A DNA stretch of 64,000 nt, taken from the NCBI GenBank assembly GCA_020536535.1, contig JAHLWZ010000225.1, forward strand, positions 1 to 64,000, given 5' to 3'. This document shows, piece after piece, positions 1 through 64,000 of this stretch. The stretch comes from Pelomyxa schiedti. Taxonomy: Eukaryota; Protista; Evosea. Both the position numbers and the translations under genes were made by a program. Positions within the stretch are counted from its first letter, which is position 1; every line of letters begins with the position of its first letter. Below the pieces are notes generated by a model that saw nothing but the letters and a program-made list of their open reading frames with translations, was not told the DNA's origin and searched no databases.

Positions 1-95
1 CCCGCAGGAGCCCCACCTCATGTCCAACGGGGTGTATCTGTGGGCCGGGTGCTGGGTTCTCTGCGCAGTGGTGACTTGGTTTTTCAACGGGGAGC

Positions 96-866
96 TCAAG
101 AGGCTGGCAGTGGAGAGGGGCACCACGTCGACGATTGGCGCCACGCAGCCGGCAGTGGTTCCGGCTGAAAGGGTCGTTTGATGTGTGTTGAGAAGGGAAA
201 GAATGAAAGAAAAAAAACAATTTTGTCTTTTTGAAAATTCCACGAACTTGGTTTCGGCAGGCGAACGCCTTTTTGTGTGTTTGTCAGCGGTTGCATTGGG
301 GGCAGCTCATAGTGTAGCTCAGACAATTGAAGCACTTGTGGCACATCCTGTGGTTGTGTGTCAAGTGAGATTTCCTTACATGGAGTGGATTTGGTTCACT
401 TACAGACAGGTGGCACTCGTGGTCAGGGTGCAGGCAGTGTGGGAGGTGGAAGTGGAATTTGTTGCATTGGTGGCACTGAGGTCCTCAGTGGTTGCATCAG
501 GGGGAAATTGCTTCAGGTTGCTTCATAAGCCCCCCAAAAAATACATCCAAGGCATTGGCTGGCATTTGGAACCTGGAGCCCTGAGGAGTCTGACAGTGCT
601 GTTGCTGTTGCTGCTGTTGTTGTTGTGCATTGTTCTCTGATTGCTTACTCAGCTGCTTGTTGTGCATTGTCTTGAGCCAACTGACAAATTACTAAATTTT
701 TCAATTTGCAACTTTTGACTAAATGTGTGACCGCTTGTCCACCAAGTGTGAAATTTGCCTCACACTGTTTTGCCAGCTTGAAAGTTGAAAAAGGGCTCAT
801 TTGAATTGGATTGTGTTCACATACCCCAACAAGGGACCAAACCACAAAACAAAGTCCAGGTAACAA
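96..866 (-). CDS. Possible low-complexity Gln/Pro/Thr-rich gene or gene relic; exon structure unresolved
   Basis: Minus-strand CAA/CAG tract near 600-630, Pro/Thr-rich open stretches and GT..AG intron-like segments (e.g. gtaagt...cacag near 345-412). No single consistent model could be built. Confidence 0.25.
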
Positions 867-878
867 AAAGCTACTACA

Positions 879-995
879 CCATCAAAATTGGAAACAAAGT
901 TGCAAGGTTTGATAGAACTGACAGTTAAACGGGTTGATGTCCCTGCTCAGAGTTGGTTCTATCTAACTTTGCAACTTTGTTTCTAATTTTGATGG
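879..995. repeat. 40-bp inverted repeat (arms 879-918 and 956-995, 37-nt loop)
   Basis: Base-by-base pairing on the + strand: 37 of 40 Watson-Crick, 2 G:U (890:984, 906:968) and 1 U:U (910:964). Confidence 0.9.
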
Positions 996-1039
996 CCATA
1001 TTCTTGAGCAATCGTTCTTTTTCATCCCTGCTCAGAGTT
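940..1039. repeat. 15-bp perfect direct repeat TCCCTGCTCAGAGTT (940-954 and 1025-1039) flanking a 70-nt segment
   Basis: Read directly from the sequence; flanking bases differ on both sides. Confidence 0.9.
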
Positions 1040-1294
1040 TAAATACACAAAGGAATGATTTGGGAGTTGGTGTGATACTATATTTTAAAAAAATCAAAAA
1101 AAGAAGAAAAACAGAAGTAAAATGACTCAAAATTTCTTGTGGGAAAAAAAAGAAAAAATGCACAAATAGTAAATACATTGTTTCCCATTACTGGTTAATG
1201 CAGAGATTAGTGGCACTGGGTTTACCAACCCAGGTCAAAATCCAAACAACCACCATTGTTCACCTAAGATTTGAATACAACCACCTTAAAGGTT

Positions 1295-1591
1295 TCACAC
1301 AGGTTTAAGATGATTACAATAAACACCAGTATACCCAACCAGCAAAATAGAGGTCTCCAGACAAAGTACCAGGCACAACATCCACCAATTGTAGCAGAAA
1401 CCAATCACAGCAGACTCCACCCATAACATACACCACTCAAAATCCAACCCTTTATCCTGTTCCCAAGAAGTAAATTTAATAAATGCCCAGTTGTGTGGGC
1501 TTACCCCCCTAATGCAGAGATTAGTCCTGACAGATCCAGGGTAATGAACGTGGACATCCCTGTAGTTCATATATGACGGGTCTGATGCCAT
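1295..1591 (-). CDS. Small hypothetical protein or first exons of a gene
   Basis: ATG at 1591 preceded by an A-rich leader with GTGACA about 12 nt upstream. In-frame 48-nt GT..AG intron candidate (gtaagccc...ggaacag). No recognisable domain. Confidence 0.3.
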   Translation of the reverse strand: MASDPSYMNYRDVHVHYPGSVRTNLCIRGVSPHNWAFIKFTSWEQDKGLDFEWCMLWVESAVIGFCYNWWMLCLVLCLETSILLVGYTGVYCNHLKPV

Positions 1592-1858
1592 TTCGTGTGT
1601 GATGTCACTTTGGTTTTTTTTATTTTCGAGTCAATGATTTCTCTGGATGATCTGAAATCATAATAATCGATTAAATTTCCATTGCGTTGGTGGGTGGTTT
1701 GTGTTTCATGCACAGACCACAGTCAGTTACATTCTGGACACATGAAGATGACTTGGGAGCAGGTGTGACTCACAGCTAAGTGTCCACACGTTGCTGATTT
1801 GTGCACCTATACTTGGTCAGGTTAGTTTACTTTGAGGGGGGAAATCACTTACAAGCTG

Positions 1859-4123
1859 TCATCCACTCGTGGTTGTTGTGGTTGCTGTGGTTGTTGTGGG
1901 CACCGCGGCTGGCGTTGTGGGGACTAGTACTGATATGGAAACAGGGGTGTTAGAGGGTGCTGTCTCACGCTGTGGCTGTGGTGGTGTTTGTGTTTGGGGA
2001 GTTGTTTTGGTTGGTTGCGGGCTATTCACATTAGCGGGTTGTGTTGCTGCGGTATTTTCTGTCTTTATTCTGGCTTTCATAAGGAACTCCTTGAGTCCCA
2101 CACGGCGAGGTGTAGCTTGTGTTGTGCTGACAGTAGCAGTTGTTGCATTGGTCGTGGCAGACTGTGGGGGAGGGGATTGAGGGGGTAGAAGTTGTATATG
2201 GGTAGTGGGTACTGGTACAGGTGACAGTGCAGGTGGCTGTGGTGTTGGCGTTGGAGTTGGTGGTGTGGATGGTAGAAGTTGCGTCCTGGTTGATGGTAAT
2301 GTAGGTGTTTGGAGAGGTGGGGGTAAAACAGAAGTGGGAGTAGGTGGTAAGGTGCATGATTGGGGAGGTGGAGGTTCATTAGGAGGGGAAGAAGTTGCGG
2401 GTACTACGGGACTGATGGGAGGCATGGAGGGTACTGGAGTCGATGATATGGGGTTTTGAGGTTCCACAGGAGGTTGCACTGTTTGATGTGCCTTCCTATG
2501 TTTTGAAGGTATACGTTTTGAACTTGTCCAAAGTGAGAGTGGTTGTGTGGTAGGAGGGCCTATTGGAGTGTTGACCACTGCAGGTGATGCATTAGACACA
2601 AGTTGCACCTCTCGCCGAGGGCTCACTGCCTGTTGCTCAGAGGGTAAAATGTCCCCCACCACTGGCCTTTTGGATGAAACGTCCACATTAATGGGTGATG
2701 TTATGGATGTATTAGACACAGTTTGCAAAGGGAGAGGGAGTTGCTTTTCAAGAATTACTGGTTCTCGTTTGGGGCTTACTTTTATGCGTTGTTCAGAGGG
2801 TAAAGTCTCCCCCATCCGTGGCCTTTTGGATGAAACGTCCAAAGAATTGGCACAGCTTGGTGCTGCATTTCGCTTCTGAGGTACAGTTTTTGGACTCTCA
2901 GATGTAACGGCACAGTGCAACTCCGGAGGAAATGTAGCTTGCATGTGAACTGGTTCCTGTAATTCTTGTGAACGCTGGTGAGTTGCCACCTGGGAAATTA
3001 AAGCCTGAAGTTGGTCCCCTGCTGAAGGTTTCTGAACTTGTTGGTGAGACCGGATAATTTCTAGTGCTTGGTGTTGAAATCCCAACAAATTCGACTGCAT
3101 CTGCTGCGAAAGACCACTTTCATGGATTTGCTGCATTGCCTGTGCTTGAGTGGACACCTTCTGGCCAACTACCGGCATTGGCGGTGGCATTGCCATACCA
3201 GGTGGCATCATGTTACTTTTTTGCTGTTGCGGAATGTTTGTGGTCATGTGTGCTGGCGGGTTTGGTTTCAACAATGATGAATATGGTGGATTGGCCGCTG
3301 CTTGTGCAAGCACTTGTGGCGTTGCTGACACAGGTGGTAGTTGTGGCAATTGTGACAGGACCGGCATAGGGAGTGGTGGAGGTGGCATTGCTGTTTGCAG
3401 TGGTTGTTGCATTGCCGGTATCTGTTGCTTGTGGAGGATTTGTGGTTGTATTTGTGATAGTTGTGGTACCTGTGACACCTGTGCTTGGATTGGTGATATT
3501 GGCGGTTGTATTTGTGGTATTTGTGGTTGGTTTTGTAGTTGTAAGAATTGTAATTGCGCTTGCTGTTGTTGTGTATATGATTGTTGGGATTGTGTTTGTG
3601 ATTGTGATTGTGGTATTACGGCGGGAAACTTCGGCGGCGTGCACGTCCTCGGCGGCGTCACTTGCGTTGCCACAACAACGGAAGGCGGCGTTGCATTAGC
3701 CCCCGCGACGTGTTGTTGTTGTGGTTGTTGTTGTTGCTGCTGCGGCTGCTGCAGCGGCACCAAGGGCGGCGGGGGCGCCAGCAGCGGGAGGACGGGCAGC
3801 GCAGCGGGCGGGGGGGCGACGCACGGGGACGCGGGTGCCGGGGCCGGAGCCGGAGCCGGCGACGCCGTGATACCGATGCCGATCTTGGGCTGCGGGGGCA
3901 GGAACAGCGGCGGCAGCACCGGCGAGTAGTTGCTGTACGTGAACCACGGCGCCAGCAGCGGCTCTCGCTGCGCTTGTTGCTGCTGCTGCTGTGGTTGTGG
4001 CGGCGGCGGTTGCTGAGCAGCAGCAGCAGCAGCCGACGCCTGGTGCTGCTGCAGCCAGGGCGGCGGGGGTTGCGGGTGTTGATGGGGGGACGACGCGTGC
4101 TGTGTGCTGCTAGTGTTCATCAT
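1859..4123 (-). CDS. Pro/Gln/Thr-rich intrinsically disordered protein with NLS-like and S-P-x-K/R motifs
   Basis: Open frame of about 755 codons from the first ATG at 4123; polyQ/polyP, SKRPR, SPKR and SPRR motifs; GC-rich 5' end. Confidence 0.7.
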   Translation of the reverse strand: MMNTSSTQHASSPHQHPQPPPPWLQQHQASAAAAAAQQPPPPQPQQQQQQAQREPLLAPWFTYSNYSPVLPPLFLPPQPKIGIGITASPAPAPAPAPASPCVAPPPAALPVLPLLAPPPPLVPLQQPQQQQQQPQQQHVAGANATPPSVVVATQVTPPRTCTPPKFPAVIPQSQSQTQSQQSYTQQQQAQLQFLQLQNQPQIPQIQPPISPIQAQVSQVPQLSQIQPQILHKQQIPAMQQPLQTAMPPPPLPMPVLSQLPQLPPVSATPQVLAQAAANPPYSSLLKPNPPAHMTTNIPQQQKSNMMPPGMAMPPPMPVVGQKVSTQAQAMQQIHESGLSQQMQSNLLGFQHQALEIIRSHQQVQKPSAGDQLQALISQVATHQRSQELQEPVHMQATFPPELHCAVTSESPKTVPQKRNAAPSCANSLDVSSKRPRMGETLPSEQRIKVSPKREPVILEKQLPLPLQTVSNTSITSPINVDVSSKRPVVGDILPSEQQAVSPRREVQLVSNASPAVVNTPIGPPTTQPLSLWTSSKRIPSKHRKAHQTVQPPVEPQNPISSTPVPSMPPISPVVPATSSPPNEPPPPQSCTLPPTPTSVLPPPLQTPTLPSTRTQLLPSTPPTPTPTPQPPALSPVPVPTTHIQLLPPQSPPPQSATTNATTATVSTTQATPRRVGLKEFLMKARIKTENTAATQPANVNSPQPTKTTPQTQTPPQPQRETAPSNTPVSISVLVPTTPAAVPTTTTATTTTTSG
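2636..2842. repeat. Intragenic duplication of about 50 bp with a 156-nt period (2636-2686 vs 2792-2842)
   Basis: Both copies contain CAGAGGGTAAA..TC.CCC and GGCCTTTTGGATGAAACGTCCA; they encode DVSSKRP..G..LPSEQ twice. Confidence 0.85.
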
Positions 4124-4414
4124 CTCTCGTGGTCGCTGAAGCACTCCAGAGGTATAAATTATGTACAATTTTACTAACAAGCTCAAGATCTACTACTACT
4201 CATCCCCTGGGCAGCCAGGGGATTTAATTTTTCAGTTCAGATCTGATAGGTGCTGGACCAAATTGGTGCTGGGTGCTGTCACAGCACTGCTGTGTGCGGG
4301 TGGGGATATTTTTTCTCTTTTGAAAAGAGACAACCATTTTTATTGGAAAATCAGTGTTAGGCACTCCTCAGGGACATAATTACTAGGGGTACTGGGGAGG
4401 GTACGAATTTACAA

Positions 4415-7400
4415 TCATACAAGACGGTGGCTGGCGAGGTCCGGCCTGGCCCTGTTGCACATTTCACAGTAGAACTGGGACTTGGGGTTGAAGTAAGTGC
4501 AACCACCCTTCTCGGGTGAGCAAACCCACTTGTCCTTTGGGCATTCACGCCTCCCGGACCACCCAGACTCACACATGGCGCATGTGGTGTCCTGCAGGTT
4601 ATTTAGTTGAGTGGGTTGGAACTCTAGCAAGTTGAGACATACCACGGCAAGGTTGACAAATGTGCAGTTTTGGCAGCGCCATCTGTCACTTCCGGCAAGC
4701 CTCAGGGCTTCACCCAACTGCTTCGCCAGATCGCCTTCCTGCATTTGGAAATTATTCTGTTGAATGGCCCTCTTAACAGTTCGTTACCTTCTGCTTTCGG
4801 GTAAGTTCTTCCGTTGTTGGTAGTTGGACAGCTCTTTTGAATTCGGCCAGGTGCACTTTGCTGTTCAAGGCACTATTAAAATATTTTTTAAACAGATTAA
4901 CTCCTACCCGGTGTTGGCTGTATCTATCATCCTGCAGATTTCATAGTAATCGCCAGGCGAGAACTCCAGTCTTATCCAATCGAAGAATTTTCTTACTTGC
5001 TCGTACGTGAGGTGTTCATCAGAATCTTCATCAAGTCGCTGCAGTAAGAGGTGTGGGTCCAACACATGCCGCCGCTCTTTAAACACTTTTGATAATGCCT
5101 GTTGATTATTGTTAGACAAATTCCAGGTGTTGACGTCTTACTTGATTGATTTGTTCAAGGACTGCACGTGCACGAAGTTGCCTCCACTCTTGCTGAGGCG
5201 AGAAGAACCTTGCAAGAGGAGTGTCTCCCCATAAGTGCCGCTGGCGTTTTCGCAACCTGAAGCTCATCAAAAAGTGGAGGAATAACCTCTTGTCTACCTT
5301 ATGTTTTCATTGAAAAACGACAGGCGATCTTTTAGAGTTGAGGAGGCAAATGCATGTTCCAAGCAGGCGAGTTCTTCATAAAAAAAAAGTTGAGTGGTGG
5401 GAAGAGTGAGGTATGACAAACCGGAATCTGTGTAATACATTTCACAGTTGAAGAATCGTAGAGCTTGCATGCACATGCCAATAGGAGACATGGGTAATTG
5501 AGCCACCTGTAAAATGGTATTTTTCCATTTTGTTTTAACCCATACAGCAATACCTTTTCAGGAAGATAGTTGGAGGAGAAATCGAGGAGATGGCCAGAAA
5601 TGGAGTGGAGAGCCAACGACGCAACATCAAGAATTTTGTGTCTTGAGTGGATAATTTTGCGTAAGGTTTCAGCTTCGACAAGAGAGACAGCAACGAAATA
5701 TCTTTGTTTTGTTAGTATTTTGACTGTCACATGAATAAGTAAACCGGGGGGAGGTAATGGTTAGGTTCATGGCTGCCTCCAAAATACTTGGACAGAATAC
5801 TTTGGCGAGATCATCTCGTTGTGTGTAGCTGCTAGTTCCCATTGCCATACGGAAAGCTCTATCAACTGCCAAGGCAATACTCTCACCTCTTGGGAGGGGT
5901 TATGTGAGAAGATAGTGGCAAACTGTAAGCGTACTTGCAAGAGCCGCATATTGGATTTGAGCAAGTGGTTCCACACCCAACTGTGAGCTGTTTGAATAGT
6001 AGAGGGACTCTGAGGAATAAGATATCTTTGGAAATATTTGGAATCCATTCCATGAAGACAGCAACATTTTTGAGACGTCTGTCTCCCATTCCAACCCACC
6101 TTTTTTGGGTTTTTGTATGTATTTAAGAAGAAGTAAAGGGATACCTTGGCCTGAAGAAGTTATCAGATAGAAGTAAATAGTCCGGGAATGAGAGGGTAGG
6201 TTGCTCCTTACGAACACGGAAACTTTGGAATTTGTAAAAAGCCTCCTCACCACCAAGAACACATGAAGGTGTTTTTGTAAGTAGGGAAGCTTTTTGGGGG
6301 GAAAAAAACCTTAGGGTTTTGTTACTTCATTTTGGAAGGCTTACCAGACCAAGGATTATGTTGTTCGTCGTCACGGGAAAAAGCACTGACTCGTTGTTGT
6401 TCCTCTTCTGCCTCTTCTTCCGCCTCTTCCTCTGCCTGTGCTTCCTGCTCATGAACAATTTCTGCATTCAAACCCATTCTGGTTTCCTTCTCAGCTTCCG
6501 AGTTGCCCGCGTCTTCCTGTCTGGTGACTTGCTCCAAGTTCCTAAGTATCTGAGGAATAAGGGCAGCTTCCCGTTCTCCAGGAACAAGTTCCACATTGCT
6601 GTCAACAAGAGCCTGAATTTTTTGTGTGTACTGGTGTGGTCTTGGGACATGGTCTTCAACTGCAAAGCTGACTATCTAACTCAATTCAGTCTCGTAATAA
6701 GGGTTAAGGGAAAAACCTCTCGGAAATGTTCCACGCAACGGCATAGTTCACGTTTATTTTCAGTATCGAAACGCCTAAGTCTAACCATTTCATTGCGGTC
6801 TGTAAACCTCCTTTCCTGGCAGTGCACTTCCTCTACCAGTGTTCCAAGCGCTTTTTTCCGCCATATATTTTGCAATTCCTGATAATGATGTTACCAATAC
6901 AAAAACAAAAGATATGGTCTTAACCTGTGAACTCATTTTTACGAATTGAAGACTTTCCATTCTCATCGAGTTTATAAGAAGCCACGCTGGAACATCAATT
7001 TCAGGTTTTCCAGTTCTAGTGTCAAAATATAAGTAAGTGAGACAAGGAATCCAGCAACAACTTGTGCAATCCTAATTCTTGAGCAATCCTATTTTCAACC
7101 TCGGATATAATGAACAAGTGTATAGTCATTCCCTTTCCAATCCCTGTGAATAGATGATTATTCCTCAACAAGTTCACAATAGAAGGAACCTCTCATTCTG
7201 TATGCTCCTTGGGCATAATCCCTGAATGTCATATCTTTGCCCAAAGTTAACACGGCACGAGCACTGGCGGCTTGCTTGATGTCCATACCCGTTGTATGCA
7301 CCTAAAGTCGTTAGAAAGGTGGAAGAAAAGTATTTCAACCTGATCATAAAATGTGAATCTCCTTTCAGGCCCGATACCACATTGGGCAAGGTTCACAGCT

Positions 7401-10400
7401 CTCCCGCTTCTGGTAAGTACCATTTGCCTGTCTGCTCGGTCAAGGTAGACTACACCTTCCATCCATTCTATTGATGAGGTCAGGCAAATAATTGGAGGAG
7501 GAGTAAAGACCAGGAAGATTTTGCAGCATGAATTGAGCAACTTCTTCATTGTTAAGGCCAGTGATGAGGGCACCTGTGTCTATAAGGGCATGTATTGGAG
7601 GCTCAGCGACACAGATATCATGCAAGAGGCTTTTTGCAGTCCATCCCTTACCAACATCAGCTACCATATGCAGGCATTATGTGAGTACCTTTTTGAAGCT
7701 GGCAGTAACAATGGTTGGGGAAGTGAGCACGTTTATTATACGTCCATCAGAACCAGGTTCATATTTGCATTCACCCAGATCAAGTGGTAATAAATTAGAA
7801 GGAGTTCCTGAAAAACCAATTCGCTTTCCAAACAACAAAGAACTTCCAAGTTCATGCCCAGATGCACTGATCTTTATGGTGATGTTAAAGTATGAATTTA
7901 GGGGGATGAAAGTACTTTAAGTTTTTGGAAGTTCATGCACGCAGGGAAAACATGCTGGCACAGGTAATAGTGCATCAAATGGGGAAGGAACCGTATAATG
8001 CCGAATAGCTATGGATGTTACAAAGAATTAAGATGAATATCTTTACCTGCTCTAGTTGTTTGGGATCATTTGGTTGGAACAGGGCTAAGGGAAGAATTGA
8101 AGACGAGGAACTCTTAGAAAGAGATTGCCTTGCAAGTGATAGCCAATGATTAAAAAGTACAGACGCAGGCCGTTGATCTCTAGGGCCCACCTGAACAGCT
8201 TAGTCCTAGGGATGAAACGTGGGAGAAGGGAGTCACCTGTCGACTGTAGTCTTGTTTGAGTTGGGAAATGACTCTACGCAAATCACTCTGACGGACTCCT
8301 TCATATCTGTAGGATAGGATAGTAAGACCAATAACAGCATCTGGATGGGCAAATTCTGAAGATCTGCTCGGCACATCTTTTCCAATGAAAGGGACCTACT
8401 TTATCTGAGAGTGAAATAATTGTCCCTGGTTCACATACTGCCATCAGTAATCTGCTCTGTGGTGTCCGAGGGTCTACGGCAAGGAGGTCTGCTGGTGTGA
8501 GAAGACCATAGGACACTCTGTTGATCTTCGACAAAATGTGGGGTAGAAGATGGTGTATCCAGTTGGATGCTAAGTTGAGCAGCTTTTTCGATTCTGGTAA
8601 AAGACCTTCCTCTACCTAAAAAGAGTAAGGAAAAAGAGGTTCTGGGTTGGGTTGCAACCTGCTGCCTCAACGGTTCGGGATCATTAGTTTGTAGGTAGGT
8701 CAGGAGCACATCAATGGGTGCACGTACCGCACCAACAAATGAGTTTAATAGCCACAGCATTGCCCATTGAGACATAATTGGCTTTATTTTTGCGTTATAG
8801 AAGTTTGAATCCAGAAGAACGAGATGAGGATTGCGTTGTAAACTGTGGCAGGTATATCCTTCCTCAAGAATAGTTGCAAGTTGTCCAAGTAACGCTGTGG
8901 GTGTGGTATTGAGTTGTTTTGCAGATTCCATGTAAATTGAAAGGTCTTCACAAACAGAAAGGCGTGTATGGTAAAAGATAGCATCAATGAGGTGAATTGG
9001 TAGATCCCAGCGGTATCCAGAAAGGTCTATTGCCTCCTTGTGTCCAATAGGGAAATTCAGTTCAGACCGCAATGGGTGCAGCAGAACATCAACTTCATCC
9101 ATGATGAGAACACCATGTTTCCACAGATCGAGTATTTTAACGAGAGCATCCGCCATTTCACTTCTGGCAATCATCTGGTCTCGAATCCTAATAATTTCAC
9201 GATTTCCTCTTGCACTCTCACCAGGCAAGAGAGAATTGAAGTCAAATTGTTCTATGGCGTGCAGTTGCTCAACAAACTTCAGCATCAGGGATTTGATGGA
9301 TTCAGGTGAAGCACAGACTATGCCGTGTTGTTTTCTCGCACTATCTAGCTTTGAAAACAGTGCCGCTACTAACTCACTACTGTCCTCCATGCTCCTGTCA
9401 AATTGCAAAGTGAAAATGTGTTTGACTACAATTGTGCTGAAACAGCTTCTCAACACATTCCGGGTTTGTTCAAGAAGTGCAGTAGGCATAACTTGAGTAA
9501 CTAATGTATTCCCATCGGCCAGAATAAGGGCTAACAAGGGCCCAACCACAGTTGTTTTCCCCGCCCCCATAATCATTTGTTGAACATCAGAGCCACCAGT
9601 CTTAAGTTTATTGACAAAGGATTCCACCATTTCCACTTGTCTTTCACGCAATAGGATATCAAAAATATACTCGAATAAAAGGAATCGTGGGTCAAATACA
9701 CAATCCTTGCTATCGGTAACTTTCCTTATGTAGTGCCTGTGACAGGTAAGTGTATCTGCAAGGGCAACAGCAGCATGGTTCAGTCTATCAATCATAACTT
9801 TACTTGCTGAAAGGGACTGTGATCTCCTTAGTGAGGACTCCGGCTGTGGCTGATCATGTGCCACGGTAGGAGACAAATTTTTTAGTAGAGAGCGAAGTGT
9901 CATTGCCTGCGAAATTGCACGATTTGCATGAGTCACACGTGATGCACGCAACATGACATTAGAAACAGTTGTAATTACTCTTTCTGCATCAGAAATGTAA
10001 GGGTTAACTGTTTTCAGGTCTGACTGTGCTGTGCGAGAAAGCAGTGAACCACACATAAAGTTAATATCAAGGAGAGGTTGCTGCCCAGCCATACGAAGCA
10101 AAAGGTAACGGTATTTATTCCGCAGCTCGTCACTCACTGGTGAATTAGAGGCTGGGTCACCAATTTCAACGTGATTCGAGCTGGCAACAACAGTACGTAT
10201 CATCTCTTCCACAAGTTTCGAGTCTCTATTTTGTAGTTCGGACAGTACAATAATAAGTGAATCCAAGGTCTCTATTGCCCTCGTAATATTTGCCGCATTT
10301 GGATTCAAAACGTAGGAAGTAAGTTGTTCAGGAGAGCAATTTTCAATGTGCGAGCTGAACTGGCGAGAGCACATCTCCGCGTAACGTGCGGTATCTTCTT

Positions 10401-13400
10401 GTATCCGGTGTACAATGTCTTGAGCAACAATGGTAAATGAAGCAGGGTGGAATGAGACATCAAATGGAAGGCTGTTCAAGGATGTTTCGTGCTTAGTCTC
10501 CTGTACGATGTAACTTTTAATTTTGGAAACGTCCAGAGGTGCAGTGGAGAAACATGTTAAATCTTCTAGATCTAAGAATTCAGCACACAGTTGCCTTGAA
10601 TCACATGATGTATCAAGTAAAGACTTGGGCAGGGGAGGGGGTTCACTTAGCGCAATATCTTTGGGACAACTAATAGCACTTTGGTGAGCGACTTCCAGAG
10701 AGCCACGAAGCAATAGTCTTGTGTCATTTGCACAAAGTTGTGTGTGGGCTGCAGAATCAAGCTGATCGATAAAAAGTTTCACCAATGTTTCTCTTGCTGC
10801 AGCACTGTAAACATTGAGGCCCTCTTCCAGTTGGTGTTTGCTTTCCTCGTCTGAAGGGGTAAGAGGCCACATACTTGTATCCGAGGTTTGTGTCATTGCT
10901 GCTACAACAGCCATAGGAATTGAGGGTGCTACTTCACTCTCTCCGTCTTCCACACGTTCTCTACCCCACCTTGCCAATTTAAGTTGAAAGCACCTTGCAA
11001 GCAGTTCACCAAACGCCCTGGTGATGTCTTCACCAAACATGTTCATTACTAGTTGTCCATGCAAAATTTCATACAAGAAAAGGAACCCCAGTTGCCTGTT
11101 GGCCCCACTTTCTTCATCAGCCATCATAAGGCTGTCCCAGACAATCTCAGTGCACTGTTTATCGGTAAGGAAGGGAGACCCAGTTGGGCGCTTGTAGTGC
11201 AATCGAGTTATCCTCTGTCCATAGGTTTCGAGGTAGTCAGATGTTAGCATCAATAACTTATACCATGGTTGCCCACCAAAGCGTGGAGTTTCAGGACGGA
11301 GAGTTATATGGTCTGGTGAACCTGTTTGTAGGGTTTTGATGTACAGTAATCGGTTCTTTAGTCTCACGGATGCTTGTTTGCACAACAGAAGAACATCCTT
11401 TTCCTCCTGAACTGAGAGTCTGCATGCAGCCGATACATGCTGAAGTTTTGCAAGGTACTTGTCCATGTCCAGGTGCACTTCCCAAGGCTGCTTGTTGTCA
11501 CTATACATTACAGATAAGGATAATTTAAGTCGAGTTGCATGGGCATCAGGGTGCCGGTCATCCAGCGAGCGGGCTAACTGCTCAAACACCCACTTCTCCT
11601 CAGCAGTAAAAGTTGTGTCAACGTAGGCAGCCTGAACGAGAGGGAAAGTGGCAACATAGTCACGGCTGAGGAGTCGTAGAAGGATAAGGTACAGAAGTGA
11701 ACTTAACGTTGGAGGAAGAAGGAAGGTTTTGCTTGTGTGAACAGGGATCAGGTAGTAGCGCATGTCCATAACTTGAAGCCATCCTTGTGAACCACGATCA
11801 GGGACAAGTAGTGTAGAAAAAGGCTTTCCAATAATAAGAGGACGATACAAATCATGATTAGCAATAAGTATTCTGCACTCACGTGCCTGGTTCTCCAGAA
11901 CGAGACAATTTTTTATTCCATGTAAAAGGGAGCTGAGATATTCCGCTCCAGACATTTGCCCAAGTGTAGCTGAATCACTAATAAACCAACCTGCATGATC
12001 AAGCAAATAAACTCTTGTGACTCCGTCATCATCTCTCTGTGGTTGGAATCGCATTTTCAGCCGTGGAAGCTCAATTGAGGATATTTTGACATTCAAATCT
12101 TCACTTGCACGTAATGCACTGCGCGATCCCCAAACAAGAACATGGGATAGGTCTTCAAGGCGAGACAAGAGACAACCAAGTCTTGAGAGGAACGAGCTTG
12201 CTTTCGCACTTGTAAGGTCAAGAAGTCCCAACTCACCAGCATGGTCAAGGCTACTTGCAATTCCTGTGGTGTCTGGGGGTAGTTCTGGTGTTGATGTACG
12301 GTCCACTCCTGTAGCTTGGTCGTCAGAAACAGAGTCGAAAGCTGCGATACGCGATCCATTGGCTTCATCCAATAACCAAGATCTCGCCAGTGCAATATCA
12401 CCACCAAAAAGGTTGATAGCATAGCGAGAGGAGCGTGGCCCAAACCCTTCATCTATGAGGATTTGTGGAAGTCCTGTTTGCACTTGGGATGAGGCTGAGG
12501 CTAGTTCCCACACGAGAATCTGGGCAACATTGGATTCATCCATAAGCCAAGAGGCTGCTTCTTCAGCATTGTTGTTGCAACGCTGCAGTGCTTGCTTACA
12601 TATGTCTGGTGAATATCCTAGTGAGGCCAAGTTGGAGAGTGCCGACTCCTGCTCAGGTGGACAGACTTCGGAGCTTGTAAGGCGAGAGGCACTCTGTCTC
12701 AAAAGCTGGGAACGTGCAGTGACAGGGGCTGCAGATTTTATCCTTGTAAACCTTCCCAGCTGTTTCCTTGTAATGTGGGCTTCCCAGTTTGAAGATCCAG
12801 CTGGAATCTGTTCAAAGGTAATTTCAACACAGTAATTGAACCACTGTGAATTCTTCTCCTGTGGCTCTCCTCGTATGATCATGTCTTCACCTTGCCACAT
12901 ATGAAAAGCTTCTAGTAGAGCACCAGGTATAACACCCTGGAGGAGTCGTGGGGGGATGTACACCTCTTGACCTCTCAAGTCAACATTACGTCTTGTTATA
13001 ACAAGTGAATCACCGACTTGCTGCTTTTGCTTCCAAACACCAGAAGATGAGGCAGCGAATTGAGAGACAGCTCCAGGAAGGACTGCACGAGGTGCCATGC
13101 TATGTAGGGCAACAGCACTCTGTGAGCAATACACAAGAGATCGGAACATCCTCCTACCATGTGATACGAGATTGAACACTAATACGCACTGGAGGTCCTT
13201 CTTCACCACAATTTCTTTCCAAGTTGCATCTGGTTTGTTCGCTCGGTCACATCCAAGTATAATAGCTTCGTCAACACCATCAAGCAACGGCGTCTCGGGG
13301 AAAAGAAGAGGGTACGGCAATCGTTCAGTGGGAGGCATAGGAGGGTACACTGAATGGATTACAGGGCGAAGGATGTCTAGTACCCATTGCTCTTGAGGGT

Positions 13401-16400
13401 GAGGATGAGGCTCTTCATTGTATGGATCCCACGCTCTGTTGTACAGAGTGCCATTATACAATGCTTTGGTATTATCAACTTTGGTTTCTTTTTTGGGGGA
13501 CAACCCAGGGATTACTCGAGGTTCCTTAGGTTTTCTGCACATTTTACATTTTGCTCCAGGGCCAGCCTCAGCATTGCAGTTGACAAAGGTACATTCTCGA
13601 CATTGCCAGCACTTGTTAATCTGCCCACACTGGACACACATCGTTTCTGGTGGTGCAACAACTGGTTGGGGAGGAAGAGATGGAGCACCCACACCCTGAT
13701 CGTCAGACTTTGCTTGGGTCCATTCTTGTAAATCAAATTCTGTACCAACAATATGCACCCATAGTCGGTTTTCACTTTTGTTAACAATACCACAATGCAG
13801 TGCTTCTCGGCCAAAGAGCGTTTCAAAATCGGCGAATTGAGTCATACTATCTGGAACAGGGCGCAGCTCATTATTTCGCCACAGAACTTCAGCTGTTTGA
13901 ACATCTAAGGTTATTTCCGCTTTTTCAGCTTGGAATTTGCCCTTCCCAAGCTCTTTCCAATCGGAATATTTAAAGTCTGGGTTGCGGAGAGCCACACAGA
14001 TGATTCTCTGTAAAACGGCACTTTGGATTTTTGGCGGAGCAGCCTCCAGCCAAGCAACCAGAGGGCGACGGTGCTTCTGAAGTAAGCCAAACAGGCGATC
14101 TTCTGGCACATCGGCAGGAGGTAATTTATCAAGGTCAATTCCCTCACCTTCTCCATCAATACCCTTGACTTTCATGAGTCGTGGTGCCCTGATTACATCA
14201 CGTCCGACATGCAAGAACAATGGTCTGCTTGTGTTTTTGAGGTACTGCTCAAGTGAACCTTTGGCCATTTTTGTTGTGTCTATTCCCTGTGCCTGCAGGA
14301 ATCTCATAAGCCTGGACTCGGGGTCAGTTTCTCCATTTGCTGTATCCCATAGCATATCAGAGCGATTTTGTCCCATTCCAAAACCATGCCAGTTTCTCAC
14401 AAAGGCTATACTGCCCAATACATTCTCAACACTTTTTTCATCAAGCTCATTTGATCGCAAACCACTCCATAACAGAGCTTTGAATCCATGAACAACGCAA
14501 CTGCTTTCAATATCGCTCGAGTCTTCTGCTTCTTTTAGCCAGTTATCCAGAATATAAGCACACCGGGTGTGAAGGATTTCTTGGAATGTTCTGTGATATT
14601 CAGCAAGACGCTGGAGATTCTTTGGTGATCCTACAGTAGGATCCCATACACCACCCGAGGTCGAAATTGTGCGCTGCCGCTCTTCTTCCTCCAATGCGTG
14701 AAGTACATAGATGTCCACATCAATGGCAAGCATAAGTAGGAAGAGAATAAAGGGAGCATCTGAGGATCTTAACGAAGCATCTTTCAGATCTATGAGGGAA
14801 TTCAAGAGAGTACAAATTGGGTCTAGAGTCGCAGCAGGAGAGAAGTGTAGTTCATTCAAAAGTAGGCCATGTGGTGAACCAAGAACTCGGACTTGCTCCG
14901 GAATATTTGCAGACATAAAGCGGTCGAGAATGTGCTGTTTTTCTTGCATGGCTGTCATTCTAACAGGCACAGATTGGATACTGTCTCTCGAAGTGCTGGG
15001 TACCCATGGCCCAGGCTCAAATAGAATTGATCTGAGGAGATCTTGAAGTTGGACATTAAATAAATATGTTACACGGTCTCTGGATGCAAAGAACCCAAGA
15101 ATTAGTGGTATTCGCATGTAATCCACAGTAAGAAAAGAAAAAAGCATCTCTGATTCCTCCCTGCTTAGCGTGTCACCAAAAGTGGGAAGTGAGTCCGCAT
15201 GCAGGACATCATCTTCAGTTGGAAGAGGTACACCAATAACAGTGGCAGCATCTGAGGGACTGTGAACAACAGGGCCTTCTCCAAAATTCAATTCTCTTGT
15301 GGCAAATGCGATGACTCGTACGTCAGCAGTGTTCATATCCTCCCCACGAAAGCCAATAACTTCCCATTTTAAGGGAATCAAGGAAGAATCCCAGCCACCA
15401 TATGCCCTACGGCCTGTACTATCCTCAAAGGTGAGTCGCCAGTTTTGATATTCACGCAGGGGATGTTTCCTGTGCAGCTGTTCTGTTTCAAGTGTTTCCA
15501 TTGTTGAGAGGAACTTGAAAAAGATAGCCATATCTACAGGTTTTTTTAATACAAAAAATTATGTGGCAGTGAAATACCTCGAAGCATGTGGAACTCAGGG
15601 TGATCTTGGGCAAGCTCAGTGCGGTCACTAAATAACCAATTCATTAACGCTTCCATTTCTGAAGGGGGCATTGGGTGGTCGCGGGGAATGAGTTGATACC
15701 CACAGCGCTCCATCATTTTGCGCAAAAAGTTGACAGTTGAGCTGTATTTTCTCACTTCAAATTTATCTGGCTGCCTGAACTCAAAAATTCTGTTACGGCA
15801 TGTTTTCTTTAGGGATGCAAGATAAGCCAACACTTGACTCCGTGTGTGAGTGAGGCTTGGGTTGACAAACTCCATTGTATTGCTGATCTCTTCGTATTCA
15901 CGGTTATTCCTGCAAACCCCAGTGTGGACAGTGTATCCTCCATCCTCCCACATCAATTCAGAAATAAGGAGAGGATGAAGTGCTTGAAAACGGACAACAG
16001 CATCAAATATAGAAAGCATGCAAGAAGCCACAAGTGCACGTTCACTGTCATAACTTCTTGAAGGTCGTTCTATTGACTGCCATAATGTAGTATATGTCAT
16101 TGCAAGTTTGTGTATCCTCTCAAGGCATATAGATTGCATCTCTTGAAGAAATCCAGCACCTCTACATTGAGCAGTCAAGTTAGGTGAAGTTGGAGTTAAC
16201 TTACGCATTTCTCCATATGCAGTGTTGGTCTGGAGGAGCATTTAACGGAAGGGGAATGGGGAGTACTTCAGTAAACAAGTAAGAGATCAATCCAATTATC
16301 TGTGAACCAAGTTACAGGGAAGGAGAAGAAAGTTTATTGGACCTGCATATGATTTGCTAGTTTACTTGAAGTTGATGTTATTTTCGCGCGGCTCATGAGT

Positions 16401-18279
16401 TCTTCGCACAAAGAGTCACACTGAATGATAGCTTGCACAGCTTGAGCAGCCCTACATTGGGTGTTACTTGTGTGTGATAAGTTGTGTGAAGTACGTTTCA
16501 ACTTTCGGTGGAATGGAAAGTAAATCAGACAAGGTTGGAACAGTCACTTTATAAGGTTCACCAATATACTTGTCCACATCTGTCTGCAGAAGTAAATGGC
16601 AACCTTGAAAGCTGCTGGAAATTAACTACAAAGTAAGGAAAATGTGGAAAGCATACTCTTGTGGTGCAGTAACCAAATCGGGGGCAAGAACAGGAGGTAG
16701 ATTAGAAGTACCAGACTCTTTTGGCACACAGTTCACCATTTCATTGACACAATCAAGCATTGTTTTCACATTCCGGAGTTGCTGAATGTTACCCCCAGAT
16801 TTAGTTTTTCTCCAAAAAAGTTACTACGCACATCATTTGTCATTCTTCCACTTTCACTCTCTTTCACGGACACAGCTGCCAGCTGGCTACATGCCATTCC
16901 CAATATGTGCTGGTCAACACTGGGTAATTTTAGAGTCTTTGCAGAGGGCTGTGGTGGGCCATCAGCAAAACCCTGAATGCGTGCTTTCATGAGTAAATCT
17001 GGGGGCAAACTAAAAGGGGAGACAAGTGTGAATTCAACCAAAGGAAAAAAGTGCATACCTGCTTTGGAAGTATTTGAAGAAGTCTTTGGCAGCATTTGTT
17101 AAAAAGGCATGACGGAGTGCAAATGTGAGTTGCTTGAGTTTTGGTGATGATAGACCTGCTCTCCTCATCAGGTAGCGCAATGCCTCTAATAAACCACTGT
17201 AAACCCATTAGTACACGTATCAAGGTTCCAGCAAACCGTGTAGCACTGGTGTTTGAGCACTGGGGGCTACGCCATTCCGCAAAGGGATCGTTGTCTGTTT
17301 CTTTAAGAGCTCGAATAAGAAACCTATCAGTTGCTTCATCGTCGTCTCTTCTACCAGCTATCCAGGGAAGGAGGACATCATACAAAACCTAAGACAACAT
17401 TCCATTATTCCAATTAATTTTCAGAACGGGTGAGAACCTCGACTCGGTGATATTCCGAAGGAGGTGACTTGGTCCACATGGCAAGTAGCATTGTCCACAA
17501 AGCTGGATTTGTAATCCTAGATACAGGAACATGTTCAATTCTGATGCATGTTTTGAAAAGCATCTTTGCACTGTCTTTTGGATTGCTGGGGTGGTACTCC
17601 AACCCCTGGCCTGTGTTGCAAGTGATAAAGGCATATCTGAAGTCACGAATTAAATATGCTCTGAAAGAATTGCCATAAACTCAACTGATTCTCCCCTGTG
17701 CACTCAATAATGTGGTATACCCAGCTGGAGTGCAGTTGACCTTGCCAACCACCAGGAACAAGTAAAACATCTCCAACTCTCAATAATTTGATGTCATCAA
17801 TCAACTCTGAGGTACGTTTCAGGTTCTATTGTAGGGGTCTCTAAGAGGGAATGTCACACTTTTCACAAGAATCGTCAATTGCTCTGATGATTCCACTTCC
17901 ACAGCCATTTTAAGAAACTCCCCGCACTTGTTTATCACATCCTGGCACTTCTTGAGTGCTGAGAAATCTGTCTAGATTAAGTAGGGGAAGTAGACGCCCA
18001 CACAACAAGGAATAACATAGAAAAAAAAGGAAGAAAAAGGGAGAAAAAAAAAGGCAGAAGACAACCTGTGGCGACACACAATCCCAAAAAAACAGACGCT
18101 GGGCCGCAGAACCTTGCCTTGCCAAGAATCCCCGTGATCGCCGCCGACACCGCTTCCGTAGACAACAGTGCGTGCTGACCTCCTTCCACACCGCTGCCCT
18201 CGACGAACGCATCGCACAACACCCCGATGAACGGCGGTGTTCGCCAAAACGGCGGTCCTTGCTTGTTGCCTCCCGACAT
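4415..18279 (-). CDS. Giant (roughly 4200 aa, multi-exon) DUF3638/DUF3645-family SF2-ATPase-like protein with RanBP2-type Zn fingers, 2 UBA domains and EF-hands
   Basis: Walker A QMIMGAGKTT (about 9541-9580), Walker B LIMDEVD (about 9080-9108), DUF3645-like VPFIGKDVPSRSSEFAHPD (about 8330-8395), GFSGTP and ALIDTGA motifs. UBA LASLGYSPDICKQALQRCNNNAEEAASWL (about 12530-12640) plus a second UBA. W-x-C-x2-C-T-x2-N fingers at about 13530-13615 and 4420-4690. EF-hand pair at about 4900-5050. Probable first exon MSGGNKQ at 18279. Confidence 0.85.
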
Positions 18280-18365
18280 CTTCTCTGGTTTTTTTTTTGT
18301 TTCTGTGATTGGTTGGTTGAAATGTTTTCTGCTGCTGTTCGTGATGAAAGGCAGGGAAGTTAAGG

Positions 18366-18378
18366 TGTCACTTGTCAC
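18366..18378 (-). promoter_or_regulatory. Tandem GTGACA candidate promoter motif about 90 bp upstream of the giant gene
   Basis: TGTCAC at 18366-18371 and 18373-18378; the same hexamer recurs upstream of several other genes. Confidence 0.35.
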
Positions 18379-18436
18379 ACGTTGTCCTCTGCGAGTCACT
18401 AATCGAACGACGTTTCGTGTTTGAAAAAACTTTTAT

Positions 18437-20571
18437 TTAAAACGGGAAGATTTTGGTGGTGTACTGAAATGATGGGCTGGTATACAAGATTAGCCCTAGG
18501 GAAAATATGGATTTGGGGCTGATAGTGATAGTGTTGGGTTCCTCTATATCAGGAAGTATGGGCATCAGTTGGAGCCCGGGATAGAAGCTTGTGTGTGTTG
18601 GTTTGTGACTGATTAGCCAACACCAAGGAGGAATGGGAATACTTACAGCTTGAACCCGGCGGGCAAGGCTTTCATTCTGGAAAATGGATGTAGAGTGGGC
18701 TGGGTACTCCACTCCGGCTGGATCCGCGGCGTCAATTACAGGGCATCCCCAGAAGATGGGAACTTCACGCACTCTGTACGTGATACTGTATGGCCAAGTT
18801 GGTTAATGAGTAGCTCAGCATTCGGAATTGTGCACACCCAACCAAGATGAACATCATGAAATCTACGCTCTCAGATAGTAGCTGTACAACCCACATCCAA
18901 TCATGCACAAACAATAGGAGTACAAAGTATATCTTGATTTAGAGTCAACAGTGTAATACTTGAGGTTTCATACATACCACCATACTTAGAACAAGCCACA
19001 CTACGATGAACACCTTCAAAGACCTAAGGAGCAGGTTAGAAGGGGTTAAAACCTATTGACTCACAATAAAATTCTCTTCCTTTCTTGGTCAATGTAAATT
19101 TGCGTTCCTGGGGGTGGATTTGGAGTTTCAATTACACGCTCATTCAACTCTCTGATGTTCCGGTTCACTGTGATGAATACATACATGACTATAAACACTC
19201 TAAATACAACAAATCCCAGTCTAACTACAATCTGCAGGTAATTAGCCCAAATTGTCTCGGGCTTTTTAGATACTGAAATAATGTTCTGCGACACAAAGCT
19301 CTGTGTGAACATGCAAAAAATGAATCCTATCATGAGTCCTATGTGGCGCTTAAGAAAATAATAACGAAAAGAAAATACAGTGGAGTTACCTATCACCCAA
19401 GGAAGGTCTTTCATGATAGAGCCATATATAATACACCACCCAGTACCGAGAAGGAGAAGCATGAGGAAAAATGACGACTGAAAGAATGTTTGCACTACAA
19501 GATAAAGCATGTCATTAAGATCACTGATGTATCCTTTAGAAGAGTTATTCGGGAAGAGTCAAGAGAACTACCATCATTTGATATGGACTTCCAGTAAAAA
19601 ATGTTGAATCCTGCCCAAGTAAACTTACTGACACCATACAGAGATATTACGATGTGTAACTTTATTGCTTTCTGTAGTAAAGAGTTAGAGAAAACGATCA
19701 GTAGAAGCTGAACCCACTCTGAGCCACCCTTGGAGCAAAGAAAGAGTCCAGATTGAAACTGAAGCCAACCACACAATACTTAGAATAATGTACATGTCAG
19801 GGAAGGGCATGTATCCACATGGGAGCTGTTCTCCGTTTGGATTCAGCAGGGTCCAGGTTGCCTACAAAAGGGTTAGTTTAAATTAAGTGGCTTGAACGAC
19901 CACTGGTAGCAAAACTTAAAACTGTACATTCAAGTTATATTCCTGGGAGGCATTGCAATTCAACACAAGCAAGTAATATAGGTCATACTTGTACAAAACA
20001 GCATCACTGACAAGCAAAAATCAGCTTGGTGACATGAATGAAAAAGTTACATACATATCAATTTTTCCATTCTCTGAGAGAGAAGTGACATTGCAGCTAC
20101 AAGTCTGGCAGAGATGTGAAGACTCATCAATGTCATGTACATTATTTGCATATTGCAAAACCTGGAGCAAATTATGGGAACGAGGCCTCGACTCCTCGTG
20201 GCACACGCACACGGCACAAGCAAATAGACACTCCCATAATCAAGGTAGAATTACAGTTTCAGTCTCGCTGTGCGTGCAAAGTAAAACAGAGATTGTGGCA
20301 GCATCTCCACTGTCATATTTCGCAGCCATATCCGCTTTAAACGTGGCGCCTTCCATCAATCCATACTGCACCAAAAAGATCCAGAGTCAATGCACGGAGG
20401 GGAAAGAAAAAGTGGTGCGTGCTTTTGGGGTTTGGGACATACCGAGCTCTCAAGAAATTGTGGGTTTGAGGTCACGTGGTACGACCGTGACTTCACCATC
20501 GACGTCACACACTCACTCCACCATATCAACACAACTACAACCACAACCACAAACCGTCTCGTCACACTCAT
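18437..20571 (-). CDS. GPR107/GPR108/TMEM87-like (GOST/lung 7TM) membrane protein
   Basis: Signal peptide [18 protein letters not shown]; lumenal domain (YGLMEGATF); LLNPNGEQLPCGYMPFPDMY before TM1; LLLLGTGWCI; multiple hydrophobic segments across exons. Confidence 0.7.
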
Positions 20572-21101
20572 CTGGGTGATGATTTGGTTTTTTTTTTTCC
20601 TTGATTTTCGTGCGAAGGCGAAACACAACGGGCGTCTCTGAGCTCCGACGAATTACCTGTTACCGCTCTCAATGATCGGGCGTCTGAAGTGGTGTTGGTT
20701 GGTCCAATCACTCACTTGTTGGCACTTCTGCCTTCCAGCAAGAACGGCCGGACATCACAACAAATTCCTAAAGGGTGGCAAAGAACAATACAATGTTTAT
20801 TATGAAGACCACGTGGAGTTTGGGAAAAAGCATTCGAAAGTTTTCCATCAAACAAGCCAGAGCATTTTCAGCAATACCAATGGCTGGTATGTGTCGGGTG
20901 GCGAATCTGCACTGTGTGACATATATTAGAGATCACAGTTATGAACTTGGTGTATCTTTCAAATGTGCTTTCCTGTTGTGGTCCAGAGAAAAACACGGGT
21001 TAATGACTATGCATCTTCAGGGTGCTTTTTCGAAAACGCAAGGAGTCAGAAATCACCCCAAGCATTATGCAATTATGCATGCTACCTTCAGTATTTTTGT
21101 C

Positions 21102-21395
21102 TCATGATAGGGCAATGCGAAGATTTAGTTGACCCTTTGCACCCCGCACAATGTCCATGTACTTGACCATGCAGCAGAGCATGGGTGTGGGCCAACCTCG
21201 CAAACCAGGCATCAGAATGCAGCTTCGATTCCCTGTCACAGAACTTACAGGTTGCACTCGATGTGCAAAGACTGAGGACCAAAAGGTCCTCATGCCTGGT
21301 CAGTGCTGCCAGGCTGTGGCAGGTGCTCCCAAGGGCCAGCAGTGCCCTGGCCCCACTCTCAGTATCATAGGCGTTTCTGCTACTGCAGGCAAGAA
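21102..21395 (-). pseudogene. F-box-containing gene relic with two frameshifts (or assembly errors)
   Basis: ARALLALGSTCHSLAALTRHEDL(W)SSVF matches F-box spacing (ARxLLxL...C.....L.....LW). Frame breaks fall in the C4 run at 21351-21354 and the A4 run at 21281-21284. Confidence 0.4.
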
Positions 21396-21470
21396 CTATT
21401 GCTTGGAATCGAAACGGAACCTTTTTTCTTTTTCTTTCCGTACCAACCCCAATTTTTTTCTCAGACAGCG

Positions 21471-22712
21471 ATGGACCCTCGTGTGCAGCGTGTGACGTGG
21501 CTATCCAAGTTGCTGTGGGACACTGTTCTTCCAAACTTCCTTTCCACGATGACCCCGAAGTACGGCGCCGACACGCGGCCCGAGAGGCACGTGGACCTCG
21601 AGGACTACCGCAACGGCTGGGGCCCCAGCCGCCGCAAGCGCAAGATGTCGCGCTTCCAGACCCGCAGCCGCCCCGCGTCCCGCGGCTTCCGCGAGTGCCA
21701 GGACGTCGTCTCCCTCGGCGAGGCGCTGTTCCCCCTGCTCCCGCGGGCCTGCCGCCTCGCCCTGGGCCTGCGCTTCGGCCGCCCCCTCTGCGTCCTCGGC
21801 GTCTGCGCCGCGGCCGGCGCCGTCCGCTGCGCCGCGTGGCTCGCCCGCCGCCACCGCGTCGACGGCAGGGCCATGCTCACCAGCGACAACAACAACGTCC
21901 TGGCCCTCGCCTGCGGCGCCGGCCGGCTCGACTTTGCCCGCTGGCTGGCGCCCTACTTCTCCGGCTCCTACTACCTCGGCGCCGACCGGGGCGCCTACAT
22001 GCACCAGCTGTACGCCGAGGAGGCGTTTCTTTCGGCGTGCGCGGCGGGGCACCTGCAGGTCGCCGAGTTCCTGGTCGGCAGCATCGCGTACGCGCCCGAG
22101 GCGATGCGGTACACTGCCGCCAGGGCTGTGCACTTCGCGGCCATCAAGGGTTACCTCCCGGTGGTGCAGTGGCTGGTGCGCCGGTTCGACGTGGACTGGT
22201 ACCGGCTCCACCAGGTCGGGAGGGACACCTTGCTGGACACTATTCAGGCCGGCCACATGGAGACCGCCAAGTGGCTGTTTGTCGAGGCGCGGGGCCCGCA
22301 AACGGGTACGCGGCTTCCGGCCGTTTGCCTCGCTCTGTGCAGCCACAGACACTGGGGGTTTCTTCAGTGGATATTCGACCAAGTGGTGAAGTCGCCGGGG
22401 CTTACACAGGCATCTCTCCAAGGGGCCCTGCATGGGGCTTCTGTGGCTGGTGACGTGGCCACGGCCAAGTGGGTCCTGGAAAAGCTCAAGAGCCCAAACC
22501 TCCCGGCTTATTTGCAGCAGGAAGCAATGGTCGCCCTCGAGAAATCCAGTAACCTGGAGGTGATTTCTTTCCTTGCAGGTGCTTTCAACTTTGGGTATGA
22601 CGTGGCAAAGAGACTGGATCTGGCGCTCAAAATCGAAGCCAACTTTGGTGGTGGGGAGACGGAGGCAGAGGAATGGCTGATGGCTACGTTCACTGGTTCC
22701 CATAATTGCTGA
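21471..22712 (+). CDS. Intronless ankyrin-repeat-like protein of an expanded orphan family (413 aa)
   Basis: Ank-like repeats ALACGAGRLDFARWL, SACAAGHLQVAEFL, AAIKGYLPVVQWL and TIQAGHMETAKWL. N-terminal LSKLLWDTV and EALFPLLPRAC motifs shared with the 47922-50245 gene. Confidence 0.8.
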   Translation: MDPRVQRVTWLSKLLWDTVLPNFLSTMTPKYGADTRPERHVDLEDYRNGWGPSRRKRKMSRFQTRSRPASRGFRECQDVVSLGEALFPLLPRACRLALGLRFGRPLCVLGVCAAAGAVRCAAWLARRHRVDGRAMLTSDNNNVLALACGAGRLDFARWLAPYFSGSYYLGADRGAYMHQLYAEEAFLSACAAGHLQVAEFLVGSIAYAPEAMRYTAARAVHFAAIKGYLPVVQWLVRRFDVDWYRLHQVGRDTLLDTIQAGHMETAKWLFVEARGPQTGTRLPAVCLALCSHRHWGFLQWIFDQVVKSPGLTQASLQGALHGASVAGDVATAKWVLEKLKSPNLPAYLQQEAMVALEKSSNLEVISFLAGAFNFGYDVAKRLDLALKIEANFGGGETEAEEWLMATFTGSHNC

Positions 22713-22829
22713 CCGTTGGCCGCACTTTGGCCCATCCCCCGCGTACAAAACAAGAAGAGATGAAGCAACCCAAAGCCATTTCAAGTGGGGAAAACCAACA
22801 ACTAGATCTTTTGCATTTGAGATTATACA

Positions 22830-23349
22830 TTAGTGTGATGATGAGGGCCTGGGGGAATTGGTGTGAGTCACGCAGTTTTGGGAGTGGCAGAGGTCAAATT
22901 GGGTGGACTTGACAATTGGGATGCCATCAATTTGCACGTGCACGGAATCCGCTGCGGCGTTGTATGACACTCTCAGGTGCTCGATGTAAGAGTCCACGGT
23001 CTCTGGGTTGAGATGAGCGGGAACGTGGATGTGTGCCGGCATCGTCTTTAGCAGAGTGTGCAGCTGGGCTTTGAGGAACGTGGGATCAAAGGAGATAGCA
23101 CCAGTACTCTGATTGTATTGATAAGGAAAAGGCCCGGTCCTGTCAATGTGCAACATGTGTAAACAGGAGATGTAGATCCGGGAACAAATACCATCCTACG
23201 GACTCCGTGCCTTCACCCAGAACCAGAGCCTCCTTTGTATTTGGATTGAATGAGATCGTGATGTCCTCAGTAAGATGGAAGAACAAGATCTTCATCTCAT
23301 CTCGCCCACTGTACTCCCCATCAGGCCCCCTCTGCGCTCGTTGTTCCAT
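22830..23349 (-). CDS. Small hypothetical protein (2-3 exons)
   Basis: ORFs 23143-23349 and 22830-23156 join in frame via a gtattt...tgacag intron (SVGW|TGPFPYQY). Beta-strand-like pattern; no family recognised. Confidence 0.6.
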
Positions 23350-23581
23350 GAGCTAACACCGCTGTTGTACTTTTGAAGGGATGACGACGGCCGGGCTTGA
23401 TTTTACTTCAACAAATGCACGCAAAGATCTCGTTCTGTCGCCACTTATAAAGGCAATGTGCAGGGAACTGCCGTATCTTTGTTCAGTTGCTATTTTTGTC
23501 CCTGGATATTTGATACTAATAAAAGACCCTAAAACGATTCAAACAACAAACAAAATCAAAGAGAAAAAAAATCAAGGGGAG

Positions 23582-24320
23582 ATGAGCAAGTGCCCAACGT
23601 AAGTCCCATAAAGTCGTCGTCGTTCGTGTCGTAGTAAAACATTTATGCAGGTGCGGGAAGACTGTGTACTTTGCGGAGCGATTTTCCGCCCTCGGAAAGT
23701 GCGTTGACACGAAAAAACTCTTGTATACACAACCGTTTAACTTTTTTAATTTGCAGAGATTACCACAAACTTTGCTTCAAGTGTGTGTCATGCAAGAAGC
23801 AGTTGGAGTTGGGCAAATTTAGCGAGCGCGACGGTCAGTTGTTCTGCAAAATGTGGTAAGTACACCTCAACTACTTAATGAAGATAAATTTCCTCAGTTC
23901 TCACTTTATCAAGCTATAACTCCCGATTCCAAGATAAGGGGTTAGTACACCGCTTTATTCTTTTTAGGCAAACCTAATCCCAACTGGGTTATCCCATTCC
24001 TAAAAAAAGCTATGGTTTTGGTGGATCAGGAGGAACACTCAGTTCCTATACTCCAGGGACGGCAACAGTGACCGTCGAAATGCATAGTAGCCCCGACGTA
24101 AACAGGCCCTCTGCTATTAAAACAACCACGTCATCCGCTCCCCCGCCTCCCCCAAGGTCTTTCCTACAATTCTATTGTTTGGTCTCCACTTATTAGTTAA
24201 CACAGGACCACTACCTCGTCGACCCCAGCTTCAAGCGGCAGTGGGCCGAATTTCTGCCCGCAGTGTGGTGCAAAGTGTGCAGGAGCAAGGTTCTGCCCAG
24301 GTTGTGGTCAGAAATTATAA
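23582..24320 (+). CDS. LIM-domain (CRIP/CRP-type) protein with a C-terminal double zinc ribbon
   Basis: Spliced: MSKCPTCGKTVYFAERFSALGKDYHKLCFKCVSCKKQLELGKFSERDGQLFCKMC, followed by YGFGGSGG; C-terminus FCPQCGAKCAGARFCPGCGQKL*. Confidence 0.9.
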
Positions 24321-24438
24321 TCTTAATCCGATGCCACATTATCCTCGCCACATGAAATAAGAGAAATTGCAATTTCTAGTCACACGGAAGTCTTGTTATT
24401 TATTTTTCCAAAATTTGGGAAAGTACAAACAGTAGAGC

Positions 24439-26427
24439 TCATAATACTGGTTGTTTGTGGGGAAGGACTGTGTCCAGGTTGGCCACATTGAAAGCCATCA
24501 CAGCAACTGCCACAGAACAAGTAGTGAAGTACTCATAGGAAAGTTTGTCAGGAGTGTCAGCATAACTGTGGTGTAGGTCCCAGTACTCAGAATATGGGTC
24601 ATAGTACCCCTGGGTAACAACGGCCATGGCGGGAACACCCTGCTGTTCTAGGGCTTGTGTGTCTGTTTATAAACATAAGTTTTCAATAGTTACTTCCTTC
24701 ACTGATTGTTTGTGGTTTTTGGGTTTGCTATTATTTACTAGTTTTTTTCAACTAACCTAAGCAGCCACCCCCAGGTACGAGGGTGATGTTTATTCCGTAA
24801 TCTGCCAGAATCTTCATTGTGGGAGCGAGCATGTCAAAGGCCTCCTGTGGTCCACTAAATCGGAAGTAGTCCAGAGGTAACATCCCATGATCCATTTCCA
24901 GAGCCAATGAGGTGTTTCCCAGCTCGCCGGCGTGAGTTACGGCGTAGGACTGGCCCCCCTGGCCTCCAAACTCCTCACAGGTCCACATCACAAGCCGTAT
25001 AGTACGCCTAGCTCTAATTCCTGCAAGGTGCATGCTGCGTACTACTTGCCATGCAGCTGCAATAGCTGCGGCGTCGTCATGGGCTCCAGACATCCACCTG
25101 GGGGCAAGGGTTATTCGGATTGTGATGAGAGGTGTTTTACGAGTCTAGGTGCCCACTGATTATCACTACTTCATTGGGGAATTCAGTGCCTGGGATGTCG
25201 AGAATTGTGTTATGGGAAATGGTGGTTCCACTCATGCTACAGTTGAGAACAAGCTTCAGTCGCGGAACCTGGTTAATGAAGCGTAGACCTATTAGTAACA
25301 TAAACTATTCACCCAAAGAAAGTGGGTACATACCTGCCCTCTCAGTTGCATTCTATGAAGCATACTTGCATCCTCAACTAATTCATTTGTTTCAGTAATA
25401 GACTAGAGGTACTTAGAAAGACCTGTTATTGATCCTGCAGGAATTGATGTTGTTGTAGAAGAGCCTGTATGCAGGGTATACAGGGATGCAGGAGCAAGTG
25501 ACATTGTGAGAGAAGCAATTCTAAACCAAAGCAAGGTGAAAATTTAATTTCAGAGTACCTGCCGCGCACCCTCCAACAGCTGCAGCCCGTACGGCACCTT
25601 CGATTCTATAAAGTGCATTGTAGCTTACATAGGGTACATCATAAACAATAACTGAAGAGATTCAGATCAGAAGTAGAGGGCAAACTGGGACCTACTCTTT
25701 CCCGCAGCCTCACTGCTTCTATTTTGCAGTTCCTCAAAATTGGACACAACCAGAGCCTCAGCTTCAATCCCCGCAGGATCTTGCCAACGTTGATGGATTT
25801 GTAACAATGCAAGGAAAAAACCTGTGCCAATTGAGAGCCCCAGAGCCGTCACTGCAAGACTCCTTGGCATTCCAGGGGATAAAAGCCGAAGGGAATCACC
25901 ACTTGGGTTGTGGTACCAATTGGGTACTGTAACATTTTCGGTATATCCCGTCATTCCTTCCTTTTTCATTTCGCTCAAGCACCATTCCACAGCCGCTGTT
26001 TTTGTTGTTTGAAGTTGATTTGCTATTGTAAGTTGCATCCGCAAATAAAGCATTGATAATTCAAAGAGAGTAAGCTTTAGAGCCAGGTGAGAGAAAGGGC
26101 AACACCATCCATATTCGAGCTGCTGCATACCCTTGCTGGGTATAAGTCACACAATTCACAAAGTCTGGAAAATTGTACCTATGCGGAAAAAGTATAAGCC
26201 AAAGAAAAAAATTACAGAACAGAAACGCCAGTAGACAAACTTACATTGTCAGACAGAATTGAATTGACGAGGATATCCAATTGCGTCATCTCGGAGTCAC
26301 TTTGGGCTCCTCCACTCCCTCCCACAAGTGAGGCAATGATGCCCAGTCCGCATAGAACCACAAGCCCGAGAAGGACCCCCACCGCCATCACAGTACTGCC
26401 AGGCCCCGCAAACGACTTGTGGGGCAT
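24439..26427 (-). CDS. CPQ: Carboxypeptidase Q-like M28 metallopeptidase with PA domain
   Basis: EVVIISGHLDSW..GAHDD, RRTIRLVMWTCEEFG, YWDLHHSYADTPDK; N-terminal hydrophobic anchor; AGIEAEALVVSNFEEL. Confidence 0.9.
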
Positions 26428-26970
26428 TTAACAAAGGCATTTCTTTTTCACCCGGAGCTTTTCTTTCCATTCTCTAGGATTGGACAAAGACCAAATGGGC
26501 CCACCCAAAGGGAAGTGTGTGTTCGCGTATTGTCACCTGCGGTCACGTTTGGCAGTGCATGATTTGGGGAGAAAGCGGAACTCCCGAAAGTGCCCCTTGG
26601 ACGTTCGTCAACCCATCATTCCGGATATTGTGCACGAAAACAGCAGTTGTTGTTACAGAGGTCTTTTTTGCGAAGTTGATGTACTTTCGTAACAACCCTG
26701 ATATTAACCGGCCTCTGAGTCTTTCTCACTGACAACACGTAAACCCCCGTTGTTGTAGCGCTGAACTCTTTGTGCGTACAAAAGTGACACAAGTTCCCTG
26801 CACATCTTGTCACCCTTTTGTTTCATTTTTTAAAATAAAATTTGTGTTGAGGGCAGGAGGAGATGCGTAACGGTGACAACACACGCGTGTTTTACTTTAT
26901 TCGGTAGTTCTTAACACAACATAAGAAATTATTGTCGTTTGTAGCCTTGTGATACTGCTAGTATAAATCA

Positions 26971-28056
26971 ATGTCGTCAACTCTTTTGGAAAGGATCTTA
27001 AGCACACGAGGTTCGATTTTTCTCTCTTTTCACTTGTTGTTTTTTTACGAGGCCGTTAGACAAAAGAGTCGAGAACTGGCCACTTAATGGTACTCCTACT
27101 ATCAGTGTAGCTGTTGTATTTGCATATGCTGCTATTTTGTGGTATTACACGAGCAAAAAGAAGCCGAGCAAAGCCGAGGGCAAACCAAATGCACAACCGT
27201 ACTTACGCTTTGCTACTTTGCTGTATGACATTCTTGTGGCTGGCTTGAATTTGTACATTGGCATGGGCATTCTCCGAGAAGTGACTAAGCTGGAGTACTC
27301 ATGGGTACCCAGGAGAATGACTTCGTTTCTTTTTAAATGTACAAATAGGTGTGCAACGATTTTGAATACTCCGAGAGGACACTGGCTCTATCTGGTTATC
27401 TGTGGTGGTTTTTTGTATCGAAACACTTTGAACTACTGGATACCGTAATCTTTTTTTTCTTTTTATGTTAGTAAGTAAGACCACTCCAACCTTCATACAG
27501 ATCATCATGCTCGTAAAAAACAACCTTGATCAAGTGACAGTTCTACATGTTTATCACCACTTAACAATGCCACTCTTATGGTGGATTGGGGTACCTTCTT
27601 TTCTTGAGGGAAAAATCATTAATCTCTTTCCTCCAGTCGAATTGGGTGGCTTTAGGGGATGCCTACTGGTCCGCGCTAGTGAACTCCTTTGTTCACGTGA
27701 TCATGTACAGTTACTATGCCCTCGCCGCCGTTGGGTTCAGACCGTCATGGAAGAGAGCACTTACCAGTATACAGGTCTTTATCACCCTTTTTTTTTGTGG
27801 TAATAAACTTATACTTAAACACAGATGACACAGTTTGTCTTGAATATAATACATTCAGTGACGGCACTAGTCCGCGGTTGTGGGTGTGTTCCCTATCTCC
27901 AACTTTCAGCCCTCTTACTCCTTCCCTAGATACATACCATGGATGCACTGGGGCATGGTCGTTTACATGCTGTCACTTCTTTTCTTCTTCGGCCAATTTT
28001 ACCTCCATGCCTACAACCCCTCCCACAAAAAGTCCACGCGACCACACGACTCATAA
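26971..28056 (+). CDS. ELOVL: Fatty-acid elongase (GNS1/SUR4/ELO family)
   Basis: WWFFVSKHFELLDT, LHVYHH histidine box, NSFVHVIMYSYY, TSIQMTQF, FFGQFYLHAY. Confidence 0.95.
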
Positions 28057-28160
28057 CACCACAGAGCCACCAACCTTTTTTGCCACTTGAATTTTGAAGC
28101 AACCTTTTTTTTCTCAAATCTCTATCGAAAAAACCGTTCAAACGGCACCACGACGTTTCG

Positions 28161-30612
28161 ATGTCACGGAAGGCGTCGTCAGACCCAGCGTTGGAGGTTT
28201 CACCTGAATTGCAGATGATACTAATTCGACAACAATTGGCTGTGCGTGCCAGAGCTAATTGATTGACTACTATTGAATTGAAAAACGCCTTTGACAGTGG
28301 GAGGAATTGCCATTGTAGTGATTAAAATACTTAGGGTTGGCTTGTGAAAAAAGGTGGGGCTGGGATTGTGAAACTGCAGAGGAGATACTTCTATATTGCT
28401 AATAGGTTTTTCTGGTCCTATGCACTTTCCCCTAATGGTTTGGTGTCACTCCTTGATTCCAATAGCTAACCTCTTGATAAGAGGTGAAGCCAAAAGGTGA
28501 TATTGACCTTAGAACAGTCAACAAAGTGGAACTTCTACCTGTAATTCTCCCTAAAGCACCATTTCCTTGTTTTAACTCAGCTTCCCAAGTTAGTTGATGA
28601 ACTTAGCTTTATTGTTGTGAGTGATGCTAGACCTAAGCCCTATATTCTCAAAGCAGCAACAGGGTCTGAAGCGAAACTCTGGTATCTTTAGCAGGTGTTT
28701 TTCACTTTCTTCCCTTTTTAAAAAGGGTCACCTGTATTCTTGAAACCGTGGAAAAACTGAAAATTCGTGTGAGTTTTGTTTGCTCTGCCTTTATCCTGAA
28801 TTCGAAATAGGAAAATGACTCCGTTGCCAGGTATATCGTTGTTAAATTACTTGACCTCATTCTTTCCTGTTTGATAACACACTTCATACCCAAGTATGCA
28901 GTCAATATGTTGATTTCTTGATTTAAGAAAAGGAAAATTAAGGTTCCTTAGACATTCTGAGCTTGAATGATCTGACTGGTGGTTCCCTTAAGTTCATTAC
29001 CGCAGTATCCCCTTCAACATCAACAGAAACAATTCCACTCCCAACCCAAAAAACGTGGGTTGCTCCTGTGCGGTCCAAATCGCACCAGAGGATTGCTTAT
29101 TTCAGCACCAGCAATAGACGACTTGTTTCAACAGAGGATGACACACAATCTGCACGTCTTGAGGACCCATCAACATTATTTCCTCATGACTACATAGCTC
29201 CTTCCTTTCCCGCTGCTGTAGTAGCAGCAGGTATCACTCTTCTCCATTCATTCAAAACACAATTTTATTAGGTATTCCAAGTGCGGAGGCTGTAGCAGAG
29301 GTATGTCTAGAACGCGCACAGTCCTGTCCAAGACCCAATGGCATGACAATAGAAGAAGGTTTTTTCCCAGTGCCACCTCCTAGTCTATTTTTACACCAAC
29401 AATTTCCCAATCAAGCTGCTGCCATACTGCTCTACACATTTGATTTTGGGTCAACGTCGAAAGTGGAGAATCCTTATGCATTGGTTAACACAGCACTTGT
29501 CACACGGAATATCTTAAAAATGCGGAATGTACGAGACTTCTTGTGGTTGTTGCTCTCGGCTTTACGAAGGCTGGAGAGGGTTCAGTATCCTCTGCTCTAC
29601 CGAGGCATCACGAAACGAGTTGATGTGAACAAGTACCACCGCTCCTCAACAGTGATATGGCACACTTTCTGCTCCACCACAACTGACATGCAAGTGACTC
29701 AAGGTTTCCTTACTGACAAGGTCACCAAGGAGACATCCGGAACTTTGTTTGTTGTCCGCGATGCATGGGGATATAACATACAGAAGTACAGCTTCATGCC
29801 TGGTGAACAAGGTGGAAAGTGTTGAACTTCATTCCCCTTCCGTCTAATCTAATTCAAAAAGAAATAATTCTCGAGCCCGAGTTAGAATTCCAGGTCTCCG
29901 GTGTGCTTAATTTGCCATTAGTAGTTGTAGAACTTTCCATGACACCGAATTCACCCCTCATGCTCCAAAAAGAAATAAGTACGCCTTATATATTCCTGGT
30001 TATTCCACTCCAATTGACACATATTCTTCCAGATAAGTTCCGAAGCACAGCCGCAATAGAAAATATCATTACCGTAGAACACAAAGAACCAGAAACCCAA
30101 GCTCCCCTTTGTGAGACAACGATTGCCACCCGGTTTATAACACCGGAATCCACTCCGGAACCCACCAAACCACCAGATTCTCCCTTTGCGTCACGCACAT
30201 TTCCTCTTACCACTGAACCATCATCGATTTCACAATCACCATCAACCACAACAACTACCCCTCCTCCCTCCCATAATAGTTCTGGCACAGCGGAGCCACC
30301 GTCACTACCACCTGCGCCATCAACACCCACAAATCACGGTGACGTCATAACCTGCCTTGTTCAGCATGACAACCGCAAGTACCGGCTTAAGGTACCAAGG
30401 CCTACTTGTGTGGCTGAGGTGAACACACAGGCACTCAAAGTTGCTGGAATTACTGATACTGCAAAGATTGTTGAGGTTTTTGAGCAGACTCTCAATGAAT
30501 GGGTGGTTCTTGATGGTATGTGCGAAATATCCTATACTTCATTCTCAATTCCCAAATAGATATGGACCTGGTTCTTTCAAACAATGTTACTAAACTGCGA
30601 ATTGTCGATTGA
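28161..30612 (+). CDS. PH domain - NAD:arginine-type ADP-ribosyltransferase (ARTC) - Pro/Ser/Thr linker - small ubiquitin/PB1-like domain
   Basis: PH: LAGWLVKKGGAGIVKLQRRYF, GDIDLRTV, YILKA..SEAKLW. ART: AILLYT, LLYRG (R at 29601), FCSTT (S at 29673), GTLF, PGEQ|EIILEP (E-x-E split by intron 29812-29861). Confidence 0.8.
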
Positions 30613-30985
30613 TCAATACTCACGGACGAGGCAGATGTGACTGATCCAGTTGTATCTCTGGACTCGGTACAACTGGCCGTTCTTTCCACAAGTTGTCTGC
30701 TGTGAGAAGAAAGTCTTTTGTTGGACATTTTGGTGTTATTTTAAAAAAGAAAAGAGGAAAATAAATGATAGAACTCCGGCTACCAGTTAATGTCTGCAGC
30801 AATATGCTGTGGTCTCTGTACCCCCAGAAGGCCGCACCATTACACCCCCCTCAGGCAGTGGATAATCCCCAACAAATTGGTTGTTCAATTTCCAAACAGT
30901 TACATCAATACTATTGGAGGTGTTTGGAAAGAATGGTTTCAAACATTTTCTTCCCGAAATGAGTGGTTTTGTGGTGGTAAATGTA

Positions 30986-32355
30986 TCAAGGTAAACTGAT
31001 ACTGTTGAGCTGGGTCATTACACTGGAAGTTCGGGTCTTCGCATATTCCAGGCACAGTTTCAGAGTTGTTGGTTCGATGGGTGAACCTGTGAAAATGTCA
31101 CACAACAGTCAATCAGTTTTGGATTGTTGTCCAACCTCCAGGTTTGTAGACGTCGCACAATTGTCCCTGTTCGTTATAAACAATTGACATAAAACCGGAG
31201 CTCAGCAATTCTTCTTCAAAAGTGGGATCGGCGATAATCTGACTGAAGATATTAACTTTAAGGTCAATGGGAGAGGAGTTACTCTTCAAAGAAAGCAAAA
31301 GTCAATGAGACAGGGTGGTGGAGAAGGGATAATCGCCGTGGCGGTGATTTGGTAACTATAAGTGGCACTCCGTCATCAGAGACAGTGCCACAAGGTAATT
31401 CAACTGGATTGCCAGTAAGATAACCACACTCACCTTGTCACATACCAATTTTGAGAGAGGCCAGGAGAGCTAAAAGGCAACAATCAAACGCATTTCCGTC
31501 ATAGTCGACACAATATATATCCACGAAAATATACCTGTTTGTGTTTTATTCTTGGGGGCGGAACAAATTCATACACACCAAACAAATTTTCCTTCTTGGT
31601 CGAACCACAAGTCCTGGGGTCGGAACAGTGGCATTCTTTTTTTTTGGTTTGAGGGTTGATGGGAAAAAGGTATAAACCTAGTGATAATGGAATTGAGTCG
31701 TTGTGTAACTGAGCTTATGGTGTGCCTCGTAAAATCATCTTTCGCACTTCTGAATTTTGAGTTGGACATTCCTCCAATTTCAACATTGACAACTGTTCAA
31801 GTACCAGTGAATAAGCTCCTGGGCTGTAAGCCAGATAACAAACCTACATTACAGCCAGAAATAGCCGTGGAATTATCTCGTTCAGATCCAGTCAGGGTGC
31901 CTGAGGGAGGCTCCAGGTTTGCACTCTGTGACACCACAGAACCCCCTCGCCCAACTTCCAGCTTTATTCCCGCCACTGCAGACGTGCCACTCCCCATTCT
32001 AACAAATGCACTGCCATCAGCACAACTGCTCACGGGTGCCGTATTAATCAACCCAGTCACTGACCTAATAACAATGACTCAACAAACACTCCACACGTAG
32101 TGGATACTACTGGATCATAGAGAATATAAATTATAAGCGCTTAAAATGATGAAAATAAAAATAAAAAATAAAAAATAAAAAATCAAAAAATACACACGTG
32201 TGCGGTGAGGCAGTAGTGTCGCGACCACCCTTTGACGTTGTCACAATTGTGGGAACCCTTGCCGTTGTAAGAGACCTACCATCCGGCCTCACACCCTGAG
32301 CAACAAACCGCTTCAAATACTCCTCAGGATAGATCTTGCAAAATGCAGCGCACAT
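30986..32355 (-). CDS. RRP43: Exosome complex component RRP43 (RNase PH family)
   Basis: FCKIYPEEYLKRFVAQGVRPDGRS, GSAFVRMG.T.AVAGIKLE, DIYCVDYDGNAFDCCLLA, IIADPTFEEELL. Confidence 0.9.
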
Positions 32356-32516
32356 TCGCAACGTGTCACACTAGAGAGTCCTGGATTTGGCCTTCACAGC
32401 TTTGTTTACGAAGACAGGGCCGAGGTGTCACGCTGAGCACCGATCAATTAATTGGCTTTAATTTCGAAAAACAAAGCAACTGTTGTAGATTTGATCTTAG
32501 GCTAAGACGAGGACTT

Positions 32517-33804
32517 TCAATCTCTGTGGTTTGGGTTGGGTGGTATATCACATTCCTCAGAGTCGGAACCTGAATCGGAATTGGGCATAGAAGGGAGGGA
32601 CCGTTGGGATACGGCTTCAGCTTCACATTTTTCGAGGTAGGCTTGTTGGGCTGTATGCGTACATAGTGTCATGGGAATAGAAAGAAAACAGAGGAAAGAA
32701 ACCGGCAATGACAGCGGCCCCATTGGGGCATTTTGAGTAAATGGTCAGAAGTTCGGAGTTTAGTGAAATGAAGGCATGGCCCCATACAAATTTGCTTAGT
32801 AGGAAACGGGCATCATGCTCGAATCCAGTGATGAATAGCGCTAGGAAGTACATTAATGATGTAAAACGGAGAAGGAATTCGCACTGGCTGCTAGTGCTTC
32901 GACACAAGACAGCTGTATTGGTTTTCCATAGTTTACAGGATTTGCAGCTACTAGCCAAGGGAGAAGCCTAGGGTGTGCTCCCTTGGTCCTTGCGAGAGGG
33001 GTAGTATCAATTTGAGCCCACGAACAGTCAATAGCAGCAGCACCGTTGTGGAGAATAATATCTCTTGGAATAAGGAAATGGTTTCACATGAGTAGTGAGT
33101 GTGACTGTACAAGAACTCTCACTTAAACATAATGCTAATGAACCACAACTCCTTTACTTTCTTTCAAAAAAAGAAAAAAAAAAAACCCGAATCAATAAAG
33201 CATTGAGTATGAAGGCCAAAAAGAGATACCTATCAGCAGGAGATACAGTCATTGTTCCCGTTGGGGACAGAACCACGCCACCAAAAACAGCCGATAGGCT
33301 CAGCTTCTTTGCCAGCTTCATTCTCATCAACTTCCTCCCAGTGCACCGCTTCGAGTCGCACTGGCAAAAGTCCCACAATCCCAACTTGATCCCGACGACC
33401 TTTCCCGGAGTATCCCCGCCCTCATCGTCGTCCTCCTCCACCCCCTCCTCGGCCTCGTCCCCTTCGCTGCTGCTTCTGTCTCCTCCTCGCCGTGTCGTTT
33501 TCTCTCTCGCTCTAGATTCAGATGCCTCAGAGTCGCCATGGCTCTGGGCATCACGAGGCGGCGCCAACGGGCCAACGGCAGCGCCATAGACGTCGCTTCC
33601 ATCGACACTCGCTGTAGTCGTCGTCGTAGTAGTAGTACTCGACGCTGGTGCTCTGGGCGAGGGCTCGTGGAGCGAGGACTCGGCGGTGGCGTACTCGCGA
33701 CCTTGTGTGCCCCCGCGTCGCTTGTCCCCTCCTCGCCCTCCTCGCGAGGACCCGGCGCCGCCGCGCGCCCCTCCGCCTCGCTTGCCCGCGCGGATTCGTT
33801 TCAT
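32517..33804 (-). CDS. TSR3: 18S rRNA aminocarboxypropyltransferase Tsr3
   Basis: [22 protein letters not shown]...[48 protein letters not shown]; acidic tail. Confidence 0.95.
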
Positions 33805-34018
33805 CGCCGGCGACTGTGACTATTAGATATCAGATCGATGATCGGTTTTTGGTTTCGAGACGTTTGGTTGAAATCCCAAACGCAAACTTACGGACGAGAT
33901 CCCTCTTTGCTGTGCCTCCGGAATGTAGAATCTCAGGGACAGCACATTGTAGAGTTCAATTCATTCGGCCGTTAATTTTATTGTTGGTTTGCGTTGCTAC
34001 GGTTTTATCTGGTTGGCG
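33805..34018. promoter_or_regulatory. Putative 214-bp bidirectional promoter between TSR3 and the GIY-YIG gene
   Basis: Head-to-head ATGs at 33804 (-) and 34019 (+). Confidence 0.5.
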
Positions 34019-34970
34019 ATGGCAGCAACTCCTCCTCGACCGTCACGACGTATTCCAGAGCATAGATTTTGTCTAGATGTAGTTGAGACAGCCGTTCGCC
34101 AGTTTGGTTTGTGGTTAAAACTAGTTTACTTACAAGTGCACGCCCGCTGTCAACTGATACCCATTCTTCATCTCTGTTTTTTTTTTCCCCCATTTTATTA
34201 CAGCTGAAGCGAATCAAGTGACACAATGGGGATATATGCCAGGGTACCACTTGTGCCACGCAACTGCCAGGTTGTGCATCGAGGCAAATTTTCCACTTGT
34301 GAACGGACTGCTGCGGATGCACTACAACAACAGCCGGTCTGAAAGGGCTGCGCTTTCTGCCGCACTGTCGAGCTATAAAAGTCGTGTTCGATGGGACAGG
34401 CCTGACATACCCCTCAGACGTAACTGCGAGGGTGTCACGGGCTCGAACTGGATGTATACCTGGCAGTACAAGTCAATATCCGTCTATGTCGGCTGTACTT
34501 TGGCATCCAACAAGCCAACAATAAACAACAAGTTCCTCCTTAGGCGCACAAGGCAACACATTCAACATGCATTCAACCCTAACAACGGTGAATTCTGGAA
34601 CAGGCTGAGTGCGTTCATACGTGTGACCAACCCATATGACTGGTCAATAATCGCAGAACCACCGTCAATTTGTACAGCCCTCAGTCAGAGCCTAAATGAT
34701 TCTCTGAACCAAATGCAACTGGGCATACAGATTAGCCAAACCACTGATTCCCGGGTGTTTGAGCAACTGCTGATTTTAGGCCGTGACACCCTTACACCCA
34801 ATGGCCTAAATGAGAGAACAACTTTTGCACCAGGCACACCATCACCAGTAGTACCACACCAAGGAACTCCTCCAATTAGCGAAGATTATGGCAACTACGG
34901 ATTCTCATCCGACGAAGAAGAACACTCTGAGGATGAAGAGGATGACGATGTGATTGACGAAGACTCCTAG
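34019..34970 (+). CDS. Stand-alone GIY-YIG endonuclease (Penelope-like-element type) with acidic tail; 2 exons
   Basis: SNWMY-x9-YVGCT (34449-34499), RRTRQH, and E-x3-I-x4-TLTPNGLNE (34761-34814). Exon 1 (34019-about 34111) joins in frame through a gtttgt...ttacag intron ending at 34203. Confidence 0.75.
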
Positions 34971-35101
34971 CTCAATCACATAAATAAGTGGTATGAATAC
35001 ATAGTTTAATTGTGATTTTGTCACGCACCACATATTTGCATCCCAAAACGATCTTTCACGAATCACGTTACCATAAACACCCAAAACAAGAGAAGATCAA
35101 G

Positions 35102-36481
35102 ATGCAACTGATCGAGCGTGCCACAATTCGGGGGGATCAGCAGTTTGTTGCGCTTGCTGTGGGGAAGTGGTCGCCGCGGTGCGGGGAGCATAGCGCAGCG
35201 AGGCTCCTGACCCACCACGTCCTGGTGGAGCAGCTCGGCAAGGAGTGGATCGCGGGGGCCGCCCGCTGCTGCGTCGCGTGGTGGCACAACTACGCCAAGG
35301 GGGGCACCGCCACGGTCGCGGCGGTGCGGGTCTCCCACACCCTCGGCGTCGTCGGCGCCCCGCTGCTCCGCGACCTCGCCCCCTGCCTCGGCGGCTCCCG
35401 CCTCGCCCTCGAGTGCTGGGTGACGGGCGGGGGCGGGGGCCTCGGCGGGGGGCCCCAGGGCGGCGGGCGCCTGCGGGCGGTGGCCGCGGCCGCCGAGGAC
35501 ATGCACTTGATGGACGTGGAGTCCGGGCGGCTGCTTGCCACTCTTGTGGGGAGGGGCAGGGGCTCGGTGGTGGCGAACAACAGGTGGGTGGTGCAGTGCT
35601 TCCCGCCGAGCTTCAGCGACGATAGGAGCCCGGACAACAATCTGAGAATATGGAAGCTACCCACGGCTCATTCTTGCTCATGTTCATCGTCATCGTCATC
35701 TTCTTCTTCGTCGTCGTCAACATCAACATCAGAAACTACTGCAGATAGTAGTAGCGTGCTGGTAGCAAAGATGGCGTCTGTCGACCCTGAAACACTGAGA
35801 ATTACGGCGAGTTGGATGAAGTTCGGCCACAGATACACTGCGTCATGCAATTGTGAGGATGGTCCTTGCGATGAGCTTCTGGTGTTTGGAATAACCCGCC
35901 TAGCCAGCCTAACATACCCCATCACATTTGGAGTCCTGCTGGATATAAACATAGCCAAGACGTATGCAAGTGGCGTTGCTGTTGTGAAGGAGGTTGCGAG
36001 GTACCCCCTGCCCAGGTGGCCCTCTGTTGTGCAAAACGTGTTCTGTGATGAAGACGGAGTAAGGGATGTTATCTGCATCAACAACTCTGATGAGGGCACA
36101 CTGCTGATGGACCCACAGGGCGTAACAACCACACTCCCTTGTCCTGGTACTTGTCTGGCTGCCGTTGATGACCGCCACTTGTTTTACAAATCCAAGTCGA
36201 CTACTCCCAATACAATCCGGGGTACTGGTTATTCTTCAACTTCTTCTTGCTTCATATACAACACTGTGCAACCACACAGAACCCCAGTGTGTGTGCAGGT
36301 TCCGCATACCACCCTCCCTATACTCTCTTCCTCCGGAATTTTTATGCTCTCCTGTTCAGTAGGAGACAAGGAGGAAGCAAACAGATTGGTGATGATGGAT
36401 GCTTTGTCTGGGAGGATATTCCTCCAGACACAGAAATCTCTGACTGCCTCCTTTTTAAACGTGAATTTCCTATGCTTTTAA
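35102..36481 (+). CDS. Intronless orphan-family protein (459 aa) with N-terminal DQQFVALAVG..PRCG..S motif; beta-rich C-terminal part
   Basis: Single long ORF, GC-rich 5' half, internal poly-Ser tract. Function not recognised. Confidence 0.75.
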   Translation: MQLIERATIRGDQQFVALAVGKWSPRCGEHSAARLLTHHVLVEQLGKEWIAGAARCCVAWWHNYAKGGTATVAAVRVSHTLGVVGAPLLRDLAPCLGGSRLALECWVTGGGGGLGGGPQGGGRLRAVAAAAEDMHLMDVESGRLLATLVGRGRGSVVANNRWVVQCFPPSFSDDRSPDNNLRIWKLPTAHSCSCSSSSSSSSSSSSTSTSETTADSSSVLVAKMASVDPETLRITASWMKFGHRYTASCNCEDGPCDELLVFGITRLASLTYPITFGVLLDINIAKTYASGVAVVKEVARYPLPRWPSVVQNVFCDEDGVRDVICINNSDEGTLLMDPQGVTTTLPCPGTCLAAVDDRHLFYKSKSTTPNTIRGTGYSSTSSCFIYNTVQPHRTPVCVQVPHTTLPILSSSGIFMLSCSVGDKEEANRLVMMDALSGRIFLQTQKSLTASFLNVNFLCF

Positions 36482-36603
36482 ATCAAACCACTGTAACCCG
36501 TGACTGTCAATTCGCCTATCGACGTTCGGGGAATTCAGCTGAACTCCAAGAAGAGTTCTCACCTTAACTTGGAATTAGGGGAACCGTTTTCAGGCCTTTT
36601 TAA

Positions 36604-37198
36604 ACGCAACCCATCCGGACAACAAACAAAACAACCACTACTTCAACAACAGAGGCGGTTCCCACGACAGTTCGATGCCCAGCGTCACACATGTGCATGT
36701 GGAGTGGCATAGAGGCTGATTTGGACGCACACCTGGCAGAGTGCCCACATGCCACCGCGAACCCGAAAATCGATTTTCAAGTACCTCCTCGACCAGAACA
36801 GGAAGCTCAAGGAGACGAACGCCAGGCTGGAGGAGCAGAACACCAGGCTTGGCGATCAGATCAGCAAGTCCACGGTCAACCTGCAGTTCATTACTTTGTG
36901 GAGGGAAAGTCCTTTGGATTCTCTCATGTGTGCTGCATCCGCTTGTGCCCAGGTGACACATGTGGCACAGAGCAAAACGACAGAGTTAGCTGGAATTTGG
37001 ATGGAACTGGTGGATACTGCACAGGGTGTAGCTGTGACCAGGAAAGATTTAAAAAACTCATATGTTGGGTTTAAGGGGCTAGAGAGAGTAAAGACTTTCT
37101 TTTTACAAAACTTGTGCCGAAGTAGATCAGATTTGGATAGTGACCACCACTTTGTGGGGTGTGCTGGGGTGTTGATGGTTGTTGTTTTACTTGTGTAG
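36604..37198 (+). pseudogene. TRAF/SIAH-type zinc finger plus coiled-coil fragment with a frameshift
   Basis: VRCPASHMCMWSGIEADLDAHLAECPH in one frame continues as SIFKYLLDQNRKLKETNARLEEQN in the next; the break is near the A4 run at 36766-36769. An in-frame stop lies upstream at 36601. Confidence 0.5.
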
Positions 37199-37518
37199 TA
37201 AGGGAGAAAGAAGCCCGAATACTAAGCACAAGAGTTTATTGTTTATTACTTTGTTGCTTGAGTAACTACAATGACGTTGTTCCTAAAGGCACTAGAATCA
37301 GTTCAAGGTGTCCCCTGAATCTCCCTCCCAGGGTAACAGATTCCCGGTAGTTTTCCCAGACATCCATCAGTGATTAGAACCGGACTTGTAAACCTCGGGG
37401 CAAGGTTTTTGGGTTCTCAGCCAGACCACCTCTAGGCCTTGACAACAACGTTTTTTTTTCTTTATGATGCTTACATTTTATTGGTGACAAACAGGAGGAA
37501 ATTAGACTGCGGGTTGGG

Positions 37519-38815
37519 TCAGTTGAGAAGGGGTTTTTCTTTCTTCCTTGTGTTTTCCTCAGTAAGAGGTTTCCATGTTGCAAATATGATGAGAACTGCC
37601 GGAACGAGATCAAACATGAATATATAGCAGAACTTGAGGGCGGCAATGGCAGATGACTCTGACTCGTCACCTATAACAAAGGTGATAATTAGAACCAGAA
37701 TTCCTCTAGCTATAAAAACAGAGCTGAAGATGGCTGCTAAGATAATTATCTAAGGTACAGTGAGTGGGGACTATTTTTGCAGTGCAATTGTGGTAACCAC
37801 ATAGTGGATAAGCTTGGGAAGAGGAATACTCACTTGGCGAATGACTTTAGAACGCATTCTGTGCACAGTAGCTCTGTTACGATTGAGGAGGTAACAAAGG
37901 CAGCACCCAAGAATCACATAGCCTGAACGAACAGTTTCAGCCCGTTAATGACAAAAAAAGCAGGTGCGACCTGTGCCCAGAGTAATATCCAAAGTGGAGT
38001 TGAATATTGCTTCAGTGTGATGGTAAATGGTTGTGTGACCCTCATCAATAAACATCAAAAAGCAAAGAAGAAGCCAAATCGAGTACATTATAATATTCAG
38101 TACAATGTGAAGCTACGACTGTGAGTGAAATATATCATTTCTTCATGAAAGGGTTACAAGTAATACCTTGAGAGTGAGTGAACGCTTTTGCTGCTTGGAT
38201 AGAGATGGGACAATGAGCCAGATCCAGAAACAAAAATTCAAAGAATAGGCAGTAAGAAAAATATACCCAGGGAGGCTCTGTATTGCAAAAGGGAATAAAA
38301 AATTTCCCTTATATATTTCAGCATATTATTAGTCCACACCACAAACAAAACACACCGACAGAAGTGTTTGAAGAGGCTTTTGTTCACCCCAACTCAATTC
38401 AAAGTAGTGGTCCGAGTATATTGACATTTCCAAACCACGGCCTTGGGATGAAACATAAACAACTTTTTAAAAGGAGGGTTCTAAAGAGACATACTTAATA
38501 AAGGCAGTGGAATCAGTAAGTGAGTTCCCTTTCTCACTGAAAATCCCGGCGGCGCCGCCTCGAGGAAGAAAACATACACAACTCCTTTTTTTTTTAAAAA
38601 AAAAAGTTACCAGATGAACGGACCAAAAAAAAAGTCACAGTACTGGCAACGGCAAACAAGAACGTGATGTAAAACAGGGCCACGGTCGTCCACAGCATCG
38701 CCAACTCCCACGTCGCTGTAGGTGCGAACGAAAACAACGACGAGTCACTGGTAGAGTTCACTGCTGACGACGACGAGGACAACGCCAACGGTGCCCTCAG
38801 TACCAACCCACACAT
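37519..38815 (-). CDS. Multi-pass (7TM-like) membrane protein, THH1/TOM1/GPR137-like
   Basis: Hydrophobic exons: LWTTVALFYITFLFAV, SLPGYIFLTAYSLNFCFWIW, IIILAAIFSSVFIARGILVLII, FMFDLVPAVLIIFATWKP. Confidence 0.6.
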
Positions 38816-38928
38816 CGCGCCGATGCAAAAAAGGTTAATTACAGCGAAATTACGGCGAAAACTTCCCGCTTCGTTTCGGAAAACGAAGATCAATCGAATT
38901 TCGAACCCAAGTTGGGGCCCAAGCTGCC

Positions 38929-41900
38929 ATGACGAGCAACGGAAACAGCAGGAACAGTAAAGCCAACAACAACAAGAGTAACATTTTCGGGCGCAACGTG
39001 GTTTCTTCTGTGGAGGTTATTCACCAAGTGCTGCTACACAACTTTACATTAAAAATTCCGAAAAGATTACCAGAGCCACACGAAATCCATTGTCTCAACA
39101 CATTCGCGCTGAATGGTATTTCTTTCTTTCTTCTTCTTTTTTTTTTTCTTTTTCGTTTGAAAATCCTCAACTTATGTGCGTGCTAGTGGGTTTGGACCAA
39201 GGCCTGGAACATGCTCTACTTGTAAAGGGGACTCTTCAGATGAGTCTGACAGCTTTCCTATGCCAGCAGAGTCAATAAAAGTAGCCCCTTTAGAATGAAA
39301 TTTTTTTTTTTTTAACTCCCTTGTGCAGAAATTTATACCTAGGCAGACGCAAACACGTGGACCATCATCCAGGATTTCAAGGGTTCCACAGGTGCTAAAC
39401 GCACACGTTGTTAGACATACTCCCACAGATACCACTGAACAGCTACCAGCTCAAAACCAACATCCACAAACGCAACTACCTTCAGGGTGTCAAACACAAC
39501 ACCCCACCCATCCCCAGCAACAGCAAGCACAATCACAGTTGCAATCACAGTCACTCCTACAGAGACGCCCGAAGCAGCAAATAGGGTTACAGGAACAACG
39601 CCAGCAAATACTAGGAATATCGGAAACAATTAAAGATCACATCCAGTCGCAGGCTTGCTCTCTGTCACCCAATGGCAATGCGGCATCTGGTGGAAGTGTA
39701 ACTATCCAGACAGAACCAAGAAAAATTCAAACAGAATGTCTCCCTGCCAGGGAGGTTGTAGATAACCTCAAATTAGTGCCTGGCCGTCAAGTTGGTACTC
39801 TATCTAAAATTCATCAAATCTTTACTCAAGAATGTAAGAAAATATTGTAGAAGGCTCTAAATTGGCGTCACATGTTATGGTAGACACCATTTTTTACACA
39901 AGAATAACCCAACAAACAAAAAAAAAAAGTTGTCCCTCCCTCCTCCTCCTGAAACAGTTTTTGGTGAATCTGTTATGCGACACACACCTGAACCAACTCT
40001 TTCACACACTGAATCAACAGAACCAGCGATACAATCACCCCCAATGTAACCTGTTTCTCTCTCTGTTCATTAAATTTACTTTGCAGAAAGCGGTGTGTGG
40101 TTGTGAAGAAAGTGATCCCCAGTGAGGTGAGAAGTTGAGTTATTGAAATGAATTAACTTGCTTCCCCAACAGAAGAAGGCTCAAGCCACGCCTCCCTCCC
40201 CACCCGTTCTTCCCACAACTCCTTATGTCACAATAATCTCAAAGCAACGGGAAGAACAACAGCAAATTAATGATGCTGCCAATCGATTACTCTCAGATTA
40301 CTTCAAACAGAGTAGAACGGAAAAGGTTTCTCTCAACCCCTCTAGTTCACACTCTAATTTCATTTAGAATAGTTTTAGTACCCCTCTTACTGGTAATATT
40401 TATTGTCCAGTTCCCTTCATCACTGACTATGGCATACAAAAAGGGCAGTTATCTGAAGAGCACGGAGCAATAACAAGCAGTATTGGGGAATTTGACCCCA
40501 CCCCCATCCATCAGCTGATAGCCACATGCCGCAAAGAAAAAAATAAGTTTGACAACGAATGGCTCTCAACAGAGTGTGCAATAGCTGACAGTGTAAGAGC
40601 ATCTGAGATTGAGGAGGTCATTCAAGCAGATGAGCATTTGTGTACTGTGCAGCTTAACATGGAAGTACTGAAAGATAAAGTAAAGCGAGTAGTGGATAGA
40701 GCTGTGAAGACCTGCCAAAATCCACACAGTCCCTTGTTAACAGAACCTCCGCCATTCAAGTATGTATACGGTAGTGTATGATTAATGAACGCTCGCAGGA
40801 TATCCATTTTACCTTCAACTCGCGTTGCAATGTCTTTTGAAACAGATAAACGTCAACCACAAAGTGCTAGAAACATCAAGTCTGTTTCTTTGTCAGTCAA
40901 TTTCCTCCTTACAATATTAGGCTCCATTTCCCTACAGATATTATTCCTAAGTATCAGTAAAGAAACGACAAGTTTTAACCCACCACAGAAAGAATCCTGA
41001 AAAGAAACCTGTTGCAATAAGAGCTAATCGATCACATGTGCGCCACCACCATGTTAGAATGACTAAAACAATTTCAGGTGAAACCTCCTACTGTCTCACG
41101 TGTGTGGGACCACCTGCTAAGTCAAAAGGAATTTATGGATGCACCTAAGAAGCCCAAAGTCCCATTGCCACAATCTCTGACGTCTTTATCTGCATTTCAA
41201 AGACATTACCCTACAATGAGGTTAATTATGTCAAAAATGAAAGACTTAATAATGGAAATTAGAGCTATCAGCAAATCCGATAATGATACTCAAACTCTTC
41301 CTGAGCAGCAGGATGCTTCCACTTCCACTAGTTTAAAACAACCAACCCCACCTATTCCTGAAGAAAGAGATCTTGAGCAAGAACAAGACAATTCTAGAAA
41401 TAGTAAATCCAGCCGAAATACTACAGCAAATGAGAGAGTTACTCCTAACTTTCTCTCCGAAGTACAACAAGCCCTAGATAAATCTCCTGCTAGCGACTCT
41501 GTGACTCGCATTGAACCCCCAGTTGTATTCACTCTTCCAAAGGACACTGAAAAACTTAAAGAAGAAGCTCGTAGAGAGTATCTAAAAATAGTTGGTACGT
41601 TTACTTCTATGTTAATTTCTCTAAGTCTGGTAGACTCCAGGCCAAACCCAAGAAAGCAGGTCTTTATGCAGTTGTATTGACCATATACCAATCCTTGCAC
41701 AGATTCCATTTGTGGAAGGGTTATCCTTGTTTAATGTGTCAGCTGAACCTGACCAAGAAGCTGAGAAGCCTCCCATATCTACTGCCTCAGAACTCCGTTC
41801 TCATGTTACCTTCAAATTCTGAGTTGAAAACTCATCCAAACAAATAGGTTCTCGACCCCCACACAAAGCAGGCAATTGGTGATGAGATAAGAGATGCTTT

Positions 41901-44016
41901 GACACAGAAGAATAATCTGGATGGTACTTTCTTTCTTGAATCTAATAACTTACCATCCTGGATCCCAGACTCAACTCAAACTCGATCACAAACAATGGAA
42001 AAATCAATACTGCCCTCTCCACGCGATAATACTCTACGTGAACGGGAACGACAGCTTGAAGACCTAAACAAACAGCAGCAACAATTATTAGAGCAACAAC
42101 GACTTCAGCTACAACTGATGGAACACCAGGGACAGCAGATGATGCAAGAAAAAATTCAGCAACAGCAGCAACAGCAACTCCAACAACAACACGATATACT
42201 GCAACAGACCCAGCAACGACAACAACAGAGGGAACAGGAACAACAACAAATTCAACAGCAATTGCATCAGCAACAACAGCAATTACAGCAACAGCAACAA
42301 GAATTATTGCAGCAGCAGCTCAAACAGCAACAACAACAGCTCGAAGAACAGCAAAAGCTTATGAAACAACAGCTGCAACAACAATTAGAAGAACAGCAAC
42401 GGCTGCTCCAACACCAATTGCAGCAACAGAATGAACACCTCAAGAATCAATTGCCTCAAGCTCCAGTAAATCAGCAACCCCAAGTACCTTTGCAATTTCA
42501 GACTATTCCCATCCCATATCCAGTACCTTATCCAATCTCACAACCACAACCCCCACAACCTCCACCGCCACCTCCGCCACAAACCCCGCAACCGCCAGCA
42601 CCAACACCAACACCAGTACAGCCGCCGACTCAACCAGCACAGGCGCCTTTGCAACCAACACCTACATCACCAACACCTCACCGAGTATCAACTCCACCCA
42701 CACCAGAAGAGGAAAAAAGCCACGCATCTATCATACTGTAAGGCTACAGTAACTGACTATCTTTACCTCTATTTATTTCTATTAACAGACCATATGACCA
42801 CACACCACCGACAAGTCCTATGCACCCTCTTCCTACAGTAGAGATGACAATCCACTCCACACTCTCTCTCGGGACCCTTTCTGATGGTGAAATTGACGGC
42901 CCTAACCTGGAAAGCTTTATGAGTGATGGAGAGGTAATTATGCTTCCCAGAAAAGGTGTGAAACAAATATTCATTCCTGGTTTTTACCTCTATCAAGGGG
43001 AAATTCCACAGCCGAGTGGGATAGCGGAGGTGTGCCCCCACCGTGATAAAAAGCCTCAAATAACTTTATAACAACAAATACAGCTTTTACACCTGAAAAG
43101 ACCAAATTCTCCAGGCCAACTTACAGTCACTACAAGGTTGCAACAATTCTTCTTCCTTTTCCCACTAATGTGGAGTACGGTTAGTATTCCGGAAACTTCA
43201 CAGCACAGTGATGGTGAAATAAGTGGCACTCTAACCGACCAGAGTCATTTATGTAATGAACCTACCTCTGAAGGAGAAAATTGCCCTGGAACTGAAAACA
43301 TCACTGAACCACCGACTCGGCCGCAACCCGCACCACGGACAGAAGATAACTCCAATACCAGCACAGGAAATGCACAGACCAGTACCGGAAACGAAAATAT
43401 TTCAGCGGCGGCACCCAAAGGTGTTACCACGCCAACAACGGCAGGAACGGCAGGTGCCTTAGTTTTAAGCAGCCGTTCGCAATCTGTCAGGTCATCAGCC
43501 GGTTCCGCTTCCGTTCCAGTCATTGATGTTGATATCGATGACCACACACAGCACACACAGTCAGCAGAATCCAACACACCCAACGGAACCATTATGGCCC
43601 CACAGCCCACAAACAGCAACAACATTGACATTCCTGATGGTGAGGATGATGACTATGGTGATGATAAGGAAGAGGAGGGGAATGTAGATATAGATAAAGA
43701 AGAAGACAAGACACATGAAAGCAGTGGGGTACTACTTGCCACCACGTCCACAGTTGCAACTGAGGGGGATAAAAATAGCAACAACGATGTTCTGGCTTCA
43801 ATAGAAAGAGTTCTATCTTCCCAACCAACAGACAACACTGACAGACCAGATGACGAGGATGATGACAAAGAATCAAAGGTAACATCCAACTATGAACTCA
43901 GCAAAACAACAGGGAAGGAAAAAGCCAGCAGCAGTGGGGGTGCTTCCAGCCTGGATTCACAACAGGACGCACTGTTACAAGCAGAGCACCTTGAACATAG
44001 TGATAGCAGTGAATAA
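38929..44016 (+). CDS. Large low-complexity/coiled-coil protein with repeated S-D/E-G-E motifs; possibly TALPID3-like basal-body protein
   Basis: Multi-exon; polyQ coiled coil (42050-42430), Pro-rich block, LSDGEI/MSDGEV/QGEI/HSDGEI/TSEGE motifs and an acidic disordered C-terminus. The family call is inference. Confidence 0.55.
42049..42430 (+). repeat. Coding CAA/CAG-rich polyglutamine coiled-coil tract
   Basis: Dense CAA/CAG codons in ORF 41899-42741. Confidence 0.85.
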
Positions 44017-44122
44017 ATTACCAAAAGAAGTAAGAGGTGTAAAAAAAAAAAACTTTTTGGGTTTTTTTTCCTGTTGGGTGGGGATGTCTCAGAGTAAATA
44101 CAATAGGGAGTATAAAACAAAA

Positions 44123-47100
44123 TCAAACAGAGTCATCAGCAGGACGCTGGAATGAGGTACGGGTGTTGTGAGATAGGCTGTTGCCTGAGGATGTAGTTTT
44201 AGATTGTGTGGTGGTGAGAAGTGTTGCCCATCGTTTGGAATTGTCTTGGAGATTGTGGTGTAGTGTATCGGCGAAGCCCGGAGGCAGAATTTGTGATACG
44301 ACTTCTACAAAGGGTGTTTCAACAAAGTCGATGAATGTGGATTGTGCTTTAGCGATATTCTGTTGTGCATTCAGGATAGAATATCACAAAGGGGGTGGCA
44401 AACTTACTGTTGTTTTCCGATCCATAAAAGGGGAAATAGGCAATCCGTTTTCTCTTTCGTGCTCTCCTTGTTGGAAGAATTCCTTGTTGTGTCAGCCTTT
44501 AGTTTGAAAAAGAATCTGAAAATACATACTTCCATCACACACTCTGCCCAGGTCTGGGCAACAGACCACTTTCTAATTGCATTGCTAATATCGGCTAATT
44601 TTAATAAAATTTTCAGACATAACTCTCGTTCTGCCTAATTTTCTGTTAGGTTTTTGTGAAAACACAGAAATAAACCTGTTTAGTATAGTCTAATTCATGA
44701 GAACTGGCACGAATGGCCTTCAATTGACCTATGATCTCGATGTGCTTAGACATGTCTTGCCAGAAATGAGTTCTAACAAATGATGAGGGGAAGTCAAACC
44801 TGTACTCAAAACCAGAGCCACCACAAGTCGATGGAAATCTTGGATTTGGGCCTGGGTTTAAAGTGACCGGGAGAAAAGTATGGTTAAATGAAACCTTTGG
44901 CCAGGCGGCAAGGAAATTGATTTCTGGACGAGAAAAAAGCAAATTAAATGCTTCAGATACATGCATGCTTTCCAGAATCTACTAGCTCATAAGAATTGAG
45001 ATATTGTGCTAAGTTCATACAGATATGCCATTATACTTAAGGGCAAGAGCATCAAGAGATGCATATAGAAAGCCATTATTCACTCCTGGATGCAAGTAGT
45101 CGTGAATCTAAGAATGGTAAAAAAGAAAAGAAAACAACTGAGGAAGTGGATACAAATGTCGAAAAAATGGCCGCAAGTAACTCTGTGTTGGTGAAGTGGT
45201 GTGGACCCACGGCCTGCAGTAGAGAGTGCATTGCCTGAGCTACATCCACGGCATGTACAGCGGTATGGTAGGGATTTTTCTTGAAGTATCCAGCTTCCAC
45301 TTGTTGAAAATAGGACATAACTTTGTCCAGTTCAAAATGGAAAAAGTCAATGAGTCCATATTCTTTCAGCAAGTGTGTAGCAATGGTAGAAAATACAACA
45401 TTGGTTTGTTGCCCAACAAACATTTTGGCAACATCAAAGTCCCACGAGGAAAAACCACGTGGAAGAGATTCCTCCATGGATGATGTACCGCTGCTCTTCA
45501 TTAATATGGAACAAATCACTAAGTGACGATTACATTGTTGACAGAGGCACCCCGGGACCTGTCGGCTCGGAGGGACCACCAGTCGCTCCCAATAGTGTTG
45601 TTAGTACATAGAGATCTGTCTCTGCATCCAGCTCTGAAAAGGAGAGTGAGTTGCTTTGAGCTCAAAGTTTATGACGTGAAACCTCCTAGTTGCTTTTTTG
45701 ATATGAAATCAGCTTTATATAACTTGTTGCTTGATATAATGCCAACAATTTCCATGATTTTTTTCTTGTGAATTTCTGGGATTTCTAAAAGCTAGTTAGA
45801 CAGGTTTTTGCGTGCTCATAGGAATACTGGAAACTTTGTTGAGTGCCATTAGTTCTTTTATCACGTATTCAGCAGGGGTGCCAAGAAGTGTCCCACTTCC
45901 CCTCTCAAAAAGGTCTACTTTTTCAGCTAGAAGAGAGGCCTTCAGAAAGTTAGATGTTACAACAACGGAATGGTAGTGTGCCTTGTTTTTATATCTCACA
46001 GAAACCACAGTAAGAATTCCTACTACAGCCACCAATACAACCACAAATGCTGCGGGAATGGCAACGACAAGTGGAATAATAGAAGTTGCTGATTTAAAAT
46101 AGGACTCTGGGGTTCCAACACACAAGATCCAGGGCGTGTCGGTGACATTCGTGTATGTGATAACAAAGCGGGTGTCATTAAGACTCAAGGTGACATAACA
46201 AAAAGAACAGTTCAGGTTTGAGAGAATCTAAAAGGGGTACTGAGGAGAGAAAGAGAAAATGAAATTTAAATACATTACTAAAATTGGCTGATGCCTGTGC
46301 AATAGTGTAGGATCTGGAAAGGTTTCGTGCTTCTCCAAAAATAATTGGATAAGCTATTGTGGAGCCAATGACAAAGCCACCATCTGAAAGCATCAAGAAA
46401 GAGAATTGCCCGGAAACTAAGGGGAAAGACTCCAGTATTGTTTCTGTGGATTTCAAAGACATCATCACTAAAGTCCCCATAATGAATGTATTTCCTTCCC
46501 AAATGGGGTATCCAATGCCAACTTCTACGGCTGGTGGAATTCGTTAGTTGAAGAATGAACAAGATGCATATAGATACCTTGAATAAGAGAAGAATAAAGG
46601 GGATCTCCGTAAGAGGCTGTCTCTAATGAATTTTCCTTTGGTGCTACTAATTTCCAAAAGGGGTTTCTCTCCATTCCCAAGTCGGCAATCGTGATACCGT
46701 AGGGTGCAAGAGAACCTGATAAGACAAGTACCCTTCAACAGCAGTTAGTACAATACAAAATTGAAGGGCACTGTGACCTTAGCCATTCTTCTGTACCCAA
46801 AGCCCAAGAGATACTTTCAGGAATGTGAGCGCAGTACGAAGGAGCAAGTATTTCAAGAATACGCGAGAGTGCGAGATATGAAGTAGCATTACAAACGGCC
46901 TCACAGCTAGAACAAACAGTTTGCCCTTAAAAAAAAGGTTCAGCACGAACTGATAAACAATTGGACCCAACCAGGAAAAAATTTGTTGCAATAATCAAGC
47001 CAAGAGGTATTGGAAGGCAGACAAGGACAATAGGGGAAGTTCGAAGGAAGACTAGGAGGTTCTTCGTTATCCACTGTTACTATGAACTAAATTCCATAAG

Positions 47101-47596
47101 TTGTGCCACGCATTACCAGAAGTCGAGAGTCACCTCAGATCTCCTATCAGAATTCTCGTCTACAAGCATGCCCCATGGATAAGTGCCACTGGTATCCACC
47201 ACTTTGGTAAGACTTGTCAACTCCACGTCAGAGTTGCCGGTCCAATCAAGAACTCTCTCCTCACGAATAACCCTTGCGGTAATTCTGAGAACCTTTTTGT
47301 TTCCCATGAGAAACCGAAACACAACAGAAAACTAACTCACAGCAATGGCCGTACTGAAAGCAGGTGAAATTTTACCAGACAAAGCCAACGTAGATTCCAT
47401 CATGTAGTCCACTCGACTCCTGGCAGTTAAAATGAGCAAAACCAACGGATTGAAAAAAAACGACAAGCTGTTTGACATACTCCTCCAGACCAGAACAAAC
47501 ACAACAAGAGATCAAACAAGCAATAAGAAGGTGCCACAACCAAAGATGCTTCCCTAACGCCCCCTTGCCGGGGCGGGACAAACCTACACCAATCAT
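44123..47596 (-). CDS. Receptor-type class I cyclic-nucleotide phosphodiesterase: signal/TM - dCache-like sensor - TM - PDEase_I
   Basis: PDE: NPYHTAVHAVDVAQAMH, IIHDYLHPGVNN, ILESMH, LSTDMSKH, LADISN, EFFQQGEHERENGLPISPFMDR, QSTFIDF. Cache-like: IGYPIWEGNTFIMGTLVM, FSFLMLSDGGFVI, YTNVTDTPWILCVGTPESYF immediately before the TM. Confidence 0.85.
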
Positions 47597-47921
47597 TTTT
47601 TTGTTCTTTTCTGCTTTTAGTTTTTCACTTAAACTCGAGGTTAAAATTTCTTCACGACTGTCTCGGTTAAATGCATGCAACTCAACAATCACTTAAATAG
47701 GATCTTAGCCGAAAAGTGTTTCCTCGAGCACATACATTCTCATCATTGAATCTGGGGTGTGGGAGGGGTGTTTTCCATGCCAAGCAAACACAAAAAGCGT
47801 GCTTCTGCGATTCGAGCCGTTGAGAAATTTGATGGCGATCGTATTGGGAACTTGTTACTCTTGCAATTTGGTGGTTTTTGGCAGACTGACCGGGGAGGTC
47901 AAAAAAAATCTCCAAAAACAC

Positions 47922-50245
47922 TTAGCCTAAGGATCGGTACCACAGGTCAAGTTCCGCAGCAAAAGCACCTGGTCCTACAAGTGGCTTGCATTCATTTACA
48001 ATGAAATCTGCCGGCAACCCCAGCCTCTTTACTGTGTAGGCGGCATTATGGGCCGAAGCTGTCACAATGGGCAGCAGATACTTCTTGGTGACTTCAGCTT
48101 CAATTTCCGGGAACTTGTTCAGAATCATCCTACATGTGGATAGGCTAATGTAACTTAGGTCTTCATACCAAGTCCATTGGTTATAGCACTCGAGAAACTA
48201 AGTGATTTGTTAAATGGAATGGAAAGGAGGATACTGTTCTGTTACCTCTTTGAGGGAGATGTTAAAGCGGTCAATAAGCCAAGAGCAGCACCCACGTTTA
48301 TTGTTTTCCAGCATTGTCTTCATAAGTCTGATTCCATTGCACCTGATGTGCGCGGATGTGAGATTGAAGTATGATATGATCCACTTCACAACTTTCGAGG
48401 AGGAAATTGTTGTAGCGGTGCTAAGGCAACTGGCAACAAAATCTGCAGAGAGAGTGAACTTGGATACAAATACCTTCACATCAGGCAAGTGCCAACTGAG
48501 CATGGTTACAAAGGTGGATTTCAACAGTTCACTGTGCTCAAGCTGTTGCAGGCCTGGAAGCAAGGGAAATTCATACAGAACAAACATGAGGGTCTCCGGA
48601 GCTAACTTGGATGCTATCTCTTCGACGATAACTAGCAGTGAGGCTCCTTCCAACTTCCTCTCAAGGTGACAAAGAACCCACTTGAGGGAACTAATGCTCT
48701 CAACACATTTCTTACAAAGCTCCACCACATTACAGGGATTTGAGTTGATAGAGGCCATAATGTGGCGGGTACCTTCAAGGAAGTTTGCAACAGAGATGTT
48801 TCCATTGGCCAATGCACGGCAGAGGCAATTCTTCAGAGCGTCACAAGGAAGGGCCACCTTTTCACACAGCAGGCATACGAGTTCTACATTGTCATGGTGG
48901 TTCCCACAGGCCTGGTTCACGGTCTCCACTGTGGGTACTGCTCCACCCTGAATGTGCCACTCAACGTGCTTCAAGCTCTGGATTTCTCTTGTAGCTACTA
49001 CGCAGTAGGAATTCAAGATTTGTTCCGTTGGTGTGATTTTTGCAGATTCAAAAATCCAGTGTCTCATAGCAACGTTGCTCAGTTTCTCCAGAGAACTCGG
49101 CATCACAGAACCCCACATTAACGATACTACAACATCCTGCGCCAATTCTGGAGAACACTTCTCGTTGTGCACCAGGGTGTCCACTATCTCTTGCTCCAGT
49201 AAAGAACTGTATGCAGAGTGGAAGTGGAGGGTGGCCCAATTGATAATGCCAGGGTCGTTGCCCATTGCGCAGGCGTGGAGGCCGCAAAAGCAACACTTCC
49301 CCGCGTAACTATTTAAGGCCTCATCGAGTCCAAAAGTAGACACCAGCCACTGGGCTATCTCCAGATGCCCATTTGCCAGAGCCGCCTCCAGAGGTTGGTA
49401 AAGTTCCCACGGCTGCTTGATTCCAAACCTATCCACAGCCCACTGGAGTGCATCCAAGCTCCCAGCCTCGCACACAGCGTCGAGAATGTGGTGATTCCCC
49501 TGCATGTCTTCCACCAAATCAGCATCATCCCCAACAGGCCACTTTACACAACATAAGCAACAGAAGCAATTCCCACACTTTGCTCCTTTTATCATTCCTC
49601 CTCCTTCTGTCTCTGTTGGTGGGAACAACAAAACCAAAAACAAAAAACAAAAAACAAAACAAACAAAAAACAAAACAAACAAAAAACAAAACAAACAAAA
49701 AACCCAGTTAGCTTACTGCATAGATACATATCAGTAAATCAACCATTTCCATCACGATGGCCTATGCTTCCCCCCAGACACGGAGAGGCGCTGCAGCAAC
49801 AGCAACAACGACAACAACAACCATCAACAAAGCACCTTGCGGACGCCGCGTGGCCGCCGTCGCACAGGCCGCACAGCACCGCCGCGCACTCCATCCCGCG
49901 GTTCCTGGTCGGCTTGCGCCCCAGCACCCAGTTGACGCACCTCCAGCTGTGCGCCTGCGCCGCGCACCGCGCCGCGAAGTAGCGGCTGTGGCGGCCCAGC
50001 AGGGGCAGCGAGACCGCGCGGCGGCACGCCAGCCCGACCAGCGGGAACATGGCGTCGGCCGCGCGGAACAGCCCCACGGCCGCCTGCACCGCGTCCACCG
50101 GGCGCCCCGCGTAGCTCGTCGTGGCCGGCAGGGGGTCCTCGAGGGGAGAAGAAGGGGGAGGGGGGTCCAGCCACCCCGCGCTGATCACGTGGTCCCACAC
50201 GATACGGCACAGGAACAAGAAGCCTTGCTGCTGGGTAACGTCCAT
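47922..50245 (-). CDS. Ankyrin-repeat-like protein of the same orphan family as 21471-22712 (3 exons)
   Basis: LCRIVWDHV and DAMFPLVGLAC N-terminal motifs; VCEAGSLDALQWAV, ALANGHLEIAQWLV, ALANGNISVANFL. Introns near 49613-49742 and 48195-48242. Confidence 0.8.
49628..49702. repeat. Intronic (A)nC microsatellite-like tract (TTTG/TTTTG on the gene strand)
   Basis: aaaacaaaaaacaaaacaaac repeated. Confidence 0.85.
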
Positions 50246-50426
50246 GGTCTACCTCCTTTGTTGTGCTTCTCTCGTATGCTGGTTCTCGTATGCTAGTGGT
50301 TGGTACTGTGGCTGTACGGACAACGACAGTTGGGTGGGCGACTTTCGGGAAGCCAGAGAGGGGCAATTAGGAGTCGATTGTGGATCTAAATCCAATCTAA
50401 ACCCTTCAGTTGCATTGCCAAGGAAG

Positions 50427-51573
50427 ATGGCGGACACCAACACCAACGCAGATGCGACACCCACCGCCCCTACGACGACGACGACTGCAGCGAGTGCAGC
50501 CGCGCCGTCGGTAGTGGCAGCGACGTCGGCGTCGGGGGAAAAATCAACTGTGGTATCAACCACTGCTTCATCGTCCCCGGCGCAGGAGGAAGAAGAGCAA
50601 AAAAAGGTTGAAGAGGAACAGCAAAAAAAGACTGAGGCGGAGAGCCAACCGTTGGTGTCACCTTTTGGTCATGCCTTGCCAAAACCAATTCAGTTTAAAG
50701 ACCGTGTGTGGCAATCCATGTCATTTTCCCCTCTTCTTACTTTGTTTTTGTTTTTCTGTTTTACTTTGTTTCGTGTTGTTTTTAAAAATAAAACGAAACC
50801 AAAAACAAAACAAAAAAAAAACCCCACAACAACGTAACGCAACTAATTACTTATACTGCATTTATAAATATATGACGTATGTTTGCAGTACCAGAGGCAC
50901 CTAGTTCAGCAACTAGAAGAGGAATGGGGGCTAGAGGAAGGGGACTTGCTGTACCTCGCCATGTTGCAACGATGGCATCTGAGGATCCCTCTGTGAGAGC
51001 ACAACGCGCACAGAGATTCGGTATTCCAGTGCAAGAACCGCAATCCGAAATTCCACATCCACGCAATAGGGTACTTCCTTAAAACTGAGTAATTAATTAA
51101 GTGTAAGCCGGAGATATAATATTCTGAACACACATACAACTGACAAGCACAGCAGGCACCATTCCCATCACCCCAGAGACAACCCAAACAAGCACTGGCA
51201 GATACCGTCGTTGCAGAAGATGCCGAGCGCAGACGTAAGCGCATAGAAAGATTCGGTCTTCCTCCCGACGTTGGTACCAATGCCAAGCGCCCCCGTACCC
51301 CTGAAAAAGTAATTCTCCCCCTCCAAACTGCATCTCTTTATGTTCCTAATATCTTGTAGCAGACTGATTCCAAGCCCGTGACTATCCCACAAGAAACCAA
51401 TGACAACAAGACTGTACCTCCCACAAATACAACACAACCAGCTAATCAAACAGAGGAGACCCCCAAACCAGCACCGTCCACCACTGAGTAAAGAATTCAA
51501 CGTTAACAAACTGTTTCTCTTTTTTTTTTCTTTTAAAGTCTCTCCAGTGGAAGTGAAAAAGCATAGGTCCTAG
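50427..51573 (+). CDS. Tho1/MOS11/SARNP-like protein (tandem R..RFG motifs)
   Basis: VRAQRAQRFGIP and AERRRKRIERFGLP in a low-complexity multi-exon gene; no SAP domain seen. Confidence 0.55.
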
Positions 51574-51645
51574 TTCTTATACATATACAACAACAAAATT
51601 TTCAAGGTTACTTTCTCACACCAAGCTCTGGTTCTGACTGCCTCA

Positions 51646-53079
51646 CTAGCACTCAGAATTGGTTTTTCCTTTCTCTTCACCCTTCCCTGCATTATCTTTC
51701 TCTTCATCGTTATCTTCTTCCCCCCCTTCAATGTTGATAATAACTTCATCATCACTGCCACTATGCCGCCCATTCCCACTGCTCTCTTTCACTTCAGCAC
51801 TACGTTGACGGGAATCTTCCACAGTATCCCCTGCCACTGCTACTCTTTTTGCATTGTCTGGCTGCTGGTGCACTTCAGCTGGCAGTTCATTCAATTCTAT
51901 CTGACCACATCCAGCTAAATCTTCAGCAGAAGGTTTTTTCGAGAGTTTCTGCAAAAAGGTACCAATTTTGGTTTTCTGTGGATGATATTAAGGAGTGTAC
52001 GATTTGATTGTCATACCAGTGGACTAAAGTAGAACAATAGTCCAAGAAGGATGAACAATTGAATTCCCGAAACCAGTTGAGGGAGCCATGTGCTCCATGT
52101 ATCTTTTGCAACAAATATCATAAAACCAGCACCAATAAGTGTCCCAGGAGCAAAAACGCACACCATCGGTAGGGACAGTGTACGTGCTGCCTTTTGAACG
52201 TGAGTTCGCAGGTAATGAGGGGCACATAAAACCTTAGTCCAAAAGGTTGTCCATATTTGGGGTGCCCACTCTACAACAGTAAGTAATGCGGCAAATATTC
52301 CAAGCCCCTTGGCGAGGTATATTGTTGGGTCTGCACAGGGACCAAGGTACACACTACACAGCTGAGAAAGAATATGAAAGAGGTGGAAAAACCTAAAAAG
52401 AACGCCTACAGTGGCCATCACTGCGAAGTAAAACAAAAATCCAAGCAAACATAAAACCCCAAATGTAAAGTGCTTGGGGTTCCTCTTGGGGGTCTTAAAG
52501 AACATAACCCAATACACCAAACTTATTTTAAGTGAGTTGGAATTGCCATACAACTAATGACGGTCGTACAAAGGGAAACAAAATATCCACGACAAAAAAT
52601 TTTGCCATAAAGAAAACAATGATGGCATGCATTCATTGATACCCTTTTGAAAGATAAATAAGACACGAAAAATGGATAACATACCACAATTCCACAAGCT
52701 TTAATTTGTAGTTGCTTAAGCAAAACTATGCAAATGGTAAGTGGTTATTTTCATCGTAAGAGATACATGTGTTGGCTGCTACAGAAGATAGTTTTATATT
52801 CTGCATAAGTAGTGATGTCATACTCACTCCTTCGTGAGTTCTTTTTTTGAAAAATTTCACATGCTAGCAGGCACATGTTAAAGAATATAGCAGGGACATA
52901 CTGCACATTTGGCAGTGGGGTACCTGTGGCAAGACAGCAAGCGCTACTGCAGCAACAATAATTGAGTACATTATCTTCTTCTGTAAGCTCATATCCACGA
53001 GAATATTCATCCACTGCTCGTACTCCGAACCCGATGTGTCAGGGTCCTCAGGGTTGTGTTTGCATGGATCAAGCGACAT
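51646..53079 (-). CDS. PQ-loop repeat membrane transporter with acidic C-terminal tail
   Basis: Two PQ motifs (ALAVLPQ; VEWAPQIWTTFWTKAARTLSLPM) and several TM helices. Confidence 0.8.
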
Positions 53080-53672
53080 TTTATGGAAGTGATCGTGGTG
53101 CTTGTATGCTTGTCGTCGTCGACCTCACAGATCAGAGATCGCGTCTCAGATGATTCTAGTGACCCACAACGGCAACAAAGGGGCCGTTGTATGCAACCAG
53201 TCTCAACGCCCGTTACGTAGATCCGCAGGCACAAAAAACCCAATGCACAAGAGCGATACTATTTGTCGTTCCTCTCAAGCACCAACACTACGGTAGATCT
53301 GAGACCTCAACCTCCCCTTAGCCTTTGTTTGTTTGTTTGTGCCCAGTGTCGTCTAGTGCTCACTTACTTCAGGTCGATCAAAAAGTTGCAAGAAAGAAAA
53401 AATTCGAAGCGGGATTCCCTTTTTCCGAACTTTCTTCTTGCCATCGGTATACCTTATATGGTGATTGGGGGAATGATCAGAGTTGTCCATAGCGGTACCC
53501 TATGCGCCTTCACTCCGGCCCTCGTACGGTGAAGGGGCAGTTGGAAGCTGATTGGGTGCGCAAGAGCGCATTTGATGAATCAAAGAGCAAATTCTGGGAA
53601 GAGACCATCGAAAAAATATTTCTCTGATCTTCCGAAACGAACTAAAGAGTCGCGTACGGCTGGATCTTGCTG

Positions 53673-56600
53673 ATGTCGTCTGAGTATCAACCGCCCTCAC
53701 ATCTGTAGTTATTCTCACTATTTTGAACTCAGACCTCAAAGTGGAGCCACTGTCGACGTGCCCGAAAATGACGCGAGTAAGCCAACCCATAACTTCTTTT
53801 TTTCCTCCCCTCCCTTACATTCAAGCACTCGTGCCTATTTATATTTCGCAATGCTGTTAATAGTATTATCACTTTCACTTCTGACAAGCAGCAATAAAAG
53901 CTAGAGGTAAATGGAACGTAGGGGGCACTGCCAACCCCTCTACCGTTGCAGCTCGTAGACGTTCAGTACAAGCACATCAACCTCCTGCTGTCCTTTTTAA
54001 TGCTGGAGGGCACAGAGGCACACCTGCTACACCTGCAGAAAGTCCTCCTGTTGTGAAGAAAAAAGTTGAACTGGCATCTATTGAAGTTGCCATTAAGGTT
54101 GCCTCTGTTAATTTCGTGCTTTAACACTGATTAGGACTTGGATCAACTCCAGCATAATCTCACTCAATTTTATCAAGCCACCAGAAAACAATTGAGTAGC
54201 CAACAATGTACTGACATTTTTTTAAAATCTGTATATGCCATTGATTTCCCTTTAGCTTGGATTGAGGAAGCAGGAAATGCCGCCAGATGGGCTTCTGATT
54301 TGTCAGCAGACTCCTCTAAGAGTGAATACTTCCCCACAACAACCGACATAAGTATGACCCCTATTTTTTCCTTTTTTCTTTTCTCACTGTGAATAGCATC
54401 CACTTTTATAGAGGCAGCCAATACTGCCAAACAATTCCATGCGAATTTTCTACCCCGTTTGGTATTTTCTCATGAATTTTCTCTATCTGTAACTCGTGTA
54501 TAGAAGGTGTCGCTCAGTGAGCTTGGTGCAATGGAAACTTTTTCTGCTAAGAATATACAATTGCACAAAGTACTTCCTACGTCTTCTTTTTTTTTTTTTT
54601 TCGTTGTGGCATCATACAACACGACCAGAGCAACACCCCCACTCCCGCTTCCTTTATTGAGATGTTTTAGGCAATGTGGCAAGGAGTGCAACTTCCCAAA
54701 GACACATATGAAACTGCTAATGCAAAATTGTTGGCGGCCCAAAAAAAGGGAAAGTCTGTTGATTTAGCAAAACTTGCCGAGGTACAGAGCACTTATAAAC
54801 TAGTGAGATTAACAGGGGGAACAAAATATTTTTAGGCACAACAAGAGCGTGAAACATCTTATGCTGCTTATTCAAAGAGTTATGATGAGGTGTACGATGA
54901 AGGACTGGGCTTAGCTAACAGGCATGTTTTGGTTCCCATTTCCTAGTAGTCATACACAGTAGGACTATTGCCACGGCCTTAATCCAACTGTGCAATAACT
55001 TTGATGGTTTCCTTGATTCCCTTAAAAAGTTACTCTCTTTTCTTCACTTCTTTTGGCTTAGTACCGCAGTTCTGTCCAAGCTATGGAGGAAATTAAATCC
55101 CAAATTCAAATATGGAGACAACTAGCAAAGGAGGTTTGATACACCTGCAACTTATCATACTTACTGTAGAAGAAACTTGCCGAAGTCTCACACAAACCTC
55201 CTGAGGAAACTATACTCCCAAAGATTCCCAGGGAGGAGGTCTCTAATGTAGACGTATCTTGGCAACGATTTATAACAAAAGAAAAAGAATACTGTGAATC
55301 ATTGAAGACAATCAATCAAGTTCACAGAAATCCTTTACTCCTTTTTTTTTACCTGAGCTTTAGAATTACCTTGCAAATATTCTGAAGGATGGCTCCCTCT
55401 TCAGTGAGATCACCAAAGAGCAAGTGGGTATCATTTTTTGCAATGTTCGTCATATCATGGATTTCCATACAGCCCTTGTGATTGGGCTATCATCACCAAA
55501 CCCTGCTTCCGTTTTTATGGAAGAACTGGTGAGATTTAATGCTGGTAATTATTCTCTAATTTGTGCATCAGCCCAAACTGTGCGAATTATATGCCGGATA
55601 CATATCAAACTTTGTGGATGCACAGCACACACTTAGCACATGTCAGTCTTCATCAAAAGTCTTCTCCCGAGTTATCAAGGTTTGTTTTTTTTTAACAAAA
55701 ATGTTGTATTCCCTACTCCCCTCTGTTGTGTAAATTGTTCATATGCAAATAAGTCAAAACTTTGCAGGAATTGGATGGGAAGAGCCTCAAGGGTGACCTT
55801 CGTACACTACTTTCTGCTCCACTCACCCGTGTCCGAGATTATTATTTGTTTTTTGAGGTTTTTCTTCTTTCCCTCTTCAACTTAGATTTAATGTCGAAAG
55901 AATTACTCAACGGAAATCGGCGAAACGGACCCCATTCTGCAAGGCGTTGAAACACTGCACGAACTTTCTGAGCTGGCTGACATGGCAAGATTCACTCATC
56001 AGGTAGCCAAGTGCACTGTTAAATGTGATCTACCTATCCTTCTAGACAGCTCTAGTATCAAGTAATGTAATTGGATGGCCTGATGCGTACCCAGTACCTC
56101 CAGGAAGACGATTCATCATGCAAGCCTCCCTTGTCTCAAAGGAGCATGGTGCTGTTCGAGTTATGCTTTTCAGGTTGGGTAAATAACAACTTGTCGCTCT
56201 AACAAAGTGCAGTGATATTCTTGTGATTTCAAAGCAAGTTACGGTAAAATCCAGCATAAAACTTCATTTCATCACTTCGACGCCACTACAAACGCTGTCA
56301 ATAAAAGAAATTCCTGACATTTCTGCATGTGAGTACCGTTTTATTTCCTATCTCTTATTTTTTCCATTTTCCAGCAATGCACTACTGTCTTCAAATCGCA
56401 GACCCTCAAACATTGATGCAGTTTGCTACAGAAAATGATGTAATAAGACAAGAAATTATAACTCAAACAAGTAAGGCAAGGGCAAAGGGTCTTCAAAAGA
56501 AAGGTGCTCCACAAATTTTTTCTTTCCATCTAACTTTCGATAGTGTTTCACGTCACTTTAAAAGAATTGATGACCACAAAAAGGGAAGAAGGAAGAGATG

Positions 56601-58572
56601 TACCCTCTCTCGTGGAGTCAGCTGTCTCTTATCTAGAGCAAACCGGTTAGCCAGAGTTTTTCTATTGTTATTTTGTAAAAGAAATAGCTTTATCTGTGGA
56701 GGGTCTATTTCGTGTATCAGGAGATGCAAACCAAATTGAGAAGTTGCAAACAAAAGTAGAAGAAGAAGGCTAGGATCCTTTGTTTATATTTTTAGTAATC
56801 TTTTCTTTCTTGCTTTTTTCCCTTTCAGAAATTGCGCTTTCTTTTGAGGGAATGGACCCCCACCTTGTCTCTGGAATCCTTAAGAGATTCATACGTTGTC
56901 TTCCAGAACCTGTGCTTACCTACGCGATGCAGCCCGATTTTATAAGATGCGGAGGTAATTATTAGCTGGGCTATACTCAAAATGACCAGTATTTTCTAGA
57001 GGAAACTGATGTAGACCTGCGTGTGAAACAGCTTAGTCAACTTGTGACTGCTCTCCCAACAGAACACAAGAATATATTGCAATACTTGACGAAGTTTTTC
57101 TATGCTATTTCCTTGAATGAAAGCGAAAACAAAATGAACGCCAAAAACCTAGCAATTGTATTTGCACCCCATTTCCTCAGAAGCAAGGTGACACAGAAAA
57201 TATGATTCTAAATTTTTACATTTCATTCCAGACTGTTGAGGATTTCCGAATTACTAGTGGCGCATCCTTTATTGTTGTACAAACACTCATTGATTATTAC
57301 CCGACTATCTTCCAGGTTATTCTGCATGATTCATACCTTATTACCCTCACTTTACCCAGAACATAGAGAACCAACGGAACGATGCCTCCAAACGCATGAA
57401 GGGTGCGATATTGAGACGGTTTGTGGCATTTATTACTTCCATTACAGTAATGGGGATAAAGTTCTGTAACCAAGGTTGGGGATATGTCAGAGTTTCAAGA
57501 TGTTGAAAGTCCCAAAGACGATTCAGGTTAGTAATCCATTTGTGTAGTGGGATTCTTATTCCTTAGGTCTCATTCTCAGTTTGTCTGAGATCGTGAAACA
57601 GGGGTTCCTCTCAAAAAAAGGGAGCCAGAGGCGGAATTGGACGAACAGGTGGTTTGTACTGAAGAAGAACTACTTGTATTATTTCAAAACCAACAAAGTA
57701 ATACACATTCTGAGCTGTACTTTATTTAATGTTCCTAGGACCGAGTTCCCAAAGGTGTTATCAACATTCAGGGATGTGATGTTAGACAAGGAGAGAGTGC
57801 CAATAAACAATACAGCTTCAACCTCACTGCTTCCGATGGCCGCATTTACATAATCGCAACGCAGACAAATGATGATTGCTTGGCCTGGGTGAAAGCCATC
57901 ATTTCGTGTTCACAGTCAACAGCAACACCTTCAGTACCAATACCCGCTTCAACAACACCTATGATATCCTTCACTCCACCCTTATCAACAACACCCTCGA
58001 CACCCCCAACCACAGCCACTGTCTCTGTGTCAAGCTCACCTACTCCACCAATCCCATCCACCACACCTGTAAATAACAATGCATCCAACACACCACCACT
58101 GCCTCACCACAATGCGGATAGTGGCGGTGATACCACCGACGCTACCACAGCGAAACCTAAGCCTGTGATCATATCCTCAGGTAACAGCAGCCTTAGAGTT
58201 GCACCCGTCAAACCGCCACACCCCATATCCAGCATCAGCTTCACCGCACTCCTACACAAAGAGGATTCGCAAACCTCACACAGCACCGGCTCTGACAGTG
58301 ATAGGCAGGCTAGGCCAAAACCACCATCACCAAACACACAACAAGCATCAACTCCCCAAACACCACACAGCACACCGGCATCCGCCACAACTGCAGCGCC
58401 GGCTCTGCCTCCCCGCAACTCGACACCCACACCACCACCACCGCAATCACAACCACAAACAACCACCGCCCAACTAGAGTTATCCTCATCAACTACATCA
58501 TCACCACTCAGCTCGAGAGGGCCAATACCCTCCAAGGCGCTGCCCAAATGGCCACCAACATCTTCTTCTTAG
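53673..58572 (+). CDS. BAR-like - RhoGEF (DH) - PH - RhoGAP - PH - Pro-rich multidomain protein
   Basis: BAR-like YETANAKLLAAQKK..KLAEAQQERE; DH EKEYCESLKTI, IFCNVRHIMDFH, LLSAPLTRVRDY; GAP VEGLFRVSG, DPHLVSGILKRFIRCLPEP, NKMNAKNLAIVFAP; PH KQGFLSKKGSQRRNWTNRWFVL..WVKAI. Confidence 0.85.
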
Positions 58573-58782
58573 ACACTCAGCTTCACTGTAACCTGTGAAG
58601 GTGTGACCATAAGAGGCAAAAGTTCCTCATCGAAAAATGTTTCTTTGGAAGCCCACAAAACACTGTATTGGCCAATAGGTTCTTTTGTCCCCCGCCAATC
58701 GCCAATGCAACCTTTGAAATTGATTCGAATGCTGATCAATTTCGGGGAACCAGGCAAGACTTACAAAAGTTGAATCAAACAA

Positions 58783-60808
58783 ATGGACGGCTTGACGGAT
58801 GGATGTGTGATGGTTGCGTGTTGTGTCGCTGTTACGGCGGTAAAGGTGCTTCTGATGATGCCTTCTTAGTGCGTAATTTTTTGCAGCTAGTAACAGAGAC
58901 TGACCTTTGTTTTTTTTTTTTTTTTTGTTCGATGTCGTTCAGCCGTAGCACGGATTTTGAAGTTCACCGTAACTGGATGGCGGTTACTTATAATCACCCT
59001 GTATCAGAATGGTACTATGTGGACCAACCTTCTCCTTGGACTTTGGATTACCCGCCTCTATTTGCTTACTTTGAGTGGGCTTTGTCATTTCTGGCGAGAG
59101 TGATTGACCCTTTGCTTGTTACTGAGCGGTCCCCAACAGAAGCTGAAGAAGATATCTTGGAGCACAAACTTAGTATTGTTGGATTTATGAGATTTTCTGT
59201 GATTGCTACGGACAGTGTTCTGTTGCTAGCCTTGTATTGGTGACTCTATTTTATTCCTTCTGTTTCACTGCTCAGTGGTCATAGGTTCTCCAAGACTCTC
59301 TACCAACATCACAAGCAAAAACCAACAGTTTGGAGCCCTTCTTTGGTTGTATTTGCTTTGGTCGCTCTCAACCCTGGATTACTGATCGTGGATCGTATTT
59401 CTCTCACAGCTGGATGAACTGAAACTTTACAAAATTCTAGATGTACACTTTCAGTACAATGGACTACTTTTTGGAATTCTTATTGCAGCTTTTGCTGCTG
59501 CAGCAAGTGGTAGAGATCTCCTGTGCGCACTTTTGTTTTCGATCCTGTTGAATTTCAAGCATATATTTATTTACATGGCCCCTGCTTTCTTCATCTACTT
59601 GCTTCGGCACTATTGCTTTACTCAAAATATTACAGGTGAAACCCATTCAATTATCTTGAGATCTCAATTCTTTATCTATATATAATTCTCATTGTTGTCA
59701 TAGTATTCATCCCTTGATGAAAGGTTTGAGATCATTGAAGTTTTTGAACCTCATCTCGCTTGGCGGAGTTGTGTCTTCAACCTTTATTGCATCCTTTTCA
59801 ATGTTTTTGTGGGACTTACCACAAGTTTTGAGGCGACTTTTCCCTTGGGGAAGGGGACTTTGCCACGCTTACTGGTAAACATTCTTCTGATTTGCAATTA
59901 CTATTTTCTGATGATTGCCCATAGGGCTCCTAACTTTTGGGCTCTTTACAATATCGCTGACAAAATTCTTAAAATCAGTGGGTGTTGGCTTTATGACATC
60001 CAGATCTAATTGTCATCGTAGTTTACAGTAAAATGGGCCTAGCAGTCGTGAACACTACAGCACTCATGACAAGTGGAACAGTAGGCACTGAACAACAATT
60101 GCACTCAGTTCTTCTTTCCCCAACTCCAATGATAACACTTACTCTGACGTGCATAGCTCTTGCTGTATGGCCTCTCACTTTGTCCTCCTCACTGATCTCT
60201 TAAGATACCGATGGTCAAGTTGTGGAGGAACCCAACTCCCACCCAACTTGTCATGGCAAGTGCACAGTGCTCTTTGTGCTTCTTTGTTTTTGGCTGGCAC
60301 GTTCATGAAAAGGCCATTCTGATGGCAGTCATCCCTCTATGGTGTGCCTTGCTATCTTGTAATCAACTAACTTCATTTGGTTAGTTTGATTTCGCTCACA
60401 AATGCGAAGTACTTCCGACTGCATTTTGTTTTATCAGTAGTCGGGCACTACTCTTTATTTCCCTTGCTATTCACGCCAATGGGTAAATAACCGACGCCTA
60501 TTGAAAACTTTACCTTTTCCCAGAGGGCCCTCTCAAATGGGCTTTACTGATTTTCCATTCTCTATTGGCATACAACCTCATGCCATCCTTCAGGTTGGTG
60601 GGGTTTCTGTTTTGCTTCTAACTAACGCCTCCAAAGATTGAAGGTCATGGACCTGTTTGCTGTTTTTGGCATTTTCGCTGTCCAGTTTATGATTTTGGCA
60701 CTTTCATTCTTTGGGTCTAACTCACTCCCTTTCCTCCCTCTTATGCTGGTATCTGGCTACTGTGCAATTGTTGTTGTGAGTTGCTTTGCCGCCTCACTTT
60801 GCCTGTGA
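58783..60808 (+). CDS. ALG8: Dolichyl-P-Glc:Glc1Man9GlcNAc2-PP-Dol alpha-1,3-glucosyltransferase
   Basis: [81 protein letters not shown]. Confidence 0.93.
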
Positions 60809-60982
60809 TCCTTCTGGTTTTGGGACAATAGCACCTCAACACATTTTCACAGTGTGATGTAACAGAATTATCCCCAAAAACCGAGGCCAGTTTCTTTTTG
60901 TGTGAGTCACACTAGGTTAGTTTATCAATGAGATTTGCAGATCATTTTCCTTTTCTCATAAGAAAAAACAACAACGATTTAA

Positions 60983-61851
60983 ATGAGCCAAACAGAGGCC
61001 ATTGCCAATGTGATAGTGTCACCCAACACACTGTGGATGATATCAGTGATGGTATCACTGCTTCCCCTGTTTGCACGGGCCTATTTGTGGATGAAGCCTG
61101 ACAGGAGGACATCATCACTTCTGCCTCAGCACCTCAGTCCTGGCTCATCCCCATTGTCACTGTCCTCAGAATCATCAGAATACGGTAGGGATGAGAGGGG
61201 ACTGAAGACTGGGAACAATAACAATAATGATGGGAGCGGTGGGTGCGGGGCGGAGTCGTGCGTGAGAGGCGTGATGAGGATTCTGGCCGGCAGGATTCCG
61301 TTGGTCCCAGAGTGGGCGAAAAAGTCAGTGTTTGAGTTGGTGTTGGTGTCACAGGGGGGTGTAACCAATAGAAGGCAGGGTGGGGGCCTGAGGGGTTGTG
61401 TGCAGAGGATAATCACACCAATGAGGTGCCTGGGAGTTATCTTCCTGCTCATTGGAGTGCTTTGCGCTTTCTCGGCAGAGGGTCTATTTTCGGATCATGG
61501 GTTCACTCCGGAGCACGGTTCGTGTTTCGACCGATTCTTTTTCATTGTGTTGCTTTGGGTTTTTGTCGATCTAACGTATTGTATTGCTGTTGTTTAGGGG
61601 ATACTGTGAAGTCGTTGATTGTGGAGGGAATATATCAGTACACCAGGAATCCAATATATGTTGGGGCCATCTGTGCAGACTTGGGCCTTGGCTTCGTAAT
61701 CGATACGCCCTTTGTGATTCTTTACTCAGTTGGCTACTGGGCTTACCTAGAGTTCTATGTGATTCCCATAGAGGAGAAAGTTCTCACACTTGTCTTTGGA
61801 GATCAGTACAAGCAATATGTTGCCACCACCAGCAGATGGTTGTTTTTCTAA
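60983..61851 (+). CDS. Ste14/ICMT-PEMT-like integral membrane methyltransferase
   Basis: LIVEGIYQYTRNPIYVG and IPIEEKVLTLVFGDQYKQYVATTSRW; one intron (about 61515-61597) joins the two ORFs (EH|GDTVKS). Confidence 0.85.
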
Positions 61852-61998
61852 AAACGTTAATTTAATTTTGGTTCGGTTGACATTGTCACCACTCCCCTGC
61901 CCTTTTTCGAAAGCCCCCCCCCCAAGAAAAGCGCATTTTTTTAAAAACAAAGGCTTCTTCTTTAGACCCTTTTCTGCGTTTTTGTCTGGTGAAGGCGG

Positions 61999-62306
61999 AT
62001 GGCAACAACGTGCGACGGTGCGAGTGCTACGACAACGACACCGGGAGGTGAACCGCGTGCCAAGCTGATGCTCATCAAAGGCGGCACGGTGGTGACCGAC
62101 GACCAGGTGGTTCTTGCTGATGTGCTGGTGTCCAATGGCCGTGTGGCGGCCGTTATTCCCGTTGCTTTGCAGACGCCACACGAAGTGCCACACGGCGTGC
62201 AGGTGGTGGACGCGACGTCGATGCTGGTGTTTTGCGGCGGCGTGGATCCACATGTGCACTTGGAGTATCCTCAGGGTCCAAATAAGGTCTGCGCCGTGCT
62301 TGCACT

Positions 62307-62344
<38 letters not shown>

Positions 62345-63982
62345 ACATTTTGTATTGTGGAGGGCGAATACTGTGTTTATGAAATGACTTTATTGGGATT
62401 ATGTGCGTCTAACACTTGGTGGTGGGAAGATTTACAGCTGTGATGACTTCCACACTGGGAGTGTGGCTGCTGCTCTTGGAGGGACCACTTTCTTCATAGA
62501 CTTTGTGGAAGCCAAGCAGGGTGAGACTTTAGCACAGGCACTTCAGGCTCGCTCCGCGGCGGCAGCCCAGAAGAGTGTCCTAGATTTCTCTTTTCATATG
62601 ACATTCAATCGTGTGGATCAACAAACACTGAGTGAAGTTCCAGACATAATCAAAGCTGGTGTGCCACTTTGGTAGACGTCTATGAGTGCCTCATCCCTTC
62701 CAGGTGTGTCTTCATGGAAAATTTATACTGCATACGATGGAATTCGATTGCGTGACAACGAGTTTCTAATTGCTTTGGACACACTACGCGCTTGTGGCGG
62801 GCTTCCTATTGTTCATGCAGAGAACCATGACCTTATAATGCACAGACTTGCCCAATACAAGTCAATGACTCCGCCTGTGTCTCCTGTCTACCATCCACTT
62901 ACAAGGCCTGTTGAAGTGCGTCCCAACAAATAACTCTGATTATTTACGGTGATTTGTAGGGAGAAGTTGAGGCTACCACAAGGGCACTTCTTCTTGCTGA
63001 ATCTGCTAAAGTTGGGGCTGGGATACACATCGTCCATGTGAGTGCGGCTCGAGCCATACCAGTTATTCGGTACAAGAATTTGGCCATTTCTCTTCACTAA
63101 AGGGATAAAGACGCCAGCAGTGGCTTGTAGGGTCTCCTTTGGGACCTGTGACGGGAGAAGTCTGTGCACACCACCTTGTTCTTGATGACTCGAAGTATAA
63201 ACTTCCGCCTAAGGAGGCAGCGAATTTCGTTTGTGCTCCTCCCATCCGGGCCGAAACTGATGTCAAGTGAGTTTCAACTTCTTGTGTTCCATTTTTACAC
63301 TCCTTTATGTAGAGGTATGTGGGACGCACTTGCTGAAGGGACCCTCGGATTTGTTGTTACTGATCATTGTCCATTCACTTCACAACAGAGACTGGGTCAA
63401 CGCAGGACACCTGAATTTCGTTGGAACTATGCAACAGGTCTCACAGCATAAATGCATTCACTTCATAGTTATGCAACCAACAGGTGAAAAAGTGCCGTCA
63501 CCTGCTGAGGAACCCTGGTCCGAAAGCATGCCCTCATTCTTCCAGATGCCCGGTGGTGTAGCAGGGATAGAGACAAGAGTAGCTCTGACTTATCACTATG
63601 CAGTCAATGTCAACAAGTTTCCATTGCCCCATTTCGTGCGTTTGATAAGGTAATGTCTCTGTACCACACTATGACTAACCATGGGCCATGCAGTACAATG
63701 GCAGCCAAGCGCTTTGGAGTGTACCCCAAAAAAGGTAGCCTCCAAGAAGGCGCCGACGCCGATATTGTAATATTCGACCCCAACAAGACTGTAACGATAA
63801 CACACGGAGGCCTCCACCAGAACTGTGACCATACTCCATTCGAAGGCATACAAGTGCAAGGCTGGGTTGACAGTGTCATCGTTGGCGGGGAGCTAGCAGT
63901 CTCCCACGGCCACGTCACGGAGTCCTTCGTCAATCATCGCGGATCCTTTATCCCAAGGCCCATTGCTTCTTCCTCTTCATAG
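61999..63982 (+). CDS. DPYS: Dihydropyrimidinase / D-hydantoinase (amidohydrolase superfamily)
   Basis: LIKGGTVV, GGVDPHVH, AAALGGTT, SWKIY (carbamylated Lys position), VHAEN, IHIVHVS, ETCPHH, FVCAPPIR, VTDHCPF, PGGVAGIETR, PKKGSLQEGADADIVIFDP. Confidence 0.93.
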
Positions 63983-64000
63983 TCAGCCACAACAAAAAAA

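Follow-up and report, generated by a model that had tools for sequence, protein, structure and literature searches.

A single-copy, spliced orphan gene of Pelomyxa schiedti with a candidate, highly diverged GIY-YIG nuclease domain

Known GIY-YIG systems and the Pelomyxa gene

The GIY-YIG superfamily is defined by the GIY and YIG elements, a central Arg, and a C-terminal Glu, all within ~100 aa (PMC1564403). Canonical endonucleases of Penelope-like elements (PLEs) carry in addition a zinc-finger-like CCHH motif whose two Cys lie directly between GIY and YIG, unlike homing endonucleases (PMC8557442). The HE_Tlr8p_PBC-V_like group (cd10443: PBCV-1, iridovirus, and the Tetrahymena Tlr8 Maverick) and the Chlamys-type endonucleases have been described as a "cloud" that lies between the homing endonucleases and the PLEs (PMC1564403, PMC8557442). 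Among host proteins, SLX1 has a RING finger and no C-terminal Asn; ankyrin and LEM domains are found in ANKLE1 (PMC1564403).

We analyzed a gene at positions 34019-34970 of a window of 64,000 nucleotides (positions 1-64,000, forward strand, of contig JAHLWZ010000225.1, Pelomyxa schiedti assembly GCA_020536535.1). An earlier note, made from the DNA letters, had described it as a stand-alone, Penelope-type GIY-YIG endonuclease gene. The 284-aa product resembles I-TevI-type endonucleases (PF01541; phage T4/T6) in the order of Tyr, Tyr-x-Gly, Arg-x3-His, a hydrophobic third strand, Glu, and an N-G-x-N loop, with spacings of 9 residues against 10 from GIY to YIG and 16 against 15 from Glu to Asn. 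It differs from them in having no significant HMM or hhalign match, in two insertions of ~10 and ~25-30 residues, in the lack of conservation of Q46, and in a Leu that replaces the Tyr of NGYN. The candidate domain is central, whereas that of I-TevI-type proteins is N-terminal, and instead of a NUMOD, zinc-finger, or HTH tail the protein has a basic N-terminus and an acidic tail. Moreover, the gene is nuclear, contains an intron, and is present in a single copy; it is not borne by an intron or a phage.

With the PLE endonucleases (cd10442; Penelope/Poseidon, Neptune, Nematis, Naiad) the gene shares a eukaryotic setting and a GIY-YIG core followed by R, H, E, and N (PMC8557442). Judged by the published motif description of these enzymes, it is set apart from them since it lacks both the CCHH motif and the upstream CX2-5CxxC finger. 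The nine residues between Tyr114 and Tyr124, TWQYKSISV, include no Cys, and the Penelope-type assignment does not hold. The motif that the earlier note gave as established for PLEs was incomplete, as it omitted the two Cys between GIY and YIG (PMC8557442). The gene is also neither fused to nor near a reverse transcriptase (RT), and it is single copy, without pseudo-LTRs or a hammerhead.

By description, the cd10443 and Chlamys-type proteins are similar to it, as diverged GIY-YIG domains that are associated with eukaryotes or viruses and do not have the zinc-finger motifs of PLEs, and this group is, on that comparison, a plausible kind of source for the amoeba gene. No relative of the protein was found in viral contigs or phage records. 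SLX1 and ANKLE1/LEM-3 (PF01541, PF22945) represent another class, that of host-encoded, single-copy GIY-YIG proteins acting on DNA structures; in a six-frame scan, their family models gave no match at the locus or elsewhere in the genome.

Gene structure, transcript, and genomic setting

The gene is a real, expressed, spliced, and single-copy gene of P. schiedti (Table 1). RNA contigs from three single-cell libraries cover 33967-35000 (X1), 34327-35003 (X2), and 34564-35012 (X3). A SMART template-switch oligo tail (GTACATGGG) precedes position 33967 on the + strand, which identifies the RNA as + strand and position 33967 as its 5' end; the 3' ends fall at 35000-35012. The 5'UTR is 52 nt long and has no upstream ATG; once spliced, the transcript reads as a frame of 284 aa from its first ATG. 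The exon carrying this ATG joins the long ORF (frame 0, with its stop at 34968-34970) in frame. The transcript termini lie 30-45 nt beyond the stop codon, giving clean gene boundaries. A DNA run (X4) matches the assembly at the locus.

Table 1. Coordinates of the features of the gene and of its neighbor (positions in the window)
Feature	Positions	Strand	Details
Transcript	33967-35012	+	RNA contigs; 5' end marked by template switch
Coding exon 1	34019-34106	+	ATG, 29 codons, and first base of codon 30; joint seen in RNA
Spliceosomal intron	34107-34203	+	97 nt, GT..AG, phase 1, pyrimidine tract before AG
Coding exon 2	34204-34970	+	Includes stop codon; from sequence and spliced translation
TSR3 neighbor	32626-33804	-	Head-to-head; PF04068 29.8-31.4 bits, PF04034 41.2 bits
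His/Cys motif HLCHATARLC	34248-34277	+	Residues 45-54, in basic N-terminal region predicted helical
GIY-like and YIG-like strands (putative)	34446-34502	+	NWMYTWQY (Tyr114), SVYVGCTL (Tyr124, Gly126); block trace
RRTRQH	34542-34559	+	Arg144, His148; R-x3-H spacing as I-TevI Arg27/His31; 10.7-bit block
PYDWSIIA, candidate third strand	34632-34655	+	Matches homing-endonuclease F-x-F-x-I-L-E block, 4.8 bits
SRVFEQLLIL ... NGLNE	34749-34814	+	Candidate metal-binding Glu216 helix and Asn232; block alignment
Pro-rich linker and Asp/Glu/Ser-rich acidic tail	34824-34967	+	Residues 237-284, pI 4.05

The intron predicted by the earlier note is skipped in RNA contig X3 exactly as expected. Contig X1 retains it, so that one of the two intron-spanning contigs is unspliced, and retention stops the frame at 34205-34207 (ORF 33989-34207, ending in TGA). 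The GC content of the intron is 38%, against 49% in the exons. The gene has this one intron, compared with a mean of 7.4 per gene in the genome.

The head-to-head arrangement with TSR3 was also borne out. On the minus strand, the RLI-type domain (PF04068) lies on the first exon of TSR3 and Ribo_biogen_C (PF04034) on a later one, and 214 bp lie between the TSR3 ATG (33804) and that of the gene (34019). No single-cell RNA contigs covered the TSR3 side. The surroundings consist of ordinary host genes and the composition is host-like. In the 52.4-Mb assembly the gene has a copy number of one at both the protein and the DNA level, and a search for paralogues in the same genome at E<=10 returned the gene itself only.

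The description of the gene as standing alone, without RT, terminal repeats, or hammerhead, agrees with our searches. The 284-aa protein contains no RT, and RVT_1 has no match on the contig, whereas its matches genome-wide, at least 86, all lie on other contigs. No flanking direct or inverted repeats were found in 31000-38000, where there are only short chance repeats, and no Rfam family, hammerhead included, matched at E<=1 in 30000-39000. Nothing supports the proposal that the gene belongs to a split or non-autonomous mobile system, as it is single copy at the protein and DNA levels. Domestication, which the earlier note also proposed, is compatible with the observed expression and splicing.

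Relatives, motifs, and the GIY-YIG reading

As far as sequence comparison can tell, the gene is an orphan, with no detectable relatives in the collections searched. The profile libraries Pfam, NCBIfam, and PHROGs and the PDB sequences gave zero matches even at E<=10, and a word search for homologues of the 284-aa protein gave none. An exhaustive HMMER (phmmer) search of 1.84 billion proteins returned as its sole genuine match an 85-aa fragment of the protein itself (P0001), which had been called on the gene's own RNA contig. Five other matches, to tandem-repeat or Ig-repeat proteins, were rejected as spurious, their scores being sums of weak repeats. Searching phage records with tblastn gave only matches at E ~5, to thymidylate synthase and hypothetical genes, and there was no relative among viral and metagenome contigs.

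The sequence features described earlier are where they were said to be: the quoted motifs, read directly (SNWMY-x9-YVGCT at 34443-34499, RRTRQH at 34542-34559, and EQLLILGRDTLTPNGLNE at 34761-34814), the 97-nt GT..AG intron, the His/Cys motif, and the acidic tail. The N-terminal region (residues 1-95) is basic, with a pI of 9.9 and predicted helix; no known zinc-finger pattern fits its HLCHATARLC motif, for which no family was found. The core has a pI of 9.0, and the basic character of both regions fits nucleic-acid binding.

Set against the superfamily definition, the spacing WMY-x9-YVG is as expected, and the C-T that comes next fits the common pattern Y-I/V-G-x-T/S/A. The central Arg is supplied by Arg144-x3-His148 despite an atypical distance from YIG: Arg144 lies 18 residues past Gly126, against 8 past Gly19 in the reference alignment. 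At the C-terminal end, Glu216 and Asn232 are 16 apart within EQLLILGRDTLTPNGLN, compared with E75+15 in I-TevI. Relative to the reference there would be two insertions, one of ~10 aa behind the YIG strand and one of ~25-30 aa ahead of the Glu helix. The claim that the catalytic residues are intact stands to the extent that they are all present and in canonical order, but the protein lacks a GIY-YIG profile match.

Indeed, neither PF01541 (cut-off 22.6 bits) nor any other clan member matches the 284-aa protein significantly. The earlier note had taken the lack of an HMM hit as speaking against its reading, and at the HMM level this is formally what we found in Pfam, NCBIfam, PHROGs, and PDB sequences. 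Six-frame scans of the genome with PF01541, PF20815, PF19239, PF22945, and a homing-endonuclease profile that we built were silent at 34019-34970. The genome's only match to the four clan Pfam models, a 12.8-bit GIY-YIG-clan fragment on C436 with three stops, is unconvincing.

An HMM of 214 GIY-YIG domains scored 4.6 bits against the protein (P=0.0021, empirical 0.00275). With standard HMM scoring (P ~0.002-0.006), the ORF ranked second among 337 natural ORFs taken as decoys from 247 kb of the P. schiedti genome, another ORF scoring higher. The hhalign probability was 3-6% (P 0.006-0.016), and HMM and hhalign both anchor on SVYVGCT. A narrow I-TevI HMM gave no real alignment (P=0.12), and Smith-Waterman profile alignment with relaxed gaps gave p 0.006-0.4, varying with the penalties. 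In phmmer comparisons with 226 GIY-YIG proteins, the mean top-20 score was 5.5 bits, against 1.0 +/- 0.8 for shuffles, 0 of 300 of which reached it. Single-sequence AlphaFold2 did not yield a model that could be used, with a pLDDT of 37 when the whole ORF was modeled and of 34 when the domain was modeled; these low-confidence models draw a beta-hairpin over the GIY and YIG strands, which is unreliable.

We also made an order-constrained block alignment, whose blocks were derived from the I-TevI-like family and not from the query, with boundaries set by the analyst. The reference family was of I-TevI type only (226 proteins), with an alignment of 27 I-TevI-like domains in which Y6, Y17, G19, R27, H31, Q46, F56, and E75 are invariant and N90 nearly so. 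In the query, Y, Y-x-G, R-x3-H, E, and N match in order, and a W stands at F56. Compared with shuffles, the block score had a p of 0.002-0.018 with a flattened profile and 0.001-0.003 with an intermediate one; with a sharp profile, 0-3 of 20,000 shuffles reached it (p down to <=1.5e-4). At all three weightings the ORF ranked first of the 337 natural ORFs, above ORFs 4-8 times longer. The motifs stand hardly above chance by standard HMM scoring and above it in the ordered-block test. At p-values of 1e-3 to 1e-4, a proteome of 19,876 proteins leaves room for several chance look-alikes.

The ORF had originally been picked on account of its motifs.

Language-model features point to the same superfamily. 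Residues 72-210 scored 0.93; virtually every one of the 100 best-scoring named clusters belongs to the GIY-YIG clan, and the nearest clusters were small bacterial GIY-YIG proteins, named GIY-YIG/PF01541, and not PLEs. For the 75 N-terminal residues the best score was 0.78, with no consistent family. The match shared 148 of 256 features, below the 170 typical of true same-family matches. The ordered-block statistic and the language-model features, the only evidence favoring a GIY-YIG fold, make it plausible.

Alternative explanations and significance

We give about an even chance that the 284-aa protein contains a real, divergent GIY-YIG domain. On sequence grounds, the likeliest identity of the central ~120 aa (Tyr114-Asn232) is a stand-alone GIY-YIG nuclease domain that has diverged to an extreme degree and that is of the homing-endonuclease (I-TevI-like), not of the Penelope, kind. 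The protein would consist of a basic helical N-terminus (1-95), the predicted GIY-YIG core, and an acidic tail, the core presumably adopting a beta-beta-alpha-alpha-beta-alpha fold. If active, it would cut or nick DNA by the one-metal mechanism of I-TevI and Hpy188I, in which Glu (with Asn) holds Mg2+ and Tyr, Arg, and His activate water and stabilise the phosphate. DNA binding would come from the basic N-terminus, and the acidic tail might either mask that region or bind chromatin proteins. The probable ancestor of the gene is a homing-type endonuclease, mobile or viral, whose mobility has been lost. Taken as a whole, this explanation, a lineage-specific three-part protein with a diverged homing-type GIY-YIG domain in its middle, seems to us evenly poised between right and wrong. 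More tentatively, and in our view rather doubtfully, the gene may be a host-captured homing-type or virus-derived nuclease that founded a new, HMM-invisible GIY-YIG family and now serves in cellular DNA processing. After its capture, such a nuclease would have acquired a basic N-terminal region for DNA binding, two insertions in the core, and an acidic regulatory tail.

The chief alternative, to which we give a substantial probability somewhat short of even, is that the protein has no nuclease fold: it would be an orphan encoded by a young or fast-evolving Pelomyxa-specific gene with coincidental GIY-YIG-like residues and an unrelated function, for example that of a basic/acidic nuclear or chromatin-associated protein. 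This would account for 1.84 billion representatives yielding only the protein's own fragment and five repeat proteins, for the absence of library HMM matches and the 3-6% hhalign probability, for a plain HMM score that is unexceptional among the 337 natural ORFs, and for the lack of a confident fold (pLDDT 34-37). A few chance cases are moreover expected among 19,876 proteins at p 1e-3 to 1e-4, and the YIG-to-Arg spacing exceeds that of every aligned reference by ~10 residues. However, six defining positions occur in order with family-like R-H and E-N spacings, the block score ranks first of 337 and is reached by only 0-3 of 20,000 shuffles with the sharp profile, and the language model matches a single clan at 0.93 against 0.78 for the N-terminus.

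Very improbable, in comparison, is an origin by domestication of a Penelope-like retroelement endonuclease, as is the view that the gene represents the nuclease half of a PLE system that is split or non-autonomous. The order of the GIY-YIG-like residues would suit such an origin, CCHH is missing from some PLE clades (Chlamys, Hydra), and the amoebozoan Physarum has been reported to carry a weak EN-like domain (PMC8557442); the genome is also rich in RTs, with at least 86 RVT_1 matches. Against this stand the Cys-free linker and the missing CX2-5CxxC finger, the copy number of one, the absence of RT-attached relatives and of RVT_1 matches on the contig, the lack of pseudo-LTRs, of tandem or inverted repeats, and of a hammerhead, and language-model neighbors that are bacterial GIY-YIG proteins and not PLEs. 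We can practically dismiss the idea that the locus codes for no protein, its long ORF being a chance feature of transcribed non-coding DNA or of an error in the assembly: one of two intron-spanning contigs is indeed unspliced and there are no homologues, but once the 97-nt GT..AG intron is removed, the first ATG reads in frame into 255 open codons, the stop codon lies 30-45 nt before the end of the transcript, and the DNA run and the assembly agree.

Whether or not the domain is a nuclease, the proposed connection with Penelope retroelements can be dropped. Should the resemblance prove a coincidence, the case would be a cautionary one, an eye-catching set of catalytic motifs having been matched by chance at about 1 in 1,000-10,000, and such motif sets therefore need evidence of fold or activity. 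If the domain does work as a GIY-YIG nuclease, few cases would compare with it in Amoebozoa as a stand-alone, host-resident endonuclease of the superfamily. Having diverged too far for any profile library to recognize, it could then serve to start a new family model, and the gene would illustrate how a nuclease becomes domesticated in an intron-rich protist.

A spliced and transcribed gene beside TSR3

The query locus is a real gene. The earlier note had described it as a spliced gene lying head-to-head with TSR3, and both points hold, as does the position in the window of every string quoted there. Splicing in phase 1 fuses exon 1 to an open frame that runs up to 34970, and the product is a protein of 284 aa. 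The intron has a GC content of 38%, against 49% in the exons, and the predicted joint was found exactly in one RNA contig, where the 97 nt are skipped. A second RNA contig keeps the intron, in which case the frame would stop at 34205-34207. All RNA contigs are confined to the gene, and the same three libraries gave no contig on the TSR3 side. Directly 5' of 33967, one contig carries GTACATGGG, the end of the SMART template-switch oligo, on the + strand. Hence, the transcript is on this strand and its 5' end lies 52 nt upstream of the first ATG. At position 34238, the RNA contig X3 (depth ~3) has an A where the assembly, matched by a DNA contig, has a G; the change turns ATG (Met41) into ATA (Ile) and could represent an allele, an error or editing.

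Coordinates of the query gene, its neighbours and the RNA contigs covering them
Feature	Position	Strand	Basis
Query gene, exon 1 (88 nt)	starts at ATG 34019	+	sequence reading
Query gene, intron (97 nt, GT..AG, phase 1, pyrimidine tract)	34107-34203	+	sequence reading
TSR3, adjoining gene	ATG 33804	-	Pfam matches (PF04068 and PF04034)
TSR3, stretch of exon 1 encoding the N-terminal extension	33400-33800	-	
RNA contigs, query gene	33967-35000; 34327-35003; 34564-35012		three single-cell RNA libraries, one study
Downstream ORF (459 aa)	35102-36481	+	
RNA contigs, downstream ORF	35831-36465; 36184-36367		

The start codons of the two head-to-head genes are 214 bp apart. In TSR3, the RLI-type domain is preceded by a long low-complexity N-terminal extension, which is encoded by the first exon, is rich in Gly/Arg, Thr and acidic residues and has 67% GC. 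Within the TSR3 gene region, which lies on the opposite strand, seven nucleotides absent from the assembly (CAAGAAC) follow position 33109 in the DNA-run contig X4; either a polymorphism or a difference in assembly may account for them. Downstream, the query gene is followed by an uninterrupted ORF lacking a Pfam family, with a long Ser run and a GC content of 0.76 at 35200-35600. It is expressed, with a template-switch tail before 35831, and is a second intron-poor orphan directly adjoining the query gene.

The window belongs to the single-cell assembly of Pelomyxa schiedti, which counts 52,367,397 bases on 5,337 contigs. Published values (PMC8887013) are 52.4 Mb on 5,337 scaffolds, with 19,876 proteins and an average of 7.43 introns in each gene. 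The composition of the query gene is host-like. Its single intron, against this average of 7.4, would be compatible with a young or acquired gene.

Evidence for and against a GIY-YIG fold

The query protein is without relatives in the collections searched. There were no matches at E<=10 in Pfam, NCBIfam, PHROGs and PDB sequences, none by word search, and no relative in phage records, viral contigs or metagenome contigs. Exhaustively searched with HMMER, 1.84 billion representatives yielded the query's own 85-aa fragment, called on an RNA contig of the gene, and five repeat proteins, which we rejected as spurious because their scores were summed from many weak matches.

The GIY-YIG superfamily is defined, within about 100 aa, by its two eponymous motifs, an Arg in the centre and a Glu towards the C-terminus; most families add an Asn (PMC1564403). 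We took I-TevI from phage T6 and gathered 226 homing-type GIY-YIG proteins, whose core alignment has Y6, Y17, G19, R27, H31, Q46, F56 and E75 invariant and N90 nearly so. Standard profile checks of the earlier note's assignment were weak: beyond the lack of library matches, hhalign gave P=0.016 and 0.0063 (probability 3-6%), a narrow HMM P=0.12 and a 214-sequence HMM 4.6 bits (P=0.0021; empirically 0.00275 with 20,000 shuffles), and by HMM score the query ranked only second among 337 natural ORFs (247 kb of the genome). Neither four Pfam models of the GIY-YIG clan nor a homing-endonuclease profile gave a signal at the locus when run across the genome. Six-frame scans of the whole genome with PF01541, PF20815, PF19239 and PF22945 revealed no convincing GIY-YIG, SLX1 included; a PF19239 (GIY_YIG_domain) fragment elsewhere (contig C436, 20916-23804; 12.8 bits, E 2.3, three in-frame TGA) is probably noise. 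Compared with the family, about 10 residues are inserted in the query after the YIG strand and before the Arg helix, and about 25-30 ahead of the Glu helix; this is more than ordinary gap costs absorb and explains the weak standard scores.

We chained seven ungapped blocks of our own design in fixed order and let the spacers vary freely up to 45 residues. They fell on NWMYTWQY, SVYVGCTL, RRTRQHI, NNGEFWNRLS, PYDWSIIA, SRVFEQLLIL and NGLNE, so that Tyr114, Tyr124-x-Gly126, Arg144-x3-His148, Trp176, Glu216 and Asn232 fill invariant family columns. Against 20,000 shuffles, p was 0.002-0.018 with an entropy-flattened profile and 0.001-0.003 with an intermediate one, and 0-3 shuffles reached the score obtained with face-value family frequencies. 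At all three weightings the query ranked ahead of 336 other natural ORFs, including some of 1,066-2,375 aa. In phmmer runs of the query against the 226 sequences, the 20 best scores averaged 5.5 bits (shuffles 1.0 +/- 0.8; none of 300 as high). Language-model features, which are independent of alignment, gave 0.93 for residues 72-210, and the 100 named clusters closest to this part belonged almost without exception to the GIY-YIG clan; the whole protein scored 0.88-0.89 and the N-terminal 75 residues, an internal control, 0.78 with no consistent family.

The main rival is a Pelomyxa-specific orphan with coincidental GIY-YIG-like motifs, to which we give somewhat less than an even chance. The ORF was picked for its motifs, and p-values of 1e-3 to 1e-4 in a proteome of about 20,000 proteins lead one to expect a few chance cases. 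Furthermore, residues 72-210 share 148 of 256 features with their match, under the level typical of true same-family matches, and neither of two AlphaFold runs gave a usable model (pLDDT 37 and 34). Given these caveats and our own design of the blocks, a real, very diverged GIY-YIG fold, all origins together, seems to us at best slightly favoured, and its homing-endonuclease-like reading evenly balanced.

Relation to Penelope-like elements

Canonical Penelope-like element (PLE) endonucleases differ from homing endonucleases by the CCHH motif, with two Cys directly between GIY and YIG, and in many of them a CX2-5CxxC finger is also found upstream (PMC8557442). In contrast, the query linker, TWQYKSISV, lacks the Cys pair, and the protein has no such finger. 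Nor does the gene have the other marks of a PLE: it encodes no reverse transcriptase and is single copy in the assembly, at protein and DNA level alike, with no flanking repeats, no Rfam match nearby, hammerhead included, and none of the genome's at least 86 reverse transcriptase (RVT_1) matches on its contig. Many of those matches lie in stop-free open frames of 500-1,540 aa (e.g. on C121, C1462, C746, C1656, C208 and C659) and indicate apparently intact retroelements.

Hence, of the earlier interpretation, a real, stand-alone, spliced and expressed gene, plausibly with a putative GIY-YIG-like fold, is retained, but not its Penelope type. PLE clades without CCHH are known (Chlamys, Hydra), which leaves room for a remote PLE origin; yet nothing in the data points to one, the nearest neighbours by language model are clusters of small bacterial GIY-YIG proteins, and we regard such a derivation as very improbable.

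Proposed action of the protein

One-metal DNA cleavage is established for I-TevI and Hpy188I. If the basic core (pI 9.0) takes the GIY-YIG fold, it would nick or cleave DNA by this mechanism, with the metal held by Glu216 and Asn232 and the scissile phosphate acted on by Tyr114, Tyr124, Arg144 and His148. The basic N-terminal region (pI 9.9), in which AlphaFold draws helices with low confidence, would contribute DNA binding, and the acidic Ser/Asp/Glu tail (pI 4.05) may be regulatory.
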